A DNA stretch of 64,000 bases from Eledone cirrhosa (lineage: Eukaryota). This document shows positions 1 to 64,000 of this stretch, in pieces. The translations under genes were made by a program, and so were the position numbers. The notes under the pieces are model-generated. The model worked only from the letters and a program-made list of their open reading frames with translations. It was not told the origin of the DNA and ran no database searches. Position 1 is the stretch's first letter. Each line of letters begins with the position of its first letter. The stretch lies in the NCBI GenBank assembly GCA_964016885.1, contig OZ024743.1, positions 38,068,001 to 38,132,000 of the forward strand, read 5' to 3'.

Positions 1-342
1 TGAATTGTTGATTATGTTCTGAATGTACTCTGAATCCCCTAAAATGTATACCTAAGTATCCAAATATTATTTTCTTTATCCAATCTCATGCCATAAAAGA
101 ATATTTATTTCTGCTGAGATTCACATCACGTGTATAGAGATGATTTTAAAACATTTTGCTAAAGACCAGTGACGCTGAAAATGTAAGTCGTGTTGCTTTT
201 CAACACTTGAGAATACTTAGATGAAATAAACAATTTGTATGTCTGCAAATGATTACATCATTGCCTCATTACAGATAAAATCACATGTATTGCATTTTGG
301 AAGCTGGAATACAAAACGTCATTGAAGATATATCCCTTAAAC

Positions 343-441
<99 letters not shown>

Positions 442-471
442 GTATATATATATAATAGTATATATATATAC

Positions 472-515
<44 letters not shown>

Positions 516-520
516 TTATA
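343..520. repeat. (TA)n microsatellite
   Basis: Directly visible; the source of the YIYIY pseudo-ORFs. Many similar tracts occur throughout the window. Confidence 0.97.
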
Positions 521-2022
521 TAAAAATATGCATATACGCTAATATAATATAATGTAATGTAGCTGCATGAATCATTGTTGGTTTTCAATCACATATACAT
601 AGATTTCAAAACATTGAAATGTTTTTTTTTTACTTCCTCCCAGCTGACTGCGGTTCAATGTTATGTTGATTTATTTCTTCTCTCTAGTATTATACAACGC
701 AGCATGAGTAACTGAGCAAACATATATGATTCTATGCACAGGCTGCCACTACATGCAGTGTTTCTTTCGGATGATGTGAGAAACTATTGACGGTTACATA
801 TGCTTTTAGTTACGAACAGCTGTATTATACGTTTGGAAACATTTTAAGCGATTAAGCACTTCGCTTTAATGTGTATACAAATCGGCATGTGTTAGTTTAC
901 ACACTTACACACGCATACGCACATTGGCACAGGTTTTTTGTCTGGCTGTGTGTGTGTCTATCCTGCTCTCACACACTCATGTATATAAACCTATACACAT
1001 AAAGGAAAATTATCACGAGGAACATTGACGCACCATCGGCTATATTGTAAACATTGCAACTTGCAACAAGAAAGATGAAAGGAAATCTGTTTTCATGGTT
1101 ATATAGGTCATGCTTAGTGATAGTCTACTAGTTAGAAGATGACAGGCGTTCTAATCTAATACTGCCCTGTATTTAGAAATTCTGTTTAATATGACTAAAT
1201 CTAAAGTATTGTAAATATTTATAAGACAGTAAACTTTCATTAGAGAGAGGTTTTAATTGTTCACGATACTGTGATTACGGAGACACTGCCACTGATATGT
1301 GTAGATAGTAAAGGGGCAGGGTGAAGAAATTGCTTATCAGGACATACATGAGGCAACTATTTAAAACAGACGTCATAACGGAAGTAATGTTATCGGAAAT
1401 AGTTTGGAAATGAAATTAAGAGATTAATCAGTGTTTCAAATTATACACTTAACGAACTTGAATTGATATAATAGATATTTGGAATAGGATTAATGAGCAT
1501 TCAATATAAACTGATCTAGCTAAAATTCAATGTTCTGATATCGAATTAGTTGAGCTATAAAATCTATTGTTTAATCACCGTCCAGCGTCTAATCTTTTGT
1601 TCGTTCTAACTAGATATGCCAGACACAATATTAGAACATATTGATAAAATCAAATAGAAATATTTATAATCTTAAGCATAATAAAGTGATACTGAAGCAT
1701 ATAAATCGGAGCATATACATATAATTTGACAAGAAAGATGAAATAGATGAAACCAGATATGTCAGTTTCATATAAATGTATCTATCCACAGCTCGTGCAG
1801 GCCTGGTTTAATTAACCAGATTATTATAGACTGAGTCTCAAACATTTCTAGTACTTTTTCGATTCTTACGATTTATATTCATGACTGTTGAGTGATTGTA
1901 GAAAACAGTGGAGTATGAGAGGATTTGCTGCATTTCAACTGTTGATTTTCTCACACTGGCAACCCATTGTTATATGTCCATTATATCTAACATATAACTT
2001 TAGACGATCATGTGGAATGTGT

Positions 2023-2152
2023 ATTTTATCGGGCCTGTAAAAATGAAATGCAAATGTAATCTAGGTGGGATTTGAACTCAAAACCTAACCGACAGTATCT
2101 AAATGCCATAAAGCATGTTGTCCGACACTCTACCGACACTGCCAATCCACCG
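2023..2152 (-). mobile_element. tRNA-derived SINE, partial diverged copy
   Basis: Similar to the adjacent full copy (GGGATTTGAACT B-box complement; ...ctgccaatccaccg). Confidence 0.7.
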
Positions 2153-2168
2153 TTCTTCTTCAGTAAGG

Positions 2169-2362
2169 AATAATTGTTTCTACTTTTGGCACAAGGCCAG
2201 CAATTACCCAGTGCATTACTGATACTTTATTTTATCGACCCCGTAAGGACGAAAGGCAAAGTTAACCTCAGCGGGATTTGAACTGAGATCATAAAAGGCC
2301 GTAACTCTATGCTGCAAAGCATGCTGTCCGACTCTCTACCGATACTGCCAATCCACCGCCCC
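2169..2362 (-). mobile_element. tRNA-derived SINE (~190 bp)
   Basis: On the minus strand: A-box-like TGGCAGTATCGG, B-box GTTCAAATCC, central CTTTGCCTTTCRTCCTTACGGGGTCGATAAAATAAAGTA, tail GGCCTTGTGCCAAAAGTAGAAAC. At least 8 copies in the window. Confidence 0.88.
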
Positions 2363-2532
2363 CCAGTAATGACTAATATAAGCGCAATATGAAGCAAATG
2401 GGAAGGAGATGACAGAAATATGAAAGAGCAAGAAGCGGCTGGTGCGTGTTAATAAGATATAGCAATAGCTACAAAGAATAGCACACGCTAGCACACGCTA
2501 GCACATGCTAGCACACACATTCAAACTCACGT

Positions 2533-2640
<108 letters not shown>

Positions 2641-3956
2641 TGTTACCAGCACATTATCACAGAGACAAACCTTTACACGACATGCATTGCAGGTAGATCT
2701 GGAGGATGTGGGAATTAGGGTATCATGTTATACATGTGTTAGTTGTGTTACTACTGAGTGTTTAATATAACTTGTATAATAATTCCATCAATATTACTAT
2801 CAGTAACTACTAGAAACATTCATGTAATGTCTCAAAGTTTAAGACTTAATATCTCTGAACGAAAACAAATACAATAAAACAAAATGTCAATGATTTTGAC
2901 ACAACTTTACGCCCATACAACTGCATTTCAAAAGCTTCATAGTCAGATTTGAGTTTTTGAGAAAGTGTCACTGATTTACTGCATTTTCTCATATAGTTTT
3001 GCTTTTACATTTGTTTAGTCATTTGTGAAGATTCCTCAATATCTTCAAAACTGTTAATTTACTCTATTTTTATTGTCATTATCGTTTTAAATCAGTTTAC
3101 GTTTTCAGTCATACAGAATGTTTTAGAGTTTCTTTACAGAACCTGCCCATATACTCCCCGCTTGTACATACACTCTGTGGTTCAATAATATGAATTTATT
3201 TTGATTTAAGTAGGTTTAACTAAATACACTATACATTATGTTTCGACTTAAGACTAGAACTTATTTTTCTCCATCTTAAACATCACATATTATTTATTTA
3301 TCACCTAATTGTTATAACCTGTCACGTCAATGGACTTAATGGCTGTTACTCTAGTCTGCGATTGATAAAATAAATAAGAACTATGTTAGGATAATTGTAA
3401 TCTATAAAAATCTCTAAGGCATTGGTTACACTATTGTGGAGATTGTAAGAGATTATTTCTTGAATTACTTGTTCACTATGACATCATGTGTTGCTCAAAA
3501 TGTAATAAAAGTTTGGAATGTTATGTAGATTTATATCAGGTTCTTGGCTTGCACAAATAACAGCTAGATAAAATAATCTGTGTACCGTCAGTGACATTTA
3601 ATACATATAGACAGATATTTCTGTGATACAATTAAGTTCCTAATTGATATCAGCTAAAAGTGTGGTGATAACGAAATAATACTTCAATTATAATGTAGGT
3701 AGGCGTATGTATTTATATTGATGTATATGTTTATGTATGTATGTATGTATGTATGTATGTTCTTCTTGTTTTATAATTTCACAAAGTTTGTATGTATGTA
3801 TGTATGTATGTGTGTGTGTGTATCTATGTATGTATATTTGTAGCTATGTATGTACGTTATGTATGTACGTTATGTATGTATGTATGTATGTATGTGTATA
3901 TATATATATATATATATATGAAAAAGAACACAAGAGCGTCTACAACATCAAAAGAT

Positions 3957-4016
3957 TTTTATTGGCTTACAATGTTTCTTCCTTACGTAACCGTAGGATT
4001 CGTCAGAGCTATAAAA
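3957..4016 (-). ncRNA. Minimal type I hammerhead ribozyme in a (TA)n-flanked ~345-bp insert (3920-4265)
   Basis: Minus strand reads GCT-CTGACGA-A-TCCTACG GTTA CGTAAGGA-A-GAAAC ATT GTA-AGC: intact core, stem II, GUA cleavage triplet, and stem I GCT/AGC extended by TTTAT/ATAAA. Confidence 0.72.
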
Positions 4017-4330
4017 GGGGTTTGATTGGTGTTATGGACTCTACCAACCAAACATTCAAGAACAAAGAGTAAAGAGAGTAAACAGCAAAAGTAGGGGACG
4101 ATAAGTCTAATTTTGGTGCGGGAGGGTGGGGTGTGGGTCCTTGTTTACTAGCTGCGGTCATATTCATTTCCGGGAGTCGGGTGGTTAGCTGAACCATAGA
4201 TGGGGTGGCGTCGATAGTATGGTGCAGAGGGTGCGCAGAGGCTACACAAACACAAAGGGCATACAATATATATATATATATATATAGCGGAGGAGAAAGT
4301 ACATGAGGTAATTAGAAATGGAAAAAGGGT

Positions 4331-4525
4331 AATAATAATTGTTTCTACGTTTGGCACAAGGCCAGCAATTATCCCAGTGTATTACTGATACTTTATTTTA
4401 TCGACCCCGTAAGGATGAAAGGCAAAGTCAACCTCGGCGGGATTTGAACTCAGATCGTAAAGGGACGTAACTATGCTGGAAAGTATGGGGTCCGACCCTC
4501 TACTGATACTGCCAATCTACCGCCC
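4331..4525 (-). mobile_element. tRNA-derived SINE, full copy
   Basis: High similarity to 2169-2362. Confidence 0.88.
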
Positions 4526-5488
4526 TGGTAGGGTAATAATAATAATCTATAATTAATAGTGTATAATAAGGCATGGGGAAGATTACACTATAATAAGGTA
4601 TAAAAGTAAGAATAAGGTAAAATATAAAGGAGGATAAAAGTGGAAATAATAAAGATAAAAACATATATAGAGAATATATGAAGAAATATAAGCGAATATT
4701 TGGAGGGGAAAACACAATGTAAAAAAACCGATTTTTTCAAATAATAATAAAAATATAATAATTATGAGGGAAGAAAACGGGATAGAGAAATATGATCAAG
4801 TGTGATTAGTTGAGATAATATAAGATGATAATAGTTATGTCAAGTTTATACATCTTAGTAATAAATAATCTGTGTATCAGAGTTGCAGAACCTTCAATTC
4901 ACTTACGGGTTCAAGCCACGTGGCATGGTCCATTGTTTATCTGTGCGGTCATGCGCGTTTGTTTTTGACACCACAGCAGATGCACAAGTTCGTAAATTCC
5001 AATGCAGATGGAAATCTATTTTTGCTCACCCGGACATTGACGGAGGATCCAATATTCCTAGTTCAATATGTGTGTGGTGTTATTTTGGTCGCACAAATCA
5101 ATCACTTGGTTCAATATTATGGAGTATGGTTTTCTGGTCTTCGTAACAGTGTCAGTGGCTGTATATATGGAAATCACAAGGATCACAGTACTCCGGTTTG
5201 GTGTGATTATCGGTCATCCAGCTATGTTGTTGGTGATTGGATTCAATTCTATTCGCCCGAACGTTGAACTTTGGTGTCGATAGGACATTAACGAGGCAGA
5301 GTGAGATCGCATCTGTGGTACAAATATATATATTTATATATGAATGCATGTATATATGTGTTTGTGTGCCTATGCATTTATGTATGTATGTATCTTATGT
5401 ATGTATGCATATACATATGCATGTATATATGTGTTTGTGTGCCTATGTATGTATGTAAGTATTTATATGTGCGTGTATGCACACACAT

Positions 5489-5550
<62 letters not shown>

Positions 5551-6338
5551 GGTCTCCCAAACATGTATACTCATTTCAACAGCATTCTAATAAATATTGC
5601 CTGTACAGGTATTCAAAGTGTGTATACATGTTGGGGGAAATCCTGTATATATGCAAATATGCATGCATGTATGTATGTGTGTGGGCACGTATGTATGTGT
5701 GTATATATATGTGTGTGAATGTGCGTATGCATGTACGTATCTATGTGTGTCTGTGTGTGTGTGTGTGGGGGGGGTATATATGTGCATAGGTATGCATGTA
5801 TGTATGCATGCTTGCATATTATATTGAAACGGAGATTCTAGTCACATATTTAATGAGGTATTATATTATCTTTTTTGCTTTTCATCTCTCCATCATATAT
5901 ATTGTGAGTATAATACAATGTAAGACAATAAAACAATAAAAACAATTTCACCATATACAAAAACCCTGACGATTTTACTTCCCCTCATGATTTCGTATTA
6001 TTTGCTTGCTACATAAGCTAATTCCCAAGAAACATTATGTTGTCGGAAATTGTTTTTTCTATCATACAAATTCAATAATATAATGACTCAAATAATTAAA
6101 ATTACATCTAATGCCTCAAAAAAGCGTCCTACTATTATTCAACTTATTGACCGACCAAGGTAAATTCGAAGTGTTCGCTTATAGTAATGCCTGATTTAAA
6201 TATATTCTTGATTGTTATTTGTAGTAAGATCTGTGGCAAACTGATTCTTCGTCTGTAGAGAATTAAAGCGTCTAGTGTATTTCTTTATGCGCAAACGGGA
6301 CGAAACAGAAACCTGAAAAACTGATATGCAACACATAC

Positions 6339-6391
6339 GTTTCAAAGGACTTCCCACTGGAAATTAACGCCATCGTTGTATTTTTTCCAAC
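6339..6391 (-). CDS. Candidate host exon (VGKNTTMALISSGKSFE), phase 0 to 2
   Basis: Acceptor TATTTTATTACAG and donor GTATGT; only phase 0 is open. Confidence 0.35.
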
Positions 6392-7093
6392 CTGTAATAA
6401 AATATGGATGTAGCTAAAACCAGAGATTTAATGTTGCTTCACCTTAGATTGGCTGCCATAAAGGGGTAGAGAACTGCTGACATTTCCAAAACAAATCATT
6501 TTTTTTTTTTTGCATTACAGGTCCATATTTCTCCAAGCCTTCTCATCATTGTGGCTGCCGAATGTAGTAATTTTCTAAAATCAATGAAAGGAGCTTGGTA
6601 ATATGTTGAGGATATATATATAGTAATTACAGTGGGAATGTGAGCGCGTAAAGCTAATTGATATAATTATTGTCCATAATAATCAGGATATAAGGTAAGG
6701 CGTATCGAACAATATGATGGCTTTCATTTGCAGAAAATTACGATATAGATGTCTTCTATTGTTAGGGTCAAACATGGTAAACACTCTTGCATAAAAACGT
6801 CAATACTAATGTTTAAAATGATAAAAAGATATACATTCGTTTCCATTACGCTATTTTGGGGGTAATTGCACACATTCATGCGTAAAGTGTCAAAGAAAAT
6901 ATAATCATGCCTATAACTCATTATTTTCATAAGCATATTGTTTTCAATAGACTAAATTCTGTGCAGAGCATTCCTTTTTCTTATTTCGGGGCTGACAAAT
7001 TATGCATTAGTCAGGTCATATCTCTGATAAATCTAGTTTTCCAAATAGCCAATATTTGTGTCCTCGTGCTCATGTTTGAAGTCAACGCATTAC

Positions 7094-7151
7094 TGTCCCC
7101 AGTGAGCTTTCGTCTGTGCCCCAGACATGGTTACCAAATATCAATAAATTT
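7094..7151 (-). CDS. Candidate host exon (NLLIFGNHVWGTDESSLGT), phase 2 to 0
   Basis: Acceptor CCTTTCTTTAG and donor GTAATG; phase fits both neighbouring candidate exons. Confidence 0.3.
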
Positions 7152-8704
7152 CTAAAGAAAGGTGATATTTTAGTACATAGTTCATGGATTTACATAAATC
7201 CTGAAATATTTGTTTTATATGATTGAGATTTCATTTCATATAATTACGTAACAATCATGTTAAAAGATTACATTTTGAATATTTTATATCGTCAAATGAT
7301 TAATATCATAATGTATTATAATCTTGATAGCTGGCCTTATAATGAATATATATGTGGGTGTGTATATTGTCTATAAATTTAAATAAAATTATCTTACTAT
7401 AGTAAACTCAATTGATTATGTCTCATAGATAGTGAACTATGCGAGAGCGAGTTTTTATCTGCTGATTGATTGGTTGATCCTCAAGTTAATTTAAGTTTAT
7501 CACACTATAATATATATGTGATAGGCTCTTATATTTACAATATATTAATTAATGTGTTATAAATGTTTTCATACGTGGTAATGATTTCCAGCAAGATTCA
7601 TTATCAATGAATTTAATTACTACTCATTTTTCAGCTGAAGGTGATATAGTCATTAATTACAATTCACATATCACCTGCTGTTGACATGAAATTATTTTAA
7701 CAAAATCGTCGAACAGAGCGTAATAAACACTATATTATTAATGAGTGTGTACGGCTTCCATTATTATTTAAATAAAATGTCTTACATGATTTAGACTTTT
7801 TCATTAAACAATTATATTTAAATGCTGCAATTATCATAGCATTTAGAAAATCAGTTATTTAGTCTAGCGCTCTGGATATTCGGATATGTTTGGCCATTTA
7901 TACTAAAATGAATATTAACTACCGATTAGAATATTCATAGCCACAGAGTTTTTTTTTATTCTGAAGCATATTGCTGTCTAAATTAAGTGTGAATCCTCGA
8001 TTTACACCAGACATAGAATTCCAAATATAACATAGTATGTTAAAATAGGATAAATGAATATTTATAATTGTATATTTAAATGTTGCTTTAGTACGTTTAC
8101 ATATAATCGTCAAAAGGAAGGAGATAATTTGTTCAGTTAGAAAACTGGGTATGAGAGAATGAGGAAATAGCATGCACCATTTAACTCTAAAGAGACGTTG
8201 GATTGCGATACACAATAGAGTGAATGACAACATCACACGTGTTATTTGTTTCGTCGAGGTTAACTTTGACGTCTCTCATTCCAGCTATGATCAAATACAT
8301 ATCTCAAGTATCTCGACTGAATCAATTGACGTCTCCAATCAATAAAGTGGCCCAATGTGTGTGGTAAATATGTGATCCAACAAATATTTTGAGTGAGTGC
8401 GAGATGAATAAAACAATAGAAAAATGAGTTTCAGGAATGAACTTCGTGTCAAAATATACCACCCAAGAATTATATGAACGCAGAATCTATAAAGCGAATT
8501 CCATGTTTAGTGAGAATTTCATGCGCCCACACTCACACATAAACTCAAGCACACATTCATGAAAACATAACATTTTCAATATACGGAGGTAATGTTTGAG
8601 CGAGTGTTCAAAACTCATTCGTTTACTTTCATGAGGCTACGATGTTTACAATGACCTTTTACGACTGCATTTACTTTATTTGTTTACTTATTTTAATTAC
8701 TTAC

Positions 8705-8870
8705 ATTGCATCGCTGTCGGTGAACAGTCCGCAATTACAAAGGGCAGTGTGTAATAACGAGAATACGGTACTGTAACCGTTCAAACTGCACGCGTAAATA
8801 TTTCCTATGAGTCTGCACCCAGATTCAATGTTTAGTGACGATGATGATGTCTCTAGCTGCAAGTAAGTTC
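8705..8870 (-). CDS. Candidate host exon, Cys-containing (TYLQLETSSSSLNIESGCRLIGNIYACS...CNCGLFTDSDA), phase 1 to 2
   Basis: Acceptor TTATATACAG, consensus donor GTAAGT, open frame and locally higher GC. Confidence 0.45.
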
Positions 8871-9899
8871 CTGTATATAATGAAGTACAAGCCATGTCTT
8901 GTACTTAATTGTACTTCATATTCGTCAGTTCCTTTGGCCATCATCTTTACTGTATTTGCCGACTTTCCAAGTAAACGAATGCTGTTATACCAAATTGTAT
9001 GTGTTCGCATCGGGAAATATTATTCCTAATAAATCCCTCCGTTTGTATCACATATATAGGGATACAACAAACGTATGTTCAATTTTGAGGATGTTTGTCT
9101 TTACGTGAATGTTGCGGCTTTGAGCAGAATTGTCATCGAATAGGTTTTTATAGAAAAGGAAGTTCGAATAGTTTATGAAATATGTTTTATCTGTTTAATT
9201 CATTATTCTCAATGAGACCTACACTTTTGATTTGGGGTGTAGATATTTCTTCATGAGACTGTTGTGATTACGTAGTATCTTGTCCTCAATGATTGAGCAA
9301 TCTTATGATAATAAGAGCAGCCTTATTTTAATATTAATATCTTTAATAATTATTAAAGACATTTTAAACACCGATATCATCGTTTTAGATATCATTCCTC
9401 GGGTCACGTTATACTGTATGTCGTTTTGTTTTCTGTTATACAAATATTGCTGTTTAGCATAACGTTAGAAGAGTTTTGGATGATAAGCTTATACTTAAAA
9501 TTATTCAAGTTTATGAAAAAACGTGTTAATATTTTTTTCTTTCGGGGATTCGTTTAATAGTTACTGAATACATCTTATTAAATTCTAATTTCTCTAGAAA
9601 AACTAATGAGATGGGGATTTTTTTAACACGCTGTTGCGAATTTCAATTACACGTTATCACAATGGCTGTATTTCATTTTTTGTAAAATCTTAACACATTC
9701 ACTGTGCTATACTTCGTATGAATAGAGAATTTAAATTTAACAGATGCGTTTTCTACGTTGTTATTGTGTTGTTGACAACTGGTTTTTAATATTAATTCTT
9801 TACAACGTTGTTCATCTTTATAATTTGCAGCTATGGCTTCTGTGTGTGATTTAATAACTAGACGCTGTTCTAGAAGTATGTTATATGGGTCCAGTAATA

Positions 9900-10140
9900 A
9901 TGATGCACGACCTAATGGTTAGGGTGTTCGGCTCAGGATGTTAAGGTTGAGGGTTTGACGTATATTTGAAGTTCCTCCAATTATTTGGCAAAATGAGGTG
10001 CACCAGTAATTCAAAAGGCCATGCATCCCACACACTGTATCGCTCTAAATCTCAATTAGAACTACGTTAATGGTACATACCTACGTTAAAGGCCCAGTTA
10101 CATGTTAATTTAGCGAAAAGTATGTACCACTGTTCGATTA
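9900..10140 (+). mobile_element. Decayed second SINE family (tRNA-like head)
   Basis: tRNA-like head CCTAATGGTTAGGGTGTTCGGCTC...AAGGTTGAGGGTTTGA followed by a SINE-like body; heavily diverged. Confidence 0.4.
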
Positions 10141-10249
10141 AGAACACTCATTATCAAAAGCGATAGAGGTCCAAAAAGATACGGATGTAGTGCACCAGGA
10201 GAGGGTGTTGTTAATAAACGTAGATTACTATCCCAGCCATTATTACTCC

Positions 10250-11300
10250 AGAATTACTAGAACCAGGGAAATCCCATGGAGACGAATGACACCAACATGA
10301 AACAGTGGCGTGACCTGGCCTTTTTCAAACTGGCTGCCTGCTGTGCCGGATCATCCTTCAACGTTTGGTACCTGGACGACGCGACTCTGGATGGCTTGGC
10401 TGAGATAGTAGTTGAGCACTTTCGGCTAAGGATCCTAGCTCTAAATGACCTGACTGAAGATCAACCCATCCAACAATAAGGTGATAAATGTTACCTACTG
10501 AGAGGCCGAATTCCATGACCTTATAGAACTTGAGCAAACACTGGCTAGCTGGTTAGGCGAAGACCTCTCTTTCTCCCAGTATGTGATTGTCCACCGTAAT
10601 TGGGACAACATCAGGTGCGGGTCGTCCTTCAGACGGATCGAGTCTGTTTTGGAACAACACAGCCTCGTCTGCTTCCGATCCGCTTCGTAGCCAAACAACG
10701 CTGCATGGCTCAATTCGTAGCTCTGTACACCAGCCGATACCCCACTTGATGACGATGGCACTTGCATCGGAGTGGCCGCTGCGGGTGTGAGCTACACAAA
10801 TGCTGTTGTAGGGTTGCCGTTGACAAGGTTGGCTTGCTTTCACTGTCCTGCTGTCAGAGCGCAGGCCAGATCCCCCAACATACCACTCACAACTAGTCTG
10901 GATTCAGCAGGCTTCCCTTCACAACTGGAAACAGCAGGCCTCGACCCTGGAGACGGCAAGCGCCCCGAGTGTATTTCACTCTTCCTTTTCGAAGGAGGTA
11001 TATTCCTCATCTTGGTCGCCACATAGGACACATTCTTCGCCTCCAACCTAATCTCTTCACTCCTAAACCCCGCTACTGCGACCTGGAATTCTGAGGACAG
11101 GAAGACAAACAAATAGCGGGGCTTGTCCGGCCGCTTCTCTACGCACCGCTCGCCTGCGAGATTCTGGACCCTGTACTGCCGAGCTCCTGCAGAAAACAAG
11201 AACGTCAGCAACACCTGTGATGAAGGAGCCCCGCGAAGTGGTATAATTGTTGCAGTGGTTGATGCTGACCATTGTCCGTGAAGATGTTGTTGCAGTACTA
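10250..11300 (+). mobile_element. Decayed CRE-clade non-LTR retrotransposon fragment (RT + restriction-like endonuclease)
   Basis: GC-rich block encoding FNVWYLDDATL (RT catalytic motif) and GFPSQLETAGLDPGDGKRPECISLFLFEGG..LVAT*DT, matching the RLE motif DGKRPDG..WDxT..DT. Several stops and frameshifts. Confidence 0.75.
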
Positions 11301-11999
11301 TCCTCTCATTTATGTCATTTATAGTACTTTCCTCTACTTTTTCATACAGCCACACCTGCCCTTCTTTAACTCTTCCCCTTTTTCTCATTAGTTAATTTTG
11401 TTTTTCATATCTTAACTATAATAAAGAAAGGAGTGCGGGACTGCATCCACAATATAATTTTTTATCCCGTTTGTAAATTAAGTTGGATTACTTTGAATAA
11501 ATAATGAATGAATATTACATAATTTATCTGGTAAATTTCGTAGCTTTTGATTAAATATATTTTATTGCTTATTTCAAGTTTCACTTATTTAACGTTTTCA
11601 AATATCAACACTTCTAGTTAGCGATCGCTTAAATATTCATTCATATATTTCCGTCACTAGTTTTCTCCTAATGCAGTTTATATATAATATCGTCTTTTTT
11701 TAATATATCATGCATTACGTTACTGATTACAGAAGACAGTGTAACGCAGTCTTCGTTCAATTTCTGTGTATATTGTCAATTACGATTTTATTTGACGTAT
11801 CATATCTCCATGCATATATACTTGTGTATAATATCAATATGCACACTACACATGCCAGCAGAAAACCACCCGAAGGGTGGTTTTCAGCTAGTTTATGTAA
11901 TTATCCATAATTTTTAAGCCAACTTTTGTGAGTAAAACATGTATTGAGGATAAATATGGTCTTCTTGTTAAAAGAAAAGCAGATGTTAGAAATATATTT

Positions 12000-13200
12000 G
12001 AGGTATATTTGTATGCAAAGGGAATGAGGAAGAATTGTAGTGGATAACAGCCAATGGGCTTCTAGTATTCATGGTATTGACGGAGTTAGAACTGTCATTG
12101 GCCGAAAGGAATTGTTTTTATAGTTCAAGAAAACCATGTAAGGAAATGTGAGTGGTTGTTGTCACGAAATGAATCTAGACATGAAATCGACACATAGGCT
12201 TTCAGGTGAATATATGATTTCGGGTTAATATATCAGAGAGAGGAAATAGGATAAATTTGAAAGTTGATAGGATTATTCATGACGAACGAGATAACATTCC
12301 GTCAGATATAATTCCGCCAGTTAAAAGAATTGCAGTTCGTATGAGAATAGATGTAGAGTTACGCGATCACATCATGTTAATTGGACGATATTTAGAGAAG
12401 GGCTTTAGGGACCTATGTTTAAAATTGATGGTTTTATTCCATCTAGAACTCAATAAAGGTCAAGGCATAGAACTCTACCAAGACAGCCCGTACTCTATTA
12501 TTCTTGCCTTAAATCTCATATTTCTTAGCTAACTCAGTAGATTTGTGAAGCTCTGTATTTTTAAATAAGTGGATGTGCATATACCATCTTATATTAAAAA
12601 AATGCTAGATGTGCCCACCACATTTTTATGTGTCACTAGGCTTGTAATAATTTTGCATAGAGCTACTCGATAAGGAGCACTTATTGGGTTGTCTGTAATT
12701 ATATTGTGTCAATGCAGGTCGATCAAGGTCCTTTTTTGTCCCTATATTTAGAGTAATGCTAGTGGTACGAACGAGCTGTGGTAGCTATGCGCTTTTGTTA
12801 TTCGAGCTATTGTTTTTAATATTTTTGGTTAAGTAGTATGTAGTAGGGTGAGAGGAAAAACAGAATAATTCCTCGAGTGGAGGTGCTTATGTTATCATTG
12901 TGGTTCCGTTCGAGTTTATCCTTCAATCCTTGAATGAAACTTTCCAGATTAGCCGTACTATGATCTGAAGTCATTTGCTTTTCGTATTCAAGAGAATTTT
13001 GCCATAACTGTCTTTAGAACGACTACTTAGTTTCGTACATCTGCGAATAGCTAGAGTGTATAGAATGGCGCTATTCCTTCCCGCTCCCTGGATTCAAAGG
13101 TTAAATCACGCCGATTTCATTTTTGCTTTCATTCTTCCGAGAATTATAAGAAAATGTAATAATCCAGTGTCGGAATCTATTTTATCTCTATATCTCTTTT
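12000..13200 (-). mobile_element. Possible highly decayed L1/Tx1-like LINE ORF2 remnant
   Basis: Only short motif remnants across frames (GL..VEFY, NWR, DIKMWW). Confidence 0.3.
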
Positions 13201-14291
13201 CCATCTCACCCTTCTTTTTCTCTCTATTTTTTTTTTCCCTGAAAGAAATCATATGTACTCATACGTAGAAATGAGAATGGCTTCGTCTTTGTTAAATACT
13301 TAAGTATATCACTGTGATACCCCAACGTCTTAAGGGCCTATAACGTAGCATGGCATAAACTGATTGTCTAAAGGACGCATGGTTGATATGATTTGTTTAT
13401 GTTTCTAATTGTATAATTTTATCGTACAAAAGCTGTATATAGTTTTCAAACAAATAACATGGAAGTGAACTAATGTTGATAAACAGGTATTGACAGATTT
13501 CTGTGGCATTCTATCAAATATTGCACTTGATTTTGTTTGTAGTCAGACGAGTCTATCCATGATAGGGACATGATGGAGTGGTGGGCCATGGCTAGAGCAT
13601 ATTTGATCAACGTTGACTGGTGACTAAATAAATCCTCCTTAATCGGACTTTACTTATGAGTTCAATTTTCCTTATGAGTTCAAGAAAAATACATATACCT
13701 GTGGTTTAATTTATCAAAATATATGTTGCTAAACGAAAAAATCCATTATCTTGGATTGAGAAAATATAACGATCACATTTTAAATGTTATTGCATATACT
13801 GTGTATACACGATTTTGAATATGCGTACTGTACCCCTCGGTGTTGTAAAAAATAATTGTGAAATCGTTAGCATCAGGAGGAGCATCCGTTTATAAATAAT
13901 TGCTCCTAAAAATAGGCCATATTGAATCGCAAGTCATTTATTCTGAGCGCAATCGTGTCTCATGCATTGGCAGCGAAAATTGACATAAAACGTTTGATGT
14001 CGTTATTTAGTGTCGTAAATCTGAACCATGTGCAGCTGGTGATCGAAACCATTTCTTGTCATGAATGTATTGGTAGCGATGAAAGTAATAAAGAATGAAA
14101 GCAGATTAAATTATATGTAATCTTCCATATAAGAATTCACAATTGATTTTATACAAAACTGATATTGGAATATAGTTGTGATAGTAATGGTAGTGGTGCT
14201 GCTACCAGTAGCAATGGCAACATATTTAGTGGTAGGGGGGTTAGCAATTGTAATAGTGGAGAGGGGTATTGATGGTTGTGGTGGTGGTGGC

Positions 14292-14351
<60 letters not shown>
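14292..14351. repeat. (AGT)n microsatellite
   Basis: Directly visible. Confidence 0.95.
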
Positions 14352-14361
<10 letters not shown>

Positions 14362-16580
14362 TCTAATAACTACTCAACTCCTAGCTAGTTGAGCTGAGTT
14401 GTATTAAGTCTGATTAAAAAGTTCCTGATTCTGAAAATATATTACGATATAGATTTTATCTGTTGAATCCGCAAAGCAGAATTCATTTAGTACATTTTCA
14501 ATATGAATTTGTTCTGAGATTTCAATTTGTAATAGAAGCTCATAATATTTACTACGTTATGGTAGATATATTTAATATGTCATTGGAATGTGGTTCATAT
14601 CTTTTCAATTAACATCTACGGCAGGTATTTCGATGTGTTTCTAATAGAATAATTATATGCTAAAGTGGTATACCTGTGCCGACAATAATGACGGCGATAA
14701 CGTAAAATTTTAGTATATAGTATTTTTAAGCCATATATTATATAACAGTGCTACTAGATATATCATCATTCAAATGAACTGGGTAACTTGAGTGTTGTTA
14801 CATGCATGGTTTACATAAGAATATTCCTACAGTTTAATCTGATTATTGACAGTGAAATGTATTAAAGATAAGAATGATATTTTAGTATTAAACATCAACG
14901 ATAAAATTACATGACTGTTCAAAATGTCTGTACAATTGTCATGTAAGTTTAAATGTATGTGTAAATGTGGAGAATATAACGGGACATATTTTGCGTTAGA
15001 TCCCAAACCATGTGATTGAAAATCGAACTAATTATTGTTGTAACGTGAATGACATATGAAATGCATTGTGTATGATGTGTTCATATCTGTTTTTATATAT
15101 TTCGAAGACGTACAGGTAACATATATATATGTATATAAATCAATTGAAAAATATTACCCTATGATTATAAAAAAATAATTAAATATATGAGGGTGAAAAC
15201 AACCCAAGAACGGATTATACACAGGACAGTCCATTCTTACCCAGCTATGATGATCCTTTTTTATATGAGTCACTACATTTATTATCTAATGTCTCCCTCG
15301 CCCATTCATTCTATATCAGAACGATGTAATTTGTGTTTGAGTTGCTTCTTATATTTGTGTTTGAGTTGCTTCTTAGTCGAGCGCCTATGACAGCGTATGG
15401 CAGTTATCTGCTGCTGAACTGCCAAACAATATATTTCCATCTTTAGAAAACATTGTCTCCTTCGCAAAGAACATTGTGTAAGTTGGAAGAAGAAATTTAA
15501 TTTTCTTTTCATGTTATATTGCTGTTTTTTCAGCTTTTTCCTTTTATATCACATTTTGTATTGACCCTTCTGGGAGAGACATATTCGATATATGCACACA
15601 CACACACACAAACACACACACATATATATATATATATATGTGTGAGTGTGTGTGTGTACATAGATATAAATAATCATATACATGCGTAAAGTTTGCAAGT
15701 CACGAACCTCATCAAAAGTAAAGTCAGCATCAGTATATTCCTAATTTAGTACCAGAAAAAAAATAAACATTGAATAATGACAGAGGAGACGCATACACGA
15801 ATATTACTATAGGATGTAAATGAAAGTCACATATACCTGGCACGTCGTCTTGTATCAAAAGCAAATGCCAATAACATGAATCAAAATTTGTGTAGCGAGA
15901 GCAACATGTTTCGATGCCATGAAACTCGATACCCGGATGGAGTGTTGGTGAGTCGTATTATGGTAGATATCTATTGTGTTTTTAAACCCAGTGAAGCCCA
16001 GCCTCACCAGGTCTGAACGCGGCCGATTACATCCAGAGATTTAGAAGAAAAAGAATGTGTGAGTGAAAATTAGAATATGGATCGAGTCCAGTTCTGGAAT
16101 TGTGTATTATTTATCAACCTCAGAAAGATTAAAGGCAAACATTATCATTGTCGAATTTCAACTTGAACATTTTTCAAAGTGAAAACACGTGTGTTGTTAG
16201 TCATTTTGGTAGATCCCACTTCAGAATGAGAGACATAATGATCGAGGAGAAAGAATATATGAGCATTGGATAGTGCAGGTTTGTTTGTATAAATATGTGG
16301 GGCTATGGATATTGTGTTGCGTGTCACTCCATGAGGCTGAAGGCGTTAATGTGGGGTCATAAACCAGATGAGCAGCGTAGGAAGTGACAGAGACTGAAAT
16401 GTTAAGTGTGGACAGGCAAACAAACATGTGTGTGCTAAACTTCACGCGCACACATGTGCAATCGGTCAACAATATATCGGTACACTTACACTCATAAAAC
16501 ACACAAGAATCTAGAGTAGTAGCACATGCATTAAAAGTTACCACATCCCATATCTTAGGCTTGGACGAAGAGGCCATAAA

Positions 16581-16905
16581 AAATAATGTTTCTACTTTTG
16601 GCACAAGGCCAGCAATTAGTCCAGTGCATTACTGGTGCTATATTTTATCAACCCCGTAAGGATGAAAGGCAAAGTTGACCTCGGCGGAATTTGAACTTAA
16701 GACCGTAAACAATAATGATTTCTAGTATAGGCACAAGGTCAGTAATTTGGGGAGGGGAAAGTCGATAAAATCGACCCCAGTACGTTACTGGTGCTTTATT
16801 TTATCGAGCCCGTAAGGATGAAAGGCAAAGTTTACCTCGGCGGGATTTAAACTTAGACCGTAAAGGACCGTACTCCATGCTGCAAATCATGGTGTCCGAC
16901 AAGGC
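16581..16905 (-). mobile_element. Two tandem partial copies of the tRNA-derived SINE
   Basis: Two consecutive GGCACAAGG...GTAAGGATGAAAGGCAAAG...CTCGGCGG units. Confidence 0.85.
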
Positions 16906-17299
16906 CGTAAAATATAAAGCAAACTATTAGATTTACAATGTTACAGTCACAAACCGCCGAACTCCGCAGAATGAAAATTATTGCCGACGTTGAGAGGCAT
17001 AAAACTGAGATGTCAAGCGGTGCCAAATTACATACTGTAGAATATTTTAATCTGACGCCAGGATAACTAGTACTAGGCTCACACAAAAACAACACCACAC
17101 GCAAGAGATGTGCTATTAGGGAGTAAATATTTGAGAGTCCTAATGTAAATTACATTGAAACTACACACAACAACAGCATAAATATACGTATATACATGTC
17201 TATTCATGCACATATACATACGCGAATATACACTAAAATATATTAAGAGGTGGAATATAAAGGAATATTATAAGTGGTGTGTGTAATGCGTATTTGCGT

Positions 17300-18100
17300 A
17301 TATCATGCATCAATGTGTGTGAGAGAGCGACAGTGAGTGTGAAATACATGTGGATTAGCAAGATAGTGGTGGCGAGCTTAGACCACCAGGGATGGTATTC
17401 TATGTCGAAATATCAATTATTAATCTGTCTTGATTCTTGTGGTCAGAGGTCTGTGGTGTGGTGGGAGGCCGGAATAGGAGACGTGATTTGCGGTGTAATT
17501 GAAAGAACAGATGCAACGGGTTCTTATTGAAAAAATGTATATCCCTCACATCATGTATGAATCACTCCGCTCGCTCTGACCTTTTTCCCAACGTATATAG
17601 GTTCGGAGAGCGCGAACGCCGGAGCGTATAGCTCGCATTGATAGCGGTACAGGTGAAATTGTGATGGATGTTGTAGGAATAATGGTCCATATCACTGTGG
17701 TTGGAAGCGTTGGCAAGTACTTGACAAGTTTTACAGCCGGACCAGGAATGGATGGAGTCCTAGCTGAGAACAGTTAGGAATTATGGACAAGAATTTCCTG
17801 GAGGTTACTGTTGGGCTTAATATCGAAGACAGATAGGTTGTGAAAGAGTAGGCAATTAACAGAATCAGAATAGAAGGTTCAGAAGAGTAATGACGAACAG
17901 TGCTAGGTGCGGGAAAGGGGTAATCGTTATATTAGGGAGAGGTTGGGTTAGAAATGGCTGATATATAGTCAATGCCTCGGGGATGGATAAGAGCTGCTGG
18001 GATAATAGCGGGTGTGGATTTTAAATAGAAAGATATCCTATAATCAGGAGTATGAGAGTTGGGGGTGGTGAAAGTAAGGGTGTGATGGAACGGAAAGAGA
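17300..18100 (-). mobile_element. Old decayed Penelope-like 3' fragment (linker + GIY-YIG)
   Basis: Minus-strand remnants KPNSNLQEILVHNS, GCKTCQVL and HHNFTCTAINASY...LY occur in PLE order. Confidence 0.6.
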
Positions 18101-18985
18101 CCAATTGTTCACGAGAAAGAGAGAGAGAATGAGAGAGAGAGAGAGGGTGAGAAAGAGAGTGAGAGCGAGTGAGAGTGAGAGAGAACGAGAGCTAGAGAGA
18201 AAGAGATATGAAGTGGTGCCGATACTATCATCAATATAACGACTTTTTACTGTACGATATTAAAATATATCTTTCGTTAGTAATGTATGAAACTTCACCA
18301 TAAATAAATGGTTATTAATATGCTGCTGTAGTACAGAGACCGTATTAAATGTATGATGGTTGGTTTAGGCCAACAAATTTTCATATATATTGATATTACC
18401 ACACACAGTATGTAAAAATTGTGTGGGTCCATATAAAATAATTTGTGAATTACGAACACCAAGAGAGTTATCTATTTCAATGTATCTAAAATATATGTAG
18501 AGTAGGAAGACTTTTGCAGATAAAGGACAACTATGTTGGAACGAACAAAAGAAATAAAAATCATTTCAACTAATTGAAAGTCTCAAGTAAATTGAATGTT
18601 TTCAGATCATAGTTTATAGGAGTAACGGGACTGGAGGAATATTATCTGGAAAGAGTAATTTTTTTTTTTGTTAATTAATGTTCTCGGTAGACATAATTAT
18701 GATTCAACTACTTAGACCACGGTAAGGGAGATATGCTGAGAGAGCCAGTCGAATTAGTTCTCTCTTTGAAGGATTGTTGGTAAGCTCTGCAATACGTAGA
18801 TTGTCTAGGCGGGAAGGAAAATGCAATCAACACACATGCGCACTGGGGCAGTTATTAGCAGTTTAGATGTATAGCTTGAGAAGCTAAGAATTAAGTATCA
18901 GGACAGGATTGTTGTAGAAAACAGTCTTTCTAAGAACATCAATAATTTAAAGAAGGATGTTGGATAATTAAAGGAGAATGAATGA

Positions 18986-19131
18986 CCCCAGTGCATTACT
19001 GGTGCTTTATTTTAACGAGCCGTAAGGATGAAAGGCAAACCTAACCTCAGCATGATTTGAACTCACAACGTTAAGGGTCGTACGGTTAAGCAGCAAAGCA
19101 TGTTGCTCGGCCCTTTACCGATACTGCCAAT
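18986..19131 (-). mobile_element. tRNA-derived SINE, partial
   Basis: Same family motifs as 2169-2362. Confidence 0.8.
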
Positions 19132-19434
19132 TAAATAAAATTAAAATCAAGGAAAATAAGAATAACTATAAATAAAGAAAAATAACAATAAATATTAAAA
19201 AAGGGGTTGCAAGTGAGGGAGAAAAGAAGGAAAATGGAAGGGATAAATGGAGGAAAAAAGTCTTTAGAAGAGGTTTCCTTCCAGCTATGATTTTTCATTT
19301 TATCTCGTAGTGTGTATATGTGTGTTTGGTTGTACGTGTTTACATACAGGTGTGTGTGTAAATTGGTTATTCCTATCCAAAGGTAAACATGTGGTTGAGT
19401 GCTTACGTCTGATTAAACACAGATTATATCTCTC

Positions 19435-20185
19435 TAGGGTGGGTAAAATTCCCGAGATCCATGGGCAAGTTCTCTCCAACGGTCTCTGTCCCTCATTATC
19501 ACTGCCATATCCTGCGTCTCCAAGAGACCAGTGTCTGTCCTTCGGGCATCAACATATGTTAACATCGGTCTTCCTCTTCCAGTGTGTCCATCCAGGGGCT
19601 GAGTGCAGTGTCAACTCTGGAAGTCGGTGAGCATGTCCAGCTAACCTCAGTCTCCTCTGTGCTATTCTGGAGCTGACTTTCGGGAGTCTACTGTAGATCT
19701 CTGAGTTCTTTATCCTCAGTGTATACTCATTAATATTCAGAGCTATCCTCAGTATTCTCGTGTAGCACCCATCCACCAACGAAGAGACGGATCTTGTCTT
19801 TACGAAGGTCCTACTTCCACACCGATCTGAAGCTGTGGCACGCCGCCCAGGCTTTGCTCTTCCTCTCAACCACATCATCTTCCGTATTCCCAATCTTTGC
19901 TCTCAAATACAGGAAGTCCTCAACCAATTCTAGCGGCTTCCCGCCTACATTAGTAATCTTCTCTGGCTTCTTAATATTCTGTAGCAGATACTTCGTCTTA
20001 ATCTCATTCATTCTCAGCCCCACACTCATCGACAGAGACTCCACCTCCAGCATCAACCCCTCTGCCTTCTTCACTGTGTTTGTGACCAGAACTATGCCAT
20101 CGGCAAATTTAGCATCCGATATCTGTTTCACTTAACTCTCCTGCTCTGAGCCGGTGTTACAGGAAAGCCAGAGCCCTGGTGTTTC
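19435..20185 (-). mobile_element. 5'-truncated RTE-clade LINE fragment (RT C-terminus and 3' end)
   Basis: FADGIVL..VGLRMN..KTKY..VEDFLYL..AWAACHSFRSVWK and DGCYTRILR..RRLRLAGHAHR. The 3' end is shared with 54455-54585. Confidence 0.85.
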
Positions 20186-20351
20186 TCCAGCGCAAGGCGC
20201 ATACAATAATCCAGTTTTCATTTTATGTGTTTATTTTATATATGTATACGATTTTTAATTTAATGCACACTCAGACACACACACACACACACAGACACAG
20301 ACACCCCCCCCCCCCCCACACACACACACAGAGACACACACACACGCACGC

Positions 20352-20388
<37 letters not shown>

Positions 20389-23314
20389 AATATATATATA
20401 TATATATATACCTGTGTGTGTGTGTGTGCTTGCAAGGTAATAGTACACATAACTCTTAATCTCGATAACATTACTGAAAATATATGTTTACATTTGTCTG
20501 ACAGGGAATTATTTTTATCAATAATGTCCTACTATGTCCTCCATTATATATTTTGAATACCCAATATAATATCTTAGTATACAAATGTTTAAGAAATGTC
20601 CTCAGTACTTTAGCAATATATCTACAGAGAAATAATATAATTGCTAATCTTATGTTTGCAATCTTATATTGAAGGCGTAACATGTGAAGCACTATAATGA
20701 GGTGGCTCATTATTTCATTTATACAATTGGAATCATTAAATAGAACAATTTATGTTAACTATGTCGTATAGACACTATGTAATTACACTTGATGGCGTAT
20801 CAGACAGATTATCTTGATAGTATTTCTTTTAGATTCAGTGCTCAATGTAGGTGTGAATTTTGCGATTCTTTCTCCATGGCTGTTACACTAGATGAATATC
20901 AGTCCAGTACTGAAGGTGAAATTTTAGACTGTGTGCTAATGCATGTCTCATATGAGTAGTGATCTTTTGGGTTGTTTATAGATAGGCAATTGACAATTGT
21001 ATAACTATTTGTACCCAGGAGATTCAAATGTTAACAGCATTATTAAAATACCATCTGAATTATGTGTTGACATATTTTTAGGATAGAAAATAAATATAGC
21101 AAAAGAATATTCATAGATCTATAGAAAGTCACAGTATATATATAATCATATTCACAAAATTCTTAGCACTGTCAGCAAAGATATTATTTGCTGGAAACTT
21201 TTATCTGATTCAGAAAAGAGTTGTAATTATATTTTAAATAGGAAACTACAATTTCTCACCTATGAATTTAATATTGCCATTTTGCCTTGTAAAATATAGA
21301 AACATAATTTGATAGCGTAATCGTAAGATTGCCAGGAGCTTTGTACAATATATGTATAAATGTTTGATTTCATAATAGAACATATATTGTTTTATAAGTG
21401 GGGATTTTAATAGCACGCCGTTTCGCTTTGGAAGTATGCATCAATTACAAATGATATAAAACATAAGTATAGTTCAGAAATGCAGTAAATGTGAATGGAC
21501 TGTTTTATCTAACATGTAACATATCTACGTGTGATCCATTGAATTGATTTAGTGGTATAAAGCAGTCAGTTTACTTCACCAATAAATAAATATTCTTATC
21601 TGAATTTATAATTTTTCTCTCTGAAATTAAAGTCGTAGTTAACAGACATGGTTTTTGCAGCCATTATATTTATATATGGCATTTCTTTGTGATGGTCTAC
21701 TTGTAAACAATGTCCCCTCTATATTTTATATTCGCGGATAAAATACTCTGCTGTGGATAAAAACATTTAGTTGATCTATGTAAAACATTAAAGATTGAAC
21801 CTAGAGATTTAATACTTTTATCTGGAATGATTTCCTAACACAACCATTGGCATGGGTATACGTACAAATATTCGTTCGTGATATCATTATTAAAAAAACA
21901 TAGCATACTAAACATAAATATGATAAATAAATCTATATTTGTACTTTCGCTATTTTGACAAGCAAAGCAAAAGGAAGCCAGCATAACGATATAATTAGGA
22001 ACAGACTCCATTTTACATAACATACTTGAAACAAAGGTATTATATCCATTTCTGTATCTGCAGTAGATATACATATTTAATGTTGCTGATAGTAAGATTT
22101 TATGAAGCTAGTACTAATGCTTTGGAAGCATGTATATTCCATATAAGAAGAATATATAAGCAGTAGAAGATAAATCGATAGTTATGAAATACAATTTATA
22201 TTGTTATATATGTATGGATACATAACGTTGAATTTATATGAAAAACAGAGAAGCGTAATTATACTAGAGTTTTGAGATTCACAAGAAAAAAAAAACATCA
22301 TTTCTCTCTACACAATTAACACAATTCTCTACGAAATAGTCATAATAAAGAAGAAATGTTGAGACATCTCCAATGTGGAGGCGTCGTGTTATTATAACAC
22401 AAACACAGAATAGTCATTAGTACGAGAAACAGTATTTTGCAATATTTGTCCCTCTTGGTCAACTTTGCAGTCCATAATTTCAGGACTGCTAGAGTTATTA
22501 GGATTTCGGGCTAGACGACACGCTCTGTTTGATGGGGCTCTTTTATTTCTGAGTTCACAAAACGATGTGGCTGACATTGTCGTTAGATGTAATGTGTTGC
22601 TTGTTTGGTCATTAGATGTTTTTCGTGGTATCCATTCTACTGCAAGCAAATTGATAGTTTGAATTTTGATGGCACCTTCCTACCTTTCCTATGTATCTTG
22701 GAGGCTCTGAAAAAAATCAAAAGCACACATCATCCCTTCATCCTCAGATTTAAAAGAAAACAAAAATAAAGGATTACTTTTGATTTTTGCAAGAGAGTAA
22801 TACATACTATGATATGCTAGAGCATCTCGTATATCAATGATTCAATGTTGTTGCATCTGCGTTAGTGACACTTTCAAAATTTTGAAATGACGTAAATTTC
22901 AAGGCAAAGTCGTTATTGCGGTTAGATTAAAATTATTAGTGGTGTTTGTTCCAGGTTCCTGCCGTAATCAACTTTACCATTAATCCTTTAGGACATGTTG
23001 TACAATTACAAATGCAGGGCATTGGGTTGACGGAATTTTAGTGCCTTGTGGTACTTCTTTCGGATCTTGGTCATTTTGAATTCATCTGAAATGTCAAGGG
23101 AATATATTTCTTAGCATGGATGACAGCTAGTCTTTCACAAAACATTTGCTCTGGATTGCACCCGCAAATTACGCAATGTCAACTTTTAAAATATCCCTAG
23201 AGAGGTACAGATTTTAAAAGTATTCCTACATAGATCCAGACTGTGACTTACAGCAAATAAAGTGCTCGATGAATTCTTTGCAGTTTTCATTTCATCTTTC
23301 TGGATTATATCTGC

Positions 23315-23371
23315 GTCCAGAGATAGCCGTCGAAACGGCTTGAACTCTGCCGTCGGAGTTATACACTTTTT

Positions 23372-23375
<4 letters not shown>
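23315..23375. mobile_element. Single-arm remnant of the ~200-bp hairpin element family
   Basis: GTCCAGAGATAGCCGTCGAAACGGCTTGAACTCTGCCGTCGG matches one arm of 23468-23670. Confidence 0.75.
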
Positions 23376-23411
<36 letters not shown>

Positions 23412-23467
23412 CATATATATATATAATATATATTATATAAATTATATTTATATATATATATATATAT

Positions 23468-23669
23468 AGGAACCAGTAAGACCCCGGCGGCTGAGCTCAA
23501 GCCGTTTCGGCGGCTAATTCTGGACTAAATTAGTCCAGAATTAGCCGTCGAAACGGCTTGAGCTCAGCCGTCGGGGTCTTACTGGTTCCTATTACCCAAT
23601 CTACTACCCTAAGTATTGAGTACTTTGGTGCGTTATGGTCCACCTGGTTCCTTACCACATTTCCTTCGT

Positions 23670-23670
<1 letters not shown>
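23468..23670. mobile_element. ~200-bp hairpin-plus-tail element inserted in (TA)n
   Basis: Near-perfect ~60-bp inverted arms, then an ~80-bp tail ending CCACATTTCCTTCGTTA. Copies at 27108, 33490 and 49511. Confidence 0.85.
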
Positions 23671-23698
<28 letters not shown>

Positions 23699-23700
<2 letters not shown>

Positions 23701-24309
23701 AAGATAAATATAAAATGAAAGTGCTTTCATAAAGAATGTATTAGGTATTGACATATGTTTCTGTAACAGACGGAATACCTATGTATCGCTGCTTGCGTAA
23801 TCATATAATGTTACCAAGTATTCGATAACAAATGTATAATCAGTTGTCACTTCTTCAGAGATATTGGATAAATTGGAAAAAATCAGAAAAATTGAAGTAT
23901 TTATATTAGTTGTAAGAAAGGAAGAGAGGGGATAGTATATGACAGATGGCAATTCAATTTACTGGTAAAGAAGTATATAAAAGGTTTTTAATGAGAATAC
24001 AATGAGTATATGGCTTATTGTATTCTCATTAAAAAACTTTTGTAAATTGAATTGCCATCTGTCATATACTATCCCCTCTCTTCTTCCTTTCTTACAACTA
24101 ATATAAATACTTCAATTTTTCTGATTTTTTCCAATTTATCCAATATCTCTGAAGAAGTGACAACTGATTATATATTTGCTATCGAATACTTACTAACATT
24201 ATATGATTACGCAAGCAACGATACATAGGTATTCCGTCTGTTACAGAAACATATGTCAATACCTAATAAATTCCTTTATGAAAGCACTTTCATTTTATAT
24301 TCATCTTTT
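23699..24309. repeat. Long fold-back, ~300-bp arms, apex ~24003-24015
   Basis: The arms are reverse complements with scattered mismatches; flanked by (TA)n. Confidence 0.92.
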
Positions 24310-24415
24310 ACACATTTTCTCCGGAATATAATTTATACTCGTTCAGCAAACCTACACGTACGCTGTTCATCTCTAACGTGACGATATATTATCACGACAT
24401 AATTGATAACTTGAA

Positions 24416-24459
<44 letters not shown>

Positions 24460-25053
24460 CTGACAAGGGGCTAATTTTATCATATGTAACCCATGTGCAA
24501 CCACGCAGTTTTCTTCTTTCTTCTCATGTTTTTTATACATATTTACCTTGGCTGCGTTTGTCTGTTTCTCTCTAACTACTTCCTCGTTCTCCCTGTTTCT
24601 CTCACCTTCTTTAGCCCCCTCAGTTAGTTACCTTTCTCTCGACTGACCTCTTCCTCGCACTTCCACTCATTCACTCTCTGTTTCTGCCCTTCTCACTTCC
24701 TCCCGTTTGGCTAGTAGTGGGGTCTTTTCTTGCTCACATCTCACTCACACGGACGGTCTGTATCTTCATCGCTCATGAAATCCACCCAGCTTATGCTGAC
24801 CGGATAACCATGTTGCTTATTTATTTTCCTATCTTCGGTTTGCTTTTATCCTTCTATGTTGTTTACTTGTCTCACTCGCTTTACGCGATTTACTTGTCCT
24901 AATAGCTTTTTTTAGTTATTGCTCGCACCAACCTGAGGTATAAGTGATGTTTAATGCGATGAAATATCAATGATGGTTGGCAAATAACTGACGAGGGACT
25001 AATTTTATCATATGTAACCCATGGGCAACCACACAGTTTTCTTCTTTCTTCTC

Positions 25054-25060
<7 letters not shown>
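24460..25060 (+). mobile_element. (TA)n-flanked element with ~75-bp terminal direct repeat (period ~528 bp)
   Basis: CTGACRAGGGRCTAATTTTATCATATGTAACCCATG...CTCATGTTTT occurs at 24460 and 24988. Confidence 0.75.
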
Positions 25061-25115
<55 letters not shown>

Positions 25116-25165
25116 CATATATATATAATATATATATTATATAAATTATATTTATATATATAATA

Positions 25166-25205
<40 letters not shown>

Positions 25206-25267
25206 ATATATCTACTATTATTATTATATATATATATATATTATATATAATATATATATATATATTT

Positions 25268-25500
25268 TATTATAAATGTAAGCTATCGCCGTATTTTGAC
25301 TAAAACAATTAAATAAATTATTTAGCCTGATAGTGGGGATAAGAACCCTCGGAGAAATGGAAAAAGATGAGTATTGACATACATGGGACGTCAATACTCA
25401 TCTTTTTCCAGTTCTCCGTGGGTTCTTAACCCCACTATCAGGCTAAATAATTTCATTAATTTCTTTAGTCAAAATACGGCGATAGCTTACATTTATAATA
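25268..25500. repeat. Fold-back, ~110-bp arms, in (TA)n
   Basis: TATTATAAATGTAAGCTATCGCCG... pairs with ...CGGCGATAGCTTACATTTATAATA. Confidence 0.92.
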
Positions 25501-25538
25501 ATTTCAAAGCCGCTCGCTGTTTCGAAAATATTCTTACT

Positions 25539-25574
<36 letters not shown>

Positions 25575-25777
25575 AATAAATATATATATATATATAGATA
25601 TATAGGCATTCTGGGTTTGCGGTCAGGGTTTTGGACTCATAGCCGTAAGGCTATAAGTGGGAGAAACAAGAAGACGAGACAAATGAGATGCGTTGGGGCT
25701 GGGTAAATTAAAACATTACTTACTTACTTACTTGCTTAGTTACAGATATAATATGGATATAAACACATATATATAGT

Positions 25778-25823
25778 CTAACAAAGTTCTTTCGTTGCAC
25801 ATCTGAAACATCATCAGTCGTAG
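25778..25823 (-). ncRNA. Partly decayed type I hammerhead
   Basis: CTGATGA-T-GTTTCA GATG TGCAAC-GAAAG AA CTT; stem I is imperfect. Confidence 0.5.
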
Positions 25824-26457
25824 TATTATGTTTCCTCCCATTGTATTGTACTGTAATGTCTACGCCATATTTTATTTGATAGATAATATATATATATATT
25901 TATTTATATCTGTATTTTTAACCGATAAAGTTGATCGATAGTGTAACATATGTAATATGTAATTAAATATGTATATGATGCAACACTCATTCTTTCTTCC
26001 ATTATATATATATATTACATATGTTTCACTATCGATCAACTTGAGGTACGATCGTTTAATAATTGAACCTGCCTCTGGAATCTGAAGCGCTAAGAGTGGT
26101 TGGATATTATCCCATTTCATTCTTTTATGCTGCCACATACGCGGGCAAAGGAGTGTATCATGATCGCATATAGTAGCTATTACCGCTATCCGTGGTCGAG
26201 TTGGCCTATCCATACTTGAGTGGTGTCACGTCTGCCTAAAGTCTGCTGCTATAGACTTTAAAGTAAGCAGTAAGGAGGTAAAGTGTACAAGAATCCGAAA
26301 GTAAAAAAATAAAAAGGTAAACCACTGATTTTTTTTATTCCTTCACATATTATTATTATTGATAGTTTGCTCCCTAGGAGCACTGATTGGTCATTCTGCA
26401 TACTGCCTACGGACGCAATTAATTTGCACCTGTATTACCTGTATTATATATATATAT

Positions 26458-26780
26458 AAGAGAGTATTGAAGTTTGCTTGAAGCATTGTGCAATAATAAG
26501 ATTTATTTTCTATTGGTCGTTTTGGAAGCCTCAACAATGCAGATGTGTAAGTCTCCGTGTAACAGGATCTGGTGGTGAAGAGAGAGATGTAAGAGAATGT
26601 AGAATGAGATGTATCGTGTGTAGATAGAAACGTAGGAAACACGAGATAGAGTTACCTTGGGAGAGATTTAATCGTCCCTATATTTCGGATTCGCATCCAT
26701 CAACTGGTGGGTTTTCAATGAAGTTATCTGTCGGAGAGGAACGGTACGTGTCCTCTGCTGTTCGCTGTTTGTGACTAACA
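26458..26780 (-). mobile_element. Solo pseudo-LTR of a Penelope subfamily related to the 57-61 kb element
   Basis: Encodes the same ORF start MLQANFNTLL and shares the TTGAT-stem-GAAATAT motif and TCTGCATTGTTG; flanked by (TA)n. Confidence 0.8.
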
Positions 26781-27107
26781 TATATATATATTGGGAAATT
26801 TAGATCAATTCCATGCTATAGGCAGAAAAGTCAACGCAAAATTTCGATGCGATTTCCTTTAAAACTTCTCAACGACTGCGATACCACGTGGCAGGAAAAT
26901 TTGATTTGGAGCATATCATAGTCATTTTTTGAAGTAAAGCAGCTCTCATAGAAAGAACAGGCGGATAACAATCAAACAAATTTAACTATCCCAACCATTT
27001 AACAAAGAAAAATGTTATATACATACAATTGTTATTTACCTGGATCGATATATTCTGGTTTTACCCTCCGAAAATATTTGCCAACCACACGTATTGAATA
27101 TATATAT

Positions 27108-27300
27108 AGGAAAAGATATGACCCCGACGGCAGAGCTCAAGCCGTTTCTACGGCTATTTCTAGTCCAGAAATAGCCGTCGAAACGGCTTGAGCTCTGCCG
27201 TCGGGGTCGTACGTTTTCCTATAACCCACTCTACTACCCTAAGTATTGAGTACTCTGGTGCGTTATGGGCCATCTGGTTCCTTACCACAATTCCTTCGGT
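27108..27300. mobile_element. ~200-bp hairpin-plus-tail element
   Basis: Same family as 23468-23670. Confidence 0.85.
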
Positions 27301-27561
27301 ATATATATATATATATTTACATAAATGAATATATATATGCATATGTATATATGATGTTGATAAACACCAGAGAAACAAGTTCCACTATATTGTGTTTCTT
27401 TCCTTAGATTATATATTTTTCTTTATTTATTCTTCCTCAATAATTCTGAACATTTATCGGAGAAGTGATTTGGTCGATTCATAATTACTTCTGCAGAACT
27501 GGGACTTTTACTGTTAATAAATTATCATTATTAATATTTTCTATTGTTGATGCTGTTGTTT

Positions 27562-27567
27562 TTATTA

Positions 27568-27625
<58 letters not shown>

Positions 27626-27659
27626 CATTACCATTATCATTATTATTATTATTATTATT
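27562..27659. repeat. (TAT)n microsatellite
   Basis: Directly visible. Confidence 0.95.
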
Positions 27660-29512
27660 GTCATCAACAACAAAAGTATTGAAATAAAATAATTGTTTCC
27701 AGGTCATAAATTTTCATATTATTTTATATCAGCCATATAGATTTGTTTTATTACGACGACGATCCTATATAGAAAATTGATATTGCCTGGAGGATATACA
27801 CACATTGTTATTATCACAGATGGTTTAGTTTATAGAAAATTAAGAGAATATGAGAATATCCTGTCGAATTATATACAGAAATAAAGAAAATATAAAAAAA
27901 AATAAAAATAAAAATAAATCATGAAATATCCAATTTATCAATACCATTCCTAATCATCTAATAATATATATATTGAGGAAGTAGAAAAAATAGAATAATC
28001 TGGTGCACTAAATTAAACTAAATTCATATCGCCCATTCACTTGTGGCTCATTGTATTCTTTCAGGAAATATTGAAGGAGGGTAACATTTTCTGGGAGAAT
28101 CTCTATAAGTTATTTGCAAATGAACTTCAGGTTTCTAATATTTTTGACACAAAACATTTATGTGACTTTTCAATGATTATTTTATATTTAAATTTGAAAT
28201 TGGCAGCAGCAATATTTTGATTATCAGAAACTCGTATTTCAAAATATATTAAGACATGTCGAAGCCAAATGTAATGACTGCCCATGGGATTTACACCTAG
28301 ATTATTCCTCTCTTTGCCTCAAGCCTGGCTTTGTCGTTTTGTGGATGTACAACTATTTTCCAGTCGCCAATCACGATACCTCGTATGTCGTTCAATTGCA
28401 GTGTCATTGCAAACTCAGTAGACTAAAAGAACATGAAATACAATATCTTGCTTATGGACATGACTGGCTCCTAGTCAAGGAATTTAACTTACGATTCTAT
28501 GACGTTGACGGCAACATACTATCTACTAATTCATGTGCAAAATCTTTGAACAAGTATGTATTTATTTCACAACCATTCTTTAGTTAAAATCATAAAACTA
28601 ACTTTCTCCTTTTCTGGTTATCTATAGAAAAGGAGGTTCGATGACTGGGTTACTCATCTCGCCAGAAATAGCAGCCAAGTACCATAAAAACGCATCATTA
28701 AAAAAAAGAACAAGTAGACAATGCGATCCATGATGTAAATAAACGAGGTGTACCCCGACTGGAATGCGGATTAGTCATGGATTATATTGTACGGTTACTT
28801 AACAATCGATGGAGTCGTATACGTGCCATAGTGACATTCGCCCTCTCTTGGGCATGTTTAAGCCTTGAGGGAGAAAGAGAGAGAGAGAGAAAGAGAGAGA
28901 ATCACCCAAATAAAAGTCTGGTACTTTTTGTTCCTCGAGGGAATTTGAACACAGTGCTACAACGAATACCACAAATCCCTTTATCCAACGTTCTAACAAC
29001 TCTGCCAATTCTTCTTGGATCACTTATGCTAAACAATAATTGTGTTATTAATTAGATCACAGAAAATCCCATATGCCGCCATTAAATAACGTAATTCTCA
29101 GATGTGCTATTAACTGTATTTTGAATTGAGGTGTTAGCAGGAGAGTATTTCAAAACTCATGTAACGCCCTCGTACCTTCGTCATATTTAACTTAACATCA
29201 CTTAGTCAAGTATTTTAATTCAGATTTCAGATTTAATTCATAACAACACGAGTAGCGTGAGTTGTTAGAGAGACAGGGGTAGGTAATAATTCAGTTGCTG
29301 TTTGAATGTCAAGCTGTCCTTTTTTCTAATATTTCCGTTTTTATTTTTGTTCTTCCTTTACTGATGCTCATTTTCTTTTTGTTGTTCACGTTCGAGATAT
29401 TGTTGTTGTTGTTATTGTCGTTGGGCAGCCTTTGACGTTCTAACGTTGTTGTTGCTAACGCTGTTGTTGCTGCCAGTATTATTTTGTTGCGTGTATCACT
29501 TGTTGGTGTTAT

Positions 29513-29619
29513 CCCGCCGAGGTTGACTTTGCTTTTCATCTTTACAGGGTCGATAAAATAAAGTACCAGTAATACACTGGTTAATTGCTGGCCTTGTGCC
29601 TATCGTAGAAACAGTTATT
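29513..29619 (+). mobile_element. 5'-truncated tRNA-derived SINE
   Basis: CCCGCCGAGGTTGACTTTGC...GGCCTTGTGCC...TAGAAAC. Confidence 0.85.
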
Positions 29620-32139
29620 TGTTTTCGTCAGTTTCTGTTGTTGGGGTTGGTGGCGAAGATGGTGGCGGTTCTAATTCTGTTAATGGCGTTAATGTTATGG
29701 GGAAGTCTTCTGTATGATGCTGAAGAGAGAAAGTTCATTTGAAGTAATACAGTTCTTATATAATGCTGTTAATTAATGTTGGTTTGATATGTATACGCTG
29801 CGTATGGCACGTAGGATTCTAAACTTGAGTTTTAAATATCATTTAAGTAATTGTTTCTAATGTTAAATATCATTTAAGTAATGTTGATGGAATATATTTG
29901 ACACTGCTTTGTGAATTAAACATTCAGTTTGAATTCAACATTATATTATATTTACAAAATTTTACTTTAACATCTGGTTGTCCAATTAGCTTTTCTCTAT
30001 ATGATCATTGCTCCATGTCGTGTCACTGTATACATTTACTGAGTGCTAGTATAAATATTCATACTTATATGTCTAATAGCTTATTCTAAGTTAACATTTT
30101 TATATTGTTTCGGTTCAAAGCCCACTTAGATGGATAAAATGAAGTAGAACTGAGATCGATTTAGTTGACTTTCCTCATCTCCGAAATTGGCTGGTCACGT
30201 GTTTCTACTAGTAATCATTATTTTTCTATGAATCTGTTTTTGGTTTTAAAATTTTATTTAAATCATTTTTAGTTGTTATTTTGTTTCCCTCGTGACCTTC
30301 AAATATATATTTTACGTCATACTTTCATTCATATTTACCAAGTTCTGTAATAATCATATTTACTACATTTATTATATTGATATACATTAATTTCCATTCA
30401 TGTTCCCTCTTTCTCGTTTTACGATGTATATCAAAGGAACTTGTTTCTGCACATTTATTCTCTATTAAGGTAAAACTTAAGAATACTGCAGTAACACATT
30501 GTTCAGACATTGATTTCTTGAATAAAATACCGTCCATTAAATATGTTTACAATTCTCGTGTATTCATCTCCAGAGTTATCTTTCATTTCGTCTTCCCCCA
30601 TACCTTGCAAAGTAAACACCTATTTATATCCTTTATCCTATTCCACTGGTCATAATGCATTGTGATCTGACTTTTCCGTTCTTTACTATCTTCATTACAA
30701 ATGCCAATAGTAAATAACCTCACATTATATTTGTTGAACATCGTATAAAACGGCTTCAAACGTGCACCTCCTTCACACGTTTACAGTAAAGTATTTTGTC
30801 ATCCATTAACGTTTCCGGTTATTTCATCAGTTGTTTCTCAGACTAACGTTTTTAATTGCTGATGGAACTTTATCGTTAAATGTTATCTTCAGCAGGAATT
30901 TTTTATTCGTTCCGAGGAAAATGTTTGTCAGTTTAAATGTTTCACCATTTCCTCTTTAGATTATTATCAAATTCACAATTTCCGTCTTTAGAAATGTTAT
31001 TCTTCAGACCTTTCTCATGTTCTCTAACGATCATATTTCCCCCAGTTTAGTTTTCTGTTTCGGCGTTTATTGGATTATATGACTATGTTATATGATATGT
31101 TCGTTCCTTCGTTCCTATTTATATTACCATGAATTGAGGCGGCGTTGTAGTTGAAGGATATGAGATTTGAAGTTATTAGATCTCTGAATTGATCCTAATG
31201 TACGTCATCTTTAGTAATAGTGTTTTTCATAACCTCCGTTAAAGCCATACATTGTCCAGTGGATTGCAACTATAATTCAAAGATACATCTGTTTCAAATA
31301 TTATGTCACGTTCATTCGGTTTACAAATTACTTAACTCCGTAGGAGTTAATAGTATGAGGTCGGTCATTCTCTTGACCGAACAGCAGAACAGTGGATGCA
31401 GACTGATGATATATCAATTCTGTTACTTTTATATATAATTCTATTTTAGGATTTTTTGTGGACCTAGAAAGGGCATACGACCATATACTAAGGGACGTGA
31501 TGTGAAAGATATTACTGGAATATAAGGATCTTGTTGTTTTGAAGACCCTTTACGAATTCTCAAGAATGTGTTCGGATAATTGGTGGAACCATCCAATGTT
31601 ACCTCGGCTGTTCATAATATTCCTGAACATGATTGACATGCGCTGCCGGGCTGAAATTGATATTTATCTGCATTACCTGTTGCTCGTATGCTCATATTTC
31701 CAAATGTCGAGATAAGGAGTTATTTTTCCCACTCGATATATATGAGCGTTAGTGTACTATGGTTTTCGGGTTTAACTGAAAATATCTGTAATTTTTATCC
31801 TTTGCCTTCCGTCTTTTCCAGATCGATAAATAACGGATTGGTAGGAAAATACTTAATTCACACCTCACATCCTTTCACCGGAATAGTAGTAACATTTCTA
31901 CTAGATGTTGCAACCGACAGATAGTTTTGTAAATGGAAGGGTACTATCCATTTAGGATTTGTTTTTTGTTATTAATGGTATCTAACCGGAGCTCTGTGTC
32001 TAGTACAGGTAATCGATGGTTGGGGTGTTTGCTTGGGTAGTCTATAGTAACTCTAATACTCTGGTGGATGGAGTTAGCTATTTGCTGGATGCTTTCCATT
32101 GTGTTTTTCTCTAATTCCTGACCGTTCTCTATTAGATAC

Positions 32140-33470
32140 TATTAATAACAAAAAACAAATCCTCCATTCCCATTATGCCAAACCCATGACTTCCAAATAT
32201 CTGATCCACCGAAACTCAGCTGTTTCGGACCATACCAAGATCAACATACTGATTGCGGATTTGATACGGGTGATGAGAAACGTGTCCCGCATGTGCAACC
32301 CCGAAGAACTGGAGAGACACATACAACACTTCATCCACCGTATGCAGTTCTCTGGTTACAATCAGAGAGATAAAATCAAAGTGTATAGAGGAGCCAGAAC
32401 CAAATGGTAAAAAAATGGTAAATAATGACACAAATGGGACTTGCCCCTTGTATAGGAGAAAATTTTGGAATAGAATAGAAAGAACTAGGAATAAGACTAA
32501 TAGAATAAACTCATGGTATGATAACAATAAATACCAGAGTGTAATGTTCATCGATACAACCCCTAGAGGTGAATTAGCTTACAAATTTAGAAGGGCCCTA
32601 GATAAACATAAACTCAATATTAAGAGAGTAGAAAGACCAGGTACCTCCTCCATAAAAACACTTATTTGCAAGACATACCCTTTTCAAAGACCTCCCTGTA
32701 TAGATAAGAAATGTATAATCTGTAAATTAAGCCCCCATATTAACTGTAAAACAAGAAATGTAGTATATAGCATAAGATGTACTGAAGGACAATGTAGAGA
32801 TAAAAATATAGTGTACATAGGTGAGACAGCTCGTAGTAGAGGGGAACGGATAAATGAACACTGGCGAGACCTTCAAGATAGTAAAGAATCATCTGTACTC
32901 TACCAACATGCTAAAATAGAACATAAGGGTAAATTAGAGAACATAGAAATAAAAATAGAATCTACACACAGAAAAGACGCAATGCTTAGACAAATCACAG
33001 AGGCAATAAACATAAATGAATTACAACCAAAATTAAATAGAAAACATGAGTGGAACAGCAACATCACAACTTACAATTAAGGACAAAGTGAAAACACACA
33101 CGCACATAGAACAAACAACCAACCAGTAACATGTAAATAAACAAATAAATAAACGAATATAAACACACACAGACACCCGGATGTAACACATGCGCAAACT
33201 AAGCACACAACACACACACACAAACAAGATGGCGTAGGACAGAACAAAGGAGAGGGATAAAAAACAAAGAAAAAAATCCCCAGTCACCAAAGAGGTCACA
33301 GAATGTGTGACGAAAGAACTTTGACAATATATAAACAACCATCTGGTTGTGGAACCAACCAACCGTAAATTTATAAATTCCTAAATTTATAAATTTATTA
33401 TAATAAATTGAAGTGAAAGCGAGTGGTGCGTGTGTTTCTTATTGGCAACATAACCCTCCCAAAGTATAAC
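32140..33470 (+). mobile_element. 5'-truncated Penelope-like element (RT thumb, Cys linker, GIY-YIG, 3' UTR)
   Basis: ORFs 32099-32410 and 32415-33080: HYAKPMTS..IHRNSA, CIDKKCIIC..CKTRNVVYSIRC..YIGETARS..ERINEH..ITEAINI..PKLN. One frame break. Confidence 0.9.
33283..33325 (+). ncRNA. Decayed hammerhead in the PLE 3' region
   Basis: GTCA-CCAAAGA-G-GTCAC AGAATGT GTGAC-GAAAG AA CTT-TGAC: stems I and II are intact but the CUGANGA box is mutated. Confidence 0.55.
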
Positions 33471-33489
33471 AATATATATATACATATAT

Positions 33490-33628
33490 ATAGGAAAAAG
33501 TATGAACCCGGTGGCAGAGCTCAATCCGTTTCGATGGGTATTTCTGGACTAGTCAATCTATTACCCTAAGTATTGAGTACTCTGCTGCGTCATAGTCCAT
33601 CTGGTTCTTTACCACATTTCCTTCGTTA
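33490..33628. mobile_element. Hairpin-plus-tail family copy lacking its second arm
   Basis: First arm and apex are joined directly to the tail. Confidence 0.8.
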
Positions 33629-34048
33629 TATATATATATATAGAGTTATGTAATAAACAACATAAGGTGATTATTTCATTTACCAATGGTTTCTTGAAAG
33701 CAAACACATTTTGCTTTCAATCATTATAATGAAAACATCCTGGTGTATTTATTGACATTGGATTTTAAAAACGAAAATATAATCTATATGAAAGTGAGGC
33801 TGGAAAAGGAAGAAGGAAAGGAAAAATAAACACACATGCACACCAACAAACACATATACCTACATACATATATATACATACACATATATATATACATATA
33901 TATATATATACACATACATACACACATACATACATGTACAAATACACATACATATACATATACATACATACACACATATATATCCACATATCCATACATA
34001 CACAAAAATACACAAACACACACACACACACATGTGCATATATATATA

Positions 34049-34138
<90 letters not shown>

Positions 34139-34642
34139 TAAACGGAATAGAAAATGCTGACAAATTGTTCACAGTTGAAAAATAGTTTAATTAGGAATAA
34201 AAGAGTATTAGTATTTGTATTGGTTAGTATTCAGTTGTGATTTTAAGTTTTTACCTGTTGCGCATTTCTAAATCGATTTCTAAATGCTTTTCAAAAATAA
34301 TTTTGAGATAGAGCGTCCGTGTTGGTTGCTCTGATCTGATTTGTTTTGGGATTTCTACCTGTTTTTATGTTAAAAAAGTGGCTCCAGCTCTACTTGGTGT
34401 TGCAAAAATTCTTGTGGTCAAAACAATTTTGATTGGTCGTTAGATGTCATGTTAATGTGAAATATTTATTTTGCGCCATGACTGAGAAATGACTCTTTCA
34501 CAACAAATATGTGTGTGTTTTTGTGTGTGTGTAGTAGTAGTAAAGTGTTCGATGTTGTGATAATGGTTACCAGGGATGTGTGTGCGAACCGCAGCCTGTT
34601 GACAGTTCAAATGGCTATTAAGATAAGTGTGTGTGTGTGTGT

Positions 34643-34689
<47 letters not shown>

Positions 34690-35217
34690 TATAGCAGAGT
34701 AATTCGTGGTAGCGGGATGGTCAGTATGAATGTGTCTGTAAGGAGTGGGTGGTATTTCAGCATGTCAAAAGATATTTTTCAGGTTTTGTCTTATACGGAG
34801 AAGTGTGTGTGTGTGTGTGTGTGTGTGTATAAGTCTCTTTGTATGTTAATGTACGCGTGTGTATGTGTGTGTGTGTGTGTATGTATATATATGTGTGTGT
34901 GTGTGTGTGCGTCAGAATGTGTGTGTGTGTGTGTGTGGGTGGACCAGTATTTTTTTCCCCTGGTAAAATGGTGTACATTATTCGATATTTTCAGTAAAAT
35001 CGATTCTCTCAATAGAACATCAAAAATCTTAACAATAAAAGGTGTGAAATGATATTCACCATATATATATATATACATATATTCACTATATATATATATA
35101 TATTTTGTGTTGTACCGTAGAACATGTGTGTTTACGTATGTCATTGTGTTTATATGTGGGTAGATATGTGTGCTGATGTAGGTATGTATGTTGACGTGTG
35201 TATGTTGTGGGTTCGTC

Positions 35218-35897
35218 TTAGGGAGAAGTGTTTAGACGGGGTCCGTATTTGTTAATAAAGTAAGATTCCTTGCTGATGCGCTAGGTGTGGGTGGCATTAT
35301 CTTTAAATTTGTAGAGGGAAAAGATTCTGAAGTTGGGATGATTTTGGGCGGCACAGGTATCAATGTGTTCACTCAGTGGTATTTTCCTGTATTCCCGTAT
35401 TTTGGGATCTATGGACAGTCATGCGTTGGCGGAGGCTGTATTTGGTCTGGCCTATGTATTGTTCTCGACAACCTGAGCAAGTTAATACATATATTAGATT
35501 TTCCGATGCACATGTAAAATTGTGTTTTACTATAAAACGTTGTCCTTCTTTGAAATAGAATTCCGAACCCTCTATTAGGTTGATGCAAATGCCACAGTTG
35601 TGTCTATCGCATTTTTCTACTTTGGGTTTCGTTGTTCTGATTGGTAGTACTTTGGCAGGTGTTAGGATGTTTTTCATTGACTTTGATTGTCTTTTGCTCT
35701 TTATGATATCGAGTGTTCGTAGGATTTGGTTCATTCTATGGTCCTTTTTCAATACGGGGATGTTCTGGAGGATGGTGTCAAAGGCCTCATTTTTGAGGGC
35801 GTTGTGTGTGGAGATGTATGGAAGAGCTTTTAGTTTCGGTTGATTTACTTTAGGGTGTCTAAGTTCCTGGGTACTGAGTTTTAGGGCACGTTGGATT
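35218..35897 (-). pseudogene. Penelope GIY-YIG endonuclease fragment, array unit 1 (repeated in all 5 units)
   Basis: CDRHNCGIC..NFTCASENLIYVLTCSGCREQYIGQTK..LRQRMTVHR; continues after a frameshift as EHIDTC..KESYFINKYGPRLN. Unit 2 has an extra TAA at 38044. Confidence 0.9.
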
Positions 35898-36644
35898 CTT
35901 ATTAACAATGTGGTTCAATGCATCGTGTTGAAGAACAATAATATGAGATACGTGATATTTTAGTAAGTAAGTTAATTTTATAATTTTCTTATTTTACGTC
36001 TCTCATATATTTGTTCTGCAACCCCATGCATTGAACCACATTGTTAATAAGACGAAACCTATATATTTGATAGCATTGATATGCATCTGTGTGTATATAA
36101 ATGTTACTAGATATAAATTCCTTATAATTATCTCCAATTCATTTGTCGAGCAATATTTGGCCATGACTGCTACTATGGTAGTAAGCTAGCCGCTGTCTTA
36201 ATAACCACTCGCTTTCCACTGATTGACCTCGATGTCACGTGATTGATTCTTTTTGAATTTGCCACGGACGTAGAGGCAGTGATTTTGTCAATGGCTTGGA
36301 ATCCAGTCCACGCATCGCTATTTCCATTCCACTGAATTATTTTTTTAATAAGTTTCCAGTGTCCTCGCTATGCCTGGAGACCTATACGGAAAAAGACTTT
36401 CCTGATGACGGAATGATTTTCCATAAGTTTCTTCGGAAAATATATTTACTCCATTCCAGAAACTAATTAGTTGGAAGTGATTTTTTAGTAAGTAAGTTAA
36501 TTTTATAATTTTCTTATTTTACGTCTCTCATATTATTGTTCTGCAACCCCATGCATTGAACCACATTGTTAATAAGACAAAACCTATATATTTGCTAGCA
36601 TTGATATGCATCTGTGTGTATATAGATGTTACTAGATATAAATT

Positions 36645-36650
<6 letters not shown>
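35898..36650 (+). mobile_element. Retrozyme-like non-coding element (525-bp monomer + ~165-bp direct repeat + ~55-bp inverted 5' stub), array unit 1
   Basis: Direct repeat at 35961 and 36486, inverted stub at 35898-35953, internal hammerhead; homolog at 61294-61901. Confidence 0.85.
36396..36478 (+). ncRNA. Type I hammerhead ribozyme, array unit 1
   Basis: ACTTTC-CTGATGA-C-GGAATG...CATTCC-A-GAAAC TAATTA GTT-GGAAGT: 6-bp stem I, extended stem II, palindromic stem III. Confidence 0.85.
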
Positions 36651-36685
<35 letters not shown>

Positions 36686-37343
36686 TAAACGGAATAGAAA
36701 ATGCTGACAAATTGTTCACAGTTGAAAAATAGTTTAATTAGGAATAAAAGAGTATTAGTATTTGTATTGGTTAGTATTCAGTTGTGATTTTAAGTTTTTA
36801 CCTGTTGCGCATTTCTAAATCGATTTCTAAATGCTTTTCAAAAATAATTTTGAGATAGAGCGTCCGTGTTGGTTGCTCTGATCTGATTTGTTTTGGGATT
36901 TCTACCTGTTTTTATGTTAAAAAAGTGGCTCCAGCTCTACTTGGTGTTGCAAAAATTCTTGTGGTCAAAACAATTTTGATTGGTCGTTAGATGTCATGTT
37001 AATGTGAAATATTTATTTTGCGCCATGACTGAGAAATGACTCTTTCACAACAAATATGTGTGTGTTTTTGTGTGTGTGTAGTAGTAGTAAAGTGTTCGAT
37101 GTTGTGATAATGGTTACCAGGGATGTGTGTGCGAACCGCAGCCTGTTGACAGTTCAAATGGCTATTAAGATAAGTGTGTGTGTGTGTGTGTGTATCTGTG
37201 TGTGTGTGTGTGTGTGCGCGTGTGTGTGTGTGTATAGCAGAGTAATTCGTGGTAGCGGGATGGTCAGTATGAATGTGTCTGTAAGGAGTGGGTGGTATTT
37301 CAGCATGTCAAAAGATATTTTTCAGGTTTTGTCTTATACGGAG

Positions 37344-37404
<61 letters not shown>

Positions 37405-38934
37405 AGTCTCTTTGTATGTTAATGTACGCGTGTGTATGTGTGTGTGTGTGTGTATGTATATATATGTGTGTGTGTGTGTGGGTGGACCAGTATTTTTTTC
37501 CCCTGGTAAAATGGTGTACATTATTCGATATTTTCAGTAAAATCGATTCTCTCAATAGAACATCAAAAATCTTAACAATAAAAGGTGTGAAATGATATTC
37601 ACCATATATATATACATATATTCACTATATATATATATATATATATTTTGTGTTGTACCATAGAACATGTGTGTTTACGTATGTCATTGTGTTTATATGT
37701 GGGTAGATATGTGTGCTGATGTAGGTATGTATGTTGACGTGTGTATGTTGTGGGTTCGTCTTAGGGAGAAGTGTTTAGACGGGGTCCGTATTTGTTAATA
37801 AAGTAAGATTCCTTGCTGATGCGCTAGGTGTGGGTGGCATTATCTTTAAATTTGTAGAGGGAAAAGATTCTGAAGTTGGGATGATTTTGGGCGGCACAGG
37901 TATCAATGTGTTCACTCAGTGGTATTTTCCTGTATTCCCGTATTTTGGGATCTATGGACAGTCATGCGTTGGCGGAGGCTGTATTTGGTCTGGCCTATGT
38001 ATTGTTCTCGACAACCTGAGCAAGTTAATACATATATTAGATTTTACGATGCACATGTGAAATTGTGTTTTACTATAAAACGTTGTCCTTCTTTGAAATA
38101 GAATTCCGAACCCTCTATTAGGTTGATGCAAATGCCACAGTTGTGTCTATCGCATTTTTCTACTTTGGGTTTCGTTGTTCTGATTGGTAGTACTTTGGCA
38201 GGTGTTAGGATGTTTTTCATTGACTTTGATTGTCTTTTGCTCTTTATGATATCGTGTGTTCGTAGGATTTGGTTCATTCTATGGTCCTTTTTCAATACGG
38301 GGATGTTCTGGAGGATGGTGTCAAAGGCCTCATTTTTGAGGGCGTTGTGTGTGGAGATGTATGGAAGAGCTTTTAGTTTCGGTTGATTTACTTTAGGGTG
38401 TCTAAGTTCCTGGGTACTGAGTTTTAGGGCACGTTGGATTCTTATTAACAATGTGGTTCAATGCATGGTGTTGAAGAACAATAATATGAGAGACGTGATT
38501 TTTTAGTAAGTTAATTTTATAATTTTCTTATTTTACGTCTCTCATATATTTGTTCTGCAACCCCATGCATTGAACCACATTGTTAATAAGACGAAACCTA
38601 TATATTTGATAGCATTGATATGCATCTGTGTGTATATAAATGTTACTAGATATAAATTCCTTATAATTATCTCCAATTCATTTGTCGAGCAATATTTGGC
38701 CATGACTGCTACTATGGTAGTAAGCTAGCCGCTGTCTTAATAACCACTCGCTTTCTACTGATTGACCTCGATGTCACGTGATTGATTCTTTTTGAATTTG
38801 CCACGGACGTAGAGGCAGTGATTTTGTCAATGGCTTGGAATCCAGTCCACGCATCGCTATTTCCATTCCACTGAATTATTTTTTTAATAAGTTTCCAGTG
38901 TCCTCGCTATGCCTGGAGACCTATACGGAAAAAG

Positions 38935-39017
38935 ACTTTCCTGATGACGGAATGATTTTCCATAAGTTTCTTCGGAAAATATATTTACTCCATTCCAGAA
39001 ACTAATTAGTTGGAAGT
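38935..39017 (+). ncRNA. Type I hammerhead, array unit 2
   Basis: Same sequence as unit 1. Confidence 0.85.
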
Positions 39018-39183
39018 GATTTTTTAGTAAGTAAGTTAATTTTATAATTTTCTTATTTTACGTCTCTCATATTATTGTTCTGCAACCCCATGCATTGAAC
39101 CACATTGTTAATAAGACAAAACCTATATATTTGCTAGCATTGATATGCATCTGTGTGTATATAGATGTTACTAGATATAAATT

Positions 39184-39246
<63 letters not shown>

Positions 39247-39902
39247 TAAACGGAATAGAAAATGCTGACAAATTGTTCACAGTTGAAAAATAGTTTAATT
39301 AGGAATAAAAGAGTATTAGTATTTGTATTGGTTAGTATTCAGTTGTGATTTTAAGTTTTTACCTGTTGCGCATTTCTAAATCGATTTCTAAATGCTTTTC
39401 AAAAATAATTTTGAGATAGAGCGTCCGTGTTGGTTGCTCTGATCTGATTTGTTTTGGGATTTCTACCTGTTTTTATGTTAAAAAAGTGGCTCCAGCTCTA
39501 CTTGGTGTTGCAAAAATTCTTGTGGTCAAAACAATTTTGATTGGTCGTTAGATGTCATGTTAATGTGAAATATTTATTTTGCGCCATGACTGAGAAATGA
39601 CTCTTTCACAACAAATATGTGTGTGTTTTTGTGTGTGTGTAGTAGTAGTAAAGTGTTCGATGTTGTGATAATGGTTACCAGGGATGTGTGTGCGAACCGC
39701 AGCCTGTTGACAGTTCAAATGGCTATTAAGATAAGTGTGTGTGTGTGTGTGTGTATGTGTGTGTGTGTGTGTGTGCGCGTGTGTGTGTGTGTATAGCAGA
39801 GTAATTCGTGGTAGCGGGATGGTCAGTATAAATGTGTCTGTAAGGAGTGGGTGGTATTTCAGCATGTCAAAAGATATTTTTCAGGTTTTGTCTTATACGG
39901 AG

Positions 39903-39937
<35 letters not shown>

Positions 39938-41501
39938 AGTCTCTTTGTATGTTAATGTACGCGTGTGTATGTGTGTGTGTGTGTGTATGTATATATATGT
40001 GTGTGTGTGTGTGTGCGTCAGAATGTGTGTGTGTGTGTGTGTGGGTGGACCAGTATTTTTTTCCCCTGGTAAAATGGTGTACATTATTCGATATTTTCAG
40101 TAAAATCGATTCTCTCAATAGAACATCAAAAATCTTAACAATAAAAGGTGTGAAATGATATTCACCATATATATATATATACATATATTCACTATATATA
40201 TATATATATTTTGTGTTGTACCATAGAACATGTGTGTTTACGTATGTCATTGTGTTTATATGTGGGTAGATATGTGTGCTGATGTAGGTATGTATGTTGA
40301 CGTGTGTATGTTGTGGGTTCGTCTTAGGGAGAAGTGTTTAGACGGGGTCCGTATTTGTTAATAAAGTAAGATTCCTTGCTGATGCGCTAGGTGTGGGTGG
40401 CATTATCTTTAAATTTGTAGAGGGAAAAGATTCTGAAGTTGGGATGATTTTGGGCGGCACAGGTATCAATGTGTTCACTCAGTGGTATTTTCCTGTATTC
40501 CCGTATTTTGGGATCTATGGACAGTCATGCGTTGGCGGAGGCTGTATTTGGTCTGGCCTATGTATTGTTCTCGACAACCTGAGCAAGTTAATACATATAT
40601 TAGATTTTCCGATGCACATGTGAAATTGTGTTTTACTATAAAACGTTGTCCTTCTTTGAAATAGAATTCCGAACCCTCTATTAGGTTGATGCAAATGACA
40701 CAGTTGTGTCTATCGCATTTTTCTACTTTGGGTTTCGTTGTTCTGATTGGTAGTACTTTGGCAGGTGTTAGGATGTTTTTCATTGACTTTGATTGTCTTT
40801 TGCTCTTTATGATATCGTGTGTTCGTAGGATTTGGTTCATTCTATGGTCCTTTTTCAATACGGGGATGTTCTGGAGGATGGTGTCAAAGGCCTCATTTTT
40901 GAGGGCGTTGTGTGTGGAGATGTATGGAAGAGCTTTTAGTTTCGGTTGATTTACTTTAGGGTGTCTAAGTTCCTGGGTACTGAGTTTTAGGGCACGTTGG
41001 ATTCTTATTAACAATGTGGTTCAATGCATCGTGTTGAAGAACAATAATATGAGATACGTGATTTTTTAGTAAGTAAGTTAATTTTATAATTTTCTTATTT
41101 TACGTCTCTCATATATTTGTTCTGCAACCCCATGCATTGAACCACATTGTTAATAAGACGAAACCTATATATTTGATAGCATTGATATGCATCTGTGTGT
41201 ATATAAATGTTACTAGATATAAATTCCTTATAATTATCTCCAATTCATTTGTCGAGCAATATTTGGCCATGACTGCTACTATGGTAGTAAGCTAGCCGCT
41301 GTCTTAATAACCACTCGCTTTCCACTGATTGACCTCGATGTCACGTGATTGATTCTTTTTGAATTTGCCACGGACGTAGAGGCAGTGATTTTGTCAATGG
41401 CTTGGAATCCAGTCCACGCATCGCTATTTCCATTCCACTGAATTATTTTTTTAATAAGTTTCCAGTGTCCTCGCTATGCCTGGAGACCTATACGGAAAAA
41501 G

Positions 41502-41584
41502 ACTTTCCTGATGACGGAATGATTTTCCATAAGTTTCTTCGGAAAATATATTTACTCCATTCCAGAAACTAATTAGTTGGAAGT
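41502..41584 (+). ncRNA. Type I hammerhead, array unit 3
   Basis: Same sequence as unit 1. Confidence 0.85.
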
Positions 41585-41750
41585 GATTTTTTAGTAAGTA
41601 AGTTAATTTTATAATTTTCTTATTTTACGTCTCTCATATTATTGTTCTGCAACCCCATGCATTGAACCACATTGTTAATAAGACAAAACCTATATATTTG
41701 CTAGCATTGATATGCATCTGTGTGTATATAGATGTTACTAGATATAAATT

Positions 41751-41813
<63 letters not shown>

Positions 41814-42471
41814 TAAACGGAATAGAAAATGCTGACAAATTGTTCACAGTTGAAAAATAGTTTAATTAGGAATAAAAGAGTATTAGTATTTGTATTGGTT
41901 AGTATTCAGTTGTGATTTTAAGTTTTTACCTGTTGCGCATTTCTAAATCGATTTCTAAATGCTTTTCAAAAATAATTTTGAGATAGAGCGTCCGTGTTGG
42001 TTGCTCTGATCTGATTTGTTTTGGGATTTCTACCTGTTTTTATGTTAAAAAAGTGGCTCCAGCTCTACTTGGTGTTGCAAAAATTCTTGTGGTCAAAACA
42101 ATTTTGATTGGTCGTTAGATGTCATGTTAATGTGAAATATTTATTTTGCGCCATGACTGAGAAATGACTCTTTCACAACAAATATGTGTGTGTTTTTGTG
42201 TGTGTGTAGTAGTAGTAAAGTGTTCGATGTTGTGATAATGGTTACCAGGGATGTGTGTGCGAACCGCAGCCTGTTGACAGTTCAAATGGCTATTAAGATA
42301 AGTGTGTGTGTGTGTGTGTGTATCTGTGTGTGTGTGTGTGTGTGCGCGTGTGTGTGTGTGTATAGCAGAGTAATTCGTGGTAGCGGGATGGTCAGTATGA
42401 ATGTGTCTGTAAGGAGTGGGTGGTATTTCAGCATGTCAAAAGATATTTTTCAGGTTTTGTCTTATACGGAG

Positions 42472-42540
<69 letters not shown>

Positions 42541-44072
42541 AGTCTCTTTGTATGTTAATGTACGCGTGTGTATGTGTGTGTGTGTGTGTATGTATATATA
42601 TGTGTGTGTGTGTGTGGGTGGACCAGTATTTTTTTCCCCTGGTAAAATGGTGTACATTATTCGATATTTTCAGTAAAATCGATTCTCTCAATAGAACATC
42701 AAAAATCTTAACAATAAAAGGTGTGAAATGATATTCACCATATATATATACATATATTCACTATATATATATATATATATTTTGTGTTGTACCATAGAAC
42801 ATGTGTGTTTACGTATGTCATGGTGTTTATATGTGGGTAGATATGTGTGCTGATGTAGGTATGTATGTTGACGTGTGTATGTTGTGGGTTCGTCTTAGGG
42901 AGAAGTGTTTAGACGGGGTCCGTATTTGTTAATAAAGTAAGATTCCTTGCTGATGCGCTAGGTGTGGGTGGCATTATCTTTAAATTTGTAGAGGGAAAAG
43001 ATTCTGAAGTTGGGATGATTTTGGGCGGCACAGGTATCAATGTGTTCACTCAGTGGTATTTTCCTGTATTCCCGTATTTTGGGATCTATGGACAGTCATG
43101 CGTTGGCGGAGGCTGTATTTGGTCTGGCCTATGTATTGTTCTCGACAACCTGAGCAAGTTAATACATATATTAGATTTTCCGATGCACATGTGAAATTGT
43201 GTTTTACTATAAAACGTTGTCCTTCTTTGAAATAGAATTCCGAACCCTCTATTAGGTTGATGCAAATGCCACAGTTGTGTCTATCGCATTTTTCTACTTT
43301 GGGTTTCGTTGTTCTGATTGGTAGTACTTTGGCAGGTGTTAGGATGTTTTTCATTGACTTTGATTGTCTTTTGCTCTTTATGATATCGTGTGTTCGTAGG
43401 ATTTGGTTCATTCTATGGTCCTTTTTCAATACGGGGATGTTCTGGAGGATGGTGTCAAAGGCCTCATTTTTGAGGGCGTTGTGTGTGGAGATGTATGGAA
43501 GAGCTTTTAGTTTCGGTTGATTTACTTTAGGGTGTCTAAGTTCCTGGGTACTGAGTTTTAGGGCACGTTGGATTCTTATTAACAATGTGGTTCAATGCAT
43601 CGTGTTGAAGAACAATAATATGAGATACGTGATTTTTTAGTAAGTAAGTTAATTTTATAATTTTCTTATTTTACGTCTCTCATATATTTGTTCTGCAACC
43701 CCATGCATTGAACCACATTGTTAATAAGACGAAACCTATATATTTGATAGCATTGATATGCATCTGTGTGTATATAAATGTTACTAGATATAAATTCCTT
43801 ATAATTATCTCCAATTCATTTGTCGAGCAATATTTGGCCATGACTGCTACTATGGTAGTAAGCTAGCCGCTGTCTTAATAACCACTCGCTTTCCACTGAT
43901 TGACCTCGATGTCACGTGATTGATTCTTTTTGAATTTGCCACGGACGTAGAGGCAGTGATTTTGTCAATGGCTTGGAATCCAGTCCACGCATCGCTATTT
44001 CCATTCCACTGAATTATTTTTTTAATAAGTTTCCAGTGTCCTCGCTATGCCTGGAGACCTATACGGAAAAAG

Positions 44073-44155
44073 ACTTTCCTGATGACGGAATGATTTTCCA
44101 TAAGTTTCTTCGGAAAATATATTTACTCCATTCCAGAAACTAATTAGTTGGAAGT
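44073..44155 (+). ncRNA. Type I hammerhead, array unit 4
   Basis: Same sequence as unit 1. Confidence 0.85.
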
Positions 44156-44321
44156 GATTTTTTAGTAAGTAAGTTAATTTTATAATTATCTTATTTTACG
44201 TCTCTCATATTATTGTTCTGCAACCCCATGCATTGAACCACATTATTAATAAGACAAAACCTATATATTTGCTAGCATTGATATGCATCTGTGTGTATAT
44301 AGATGTTACTAGATATAAATT

Positions 44322-44386
<65 letters not shown>

Positions 44387-45043
44387 TAAACGGAATAGAA
44401 AATGCTGACAAATTGTTCACAGTTGAAAAATAGTTTAATTAGGAATAAAAGAGTATTAGTATTTGTATTGGTTAGTATTCAGTTGTGATTTTAAGTTTTT
44501 ACCTGTTGCGCATTTCTAAATCGATTTCTAAATGCTTTTCAAAAATAATTTTGAGATAGAGCGTCCGTGTTGGTTGCTCTGATCTGATTTGTTTTGGGAT
44601 TTCTACCTGTTTTTATGTTAAAAAAGTGGCTCCAGCTCTACTTGGTGTTGCAAAAATTCTTGTGGTCAAAACAATTTTGATTGGTCGTTAGATGTCATGT
44701 TAATGTGAAATATTTATTTTGCGCCATGACTGAGAAATGACTCTTTCACAACAAATATGTGTGTGTTTTTGTGTGTGTGTAGTAGTAGTAAAGTGTTCGA
44801 TGTTGTGATAATGGTTACCAGGGATGTGTGTGCGAACCGCAGCCTGTTGACAGTTCAAATGGCTATTAAGATAAGTGTGTGTGTGTGTGTGTATCTGTGT
44901 GTGTGTGTGTGTGTGCGCGTGTGTGTGTGTGTATAGCAGAGTAATTCGTGGTAGCGGGATGGTCAGTATGAATGTGTCTGTAAGGAGTGGGTGGTATTTC
45001 AGCATGTCAAAAGATATTTTTTCAGGTTTTGTCTTATACGGAG

Positions 45044-45084
<41 letters not shown>

Positions 45085-46606
45085 AGTCTCTTTGTATGTT
45101 AATGTACGCGTGTGTATGTGTGTGTATGTATATATATGTGTGTGTGTGTGTGGGTGGACCAGTATTTTTTTCCCCTGGTAAAATGGTGTACATTATTCGA
45201 TATTTTCAGTAAAATCGATTCTCAATAGAACATCAAAAATCTTAACAATAAAAGGTGTGAAATGATATTCACCATATATATATACATATATTCACTATAT
45301 ATATATATATATATTTTGTGTTGTACCATAGAACATGTGTGTTTACGTATGTCATTGTGTTTATATGTGGGTAGATATGTGTGCTGATGTAGGTATGTAT
45401 GTTGACGTGTGTATGTTGTGGGTTCGTCTTAGGGAGAAGTGTTTAGACGGGGTCCGTATTTGTTAATAAAGTAAGATTCCTTGCTGATGCGCTAGGTGTG
45501 GGTGGCATTATCTTTAAATTTGTAGAGGGAAAAGATTCTGAAGTTGGGATGATTTTGGGCGGCACAGGTATCAATGTGTTCACCCAGTGGTATTTTCCTG
45601 TATTCCCGTATTTTGGGATCTATGGACAGTCATGCGTTGGCGGAGGCTGTATTTGGTCTGGCCTATGTATTGTTCTCGACAACCTGAGCAAGTTAATACA
45701 TATATTAGATTTTCCGATGCACATGTGAAATTGTGTTTTACTATAAAACGTTGTCCTTCTTTGAAATAGAATTCCGAACCCTCTATTAGGTTGATGCAAA
45801 TGCCACAGTTGTGTCTATCGCATTTTTCTACTTTGGGTTTCGTTGTTCTAATTGGTAGTACTTTGGCAGGTGTTAGGATGTTTTTCATTGACTTTGATTG
45901 TCTTTTGCTCTTTATGATATCGTGTGTTCGTAGGATTTGGTTCATTCTATGGTCCTTTTTCAATACGGGGATGTTCTGGAGGATGGTGTCAAAGGCCTCA
46001 TTTTTGAGGGCGTTGTGTGTGGAGATGCATGGAAGAGCTTTTAGTTTCGGTTGATTTACTTTAGGGTGTCTAAGTTCCTGGGTACTGAGTTTTAGGGCAC
46101 GTTGGATTCTTATTAACAATGTGGTTCAATGCATGGTGTTGAAGAACAATAATATGAGAGACGTGATTTTTTAGTAAGTAAGTTAATTTTATAATTTTCT
46201 TATTTTACGTCTCTCATATATTTGTTCTGCAACCCCATGCATTGAACCACATTGTTAATAAGACGAAACCTATATATTTGATAGCATTGATATGCATCTG
46301 TGTGTATATAAATGTTACTAGATATAAATTCCTTATAATTATCTCCAATTCATTTGTCGAGCAATATTTGGCCATGACTGCTACTATGGTAGTAAGCTAG
46401 CCGCTGTCTTAATAACCACTCGCTTTCTACTGATTGACCTCGATGTCACGTGATTGATTCTTTTTGAATTTGCCACGGACGTAGAGGCAGTGATTTTGTC
46501 AATGGCTTGGAATCCAGTCCACGCATCGCTATTTCCATTCCACTGAATTATTTTTTTAATAAGTTTCCAGTGTCCTCGCTATGCCTGGAGACCTATACGG
46601 AAAAAG

Positions 46607-46689
46607 ACTTTCCTGATGACGGAATGATTTTCCATATGTTTCTTCGGAAAATATATTTACTCCATTCCAGAAACTAATTAGTTGGAAGT
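46607..46689 (+). ncRNA. Type I hammerhead, array unit 5
   Basis: Same as unit 1 except one loop SNP. Confidence 0.85.
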
Positions 46690-46855
46690 GATTTTTTAGT
46701 AAGTAAGTTAATTTTATAATTTTCTTATTTTACGTCTCTCATATATTTGTTCTGCAACCCCATGCATTGAACCACATTGTTAATAAGACAAAACCTATAT
46801 ATTTGCTAGCATTGATATGCATCTGTGTGTATATAGATGTTACTAGATATAAATT

Positions 46856-46927
<72 letters not shown>

Positions 46928-47290
46928 ACACACATACTCATACACATATTCACACGTACATACGCACACATACATACACACATATATACACGCATACATA
47001 GGCACACACAAATATAGATATGTGTACACACACCTACATACGCACACACACCTACATACGCACACACACAAAAATATAATAGACGACCATATAGGCCGTC
47101 AGATAAGAATAAAAATAAATGTAAACATTTTTATAAAGTTGACAGCGATACAGGAAACAAATAAATGAACAAACCCACGTGGTAAGCAATACACACAATT
47201 ACACATACACATACATACATATAAATAAATATATACACACACATACACATACATATGCGCATACATATACATACACATATACATACACAT

Positions 47291-47324
<34 letters not shown>

Positions 47325-48084
47325 ATATATTGAAGAGTTAAACAAAATTCAACGAGTACGTCAAATAATGAGTTTTACAGTAGATTGGAAGCACTCTACA
47401 ATAAAAAAAAAATTTCCGGAGTTATTAATATTAGAATATAAATATTAATAAAATACATGTTCCTTCGATTAATCACACTTCATTATACACATTTTGGATG
47501 TACAACAGTACGCCCTCATAAGACAAAATATAATGATACATGACACACTCTGAGATGTTAAATGGTTAAGATTCAATGAAGGCCGTGATTAATCTAAGAG
47601 AAAATTTAACATTTACACCCCAATAATGAGAAAATGCGAAAACGTAACAAATTCATTAGAGAATATGTGAGTAAGAAAAACGTTGCCCAATGTACCAGTT
47701 ATCGAGACTCTAATATGTATGATACTACAATTTATCTAGGAAAGCATTTCATGAATTATAACAGTCAGTGTGAGAGTGGGGGAAAGATTAGGGGGACAAT
47801 GTTACTACGAAACGTTCAAGAGAGTAGTAGCGGTTGGTGCCCTTAACCGCACTGACGGAGTGTGCCTGCAATGTGGAATCTAATTGAAGCCCTAGATGAC
47901 CACGCAGGTATCAATGAATCTATTTAAACTGTATTATGTAAGTGACCAAACATCTTTGGCAATGCAGTGTTGACAAGCAAACAGAGTAGGAAAAAAACCT
48001 ACTGATCTAATATATCATATGGCAAGTGATTAAATATTATTTTATATTTGTTCGCCTATATAAATCAATACACATGAATATACA

Positions 48085-48250
48085 GTCGGACACCATGTTT
48101 TGCAGCATAGAGTTACGTCCCTTTATGATCTGAGTTCAAATCCCGCCAAGGTTAACTTTGCCTTTCATCCTTACGAGGTCGATAAAATAAAGTACCAGTA
48201 ATTCACTGGATCATTTGCTGGCCTTGTGCCAAAAGTAGAAACAATTATTA
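48085..48250 (+). mobile_element. tRNA-derived SINE
   Basis: B-box GAGTTCAAATCC, family core and tail. Confidence 0.85.
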
Positions 48251-48696
48251 CATGATTACATAGTGTGCAGGGGTATTTTACCTTCTTATTCACTGTTAAA
48301 TGTTTTCATTTGCAAGTAGGTATATTGATCAAGTATCCTCAATGCTCAGTAAACGGACTAAGGTTTATTTAATAGAAAATAAATTAGAAAAAATAGGTCA
48401 CTCCCCATGGAACTTTACATTGCCTTCGAAACTGTAGAAAGGAAGAAAGAAGATAGCCATCAACCGGAGGATTATTATATATGAGTACAGTATTATGGAG
48501 TATATAGTATAGTGAACAACAAGGTAGTAATATTGAAATGGGTGACGGATTAGATGTGCGTCCATATATGTATGTTATTACTTGATTAGTACCCCAAATA
48601 CAATGAGCAGGAAGAAATACCGCAGAAAATCTCGACAAATGCAGTAGCAAATTAGTCAACCCGTATCACTAGAATGGTACATTATTTGTCATATAA

Positions 48697-48888
48697 GGGC
48701 GGTGGATTGGCAGTATGGGTAGGGGGTCGGACACCATGCTTTGCAGCAAAGTATTACGGTCATTTATGGCCTCAGTTCAAATCCCGCCGTGGTTAACTTT
48801 CCTTTCATCCTTTCTGGGTCGATAAATAAAGTACCAGTAATACACTGGGGAAATTGCTGGCCTTGTGCCAAAAGTAGAAACAATTATT
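48697..48888 (+). mobile_element. tRNA-derived SINE, full copy
   Basis: GGGCGGTGGATTGGCAGTATGGG (A box)...CAGTTCAAATCC (B box)...AGTAGAAACAATTATT. Confidence 0.88.
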
Positions 48889-49414
48889 CGTACAACCCCA
48901 CATCATGACAGATAAAATTGGAATCATTGGCGTTTGAACACAGTTAGTAAAAAGTATAACAAACGTCGCAAATATCTTGTATACAGCATAGTCCTTTCCT
49001 TTATGCTTTATATTCAATGTATAATTTGTGAATCTTTTTTATGATTTCATGTTTAGTTAAGCAGTTATTACTGTAGGTTACACTCATTATATTTTGGGAA
49101 TAATAACGGCATCTAAGATGATATATCGAGATTAATGCAGTAAACCTCGCATATTGCTCATACTTTTCAAAACGGAAATAATCCTTCATTTCGATGCTAT
49201 CAGATATTAAATTATTAATCATGCACATAAATCCTCGAATTCATATAAATTTATTAATAGTCTGAAATATACATATATGGTGAGCTGCAAATAGAAACCT
49301 ACCATTGTTCCACGATAGCATATATAATATTGTATTTATACAGATATAACTTAATATATATATATACGCAAACACACGCGCACACACACGCGCACACACA
49401 AACACACGCGCACA

Positions 49415-49510
<96 letters not shown>

Positions 49511-49512
<2 letters not shown>

Positions 49513-49666
49513 ACATAGGAGGTGTGGTAAGATACCAGGTGGACCATAACGCACCAGAGTGATCGATATACAAGACCACGGCGGCTGAACTCCGGCCGTT
49601 TCGACAGCTAAATCTAGGTGTCAAAACGATCGGAGCTCAGTCGTCGGGGTTCTGACCTTTCTCCTA
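49511..49666. mobile_element. Diverged hairpin-plus-tail element in the opposite orientation
   Basis: Tail complement GTGTGGTAAG..CCAGGTGGACCATAACGCACCAGAGT followed by imperfect arms. Confidence 0.75.
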
Positions 49667-49669
49667 TAT

Positions 49670-52600
49670 CACTTTGACCGACCAGTCTGTCGGGCGTCCA
49701 TTCGGCGCCGCTGGACTCAGCACGCCGTCCATTCCTCTCTGGATCGTGCTTTCCTCATCCATGTAGTCCCAATCGTATTCTTAAAATCGTAACTCCACCT
49801 TCGTGGAGGCCTTCCGAATGGTCGTTTCCGCTCGCGCGGGTACCACTCGGCAACTGCGCGAGTCCACCGATTATCGGTGAACCGGGCGACGTGTCCAGCC
49901 CATCTGAACTTGCTGCGCATATACTCCGAGATGACGTCCCTCACGCAGGACTTCTGTCTGATGACTTCGCTCCCGATGTGCTCTCTCAACGAGGTTCCTA
50001 GCATTGATCTCTCCATGGCTCTTTGAGCCGTTACCAGCCTCTGCTCTTCTCTCTTCGTTGTAGCCAAAGTTTCCCTGCCATATAACATTGCAGGTAAAAC
50101 TGTGCTATTGAAGAGGTTGGCGCTGGTGGTTTTGTCCAACCTCCCCTTGAGCACATCCCTTATGCCGTCGAACGCCTTTCATCCGGCCCTTACTCTCCGC
50201 GAGATCTCCTTCTCAATATCTCGGCGCATGTTCACCTCTTATCCCAGGTAGACGTATTCCTCCACCTCCTCTATTTCATCACCGCCAACCACCATTCGAC
50301 ATGTTGGTATGTTGTCGGACCACATGAACTTCGTTTTCATGCGGTTCATCTTGAGGCCTACTGCAGTGCTTTTGATGTCGAACTCCGTCAGCATGGTCTG
50401 AAGCTGATCCGTGGTTTCATCGATGAGTACGATGTCATCAGCGAAACGGAGGTGGGTAAGTATCTCACCTCTGATGTCGACACCGCCTTGCCAGTCAATG
50501 CTTCTGATGAAAAGTTTTAGAGAGATCGTATCTTCTTGCTTCACTCCCTTCTCCACCAGCACTCGTACGGGTGATGACAGCAGAGCTATGTCGGTGATAC
50601 ATCCGGAACTCGCCTTCATGAGCAGTTGAACGTATTGCGCCTCGACTCCTTGCATCTGCAGCGAGTTCAGAACTGCGTTGATTTCGACGCTGTCGAAGGC
50701 CTTCTCGTAGTCTACGAACGCGACGCAAAGAGGCATCTTGTATTCTTTTGCTCGCTCAAGCAGTTATGTCAGAGTAAATATGTGGTCCATCGTGCTGTAG
50801 TTTTTCCGGAAGCCGGTTTGCTCTCTCGGTTGCTGTTCGTTCAGATGACGTGATAACCTGTTCAGGATTATCTTCGTGAACAGCTTTTACACGTGCGACA
50901 GCAGGCATATGGGTCAGTAGTTCTTCAGCAATTCTCTATCGCCCTTCTTGTATAGCATGATGGTATTCGACTCTTCCACTGCGAGGGTATTCTAACCTCG
51001 TCCAGATAGTGTGTGAATCGCTCGGCGAGGATTTTCCAGAGCTGCTCTCCGCCTGACTTCAACACCTCCGATGTTATGCCGTCTTTCCCTGGCGCCTTTC
51101 GGCTTTTCATCAAGCCGACGGCTCTTTCGACCTCCCCGACAAGGATGCGTGGACGTTTTCTTCCTGTTGGAGTGAAGGCAACAGCTGCACATTCCAGGCA
51201 GACCTGAAGAGCTTGGTGTAGAAGTCTTCGCAAACCTTTTCCACCTCACTCTTGTCGCTGACCGGTACTCCAGCTGTGTTTTTCAGGGTCGTCAACTCCG
51301 ATCTGTACATTGTCATGTCCCTCTCGCATTTCTTGACGCTCTTCTTTTCCTTTGCTGCCTTCACAAGCTTCTCCACCCGGTATGCCTCGAAGTCTCTCTT
51401 CAGTTGTTTACATATCACTCTGCTGGGAAGGAAATATTCGAGGTGATCTTCAGGTGTCCACTTCATATTTTCCCTCTTCTCAAGCAATTTCATAGTTTCC
51501 TCCAAGACTCTTCCCTTCCGCTCCCTCAGGCACACACCCTTAGCCTTCTTCAAGCACTCCTTCAGTTTCCTTATCAGTGACTCGTAGTCAGCGTCTATGC
51601 CGTCTCCTTGACGCCACCTTTCCTGCATAATGGCTTCCTGCAGCTGTGCCTCGTTGAAGACCCGGACGCGTTCTCCCTTCGATGCCGAATGGAGTACCTT
51701 CTTCTTCCTCGTCCGGTCGATGGCGATTCTCGCCCTCACCAGACGATGATCATTTCCAGTGTTGAATGGCGTTATGACGGAGACGTCCTGCAGTATGCGT
51801 CGCTTGTCGACCAAGATGTAGTCAATCTCGTTTCCGTGCTCAGAATTTGGCGATACCCAGGTCCATCTCTTCTCCTTCTTCCTGAATAGGCTGTTTCCGA
51901 TGTAGAACCGTCTCGCCTCCGCCATGGTGACCAGACGCTCTCCTCTCTCATTCCGCTCTCCTAGGCCGAATCTTCCGACATACTCTTCCCCTTGGCGTCC
52001 CTGTCCGACCTTTGCGTTGAAGTCTCCCATCACGACGGTGTAAGTGGACTTCACAGCTAGCACTTTGTCTAGCTGGCGATAGAATTCTTCCACGCCATCT
52101 TCGTCGCTGGCACTTGTGGGAGCGTAGGTCTGGACGATCTTGAGGGTGGCTTTCCCTGAGAGTTTCACGCTCAGTACACCAATCCGTGACGATATGACTG
52201 GCAGGAAGCGACCTTCGTAGCCCATTCCTTGCTTACAATGAACCCTATACCTCCGACCGAACTGGCACCCTGTGCTTTCCCGAGTCTCAAGGCGCATTCA
52301 CCTTGCCATCGCGAACTCGTATCCCTCTTCTGGTAGGTCTCACGTGACACCTGCTCGTCTTCTCCTCCATTAGGTGGTTCAGTCCTTGACCCCTGCCAAA
52401 GACCTGCAGTTGTAGGTGCATATGGCAAGTTTAGTCCTGTTCCTTGGCGGCCTTCGGGAACCTGTGATTCGTAGCAGCCTCTCGTCGTTCGGGTTGCACT
52501 CCGCCGTCGTGGAGTGGCCCGATTGACACGCAGGGTACCGAGGCCCTTTTCTTCGTGCTGTTTTAACCATAAGATGACGCCATCTCACTGGCTGGGCGGG

Positions 52601-52794
52601 CAGGCCGGTACCTCTTCAGTTTAGCTAGCTTTTGTACTCTAGAAGATGATGAATCATCTCTAGGACCAATAGTCTGATACCTGTGTAGCATGGTACAACC
52701 TGCCACTACCTTGAGTCCCGCTACCATAGCTATCAGATAGCCAGGGTCACCTCTGCGCCACTTTTGAGGCACTGAAGTATGATTTTGCAGAGGA
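49670..52794 (-). mobile_element. Full-length RTE-clade LINE (APE endonuclease + RT), frameshifted, 11-bp TSD
   Basis: ICTYNCR, QTYAPTS, MGDFNAKVG, WTWVSPN..EIDYILV, NDHRLV; FVDYEKAFDSV, KGVKQEDTIS, HLRFADDIVL, YVYLG, WAGHVAR. TSD TTCTCCTATAT at 49659-49669 and 52795-52805. Confidence 0.95.
52614..52793 (-). ncRNA. HDV-like self-cleaving ribozyme at the RTE 5' end
   Basis: P1 CCTCTGC/GCAGAGG, P2 CTTCAGT/ACTGAAG, P3 GCC/GGC, L3 TCAAAAGT, P1.1 CA/TG, P4 TGGCT/AGCTA, J4/2 GCTAA. Confidence 0.8.
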
Positions 52795-52798
52795 TTCT

Positions 52799-52874
<76 letters not shown>

Positions 52875-53179
52875 GGGGGGGGGGGGGCGTAACCTAACAA
52901 GTCATGCTCGGGCCTTACCAGATTACAATTAAATTATAATACCAGTTCATATATATATGAGTTACACGACAGTTTTTCAATATTCCTCCAAACCTTCATA
53001 TACACGTTTTACATCAACAAAAATTATACACAATCATATACATTCAAATTACCTAAAAATAACAATTAACGATCAAACCTACCTGCACGTAAACACATAC
53101 ACAGAGACATTCACTCCCACATGACACCTATTCACAAATAAAAAGACGACACTCCTCTAATCCACAAAATCATATTTAA

Positions 53180-53400
53180 CCCTTTAGCATTTACATTACT
53201 TTATACTTACGTTTGTAGTTTCACGATAAACGCTTCATCTCACATAATTATCCCACATAATATCAAATCTATGAGATTTTGATATTATTTATTTTGAGAA
53301 CAATACCTTAACATCAGTATGAGTGGTCAATTACAGCCACTTTGAACAGAACGAGGTGAGAAAATTCTGGCCGGATACAACCGGTTTAAATGCTAAAGGG
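53180..53400. mobile_element. piggyBac-type MITE (221 bp)
   Basis: 14-bp TIR CCCTTTAGCATTTA/TAAATGCTAAAGGG flanked by TTAA on both sides. Confidence 0.85.
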
Positions 53401-54454
53401 TTAAGTTATTCAAGTCCATCACTGAACACATACCGATGAAGTGACCAAACTGAAACATCGGATTCATTTGTACCTTCCTACTGAAAAAATAAATGTATAC
53501 ACACGCAGCCTTATCCGCAAAAAAACAACAGAAGTTACTGCATATTAAATGATTCCATATTTTCTATCTGTATGCACATGCGAATAATCAAATGATTTGC
53601 TTATCAAATTAATGGGCAAGTGCCTGAGCATTCTCACGTGTGCATTTAATGTAGGTTTCAGTGAGCTTCAGTGTGTCTTAATGTGTAAAACGACTGACCA
53701 TTTAATTTGTATATACACCTCGGTACAACTGTTCATAATCGAGTGGATTAGAGAACACAACGCCCCGCCCATCCTGGCATATACTTACACACGCTTATTC
53801 ATAAACTACGAACGTATTTTACTTCACATTTCTGGCCATTCTCTGGAGGAAGACTTCTATAATTTCTTACCGATATGTGTGGTATTCGACACCTGTGTAT
53901 TCCCACCCCCAATAATCTTTCTTGTTTCACTAATTTCGTCTCCCTTCCTCTGCCTTCATACGTTCCCTTCTTTCTTGTTTTCTTTCGCTTTTAGCAATAG
54001 CCTCATAAAATAACGGTAATTTTACCCGCCCAATATATATATATATATATGAATGTATATATAGTGTATATTGCAATACACTGTATGCTTAATTAAAAGC
54101 ATTTCGAAGGCCTAACGCTATTGTTTTAGAGTAGTGACAGTCTCACTTACTTTAATGAAAGTTTGATTCTTATAGAATTCTAGTAATAATCAGGAACTGA
54201 TTATACAAAGCGGTTGCCGGTGAAGCAGAATAATATAACACTAAATAATATAATACTAATAATATAATACTAATAATATAATACTAATAATGGTTATTAG
54301 TATCATATTATTTAGCGTTGCTTGTCGTTTGTTGCACCTCAATGTTGTTCTTTAAAGTGTTTGCTTTTATTTTAAATTCTCTTACACACACACACATGCA
54401 CACACTCACATCTGCGAGTATATATACACACATTGATTATATATATATATATAT

Positions 54455-54585
54455 TGGGCGGGTAAAATTCCCGAGATCCATGGACGAGTTCTATCCAGCG
54501 GTCTCTGTCCCTCATCATCGCTGCTATGTCCTGCGTCTCCAACTAACAAGTGTCTGTCCTTAGGGCATCCATTAGCATATGTTAT
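54455..54585 (-). mobile_element. Short 3' remnant of the RTE family seen at 19435-20185
   Basis: GGGTAAAATTCCCGAGATCCATGG...CGGTCTCTGTCCCTCAT is shared. Confidence 0.8.
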
Positions 54586-54651
54586 ATATACATATATAGT
54601 GCTCACGCGGCATACCATCTATTGACGAATCCAAGCAACCTTACCACTAAC

Positions 54652-54684
<33 letters not shown>

Positions 54685-56360
54685 TGTATATATATATATA
54701 TATTTATTTAGTCTCACGTGTGTGCATATATATATATATATATATATACAGACATGTAATGATATTGTCAACGTGGTCAGATGATTTACTTGAATTAGAA
54801 GATACGTCATTTATTCAAACATTTACCTATTAATAATATCTTAAGATCTTTGTTCATTGATATACAGGTTATACCCACTGAATAGATGGTTTACGCTGTG
54901 TGGCTGATGCTCAAGTTATGCTCCATCTCTTGTGATCACAGGTTCAACACTAGAAACACACATATCTAACATACACAACAAAAGTATTATGATATAGCAT
55001 TTAGAGTAAATAAACCGAACATAGTGTACCCATTACATCTGAAAACTCGACTTTGTCTGATACATCAAGCGGCTTGAAACAACATTTCTGCTGATATATG
55101 TCTACAATGTTGTGAGCAAAATAGTTAGGTACTCTTCAAATGTAGTAATATTAAGAAGCAACAAAATAATTGTTAGTTTTTGTAAAAAGAATCGTTTTCT
55201 TTTTATTCAATTTATTGTTCTGTTATTTTCCCACAATTAGTGGTTCAACAGATTTTCACATCATTAATATTCACCATCTTGAAAGCTTGTTATATTAGAA
55301 TCTACTAAATACCAATTCAGTTGCTTGAAAATGTTTGCTTTCTTCATACAATAAAGTTTGCCTAGGTTGTTAAACTATACTCAATCAATAGCTAATTCAT
55401 ATAATTATCTGCATTTTATACAAATCTTCAATGCTTCCTTTTGAAATAATATGTACTTATTTATTTAATGTTTATCTGTTTTACTTTTATACAGTACTCA
55501 AATAAAAAAAAAACAATAAAATATGTGGAACAAGAGGGAGAAAAATCAGTGCAGTATGTATATGGACTACATGATTTGTTGAAATGTTACTTTAGCTGTA
55601 TTTTGCTTCTCAGAATGTACATTTTACTTAGTCTTTCATGCTAAAATCACTATCTACGTGTTTCATCTATCTCATAGCATCTGTGTTGAGTCTAATGAAG
55701 CAATTATTGTGTACTGGTAAGATGCAATGCAGAGGTTTATTCTCTATAATCTGGAATTCAGAACGTAGATATTCTATGCATTTTACCACTAATAGACAAC
55801 TGAGAAGAAAGTATATCACAAACAAAACAGAATTTACATTGCTGCTTGAAGTTTTTCTTTTATTGTTTTTATTATCCTATCAGAGTTTCAGTCTTGCTTA
55901 TGGTTTGTTTTCCTTTACTAATCAACCGTTCCTGTTATATATCAAACCTTCGCACTAGGATTCAAATTAAACTGTAAAAAGCAAATGCTGAAAATGATTA
56001 CGCATAACACACAGACGAAATAAATTCATATCTTTTATATTAAGTGAAAGATTTTCCACCAGTTTCAATGAACGTTTGGTTGATCTATCAACTGAAGGAC
56101 TTACACATTAATGTTAACGTGGTTGTCGGCTGTTTTTCACAAACCCACGTTTTATTTAACGTCATTGTCTGGGAGATTCAGAACGACATAGTCTGCCACA
56201 TTGTTGGACATTTAAATTAGAGGTATAATCGAACAGAAGGGTTTGAAAATATATTCGTCTACTATATTTCGCAAATGAATATTATATTTGCGATGTTATG
56301 CCTGCGCCCACACCTAGACACACATACATACATACACACACACGCATACAGCACACACAA

Positions 56361-56930
<570 letters not shown>

Positions 56931-57078
56931 AATTAACTCCGTACTCGCACCACCAACTACACAAACAAAGACGGGTGAGTTGCATTACGTTGAGTGCTCT
57001 CCATATTATTACATCGAGGTTGCCCACACGGAATGACCAGTTCTATCCGGTAGTGAACCAACAAACAGAAATAAATAA

Positions 57079-57136
<58 letters not shown>

Positions 57137-57144
<8 letters not shown>

Positions 57145-60100
57145 CGTAGTTAAGAAAGCCACAACAATGCAGAGGGAAATCTCGAGGTAGGAAGTGAATG
57201 ATAGATAGGAGAAACAGGAGAAAGTGAAAATTGGGAGAGACAAAGATGAAAACAAAACAAAGGTAGAAGGGTTACCGTAGTGGAGATTTAATCCCAATAT
57301 TTCGGGCTCACGCCCATCAACGGGGGAAAGTTCCAAAAGTGGGGGAACAGGCCAAGCGGAGAAAGTTGTGATGTCGTTAAGACAGGAATGCCGTTATGGG
57401 GAGAAAATTATTTAAAATGTAAACGAGGGAAAGAATGCGCGTGCGCGTGATAGGCTGTGGCAAAAGCTACTGACCAAATGGGTTAAATCAAGAGGGTGCG
57501 CTAGCGTGTGAAAGCCGTAAAATATGTGTGTGTAAATATATATGTGTGTGTAACTGTGTGTGTATAAGTGTAAGTGTGTATATGTGTGAGTGTGTGTGTG
57601 TGTGAAAGATAGTGGGCTGTAGAAGCTGGAAATCAAAGGGTGTGAAAGGTGGTAGGTTGTAAAACATGTGTGCGTGTATAAATATAGATGTGTGTGTGTA
57701 AGCGTATGGGTATACATGTGTGTGTAACTGTGTGTGTATATGTTTGAGTGCGTGTGTGTGTGAAAGATAGTGGGCTGTAGAAGCTGGAAATCAAAGGGTG
57801 TGAAAGGTGGTAGGTTGTAAAAACATGTGTGCGTGTATAAATATAGATGTGTGTGTGTATGCTTATGGGTATGCATATACGTGCGTGTGTGTGAAGATAG
57901 CAGGCCGTAGGCTGTGAATGGTCACTATGGTTAAGTTAGCCATGTCAGCTCATTTCTCTCAGCCCGGTTGTTAAGTGGGGGTCTGAGGTTCTTAATAACA
58001 AGTGCTTCCTTTATCCTTAAGGATCCGATGCTGCGTTCAGTCGCTAGGACTGTGACCAAGGGTCTACCCTGTGGGTTTCCGCATTTAAGGATGTGTTTAC
58101 GGAAGGAAGATGCGTTGGTGTTGATATGTTCCTTGATACGAACATGTAGGGGTCGGATGGTGCTACCTATGTAAAACTTGTTACATTTATCGCATTGAAT
58201 CTTATATACGACATAGGTGCGTAGGCAATCTGCCCCCCGTATCGGGCAGTTGCTGAGGGAACACGTCCCATCTGACTCGTCGGGTTTGCTGGAGAGGCAT
58301 CTTCGCAGCGAAGGTCCTGTGTGGGCCAAATATATGTCAAGTCCCTCCGTCCGTATGGCCCTGCGGATAGCGTTCGTGGTATATTCACTCAGGTGGGGGA
58401 TTTTAAAGAAGCACCTGCTTTTATTTAAGTTTCTAGTGGGTGTCTGTCTATTGGGTCTGGGGTCTCTAATTCTGTTAATCAGTCGCTTGGGATAACCATT
58501 AGATCTGAGTAGATTACGGAATTGCGTGGTATGGGTGAGACCACCCATCGGGTCGCTGCATCTGTTAGTGATCCGTGTCAGTTCATTTAGGACATAGCCT
58601 CTCTTAGCGTTGTTGGGGAGGGCTGAGTTGTAATGCACAAATAAGTCCTTGCACGCTGCTTTGCGGTAGAAAGTGGTGTTTATGTCTCCTTCTTCCGAGA
58701 TGTTGATACGGAAGTCGAGGAGGGCGAGTGACCCGTCTTCTCCTGGGTGTTCGATGGTGAAATCGACGTGATGGTCAGTATCGTTGACGATTTGGTGAAT
58801 TTCATTCGCCATCTCCCGGGAAGAAGTAAGTATCAGGATGTCATCAACGTATCTGGAGTAGAAGGCGACGGCGTTGGGTTGGCAGGTATTGAGTGCCTTG
58901 CGTTCCAGGTGGTCCATGTACGAGATCGCAAGTATGCCGGACAGACTAGAGCCCATAGGTAGCCCAGATATTTGTTTGTACGTGTGGCCGAGGAAATTGA
59001 AGAGTGCATTATCCACAACGAAGGAGAGGAGTTGGTGGATGTCCGTGTGTGTGAGTCCGAAGCAGTGTAAGTTAGATGCTCGGACTTGTTCGGTCAACAG
59101 GTCGACAGCTGGGGATGCTGGTACGGAGGTATAAAGGGCGACCACATCAAGACTGAAGGCATAACCGTTGTCCTTTCTGGTGTTGGGCGCCAGATGGTGT
59201 AGTCGCTCCAAGACCTCCTTTGAGCTGCAGACGTGGGCTGCTAGTGTGTGTAGAATGGGTTTCAGTAGTGTGGAGAGCAGCCACGATATTTTGTAGAGTG
59301 GGCCCTCCACGCTAGAGACAATGGGCCTGATTTTCAAATCGGGTCCTTGTTTATGTGTTTTAACCAGGTGGTAGAAGGTGGGTAGTTTGCTGTTTCGAGT
59401 CATTATGTTGTTTTTTACCTTCTTTGGCAGTTTTCGTTGGACACAGATGTTAGTCCATATGGTGTTAATGCCTTCCTCGATTAGAGTCGAGGAGGTCCCT
59501 GTGACTTTCGAGTAGAGGCTGTGATCATTAAGATGTTGGAGAGCTAAGTTGTTGTAGGTCTCTCTCGAGATGACACAGAATTCTTTCCCCTTGTCAGAGG
59601 GAAGGTACACAAGGTTCCTGGATCTTAAATTGTGCATTGGTGAGGTTGCGTTTATTGTGTGTGTGTGTGTGTTGGGAAAGGATGTTAGAGATAGAATGTT
59701 TCAACCTGAGTTGTTTAGTGTCAAGTTCGTGGTTGGTGGGTGGGGGGTGGAGTGGGTTGTCGAGGTGATACGTGGGGAGTGTGGGGTGGGTTGTGGGGTT
59801 GTAATCGATCTCGGTGTTGTTTTGGATGGCGGTTAGCCATTTCAGTTGATATGCTGTCCGACAGAAGTTGGTTTCGATGTCGAGTTTCAGTCTATCATCG
59901 AGACGCTGTGTAATGATGAACTTGGGTCCGAGGCGCAGAAGTTCGAGTTCGTCGTTGGTGAGAGTACCGGTTAGGTCGGTAACGAGGTGTGAAGCATCGT
60001 TGGTAGGTAGATCGATGTTGGGGGGTGTAGCGGAGGGTGTTGTATAGCTGTTGCCCCTGGTGTGGTTGTAGTCGGTCCGTCTGTGGGAGCGGATGTTGTC

Positions 60101-61116
60101 ATTGTAGTATTTGTTTACAGTCCATTCCTATTTCCGTATAAGGCGCTGTTTATCATATTTGACTCTGGTGTGGTAACACTGATCGATAGCTTTGCGTATT
60201 TCCTGGACCTGGTGGTCAGGGGTGAGGGTTGGAGCTATACGATCTATGTGCTCGGAAAGCGTTTGTATATGGAGTCGCAGTTGGTGGTGGTTGTGTCGTA
60301 GTATTTTCTTGATAAACGTGCGTTGAATGTGGCGGATTGTGTTTTCGAAGGATGGTGATCGTAAACATTCGGGTAGATGTATATTCCTGATGGTAGTTGG
60401 AATGATGTTGTTCTTTAGGCAGCGTTTTAAGAAGGTAATTTGGCAACCGAGTTTGGCACGATTCTCCGATAGTCTGAATAGGTCCCTTATGGGTGCAAAC
60501 AAGTCCTGGCTCAGGTGTAATGATAAGAGGGTGTTAAAGTTTGCTTGAAGCATTGTGAAATGTGTAAAATACGTAGTTAAGAAAGCCACAACAATGCAGA
60601 GGGAAATCTCGAGGTAGGAAGTGAATGATAGATAGGAGAAACAGGAGAAAGTGAAAATTGGGAGAGACAAAGATGAAAACAAAACAAAGGTAGAAGGGTT
60701 ACCGTAGTGGAGATTTAATCCCAATATTTCGGGCTCACGCCCATCAACGGGGGAAAGTTCCAAAAGGGGGGGAACAGGCCAAGCGGAGAAAGTTGTGATG
60801 TCGTTAAGACAGGAATGCCGTTATGGGGAGGAAATTATTTAAAATTTAAACGAGGGAAAGAATGCGCGTGCGCGTGATAGGCTGTGGCAAAAGCTACTGA
60901 CCAAATGGGTTAAATCAAGAGGGTGCGCTAGCGTGTGAAAGCCGTAAAATATGTGTGTGTAAATATATATGTGTGTGTAACTGTGTGTGTATAAGTGTAA
61001 GTGTGTATATGTGTGATTGTGTGTGTGTGTGAAAGATAGTGGGCTGTAGAAGCTGGAAATCAAAGGGTGTGAAAGGTGGTAGGTTGTAAAACATGTGTGC
61101 GTGTATAAATATAGAT
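57137..61116 (-). mobile_element. Near-full-length Penelope-like retroelement with tandem pseudo-LTRs
   Basis: ~550-bp direct repeats at 57137-57689 and 60565-61116 flank an RT/GIY-YIG ORF; the 3' end runs into (TA)n. Confidence 0.95.
57931..60553 (-). pseudogene. PLE polyprotein (N-term, RT, Cys linker, GIY-YIG) with one TAG and one frameshift
   Basis: Starts MLQANFNTLL; TAG at 60128; LRLGPKF; frameshift near 59630; then PSDKG, KTHK..IRPIVS, SLDVVALYTSV, GLPMGSSLS, RYVDD, VVYKIQC..FYIGST..RIKEH. Confidence 0.92.
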
Positions 61117-61236
61117 AACGATAAATTGGAATAGAATGAAACGAAATTTCATTTCTCACTCTTAGTACGGCACTTACTTAAATGTAATTATGTATGTATA
61201 CGTACATACATATATATATACAGACGTACAGTAGCA

Positions 61237-61293
<57 letters not shown>

Positions 61294-61304
<11 letters not shown>

Positions 61305-61901
61305 GACGTAAAATAAGAAAATTTTAAAAAAATTAAAAAAATTAACCTACTTACTAAAATTTTCACTCCAACTAATTAGTTTCTGCAATGGGATAAAGAC
61401 AGTTACGTAATCCAACTGTCGAGAATTCATTGCGTCATCAGGGAGTCTATTCTCAGCTAAGTCTCCAGGCAATGCGCGGACACTGGGGACTCATATAAAA
61501 ATAATAATAATTCGGTAGATGGAACAGCTAGCGGGGACTGGATTCCATGTACTGAAAAGCTCGCTGCCTCTGGTCAAATGGCAGATTCTAAAGAATCAAT
61601 CACGTGACACTGAGGCTAGTCGGTAGGATGGGATGGTAAGATGACAGAAGCCTACTATCACACCAATAAATTAGTAGTTGTTTTGGCAGGTTTGCTCGAC
61701 AAATAAGCAATTTGGAGATAAATATAGAGAATTTAGTATATCTACTAACATATGCGTACAGATTTACGCTAATGCCAGCAAATACACAGGTTATGTCATA
61801 GTACCTAGGTGGTTCGATGCAGGAGGATGCAGAACAATAATATAAAAGACGTAAAATAAGAAAATTTTAAAAAAATTATAAAATTAACTTACTTACTAAA
61901 A
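61294..61901 (-). mobile_element. Diverged dispersed copy of the array's retrozyme-like element (period ~542 bp)
   Basis: Collinear blocks shared with 35961-36650: TGTCACGTGATTGATTCTTT, TGGAATCCAGTCC, TGCCTGGAGAC, GAAACTAATTAGTTGG. Confidence 0.85.
61365..61446 (-). ncRNA. Type I hammerhead ribozyme
   Basis: ACTCC-CTGATGA-C-GCAATG...CATTGC-A-GAAAC TAATTA GTT-GGAGT. Confidence 0.87.
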
Positions 61902-62049
61902 GGTACACATATATATATGTACGTATCAGTTTAGCGAACGTTTATTATAACGCTCGCTCTGTTCGTTTGTAAACAAAAGGACAGCCTGATTTATGCCGTA
62001 CGGTGTTAAGGCAACCACGTCACCTTTTTGTTCAACACTGACACAGGAA

Positions 62050-62090
62050 CGATGTACTAGTTTCAAGCTTGTTAGCTATCGTCAGCACCG
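62050..62090 (-). ncRNA. Minimal type I hammerhead ribozyme
   Basis: CGGTG-CTGACGA-T-AGCT AACA AGCT-T-GAAAC TA GTA-CATCG. Confidence 0.82.
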
Positions 62091-62728
62091 TATACCCTTC
62101 TGCCAGATGGTTGAACGTTCGAAAGTATATACTTTCCTTATGAAAATTAACGGCTGAGCAGCCTAATTTGCATATCGAGTGCGTTCAGTCCGCCAGGCGC
62201 ACCGAAAACGATAAATTGGAATAGAATGAAATGAAATTTCATTTCTCACTCTTAGTACGGCACTTACTTAAATGTAAGTATGTATGTATACGTACATACA
62301 TATATGTATACATATATGTACATACATATATGTACATTCATATATGTATACAGACGTAAGAGTGAGAAATGAAATTTCGTTTCATTCTATTCCAATTTAT
62401 CGTTATATATATATATATATATCCATGCTACTGTACGTCTATATACATATTTGTATGTACGTATACATACATACTTACATTTAAGTAAGTGCCGTACTAA
62501 GAGTGAGAAAAGAAATTTCGTTTCATTCTATTCCAATTTATATATATATATATACATATATATAGTTAAAGAAAGAAGAGTAATATGATTGACTTTACAC
62601 TAAGGGCTTTATTTAAAGTACTGACAATTGTTTAGTTGATCAGGTGTGTCTAGAGTTCGGTAATCGCTTCAGGTTGCGTCAATCAATCTCCAATACATTG
62701 TTTACCACTGGTCAACACATTGGACCAC

Positions 62729-62805
<77 letters not shown>

Positions 62806-62907
62806 TTCCGAATAATAATAACTCCAGAAAACTTTCTTGTAGAGTGCTTTTAATCTATTGTAAAACTATATTCATTGAGTAATCAATGAACCCTATTAAA
62901 GTTTAGT

Positions 62908-62955
<48 letters not shown>

Positions 62956-62958
<3 letters not shown>

Positions 62959-63577
62959 AATTAAGATAAATCAAATGAAGTTAATCCCAATCAAAATTAT
63001 GGGTGTCATGCCAGAAAGACATGCGCCATATCACCCGCAAAATAAGCTCTAAGATTCTAACGAGTAGGTCCGAGCATTTTATAATAACTAGAAATTGATT
63101 AACATATAAATAAACATGAGATAATTTTTACAAGTGTGTAACCACACATAGCTAGGTAGGTAACTACATAAAGTTGACCAGAACTTCAAAAATAGATACC
63201 TTATAATATGATTAATCTTCCCTGTATATATTCCATTAAATAAATATATTACACCAATTAATCGGATGGTAAACCACGGAAGTGGATACTTGGATTTTCA
63301 ACAAGGAAGAAGTTCCAGCGATCATTGTTTACACTTCAAGTTCAAATCAGCAACTGGCCAGTAACACGTGCTATATCTACTAGAAATACACACATCGCAC
63401 TAGCTTCGTCCCAGTAGCGTGAATAGGGTTATCGACAACTAGAAACAGCAGTCGAGTCCTTTCAACAGAGTTAGCTCTACAATTAAGGAGCCGTATTTAT
63501 ATATCTATATCCAAAATTAAGATAAATCAAATGAATTTAATCCAAATCAAAATTATGGGTGTCATGCCAGAAAGACA
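62956..63577 (+). mobile_element. (TA)n-flanked element with ~65-bp terminal direct repeat (period ~556 bp)
   Basis: CAAAATTAAGATAAATCAAATGAA...GCCAGAAAGACAT at 62956 and 63512; GAAAC AGCA GTC half-motif at ~63442. Confidence 0.72.
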
Positions 63578-63585
63578 TATATATA

Positions 63586-64000
63586 TATAAAAGAAATAGG
63601 ATTTCACTTCAAGCATAGCTTTATACAATTTGTATAAATATTTCGTATCTCCAAAGAAATACGGTTTTAGGAAGCCGTAGCTAAGCAAATACCGGGGGGA
63701 TAACGCCCTCTGGTGATGTCCAGCTGAAGCAAGGGGGACAACCGTCTATGCATTTCAGGCTTAACTGGCCATCGTCAGGACGGTCGCTCCCACCGCTTGC
63801 GTCTGCTGGACTAGAAGACAGGCGAGAATATATATTTATCTCGTATGTGTAAATGAGGTGATTAATCTCATTTGCATATGATGCTACATAAGTTGGCTCA
63901 ACTTATAATAAAAAAGAAATAGGATTTCGCTTCAAGCATAGCTTTATACAAATAAATACGGTTTTAGGAAGCTGTAGCTATGCAAACACCGGGGAGGGGG
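63586..64000 (-). mobile_element. Third retrozyme-like family (period ~323 bp), truncated by the window end
   Basis: AAGAAATAGGATTTC..TTCAAGCATAGC occurs at 63591 and 63914; internal hammerhead. Confidence 0.78.
63740..63785 (-). ncRNA. Minimal type I hammerhead ribozyme
   Basis: GACCGTC-CTGACGA-T-GGC CAGTTAA GCC-T-GAAAT GC ATA-GACGGTT. Confidence 0.85.

Follow-up and report, generated by a model that had tools for sequence, protein, structure and literature searches.

The DNA analyzed here, hereafter the window, is a 64,000-nucleotide stretch of the Eledone cirrhosa genome (assembly GCA_964016885.1, contig OZ024743.1, positions 38,068,001 to 38,132,000, forward strand). In the window sequence, a 12.7-kb array of five tandem ~2.5 kb units occupies 34135–46862. 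Exactly five units are complete, each bounded by (TA)n, and the spacers between them are (TA)n runs of unequal lengths (30–58 bp). Direct-repeat families with five copies each, at 97–100% identity, recur at spacings of 2547/2561/2567/2573 bp and 2543/2563/2571/2534 bp. The units, located by their anchors and tails and compared with one another, and their boundaries are listed without strand:

33864..34135: (AT)n microsatellite, left boundary of the array (TRF, period 2, 136 copies)
34135..36651: unit 1 (type A), 2517 bp; 7 of 2511 aligned bases differ from unit 3
36682..39190: unit 2 (type B), 2509 bp; differences of 7/2507 from unit 4, 7/2475 from unit 5, and 52/2501 from unit 1
39243..41757: unit 3 (type A), 2515 bp
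41810..44328: unit 4 (type B), 2519 bp
44383..46862: unit 5 (type B), 2480 bp
46859..46928: (TA)n, right boundary of the array (tandem-repeat annotation)

The left-boundary (AT)n is part of a larger TG/TA-rich compound microsatellite beginning near 33760, and ACAT/ACAC-type microsatellites lie 3′ of the right-boundary (TA)n, up to about 47329.

The unit variants follow the order A-B-A-B-B, with 7–12 differences within a type and 46–55 between types, mainly in (GT)n tracts; outside microsatellites, divergence among units is <1%. Sites 35924 and 35949 group units 2 and 5 against 1, 3, and 4, a two-site mosaic of the kind that exchange between repeats would be expected to leave. A single mosaic insertion, or some other repeat structure, could in principle have been mis-assembled into five units, as all parts of the unit are high-copy repeats and the tandem and inverted structures of Penelope-like elements (PLEs) are known to trouble assemblies (PMC8557442; here and below, published work is cited for the parts available to us). 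We regard such an artifact as very improbable, as the units are non-identical, with ordered substitutions, indels, and (TA)n/(GT)n lengths unlike a false duplication of one copy, and the array sits within a 64-kb window containing no N.

Each unit is a mosaic of two elements. The left 1.76 kb is minus-strand PLE sequence from the element's 3′ part, and the right 0.7 kb comprises ~1.3 copies of a 525-bp non-coding element, on the plus strand, that carries a hammerhead ribozyme (HHR) motif. The two meet head-to-head, with a short stub in inverted orientation between them, and each runs into (TA)n at its 3′ end. Head-to-head halves with 3′ ends in (TA)n are the usual architecture of PLE insertions; PLEs have been described as forming inverted copies truncated at the 5′ end, as targeting (TA)n, and as carrying hammerheads in their pLTRs (PMC8557442). 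The parts of unit 1 are as follows:

34136..35898, minus strand: PLE-A, a 5′-truncated PLE of autonomous type (one-piece alignment to full copies)
35899..35951, minus strand: inverted stub of the 525-bp HHR element, ~monomer positions 50–108 (sequence comparison)
35952..36651, plus strand: 525-bp HHR element, 1.33 units long (internal 525-bp direct repeat)

The equivalent PLE-A/stub junctions in units 2–5 fall at about 38441, 41004, 43575, and 46109. The stub is attached where PLE-A is truncated, with ≤2 nt of microhomology at the join. It supplies the left arm of a long hairpin at 35897–36055 (−75.3 kcal/mol, z −15, 60-bp arm), which also accounts for the sub-threshold “MIR6027” Rfam matches. 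The stub and the neighboring plus copy disagree at about 4 of 55 positions, whereas divergence between units is <1%, so these two arms probably had no single RNA molecule as their common template. Counting from the cut predicted in the preceding repeat, the plus copy of unit 1 begins at the fifth nucleotide; it stops at monomer position 179, adjoining (TA)n.

The PLE-A fragment lacks the entire reverse transcriptase (RT). It holds the C-terminal ~180 aa of the ORF, with a CX4CX2C linker and a broken GIY-YIG domain, and a 3′ UTR of ~1.1 kb that contains (GT)n tracts; the fragment's 3′ end adjoins (AT)n. Positions 34136–35898 aligned to two full PLE copies elsewhere in the genome (L027, 85.7% over 1882 nt; L030, 87.1% over 1873 nt). 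A relative at L028:4538-6880(-) retains a 780-aa open frame with RT and C-terminal GIY-YIG, scoring 27.1 bits for RVT_1 (below the 29.6 cut-off) and 28.1 bits for GIY-YIG (above the 22.6 cut-off); the window ORF at 35369–35914 reaches 18.7 bits for GIY-YIG, below the cut-off. Measured against the open frame of L028, an identical 5-bp deletion and an in-frame stop are common to 5/5 units. The sequence-only reading had proposed a frameshift shared by all units and a protein dead before amplification, and the broken frame common to the five units bears out both. PLE-A is a large family (at least 2,294 first-look matches), whose copies either finish in ...ACCA followed by (AT)n or continue beyond an internal ATATAT. 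No canonical hammerhead core was found in PLE-A copies at the four loci examined. PLE-A resembles the endonuclease-positive PLEs of Craig et al. 2021 (PMC8557442) in the order of RT and C-terminal GIY-YIG, the CX4CX2C linker, strong 5′ truncation, an inverted truncated copy head-to-head with another, a (TA)n target, and alternative 3′ ends at internal sites. Unlike the complex insertions in the available parts of that paper, the head-to-head pairing here is between two distinct elements, PLE-A and the 525-bp one, and the resulting structure was subsequently multiplied five-fold, probably as DNA.

The HHR core, CTGATGA...GAAA, occurs on the plus strand at 36402, 38941, 41508, 44079, and 46613. 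The resulting spacings of 2539, 2567, 2571, and 2534 bp agree with the 2534–2571 bp first reported for the hammerheads of five tandem units. A loose HHR pattern gave 12 matches in the window, against 2.68 expected from shuffles. Scores for the array motifs come from our own covariance model, to whose seed the array sequences belonged:

36388..36484, plus strand: HHR, unit 1; predicted cut after 36472 (93.4 bits, E 5e-19)
38927..39023, plus strand: HHR, unit 2; predicted cut after 39011 (pattern and own covariance model)
41494..41590, plus strand: HHR, unit 3; predicted cut after 41578 (pattern and own covariance model)
44065..44161, plus strand: HHR, unit 4; predicted cut after 44149 (pattern and own covariance model)
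46599..46695, plus strand: HHR, unit 5; predicted cut after 46683 (95.8 bits)
61358..61455, minus strand: diverged HHR relative of the GCAATG/CATTGC subfamily, outside the array (75% identity over 106 nt; 118.9 bits)

The last of these sits in a separate copy of a sister element, likewise (TA)n-ended, and was the first source of compensatory changes.

In the array motif, helix I pairs ACTTTC with GGAAGT around the core CUGAUGA; helix II is GGAAUG/CAUUCC, and its distal arm ends in a cUUCGg cap. An extra C lies 5′ of helix II and an extra A stands before G12/GAAA, in effect a C.A pair in the place of the canonical G10.1-C11.1. Helix III is a perfect palindrome, ACTAATTAGT (entered for the unit 1 motif as ACUAAUUAGU), followed by T, which makes GUU the cleavage triplet, with cutting predicted after 36472. 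Over the 116-nt HHR region, units 1–4 are identical; unit 5 has one substitution, an A>T that restores a distal helix II pair and leaves one non-standard pair fewer. Rfam hammerhead models gave no match at the gathering score, nor at E ≤ 10 on 14 kb or 131 nt, and the single-sequence MFE fold of the motif differs from the hammerhead fold (z −0.74).

Support for the array HHR fold comes from covariation among its relatives. The 3.0-Gb genome contains 8,394 motifs with the same core (7,550 + 844 exact), and the reversed-pattern control returned 0; these patterns held the extra C and extra A fixed, so their constancy in the matches is built in. Across 26 distinct sequences, helices I and II covary between subfamilies, with 93.6% of cells paired compared with 33–46% for slid partners. 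Eight pairs are altered on both sides, pair 25-75 appearing as UA, CG, GC, and AU, and the 10-nt helix III palindrome is invariant in 26/26. Such covariation points to selection on the fold of the family, the activity of these five copies being a separate matter. Together with the core matches, it upholds the earlier description of one structurally intact HHR with a palindromic helix III per unit.

Published descriptions of PLE hammerheads include a nucleotide inserted after A9, an elongated helix II, and palindromy of helix III, as well as dual forms on opposite strands 100–700 bp apart (PMC4209133). The array motif is like the PLE type I HHR (“min-HHR,” Cervera & de la Peña 2014, PMC4209133) in its CUGAUGA...GAAA core and NUH (GUU) site, the added nucleotide that separates A9 from helix II, more than the canonical 4 bp in helix II and 5–6 bp in helix I, and a small palindromic helix III suiting dimers. 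Further shared features are copy numbers in the thousands per genome, grouping into consensus families that show compensatory changes, and opposite-strand pairs a few hundred bp apart. It differs from the type as described in the parts available in the very long helix II of the array subfamily (~50 nt, with the cUUCGg-capped distal arm), the extra A and its effective C.A pair beside the core, the full 10-nt invariant palindrome, and its escape from Rfam models. In those parts of the PLE hammerhead literature, we found the extra 5′ C but no description of an extra A before G12.

The repeat that actually carries the ribozyme is the 525-bp element, which makes its own 521–525-bp tandems and inverted pairs across the genome and is also found as monomers, dimers, and short tandems, with one type I HHR per unit. 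Within unit 2, only about 38492–39208, the 525-bp element, matches seven other HHR loci (five distinct places). In a survey of 50 copies from 30 loci, 49 of the 3′ ends were usable; 24 of them lay at monomer position 61 and 21 at position 179, and TA-rich sequence followed 42 of these 45. The survey also found 18 head-to-head pairs, in 16 of the 30 loci. The family bears the PLE insertion signature: 5′ truncation, inverted head-to-head pairs, 3′ ends at two discrete positions, and (TA)n as the target. An autonomous PLE carrying this HHR was not found in the loci sampled. Like animal non-LTR retrozymes (PMC7229834), the element is non-coding. Its size lies within the 51–972 bp of the animal retrozyme consensus sequences of Li, Clavereau & Pollet (2026 preprint, bioRxiv 10.64898/2026.07.22.740005) and exceeds the 170–400 nt circular RNAs of Cervera & de la Peña 2020 (PMC7229834).

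The array might instead be kept by the host as a small-RNA source, its plus-strand transcripts feeding piRNA/siRNA silencing and its hammerheads trimming the precursor. Mixed-orientation transposon fragments and stable hairpins are the kind of substrate these pathways use, and the array offers both, in tandem and with a very stable hairpin. We nevertheless think this very unlikely: the locus is not distinguished from the family's other head-to-head pairs, present in over half the sampled loci, and the array is young and therefore carries no sign of conservation.

Mobility of the 2.55-kb unit was assessed with a 501-nt probe spanning the PLE/stub junction, which found its whole match only in the five array units among 40 matches scored of 2294 first-look candidates. 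The other scored matches from probe base 1 end at 339–350, with one shorter match ending at 199, and matches of the 525-bp element cover 393–501. The 525-bp element was present in 0/13 PLE-A loci (nine distinct places), and PLE-A protein compared against 67 HHR loci gave one relative only, at 35–39%. No scored match outside the array carries the junction, so the 2.55-kb unit is, on these matches, not mobile; its junction being unique, it is not a retrozyme or non-autonomous PLE derivative.

These data also speak against the very large retrozyme suggested by the sequence-only reading, in which HHR-cut, unit-length RNA would circularize and rolling-circle reverse transcription would have built the array. 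There is one structurally supported HHR per unit in a single orientation, animal retrozymes are organized as HHR-bearing tandem repeats (PMC7229834), and tandems do result from PLE-type reverse transcription (PMC4209133). However, the halves are never neighbors elsewhere in the loci scored, the ribozyme's own repeat is 525 bp, and two thirds of the unit is antisense PLE sequence that would serve no purpose in such a cycle. The A-B-A-B-B order and unequal (TA)n spacers are likewise unlike one rolling-circle copy of a single RNA and fit DNA-level duplication, and we give this origin little credence.

The array is five copies of a PLE-A/525-bp mosaic, with both 3′ ends in (TA)n; we consider it likely that these copies multiplied via unequal exchange between (TA)n tracts, the ribozyme probably being a passenger. 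The mosaic may have arisen in a (TA)n microsatellite through one complex PLE-type insertion or closely nested insertions. A single unit would then have been duplicated, the two copies drifting slightly into types A and B, after which the A-B block doubled and B doubled again, with some inter-unit exchange. It is the variant order, together with the (TA)n bounds on every unit, that points to unequal DNA exchange, which we infer from this pattern.

Macrosatellites are tandem repeats on the kb scale whose copy number rises and falls through unequal exchange. The array is like them in its five head-to-tail 2.5-kb units, higher-order variant pattern, and signs of inter-unit exchange, but differs in its low copy number and in a unit that is a recent transposon mosaic between microsatellites.

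With the HHR on the plus strand and PLE-A on the minus strand, the strand bearing the ribozyme lies antisense to what remains of the PLE endonuclease, as first proposed, and the ribozyme would cut RNA only when the plus strand is transcribed. HHR activity here is an assumption, because PLE-type minimal hammerheads cleave poorly in vitro (PMC4209133). A read-through transcript is predicted to carry one HHR per 2.55 kb. As helix III would have 3 bp in a monomer and 10 bp in a dimer, cutting after GUU would require a partner hammerhead to pair with, lying 2.55 kb away or provided in trans by other copies. Cleavage would release RNAs of ~2.55 kb, antisense to the PLE remnant and each with a 60-bp-arm hairpin. 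The HHR itself belongs to a 525-base element found thousands of times in the genome, and the array is thus likely an ordinary DNA duplication.

Direct repeats between 33000 and 48000 fell into families of five copies each, 97–100% identical, with start-to-start spacings of 2547/2561/2567/2573 or 2543/2563/2571/2534 bp, and microsatellites recur at the same period. These repeats, together with the spacing of the hammerhead core motif, bear out the observation of the sequence-only reading that five tandem units of ~2.55 kb lie here with hammerheads 2534–2571 bp apart. The units run head-to-tail and measure 2480–2519 bp, which places the array among macrosatellites (unit of at least about 1 kb). 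In Logan contigs of four sequencing runs, all parts of the unit are high-copy repeats in organism A, and some parts are also found in organisms B and C.

Layout of the array, in window positions. Units were located by sequence anchors and hammerhead cores by a loose core pattern; each (TA)n run lies 3' of its unit.
33864–34135: left flank of the array, (AT)136
34135–36651: unit 1; hammerhead core at 36402 (+); (TA)n run of 30 bp
35899–35951: inverted stub of the 525-bp element in unit 1, 53 nt, between the Penelope-like element (PLE) part and the plus copy
36682–39190: unit 2; hammerhead core at 38941 (+); (TA)n run of 52 bp
39243–41757: unit 3; hammerhead core at 41508 (+); (TA)n run of 52 bp
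41810–44328: unit 4; hammerhead core at 44079 (+); (TA)n run of 54 bp
44383–46862: unit 5; hammerhead core at 46613 (+); (TA)n run of 58 bp
Right flank of the array: (TA)35, then ACAT-type repeats

The largest part of each unit derives from PLE-A, an autonomous-type PLE. In unit 1, 34136–35898 forms a single unbroken minus-strand alignment with the 3' portion of longer elements elsewhere in the genome, with identities of 85.7% over 1882 nt (locus L027) and 87.1% over 1873 nt (locus L030). A relative at locus L028 (4538–6880, minus strand) has a 780-aa open frame and a CX4CX2C linker, and scores 27.1 bits for RVT_1, just below the Pfam cut-off of 29.6, and 28.1 bits for GIY-YIG, above the cut-off of 22.6. 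By homology, the fragment thus shows the canonical domain order of endonuclease-positive (EN+) PLEs, which the accessible part of PMC8557442 describes as nearly restricted to animals. The window copy retains only the last about 180 aa, with a GIY-YIG score of 18.7 bits (below the cut-off), and, compared with L028, one 5-bp deletion and one stop codon recur in all five units; the deletion is visible in the Logan contig comparison as well. The GIY-YIG frameshift had been described as common to all units, and this shared deletion and stop codon confirm it; the accompanying claim that the protein was dead before amplification also holds, the whole reverse transcriptase (RT) having already been lost in addition to the frameshift. 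A search for the canonical core CTGANGA(6–90)GAAA within the PLE-A body gave no match in four loci or in the window fragment. Some PLE-A copies (among L022, L027/L018, and L030) extend beyond ...TTTACCA-ATATAT with the same AATAACTTGTGTGTTACA, and others, including those in the window, end at ...ACCA followed by (AT)n, so that, as for the 525-bp element, TA-rich sites provide PLE-A with two or more alternative 3' ends.

The window also holds other transposon sequences. Another PLE at 57931–60127 (minus strand) has frames of 589 aa and 177 aa, with a YVDD-type RT motif and a GIY-YIG-like C-terminus, and shares just 23% identity with PLE-A. On either side of it stands a direct repeat (60128–60820 and 57043–57393) that translates as RHSCLNDITTFSAWPVPPLLELSPVDGREPEILG..., is also present in L028, and is possibly the terminal repeat of this element. 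Directly upstream of the array, 32277–33080 (plus strand) holds a C-terminal segment from a third type of PLE, with the GIY-YIG motif NVVYSIRCTEG...YIGETARS; a close relative is found at L028:1552–3075. A compact hammerhead-like motif, composed of CTGA(T/C)GA, T, a stem of 6 bp closed by a GATG loop, and GAAA, and showing the additional nucleotide past A9, was seen at 25790–25817 (minus strand) and at L028:3337–3364 (plus strand), the latter about 260 bp downstream of the open reading frame (ORF) of the third PLE type. By appearance, it resembles the 'min-HHR' class as presented in the available text of PMC4209133. Finally, the GC-rich region at 50–52 kb is explained by a LINE-like element at 50239–52297 (minus strand), which comprises a 174-aa RT fragment and a 395-aa frame whose N-terminal portion resembles an endonuclease.

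The loose core pattern had 12 matches across the window, where 2.68 were expected, and each of the five units contains CUGAUGA, GAAA, and GUU. Read by eye, the motif runs from helix I (ACTTTC/GGAAGT) through CUGAUGA and an extra C into helix II (GGAAUG...CAUUCC around about 44 nt), and then through an extra A, GAAA, and helix III to a U. Helix III is the 10-nt palindrome ACUAAUUAGU, and the U that follows it completes a GUU triplet, so that cleavage is predicted after 36472 in unit 1. The array units thus carry the type I arrangement, C3-U4-G5-A6-N7-G8-A9 ... G12-A13-A14 with an NUH triplet. The 116-nt hammerhead region is identical in units 1–4 and has one change in unit 5. Rfam hammerhead models gave no match at the gathering score in the window, nor at E ≤ 10 on 14 kb (33500–47500) or on 131 nt. 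The minimum-energy fold of the single sequence was a different structure of ordinary energy (z −0.74).

A relative at 61348–61451 (minus strand), 75% identical, has the core, both flanking bases (C and A), and helix III unchanged, while its helix II changes from GGAATG/CATTCC to GCAATG/CATTGC, two helix I pairs are altered on both sides, and the distal arm is exchanged for another 7-bp stem. This sister-subfamily copy spans 61300–61800 (minus strand), with its hammerhead at 61358–61455, and ends in ...TTTTACGTCTTTTATAT, after which comes an extended (TA)n (about 61230–61300), the same kind of 3' end as the monomer position 61 end of the array's family (monomer positions being coordinates on one 525-bp unit).

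Across the 3.0-Gb genome, the pattern CTGATGACGH-N(38–60)-AGAAACTAATTAGTT had 4081 + 3469 exact matches and a version with G for H had 491 + 353, a total of 8,394 intact motifs; the reversed pattern, run as a control, had 0 matches for both versions. For covariation, all 26 distinct sequences from the fetched loci were used, in which the pattern had fixed the core and helix III and left helices I and II free. Standard pairs filled 93.6% of 546 cells, compared with 33–46% when the 3' partners were slid by 1–3 columns and 83.3% in column shuffles, none of which (0/500) reached the observed value. Eight of the 21 pairs were altered on both sides, with pair 25-75 seen as UA, CG, GC, and AU. Pairing reached 96.2% in helix I and 99.4% in proximal helix II (two double-sided pair changes each) and 84.1% in distal helix II (four such changes); helix III was invariant in the 26 sequences, which is uninformative as the search pattern fixed it. 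A G-C pair in helix II (25/26 sequences) is separated from the core by the extra C on the 5' side and the extra A on the 3' side, both likewise fixed by the pattern, so that their constancy among matches is not independent. When the 26 sequences were made into a covariance model, it gave six strong matches in the window, namely the five array copies and 61358–61455 (minus strand). A weak match at 55995–56093 (plus strand; 17.7 bits, E 0.15) is probably chance or a decayed copy. Taken as sequence comparison, the evidence of the relatives is decisive that the array motif is a hammerhead as a structure, with cleavage as a prediction.

PLE hammerheads as described in the accessible text of PMC4209133 are like the array's family in having an extra base after A9 (the extra 5' base beside helix II), a helix II that is long and a helix I that is short, and a palindromic helix III favoring dimers. 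Unlike these, the array's family has an extra A before G12 and a distal arm capped by cUUCGg, which appear peculiar to it; we found no description of an extra 3' base in the same portion of that paper. In vitro cleavage is reported there as low for PLE-type hammerheads of this kind, and the activity of the array hammerheads is consequently an assumption.

A probe of the ribozyme region (36250–36490) had 2065 first-look candidates in the genome, and the 40 that were scored gave 48 matches on many contigs, mostly 97–100% identical over the matched part and often arranged as inverted pairs 750–850 bp apart or as tandems spaced 521–525 bp. In seven such loci (five distinct places), the only part of unit 2 that matched was about 38492–39208, which identifies the ribozyme-bearing repeat as a 525-bp non-coding element. 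Each array unit holds 1.33 copies of it (35952–36651 in unit 1, with an internal 525-bp repeat), and the frames listed within it are only 41–78 aa. Copies are colinear with a tandem reference over up to 1139 bp. With its one type I hammerhead per short non-coding unit, and its head-to-tail tandems spaced 521–525 bp at many loci, the element has the form of an animal non-LTR retrozyme. A 2026 preprint by Li et al. concludes, in the part available, that animal retrozymes represent non-autonomous PLE derivatives, with consensus lengths of 51–972 bp; at the DNA level, the 525-bp element fits this class.

For the family sample, 30 loci were taken through a 44-mer with 519 exact genomic matches, with five earlier loci added and five overlapping neighbors dropped, leaving 50 copies in 30 loci mapped on the tandem reference. 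Monomer position 61 was the 3' end of 24 copies and position 179 that of 21, together 45 of 49 usable 3' ends, and TA-rich sequence followed 42 of these 45. Head-to-head (minus, then plus) pairs numbered 18, in 16 of the 30 loci. The 5' ends were scattered, yet 11/50 lay within 28 nt of the ribozyme site (binomial 5e-5), an enrichment that is biased because the 44-mer sits just past the cleavage site and favors copies with the first 53 nt, and that includes several junctions centered on the helix III palindrome, where BLAST ends are ambiguous; it is a hint at cleavage and not proof of it. At loci L074, L075, L084, and L067, several head-to-head pairs end inside this palindrome (monomer 513–515 by BLAST), and since both copies end there, the inversion point is the center of ACTAATTAGT. 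The palindrome may act as a point of strand switching in reverse transcription.

BLAST found no similarity between the 525-bp element and PLE-A in four loci, nor in 13 loci. As for an autonomous partner, three PLE proteins were run by tblastn on 67 hammerhead loci and met chance neighbors only, which lay in the opposite direction or tail-to-tail. The accessible text of Craig et al. (PMC8557442) ascribes to PLEs heavy truncation at the 5' end, an abutting copy that is inverted and 5'-truncated, targets of (TA)n, and terminal-repeat hammerheads, and these are exactly the features seen here. Frangieh et al. (PMC11167929), as far as that text was available, describe reverse transcription starting at two adjacent internal sites. 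The architecture of the unit is ordinary for PLE-type elements.

The two halves of the unit meet at the stub. The stub and the first part of the plus copy, which begins at the fifth nucleotide past the predicted cleavage site, form a hairpin of −75.3 kcal/mol (z −15). Sub-threshold miRNA matches (MIR6027, mir-297, and others) were rejected as genes because they correspond to this hairpin, which explains those to MIR6027, and to microsatellites. A 12-nt microhomology at the PLE/stub junction, hinted at by probe matches 1–350, was also rejected, as direct sequence comparison gives at most 2 nt. The X1/X2 contigs at 97% or more leave 35902–35931 uncovered, and every RAD-seq read from X11 and X12 runs beyond 35898 into ordinary PLE-A sequence; this speaks neither for nor against the junction.

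The 2.55-kb unit had been proposed to behave as an outsized retrozyme, and the distribution of its junction does not agree with this. A 501-nt probe over the PLE/stub junction (2294 candidates, 40 scored) was found whole only in the five array units; other scored matches from probe base 1 end at probe 339–350, the point where ordinary PLE-A copies run on into their ORF, except for one ending at 199. Nor are the two halves neighbors elsewhere: the 525-bp element was found in 0 of 13 PLE-A loci (nine distinct places), and the PLE-A protein met only one distant relative, at 35–39% identity and on the opposite strand, in the 67 hammerhead loci. The unique junction and the separation of the halves elsewhere indicate that the mosaic is a one-off, formed either in one complex insertion during which the template switched from one RNA to another, or by closely nested insertions in one (TA)n tract. 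The fullest form of the single-event account, in which the PLE-A RT jumped from its own RNA onto that of the 525-bp element and the amplified array then became a tandem source of hammerhead-delimited, hairpin-bearing RNA antisense to PLE-A, seems to us quite improbable. The stub differs from the adjacent plus copy at about 4 of 55 positions, a divergence that argues against both arms having been copied from one molecule.

The relationships among the units point to how this mosaic was multiplied. There are 7 differences over 2511 positions between units 1 and 3 and 7–12 among units 2, 4, and 5, compared with 46–55 between the two groups, mostly in misaligned (GT)n tracts, giving the order A-B-A-B-B. 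Stub sites 35924 and 35949 group units 2 and 5 together against 1, 3, and 4. Five complete units, unequal (TA)n bounds, and a higher-order pattern fit unequal exchange or slippage, and we infer from this pattern that repeated events of this kind between (TA)n tracts, with some conversion, would have produced the five units. An origin by one rolling-circle copy of one RNA is a poor fit to the A-B-A-B-B order and the unequal (TA)n runs. The macrosatellite would then be a young, DNA-level amplification of a transposon mosaic.

If the plus strand were transcribed through the array, each unit would offer one hammerhead. Helix III has 3 bp as a hairpin and 10 bp as a dimer, and cleavage would need a second motif, either 2.55 kb away or in trans from the thousands of copies with the same palindrome. 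Such cutting is predicted to release RNAs of 2.55 kb, in antisense to the PLE-A remnant. The observation behind the sequence-only reading stands and its giant element is not supported, the ribozyme being most likely a passenger of a 525-bp retrozyme-like PLE derivative.

What looked like a giant ribozyme macrosatellite reduces to ordinary parts: a PLE fragment, a retrozyme-like element, and a probable (TA)n-mediated duplication. Current views are unchanged, and the result fits animal retrozymes as non-autonomous PLE derivatives. For annotation, about 8,400 intact hammerheads of one architecture, with a very long helix II, extra bases flanking it on both sides, and an invariant palindromic helix III, are missed by the Rfam models and detected by a covariance model of their own. 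For PLE biology, the family offers clean cases of 3' ends that fall at two discrete positions next to TA-rich sequence, head-to-head pairs that often have the helix III palindrome at their center, and a single chimeric junction joining it to an autonomous PLE. Were the single-event reading true, this junction would be direct genomic evidence of the 525-bp family being mobilized by, and parasitizing, a ribozyme-less PLE, and it could bear on which PLE mobilizes such elements.

Follow-up and report, generated by a model that had tools for sequence, protein, structure and literature searches.

A tandem hammerhead repeat without ORF that shows the insertion anatomy of Penelope-like elements

A tandem repeat that carries a hammerhead fold and lies against a fragment of a Penelope-like element (PLE) raises the question whether it is the pLTR of an ordinary PLE or a retrozyme-like RNA of its own and, in the second case, which machinery mobilises it. 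Non-LTR retrozymes are known in metazoans, and PLEs have been proposed as their mobilisers (PMC7229834, PMC8969392). Their mobilisation in animals is debated, and the earlier case for PLEs, as these texts present it, rests on co-occurrence and pLTR homology. In its main text, the preprint of Li et al. (bioRxiv 10.64898/2026.07.22.740005) argues from both for a PLE origin in vertebrates, favours local amplification by unequal crossover from solo pLTRs and reports that 8 of 9 predicted Xenopus retrozymes failed to cleave. The signature described for PLEs consists of a truncated, inverted arm and a tail of 30-40 bp that is found at one end (PMC8557442, PMC3846280), and a PLE primes in vitro at two internal RNA sites, the tail being the interval between them (PMC11167929).

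The repeat was analysed in a 64-kb stretch of DNA (positions 38,068,001-38,132,000, called the window, in whose own numbering all coordinates are given) of a 3.0-Gb genome rich in microsatellites. The unit measures 525 nt in the array copy, and monomers of 521-571 nt are found across the family, from 55 of which a profile was built. The absence of an ORF in the original prediction held, the longest ATG ORF being of 17 aa in sense and 53 aa in antisense; the GC content is 34-37%, thus below 50%. The copies of the window and their neighbours are the following.

34141..46858: five-fold tandem module of a Neptune arm and a unit arm, period ~2.55 kb, TA tracts at both bounds
34141..35898 (-): left arm, a 5'-truncated Neptune-type PLE
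35897..35953 (-): inverted unit piece of 57 nt at the joint with the Neptune fragment
35952..36648 (+): right arm, ~1.3 units of the 525-nt repeat, 5'-truncated, stopping at E2 in (TA)n
61296..61901 (-): solo arm of subfamily B, 71% identical to the array copy, 1.1 units, stopping at E1

The five array modules differ by 3-12 substitutions per 1.4 kb. In the left arm, a CX4CxxC linker and a GIY-YIG domain (~35230-35898) are followed by the arm's own pLTR, which stops at a site called N1; that all five array copies abut, in inverted orientation, this GIY-YIG ORF fragment had been overlooked. The solo arm of subfamily B lies within a TA tract belonging to a second family of hammerhead repeats. 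The array copy and this dispersed copy had been taken as two lone copies, and both belong to large subfamilies, two of the at least 11 that were distinguished and that are 72-92% identical. Exact genome matches of a 16-nt core amounted to 13,135, those of the full-core pattern to 10,824 and those of a pattern holding the E-box to 7,318, with 0 for the control of each.

The ribozyme was delimited from sequence and covariation.

36396..36478 (+): type I hammerhead fold
36396-36401/36473-36478 (+): stem I, 5-6 bp in the family
36402-36408 (+): core CTGATGA, CTGAYGA family-wide
36409 and 36458 (+): unpaired extra C and unpaired extra A, flanking stem II
36410-36415/36452-36457 (+): stem II, 6 bp, then an internal loop and an inner helix
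36459-36462 (+): GAAA, next to which comes the palindromic stem/loop III
36470-36472 (+): GUU, with predicted cleavage at 36472/36473

Stem III sits within a 12-nt palindrome, and the stem II domain spans ~45 nt with a conserved, pyrimidine-rich internal loop. The unpaired C before and the unpaired A after stem II, which had escaped notice, are seen in 28 of 29 cores (the extra A in 28-29 of 29); the GUU and the extra A are features of nearly all cores. The two compensatory changes between the window copies on which the original prediction relied, GGAATG/CATTCC against GCAATG/CATTGC in stem II and ACTTTC/GGAAGT against ACTCC/GGAGT in stem I, are indeed present. The invariance of CTGATGA, GAAAC and TAATTAGTT is true of these two copies, which are identical there, but 12 of 29 cores read CTGACGA. 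The inner helix of stem II had been described as fully replaced; instead, the alignment places the homologous helix at other columns, where it covaries via intermediates. Both inner helices named before appear in single-sequence folds, the register of the array copy being ambiguous.

For the covariation analysis, 161 cores with intact upstream flank were reduced to 12 clusters at 90% identity. Among the 12 representatives, 91.7% of the alignment cells pair, and the covariation score is 0.281 versus 0.150 when shuffled (0/500), a comparison that is not a p-value since related sequences can beat the shuffle and relatedness inflates it, and versus at most 0.102 when slid. All four Watson-Crick types occur at one pair of stem II, without a mismatch. 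The pair types and the slid control argue for a structure under selection at the RNA level, as does the covariation between subfamilies. A non-coding, retrozyme-like mobile RNA with a structure under selection, which had been proposed for this locus, fits these data.

The ribozyme bears the marks listed for PLE minimal hammerheads in the account of PMC4209133: an extra base between 9 and 10.1, G10.1-C11.1, a helix II of at least 6 bp, a short helix I and a palindromic loop 3. Unlike those ribozymes, it has an unpaired A before G12, a GUU triplet and a two-helix stem II with the conserved pyrimidine-rich loop. It also departs from the canonical hammerhead of the Rfam models, as G12 does not directly follow C11.1 in the unit cores. 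When Rfam was searched for a prior description, no hammerhead entry matched the unit up to E 5 and E 10, and only microsatellite-driven miRNA noise was returned.

Three further elements precede the ribozyme.

36209..36217 (+): predicted anti-stem, more stable than stem I in its pairing with the bases that directly follow the cleavage site
36233..36248 (+): E-box block TGTCACGTGATTGATT, invariant in 11/11 subfamily representatives
36352..36381 (+): conserved hairpin upstream of the ribozyme, z -2.8, 84% of cells paired

The hairpin and the E-box block had both been called conserved, in agreement with these values; double changes are found in 2 of 8 pairs of the hairpin. The E-box block is a putative internal Pol II promoter element. 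Approximately 15 nt after the cleavage site, a GTAAGT (36488-36497), which by its consensus we take to be a splice-donor-like motif, is kept in all 11 representatives; no acceptor was identified.

To describe the insertions, 106 independent unit loci were assembled, 61 of them by following the first 100 core matches along the chromosome and 45 as the best matches of two subfamilies; 24 loci were left out as window-array copies, overlaps or duplicates, and L104 and L105, which look like duplicates, were kept. The arms share two fixed 3' ends.

36529..36533 (+): E1, fixed 3' end and presumed priming site, also at ~36010 in the first repeat
36646..36650 (+): E2, fixed 3' end and presumed priming site
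36530..36648 (+): tail between E1 and E2, with two conserved predicted hairpin domains

E1 lies ~60-80 nt and E2 ~180-200 nt after the cleavage site, with a spacing of 117-119 nt in 131 of 144 measured copies; the hairpin domains of the tail show double changes in just 3 of 36 pairs. TA repeats adjoin 94 of 103 arm ends at the position-ordered loci. The insertions sit in (TA)n, where target-site duplications, which in non-LTR retrozymes exceed 4 bp when present, are unreadable, and the 5' ends of the arms are scattered over all distances. Two arms stand head to head at 65 of 106 loci (33 of the 61 position-ordered ones), with junctions that mostly overlap by 1-9 nt or abut. Inverted pairs numbered 68 in the 106 loci; 15 had an end beyond the classifier, and the 53 classifiable pairs all combine one E1 with one E2 (53/53, none homotypic), for which the chance under independent choice of two equally used sites is 2^-53. 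The tail is consequently at one end only in 53/53. The same one-of-each rule is followed by Neptune, an autonomous family of this genome, in which 10 of 11 pairs have a tail of 41 nt.

Head-to-tail tandems with at least two cores make up 20 of 103 position-ordered arms, with a maximum of four cores. Private variants are common to the arms of one insertion in 34% and 20%, versus 5% and 4% between loci, so that arms and successive rounds of one insertion share them four to seven times as often as different loci do. A single template would give such sharing, and so would a shared source locus or gene conversion. Among three independent runs compared, whose type is unspecified and which have no bearing on expression, contigs also end at 36010 (E1) and contain the inverted joints.

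The module of the window, in which a Neptune arm ending at N1 faces a unit arm ending at E2, fits the one-of-each rule and may be a template-switch chimera; it could also be two neighbouring insertions joined by a deletion. A probable template-switch chimera was found at L211 (G000:C1:56407000-56408800), where approximately one unit, crossing the cleavage site and lacking E1/E2 ends and TA at the joints, lies between two inverted arms of the second hammerhead family.

This PLE-type insertion anatomy, which went unseen in an otherwise supported interpretation, names the likely mobilising machinery. With a probability of about 0.78, the unit, which counts more than ten thousand copies, is a non-autonomous retrozyme RNA which is copied into (TA)n DNA by the reverse transcriptase/endonuclease of a PLE. 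The template is best read as a circular or multimeric RNA; a linear multimer accounts for the long arms as well as a circle does. In its presumed mode of working the unit resembles a retrozyme and in its mode of insertion a PLE, retrozymes as such being already known.

On this reading, a tandem copy would be transcribed from the internal promoter provided by the E-box block. Two ribozymes would pair via the palindromic stem III, cleave at the GUU and release a monomer of 520-570 nt, which may be ligated into a circle where the ribozyme is predicted to be held off: the conserved helix would capture the first bases after the cleavage site, outcompete stem I and so protect the circle. The PLE protein would bind the structured E1-E2 region and nick both strands of a TA tract, E1 serving to prime one strand and E2 the other, either within a single RNA or on sister RNAs, with the help of AUA(U) microhomology. 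Each cDNA would then travel round the template over a variable distance, and the two cDNAs would join at an overlap of a few bases.

The predicted folds bear on the first part of this scheme. Circular monomers fold better than shuffled ones (z -4.7 to -7.4; 25 shuffles), and the lowest-energy fold of the monomer buries the ribozyme core in 10 of 12 representatives, the inactive fold being favoured by a predicted 1.3-4.5 kcal/mol. As the intermolecular duplex formed by the invariant palindrome needed for dimer cleavage has -9.0 kcal/mol, we infer that cleavage depends on dimers. The conserved predicted helix begins exactly at the cleavage site, and an indel in the anti-stem is predicted to track one in stem I, which corresponds to approximately one evolutionary event. 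The extra A before G12 and the GUU, which may weaken the predicted ribozyme, speak against the retrozyme reading, as do the burial of the core and the failure of 8 of 9 predicted Xenopus retrozymes to cleave.

The same features would be accounted for if a non-autonomous RNA were mobilised by the PLE with a hammerhead which no longer cleaves or is unneeded, the template being an uncleaved linear multimer and the fold being kept for protein binding or stability. This alternative survives best, and it is in agreement with the report that ribozyme mutants were without effect on in vitro insertion and that no reads ended at the cleavage site (PMC11167929). We nevertheless consider it improbable, because the catalytic core is invariant across subfamilies that are 72-92% identical, with variation solely at the tolerant position 7, and because both the palindrome of dimer cleavage and the helix starting precisely at the cleavage site are kept.

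Whether the unit could be an ordinary pLTR was examined from the PLE side as well. The fragment abutting the array unit contains a GIY-YIG domain, with a Pfam score below the curated cut-off, and a CX4CxxC linker, which in PMC8557442 characterises Neptune, Nematis and Naiad; the C-terminal position of the GIY-YIG domain led to its assignment as Neptune-type. No trace of the unit was found at 25 other loci of this Neptune family, which has its own, different pLTR, as full-length copies confirmed, and in which a motif scan revealed no hammerhead. The unit was therefore rejected as the pLTR of the adjacent fragment. A link with the full Penelope-type element at 57135-61105 was also rejected, that element having its own pLTR.

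Five protein and four DNA probes from PLEs then served to look for joins to PLEs. For the original prediction, most copies abutting a PLE ORF would have been a refutation; a direct join was observed at one of the 106 unit loci, and unique sequence of no relation borders five further solo arms. Of the core-bearing arms, 97 of 151 reach back into the preceding unit, through up to four units and never into an ORF. Among the first 100 E2 sites of the matches listed, TA follows at 73 and more of the unit at 27, and shared foreign sequence beyond E2 was seen at none of the 100; likewise, none of 100 E-box sites among the matches listed leads into shared ORF-like sequence. No RT and GIY-YIG ORF between pLTRs was found at the unit loci examined. 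The 55-monomer profile was compared by nhmmer with 30 of the 10,596 candidate GIY-YIG loci, with 20 Neptune loci and with 4 stretches of PLE; its sole matches were unit copies, and it detected no pLTR homologue. Together, the 0/25 Neptune loci and the 1/106 direct joins indicate that the unit is not an ordinary pLTR; this holds for most copies, a rare autonomous parent being possible.

These counts also bear on a second alternative, according to which the unit is the pLTR of an ordinary autonomous PLE that left short, 5'-truncated insertions, its ORF-bearing copies being unsampled. The PLE-like anatomy and the ORF fragment adjoining all five array copies would suit it, and the sample covers 30 of 10,596 GIY-YIG candidates and ~1% of the unit loci. 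Yet the abutting Neptune family uses another pLTR, the sequence upstream is the previous unit and not an ORF in 97 of 151 arms, neither the 100 E2 sites nor the 100 E-box sites lead into a shared ORF-like sequence, and the ORF-less period is common to at least 11 subfamilies, which makes this alternative very improbable. That the tandem units are satellite DNA grown locally from solo pLTRs by unequal crossover, without an RNA cycle of their own (as in the 2026 preprint), is scarcely credible: the five-fold 2.55-kb array of the window does resemble DNA-level amplification, but the dispersed copies, of one to four units, combine fixed 3' ends with random 5' ends and have fresh TA flanks wherever they lie, and the covariation among subfamilies implies selection on RNA.

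For the non-autonomous retrozyme copied by a PLE, the likely donor candidate is a PLE of the Neptune type. Two facts weigh against the retrozyme reading here: the tail of ~118 nt is three times the known length, and no sequence link to any sampled PLE pLTR was found, no terminal likeness to an autonomous partner being detected in the approximately five PLE families sampled and the likeness of E1 and N1 being not significant (p 0.59). At L155, a Neptune pLTR lies directly upstream of a unit arm; this was first read as a template jump and was then lowered to weak evidence, because the dispersed copy of the window shows that solo arms can join a non-TA target with a small deletion. Neptune ends next to the unit through TA tracts (L160, L198) were rejected as a sign of partnership, as such neighbourhood is more frequent for another family.

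A bolder version of the scheme can be offered tentatively, as it is possible and on balance doubtful. A circular ribozyme RNA would have two structured priming sites 118 nt apart, and one PLE complex would use that single circle as rolling-circle template for the reverse transcription onto the two strands of a cut TA tract. Such an RNA would lack sequence kinship to the donor PLE, would have its ribozyme self-switched off in the circle, and would be one of several unrelated ribozyme RNAs that use, and template-switch within, the same PLE machinery of the genome.

Compared with metazoan non-LTR retrozymes as described by Cervera and de la Pena (2020, PMC7229834) and Li et al., the unit is likewise an ORF-less, low-GC tandem repeat with a type I hammerhead in each copy, thousands of copies, a predicted self-paired monomer and co-existing PLEs as proposed mobilisers. 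Its length of 521-571 nt compares with 150-450 nt (PMC7229834) and 51-972 nt (the 2026 preprint), and its ribozyme is PLE-type with a ~45-nt stem II domain, whereas theirs are canonical in these accounts. The two-ended head-to-head arms and the missing pLTR homologue set it apart from the metazoan retrozymes of these publications: the main text of the preprint makes no mention of head-to-head arms, tail or initiation, and the word 'inverted' does not occur in the available text of PMC7229834. No report of a two-ended signature in a retrozyme was found in the literature searched, which lay outside subscription papers, supplements, Dfam and Repbase.

With EN+ PLEs of the Neptune type, as presented in PMC8557442, PMC3846280 and PMC11167929, the unit shares the partial tandem, the inverted 5'-truncated second arm, the one-ended tail, (TA)n targeting and a hammerhead upstream of the priming sites. 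Unlike them, it has no RT or GIY-YIG ORF, its period is the non-coding unit alone, and its tail measures ~118 nt versus 30-40 nt. The non-autonomous Chlamys PLEs, e.g. MRC1, are also non-coding, pLTR-forming PLE passengers with multicopy head-to-tail insertions; those described in PMC8557442 belong to green algae, have a 3' end like that of their autonomous partner, which was not found for the unit, and are mostly devoid of hammerheads.

The two-site signature of PLEs is here read from the insertion scars of an ORF-less ribozyme repeat. As the cis sites are mapped to the nucleotide, the existing in vitro PLE assay is directly applicable. The strict one-of-each rule constrains PLE integration generally, in that each target strand would be primed, and each from its own RNA site, and the 118-nt tail indicates that the spacing of these sites is not fixed at 30-40 nt.

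Other repeats were noticed, most of them in the window. The second hammerhead family is an unrelated ORF-less tandem repeat (61902-62560 and 61104-61267; 1,633 candidates) with a unit of ~455-525 nt, an internal TA tract and a core near 62085 on the minus strand. A third, very abundant short family (23321-23519, 33480-33625) shows inverted arms in TA and two ends ~80 nt apart; going by this family, long tails may be common in the genome. The Penelope-type PLE at 57135-61105 (-) is near full-length, with RT and GIY-YIG, frameshifts and direct pLTRs that contain a degenerate hammerhead-like motif near 60720-60750. Another hammerhead-like motif, with a 9-bp stem I, lies in a repeat at ~63735-63790 (-), and yet another PLE family is represented by a 3' fragment that includes GIY-YIG (32277-33080, +). 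In the Neptune-type family (34141-35229, -; L168, L172, L174), long ORFs are near-intact, and the pLTR carries motifs that we take to be an E-box, a CCAAT and an E2F-like site. LINE-type fragments (endonuclease and RT) were recognised by eye from translations at 49700-52300 (-) and 19550-20130 (-), and near-perfect long inverted repeats of ~200 nt are present at 56518-56931 and 23731-24276.

Follow-up and report, generated by a model that had tools for sequence, protein, structure and literature searches.

Near one end of a 64,000-nt stretch of Eledone cirrhosa DNA (contig OZ024743.1; the window), a Penelope-like element (PLE) and a series of short modules with ribozyme motifs lie end to end, with (TA)n tracts at many of the joints. 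The question is how such a chain comes about. The first-pass annotation read it as a pile-up of co-oriented modules, in which GIY-YIG helper elements serve several non-coding ribozyme parasites at (TA)n targets. The reading preferred here, with a probability of about 0.8, is that around eight separate insertions of different PLE and non-LTR retrozyme families were joined at (TA)n, where PLE enzymes insert either way and leave TA behind. The features are given in Table 1.

Table 1. Features of the element chain, in window coordinates.
Feature	Position	Strand	Remark
Neighbouring PLE-type non-coding element Y	56518..57075	plus	outside the range first annotated; tail-to-tail with PLE
(TA)n tract at PLE 3' end	57083..57137	none
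PLE	57138-61116	minus	RT and C-terminal GIY-YIG; young; this copy broken, family copies intact
PLE 3' pseudo-LTR (pLTR)	57138..57689	minus	short 3' end type
Second copy of variant hammerhead	57292-57327	minus	in PLE 3' pLTR
PLE ORF	57931..60553	minus	RT and C-terminal GIY-YIG; stop and deletion inside
PLE 5' pLTR	60565..61116	minus	5'-truncated partial tandem; directly abuts family C
PLE motif "60.7"	60719..60754	minus	type I hammerhead fold, core C-C-G-U-U-G-A; predicted site after 60723
Family C 3' part	61117..61239	minus	downstream of internal TA spacer
(TA)n spacer of the C unit	61240..61293	none	holds the 3' end of B
Retrozyme family B	61294..61900	minus	unit ~543 nt, 1.1 units; nested in C
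B hammerhead, type I	61365..61454	minus	strict descriptor passed; predicted site after 61370
Family C body	61901..62350	minus	unit ~420-525 nt depending on spacer
C hammerhead, minimal type I	62049..62091	minus	strict descriptor passed; predicted site after 62055
Inverted pieces of family C	62351..62541	plus	end in TA
X1, 3' scrap of another PLE-type family	62565..62730	minus	between TA tracts
X2, 3' scrap of another hammerhead family	62800..62912	plus	tail-to-tail with D
Retrozyme family D	62955..63578	minus	unit ~566-568 nt, 1.1 units
D hammerhead, type I	63216..63310	minus	U3-A8 core; 9-bp stem I, 9-bp helix III; overlooked at first
Retrozyme family E	63579..64000	minus	unit ~323 nt; extends beyond window
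E hammerhead, minimal type I	63738..63787	minus	strict descriptor passed; predicted site after 63747

The PLE and the modules beside it

The PLE is of the autonomous RT and GIY-YIG type, as annotated, but in this copy the reading frame is interrupted near 60128 by a stop and at 59627 by a 17-nt deletion (with family copy L002 as reference). The RT was recognised in its ORF (PF00078, E 1e-11), and the GIY-YIG domain gave a weak profile score, 21.7 bits against a cut-off of 22.6. An intact copy of 879 aa (P0001) gave PF00078 at E 9e-11 and PF01541 at 21.7 bits, again just below the cut-off, and its YIG, R, H, E, N and CCHH residues were recognised by eye. In copies L002, L003 and L004 the frame is open over 877-886 aa. 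The two pLTRs of the window PLE, 552 nt each, are 99.3% alike.

The anatomy is that of EN+ PLEs such as Nematis, Neptune, Hydra and Penelope/Poseidon (Craig et al. 2021, PMC8557442), namely a single ORF with GPKF, DKG, the RT core and a CCHH-type GIY-YIG, pLTRs in partial tandem, 5' truncation and inversion, an optional tail of ~40 nt and (TA)n insertion, whereas the hammerhead core of the pLTR is non-canonical. Two 3' end types ~40 nt apart were found, which may be compared with the optional 3' 'tail' described for PLEs (PMC11167929, PMC8557442). The C-terminal endonuclease and DKG separate the element from Naiad (N-terminal endonuclease, DKA), as DKG with CCHH does from Hydra (DKT, no CCHH). 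Judged by eye, its short cysteine linker is nearest to that of Nematis/PNL2_SM (PMC8557442, Fig. S2) minus one cysteine, the Nematis clade having a reduced CX2-5CxxC linker. Protein relatives numbered 13, at 25-51% identity and none with a clade label, and a metagenome scan for relatives gave none that was confirmed.

The PLE is indeed joined directly to retrozyme family C, the 61116/61117 junction having no TA. The report of a second retrozyme in the TA tract of the first also stands, as B lies inside a spacer belonging to C itself, which is seen in uninterrupted C units (37 matches, with spacers of 11-129 nt; some of the loci overlap). A module considered as a MITE with terminal inverted repeats was rejected as such and is part of the C unit. 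Beyond C, the further TA-bounded modules proved to be D, E and two pLTR scraps, all TA-joined. X1 was defined from a fixed 3' end and longer-tail variants at other loci, and X2 from loci L039 and L087, where it runs on into the reverse complement of a hammerhead. Element Y consists of an inverted 5' part (56518-56720) and a main part on the plus strand, its orientation being deduced from the fixed TA-adjacent ends of other copies, and has a hammerhead-like CUGAUGA...GAAAUGAUCAUA near 56830. C and E contain inverted plus-strand parts, that of E just past the window end, and two 3' end types were found in B and in D.

No coding ORF of at least 100 aa was present over the B, C, D and E units. Being short and non-coding, with one predicted type I hammerhead each, and both dispersed and tandem, they fit the non-LTR retrozymes. 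Pieces of B and C were found in contigs of four sequencing runs (organisms designated A, B, C and E).

Predicted hammerheads

The four different ribozyme motifs annotated at 60.7, 61.4, 62.07 and 63.76 kb are in fact four variants of one class, the type I hammerhead fold, and a fifth, that of D, had been missed. The last three of the four passed a strict type I descriptor, which gave 18 matches in genome stretches sampled at even intervals (600 kb in total) and 0 in shuffled or in reversed sequence, whereas the 60.7 motif failed it and could be fitted only with a changed core. The CUGAnGA and GAAA boxes, stems I-III, an NUH site and the C-G-S order were found in B, C and E, and in family D with U3-A8. 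All five motifs read CUGA block, GAAA block, site, and not the Type-SGC (non-circularly permuted) order of site, GAAA, CUGAnGA (PMC10085705). Rfam returned no ribozyme family among the 150 matches listed of 170 for the whole window, nor at E up to 10 for three sub-stretches with the motifs; its miRNA matches were TA/CA repeats below the gathering score and were discarded.

The B hammerhead has a C.A mismatch at the base of stem II, a branched loop II and a pseudoknot of 5-6 bp to the strand before stem I. In its alignment 92.5% of 361 cells were paired and 9/26 pairs changed on both sides (covariation), and the pattern had 12,881 matches. The C hammerhead (25,447 pattern matches, 0 in the control) has U.U at the base of stem II, a palindromic ACUAGU helix III and covariation in stem I, and that of E (605 matches to a tight pattern, 0 in the control) a 9-bp stem I and a palindromic AUGCAU helix III with only single changes and no covariation. 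Family D gave 1,456 matches against 0 in the control; among the 100 matches listed, 85 were U3-A8, 11 C3-G8 and 4 mismatched, and an intact copy had a folding z of -4.3. The window copy of the D hammerhead, with GAAA changed to GUAA, is probably inactive.

The 60.7 motif departs from the usual core at U4 (to C) and A6 (to U), and has a bulged U, a stem II of GGGC/GCCC with a GUGA loop and a palindromic helix III. It had been considered as a decayed hammerhead lacking G8 and A9, a reading dropped when the stem II of a sister PLE family, GGAU/AUCC, was seen to covary with it and indicated the U4/A6 changes. The core C(C/A)GUUGA is conserved in sister autonomous PLE families, with 5,354 pattern matches in this genome against 14 in the control. 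The PLE hammerhead thus has a conserved fold, a covarying stem II and a core altered at both positions. A search for a sister of canonical core gave 2 matches, neither of them canonical. Folding energy alone gave no support to the 60.7 motif (z 0.29, and -1.58 in a second run) or to that of C (z -0.14 and -0.51).

TA repeats, orientation and the growth of the chain

The proposed genome-wide enrichment at (TA)n was found in every family tested. Among top-scoring copies at 19, 27, 28 and 29 non-self loci, TA followed the 3' end in 15/15 cases for the PLE, 25/26 for B, 18/25 for C and 21/28 for E, that is in 72-100% against a background of 7.0%, and a position-ordered B sample gave 23/26 against 18.6%. 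C and E are looser, a clean TA run being absent at 7/25 and 7/28 of their 3' ends and their non-inverted 5' ends being seldom at TA (1/5 and 2/6; PLE 7/12, B 10/11). Inversions were seen in 7/20, 18/30, 24/30 and 23/30 loci, the count for C perhaps inflated by palindromic repeats. Clear target duplications were visible in only four scored loci (L018, of 63 nt with TA included, L067, L086 and L101), duplications of TA alone being undetectable, and no empty allele came to light. Further PLE families with TA ends are present in the genome. A neighbour of a different family lay within 200 nt of 44/175 bait copies, as against 4.6% for uniform placing, and 96/602 random TA tracts abutted such an element. 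Thus a preference for TA roughly accounts for the clustering.

The (TA)n runs could instead be tails made during or after insertion, by untemplated or slipped synthesis or as microsatellites seeded by AT-rich 3' ends, rather than pre-existing targets. This would suit the TA-like letters in which element 3' ends terminate, the far greater regularity of TA at 3' than at 5' ends, most of all in C and E, and the position of some E copies (L086, L101) at sites that are no more than AT-rich and show short duplications. Given that randomly truncated 5' ends of B and the PLE also lie at TA, that the L018 duplication contains TA and that the spacer holding B already exists in uninterrupted C units, such an origin is unlikely. 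Insertion could also be only broadly AT-biased, with the link to TA tracts arising by retention in gene-poor repeat graveyards. TA tracts are dense, at 2.5 per kb, and PLE endonucleases favour AT-rich DNA in vitro (PMC11167929), but the association is seen at base-level junctions at the rates given above, so that this explanation is hardly credible.

A single dedicated system could also be supposed, with this PLE as the mobiliser of the retrozymes found here and with insertions all in one direction, for example through template jumping or co-transcription. It would draw on the minus-strand position of 6/8 chain elements and of all five hammerhead folds inside 57137-64000, and on the C-PLE joint without intervening TA. 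The shared strand direction is, however, no more than chance, 6/8 having p = 0.29 and the four annotated motifs, which are all on the minus strand as claimed, p = 0.125 or 1 in 8. The term co-oriented is true of those four motifs but not of the chain, in which 62800-62912 and 56518-57075 face the opposite way. Elsewhere 46 neighbour pairs were in the same and 41 in the opposite orientation (n=87). That library has some flanking contamination; a stricter recount of 56 TA-joined pairs agrees with it, with 25 same and 31 opposite (p = 0.50). Relative orientation, which the first-pass annotation had itself named as a test able to refute its inference, is therefore random in this sample. Tail-to-tail was the commonest facing (39/56 TA-joined pairs), and C abuts the 5' end of the PLE in like manner at 0/19 other PLE loci. 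A single dedicated system of this kind is very improbable. Comparison of B, C, D and E with the 3' regions of the window PLE, a sister PLE and the 33-kb PLE, a minority of the PLE families of the genome, gave no match, and no PLE ORF was found directly upstream of them at the loci examined. None of these retrozymes resembles the window PLE, with whose pLTR they have no sequence in common, and the annotated pairing of helper and parasite is at most a conjecture for this PLE.

Under the preferred reading of separate insertions, the chain likely grew as PLE enzymes inserted at TA repeats in either orientation while TA remained for the next element. The annotated claim that insertions leave targets for later ones is supported, as is the nesting of B in the TA tract of C. 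To judge from what is known of PLEs, the GIY-YIG endonuclease would nick (TA)n and the nick would prime reverse transcription, which may begin within a circular or multimeric RNA at either of two fixed positions downstream of the hammerhead. Such priming would yield the partial tandems, the two 3' end types and the 5' inversions that are observed. For RT and endonuclease, B, C, D and E would depend on at least one PLE family. We infer that C came first, that B entered its spacer and that the PLE entered the TA after the 3' end of C, with TA probably lost at the 5' joint of the PLE. Tract lengths may have increased by slippage after insertion.

Relation to known elements and meaning

The locus is mostly known biology and reveals no new kind of system. 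Insertion at (TA)n has been published for PLEs of the Neptune, Hydra and Naiad groups, the last with two examples from Octopus in the supplement (PMC8557442), and the view that retrozymes derive from PLEs as non-autonomous elements is also in print (PMC7229834; bioRxiv 10.64898/2026.07.22.740005). The families here resemble the animal non-LTR retrozymes of those two sources (Cervera and de la Pena 2020; Li et al.) in that their units are non-coding, measure 320-570 nt and contain a single type I hammerhead, in occurring as monomers to multimers, and in being AT-rich and numbering tens of thousands of copies. The U.U at the base of stem II has a known counterpart in axolotl. The present families differ in that they target (TA)n at the level of the junction, form chains of mixed families and include a unit with a TA spacer of its own, and no parent pLTR was found for B, C, D or E among the PLEs compared. 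The word 'microsatellite' is absent from PMC7229834.

In the accessible parts of Cervera and de la Pena 2014 (PMC4209133) and Perreault et al. 2011 (PMC3088659), minimal PLE hammerheads and core variants share with the present motifs the bulged base after A9, G10.1-C11.1, the palindromic helix III, the U3-A8 covariation (D), the stem I-II pseudoknot (B) and the U.U closing mismatch. An A6C core variant of low activity is recorded in these parts, in which neither the branched loop II and C.A closing mismatch of B nor the joint change of U4 to C/A and A6 to U was found; Lunse et al. 2017, on variant PLE hammerheads, may describe the latter. SaTar elements of guayule and rice, in the accessible part of Valdes Franco et al. 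2018 (PMC5907723), likewise form linear arrays of unrelated small non-autonomous elements that target microsatellites, but they are plant Mutator-like DNA transposons and never nested, whereas these are animal retroelements with predicted ribozymes and B is nested in C.

What the hammerhead does in Penelope-like elements is described as unclear (PMC8557442), and mutation of its core did not prevent insertion in vitro (PMC11167929). It is possible, though we regard it as doubtful, that a clade of successful autonomous PLEs has kept the hammerhead fold while fixing C(C/A)GUUGA, which breaks two normally invariant positions, and that in the non-coding retrozymes dependent on PLE enzymes the core stays intact. 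The changed core might then be either an undescribed active one, assisted by a dimer or a protein, or a non-cutting signal for protein binding. If true, this would be a natural experiment showing that cleavage is important for the parasites but not for the helper and, with a TA landing pad built into one of the retrozymes, would make ribozyme-rich TA chains a self-renewing niche, with an estimated 50,000-140,000 hammerheads, roughly, in this genome.

The locus brings together five natural predicted hammerhead variants from young high-copy families, one of them with a changed core in autonomous elements. On the preferred reading, retrozymes target microsatellites as autonomous PLEs do, and the frequent position of TA tracts beside the ends of elements in this genome has a simple explanation.

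Anatomy of the chain

The locus is real, and its core is known biology. Read along the minus strand, the chain runs E, D, X2 (opposite), X1, C with inverted pieces, B inside C, the Penelope-like element (PLE) and Y (opposite), where B to E are non-coding retrozyme families, X1 and X2 are 3′ scraps from further families and Y is a neighbouring non-coding element. B, C, D and E are each dispersed, with 1,800–3,400 candidates per family, partial tandems and 5′ inversions; their units measure ∼543, ∼420–525, ∼567 and ∼323 nt, respectively. The two C pieces form a single element, the order in other copies being body, TA spacer and 3′ part. The spacer spans 11–129 nt (37 matches, some from overlapping loci) and its left part has been replaced by B in the window; therefore the first-pass annotation was right to nest B in a TA tract. 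B was also linked via TA to C at two other loci: L040, where the junction lies in the spacer region, and L041, where it lies at the 3′ end of C.

Coordinates and properties of features in the window
Feature	Position	Strand	Description
Short elements	23321-23519; 27097-27299; 33471-33626		Very frequent, TA on both sides; also at locus L155
Sister PLE scrap	26450-26786	-	Pseudo-LTR (pLTR) scrap, also with C-A-G-U-U-G-A core
Another PLE	32600-33480	+	3′ fragment; GIY-YIG with full CX4CxxC linker, then 3′ region ending in TA
Tandem array	34136-46930		Five copies, period ∼2540-2570 nt, each unit ending in (TA)n; plus-strand B relative (71% identity) beside another repeat; hammerhead intact 5/5
Non-LTR retrotransposon	49717-52300	-	Broken; apurinic endonuclease-type domain and RT; presumably RTE-like
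Isolated candidate	53433-53460	+	CCGATGA...GAAAC motif, 3-bp stem
Y	56518-57075	+	Non-coding element
PLE	57138-61116	-	Autonomous-type element
PLE direct repeats	57138-57689; 60565-61116	-	99.3% identity
PLE frames	57931-60820	-	RT and weak GIY-YIG match
AAATCTC/GAGATTT	60565-60720	-	Potential pairing ∼100 nt apart, 3′ of hammerhead
PLE motif	60719-60754	-	Hammerhead-like fold
C	61117-61260; 61901-62350	-	Retrozyme
B	61294-61900	-	Retrozyme
X1	62565-62730	-	3′ scrap
X2	62800-62912	+	3′ scrap
D	62955-63578	-	Retrozyme
E	63579-64000	-	Retrozyme

The PLE family is young and abundant, with 3,059 candidates in the 3.0 Gb genome and 94–99% identity among the matches listed. The size of this animal genome, its richness in AT and its density of TA/CA would fit a cephalopod. 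The window copy carries one stop and a 17-nt deletion; uninterrupted frames of 877–886 aa were found at 3/19 other loci (L002, L003 and L004). Features of the intact protein are the GPKF and DKG motifs, an endonuclease of CCHH type and a short cysteine linker; they exclude Naiad and Hydra as defined in PMC8557442, and the closest resemblance, judged by eye from the protein, is to Nematis (Fig. S2 there). The 3′ ends take two forms ∼40 nt apart, matching the known PLE ‘tail’ that PMC11167929 attributes to two internal RT start sites. The pLTR matched a sister PLE and gave no match to B, C, D or E, and in the loci compared no PLE ORF ran into units of these families. Further PLE families with TA ends are present in the genome, and one fragment lies at 32.6–33.1 kb of the window. 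The potential AAATCTC/GAGATTT pairing, seen by eye, recurs in the sister PLE (L175–L211) with different intervening sequence, and is possibly a conserved long-range helix of both families.

TA tracts, orientation and clustering

The proposed association of these families with (TA)n held. TA was present at the 3′ ends of 15/15 PLE, 25/26 B, 18/25 C and 21/28 E copies, against a 7.0% background chance of meeting TA under the scoring rule. Top-scoring copies were used, self loci and three duplicates being removed and loci without end motif or flank excluded; a B sample ordered by position gave 23/26 against an 18.6% background. Such TA could be a tail rather than a target. Targeting is favoured because TA also lies at randomly truncated 5′ ends (non-inverted junctions: PLE 7/12, B 10/11, C 1/5, E 2/6), because locus L018 carries a 63-nt duplication and because the C spacer pre-existed. 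Targeting is thus supported, C and E being looser in TA use, with plain AT-rich sites used too.

Orientation bias, which had also been proposed, was refuted by the sample. Adjacent pairs of different families were 46 same-strand and 41 opposite (n = 87); the 56 TA-joined pairs divided 25 to 31 (p = 0.50, 95% interval 0.31–0.59), with tail-to-tail the commonest facing. The window chain, with 6/8 elements on one strand, is unremarkable (p = 0.29). Clustering is real: another family lay within 200 nt of 44/175 copies, against 4.6% expected under uniform placing. Library elements abutted 96/602 random TA tracts, and target preference alone roughly explains the clustering.

Published work describes (TA)n preference for Neptune, Naiad and Hydra PLEs, two Octopus Naiads included (PMC8557442), and retrozymes as non-autonomous PLE derivatives (PMC7229834; bioRxiv 10.64898/2026.07.22.740005). 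PLE tandem insertion and dimer cleavage have been reviewed (PMC6765202), and plant DNA transposons are known to form arrays of unrelated elements built on microsatellites (PMC5907723). An Octopus repeat annotation contains young Penelope families, the word ‘ribozyme’ being absent from its accessible text (PMC13282606). Literature mostly outside subscription journals, searched for retrozymes of cephalopods and for retrozyme nesting in microsatellites, yielded no paper on an arrangement like the present one.

Hammerheads of the non-coding families

Four different ribozyme motifs had been reported. Those of B, C and E matched a strict type I descriptor, as did five plus-strand copies of the B relative in the 34–47 kb array; the PLE motif failed this descriptor, the D motif had been overlooked in the first-pass annotation, and all are variants of one class. 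Their conserved blocks follow the ordinary hammerhead order (compare PMC10085705). Rfam recognised no ribozyme family for any motif. In genome stretches sampled at even intervals and totalling 600 kb, the descriptor gave 18 matches (shuffled 0, reversed 0), extrapolating to ∼90,000 (53,000–142,000) hammerheads genome-wide. Whole-genome pattern counts were 25,447 for C, 12,881 for B, 1,456 for D and 605 for E; the reversed-pattern control gave 0 for every family. At least 10 different type I families occurred in the evenly spaced stretches (L115–L171), and almost all of them had a TA tract 40–190 nt downstream; in two, ATATATAT itself is the palindromic helix III. Among the TA-bounded short elements, one L155 copy fits a type I fold that has U3 in its core and a long helix III.

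In 14 divergent B copies, picked by hand, 92.5% of 361 cells stay paired against 40–53% in slid controls, though related sequences can outscore shuffles. Both sides change in 9/26 pairs, including stem II, an extra loop II hairpin and a pseudoknot to the strand preceding stem I, the sixth pair of which is broken in 10/14 copies. Published hammerheads already include such pseudoknots, as well as U.U closing mismatches and U3-A8 cores (PMC3088659, PMC4209133 and PMC7229834). The D hammerhead has a U3-A8 core and 9 bp in each of stems I and III; among 100 of its matches listed, 85 were U3-A8, 11 C3-G8 and 4 mismatched. The window's D copy has lost the GAAA box.

The changed core of the PLE motif

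The PLE motif fits the type I fold when its core is taken as C3 C4 G5 U6 U7 G8 A9 with a bulged U. The sister autonomous family (55–70% identity in most protein matches) has the core C-A-G-U-U-G-A (2,931 matches); in a third subfamily the loop is five bases long. The fold is probably selected, as judged from two to three related lineages, because stem II is GGAU/AUCC in the sister in place of GGGC/GCCC, the general changed-core pattern gave 5,354 matches against 14 in the control, and a genome pattern search found no canonical-core version with this motif's stem II and helix III. Folding energy gave no support for the fold. Given that changes at A6 reduce hammerhead activity (PMC3088659), weak or no cutting by this core is the likelier outcome. 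Among published variants, in a search of incomplete coverage, A6C was present and the U4 and A6 pair was not found. Of all the features of the locus, this altered core alone merits a bench test.
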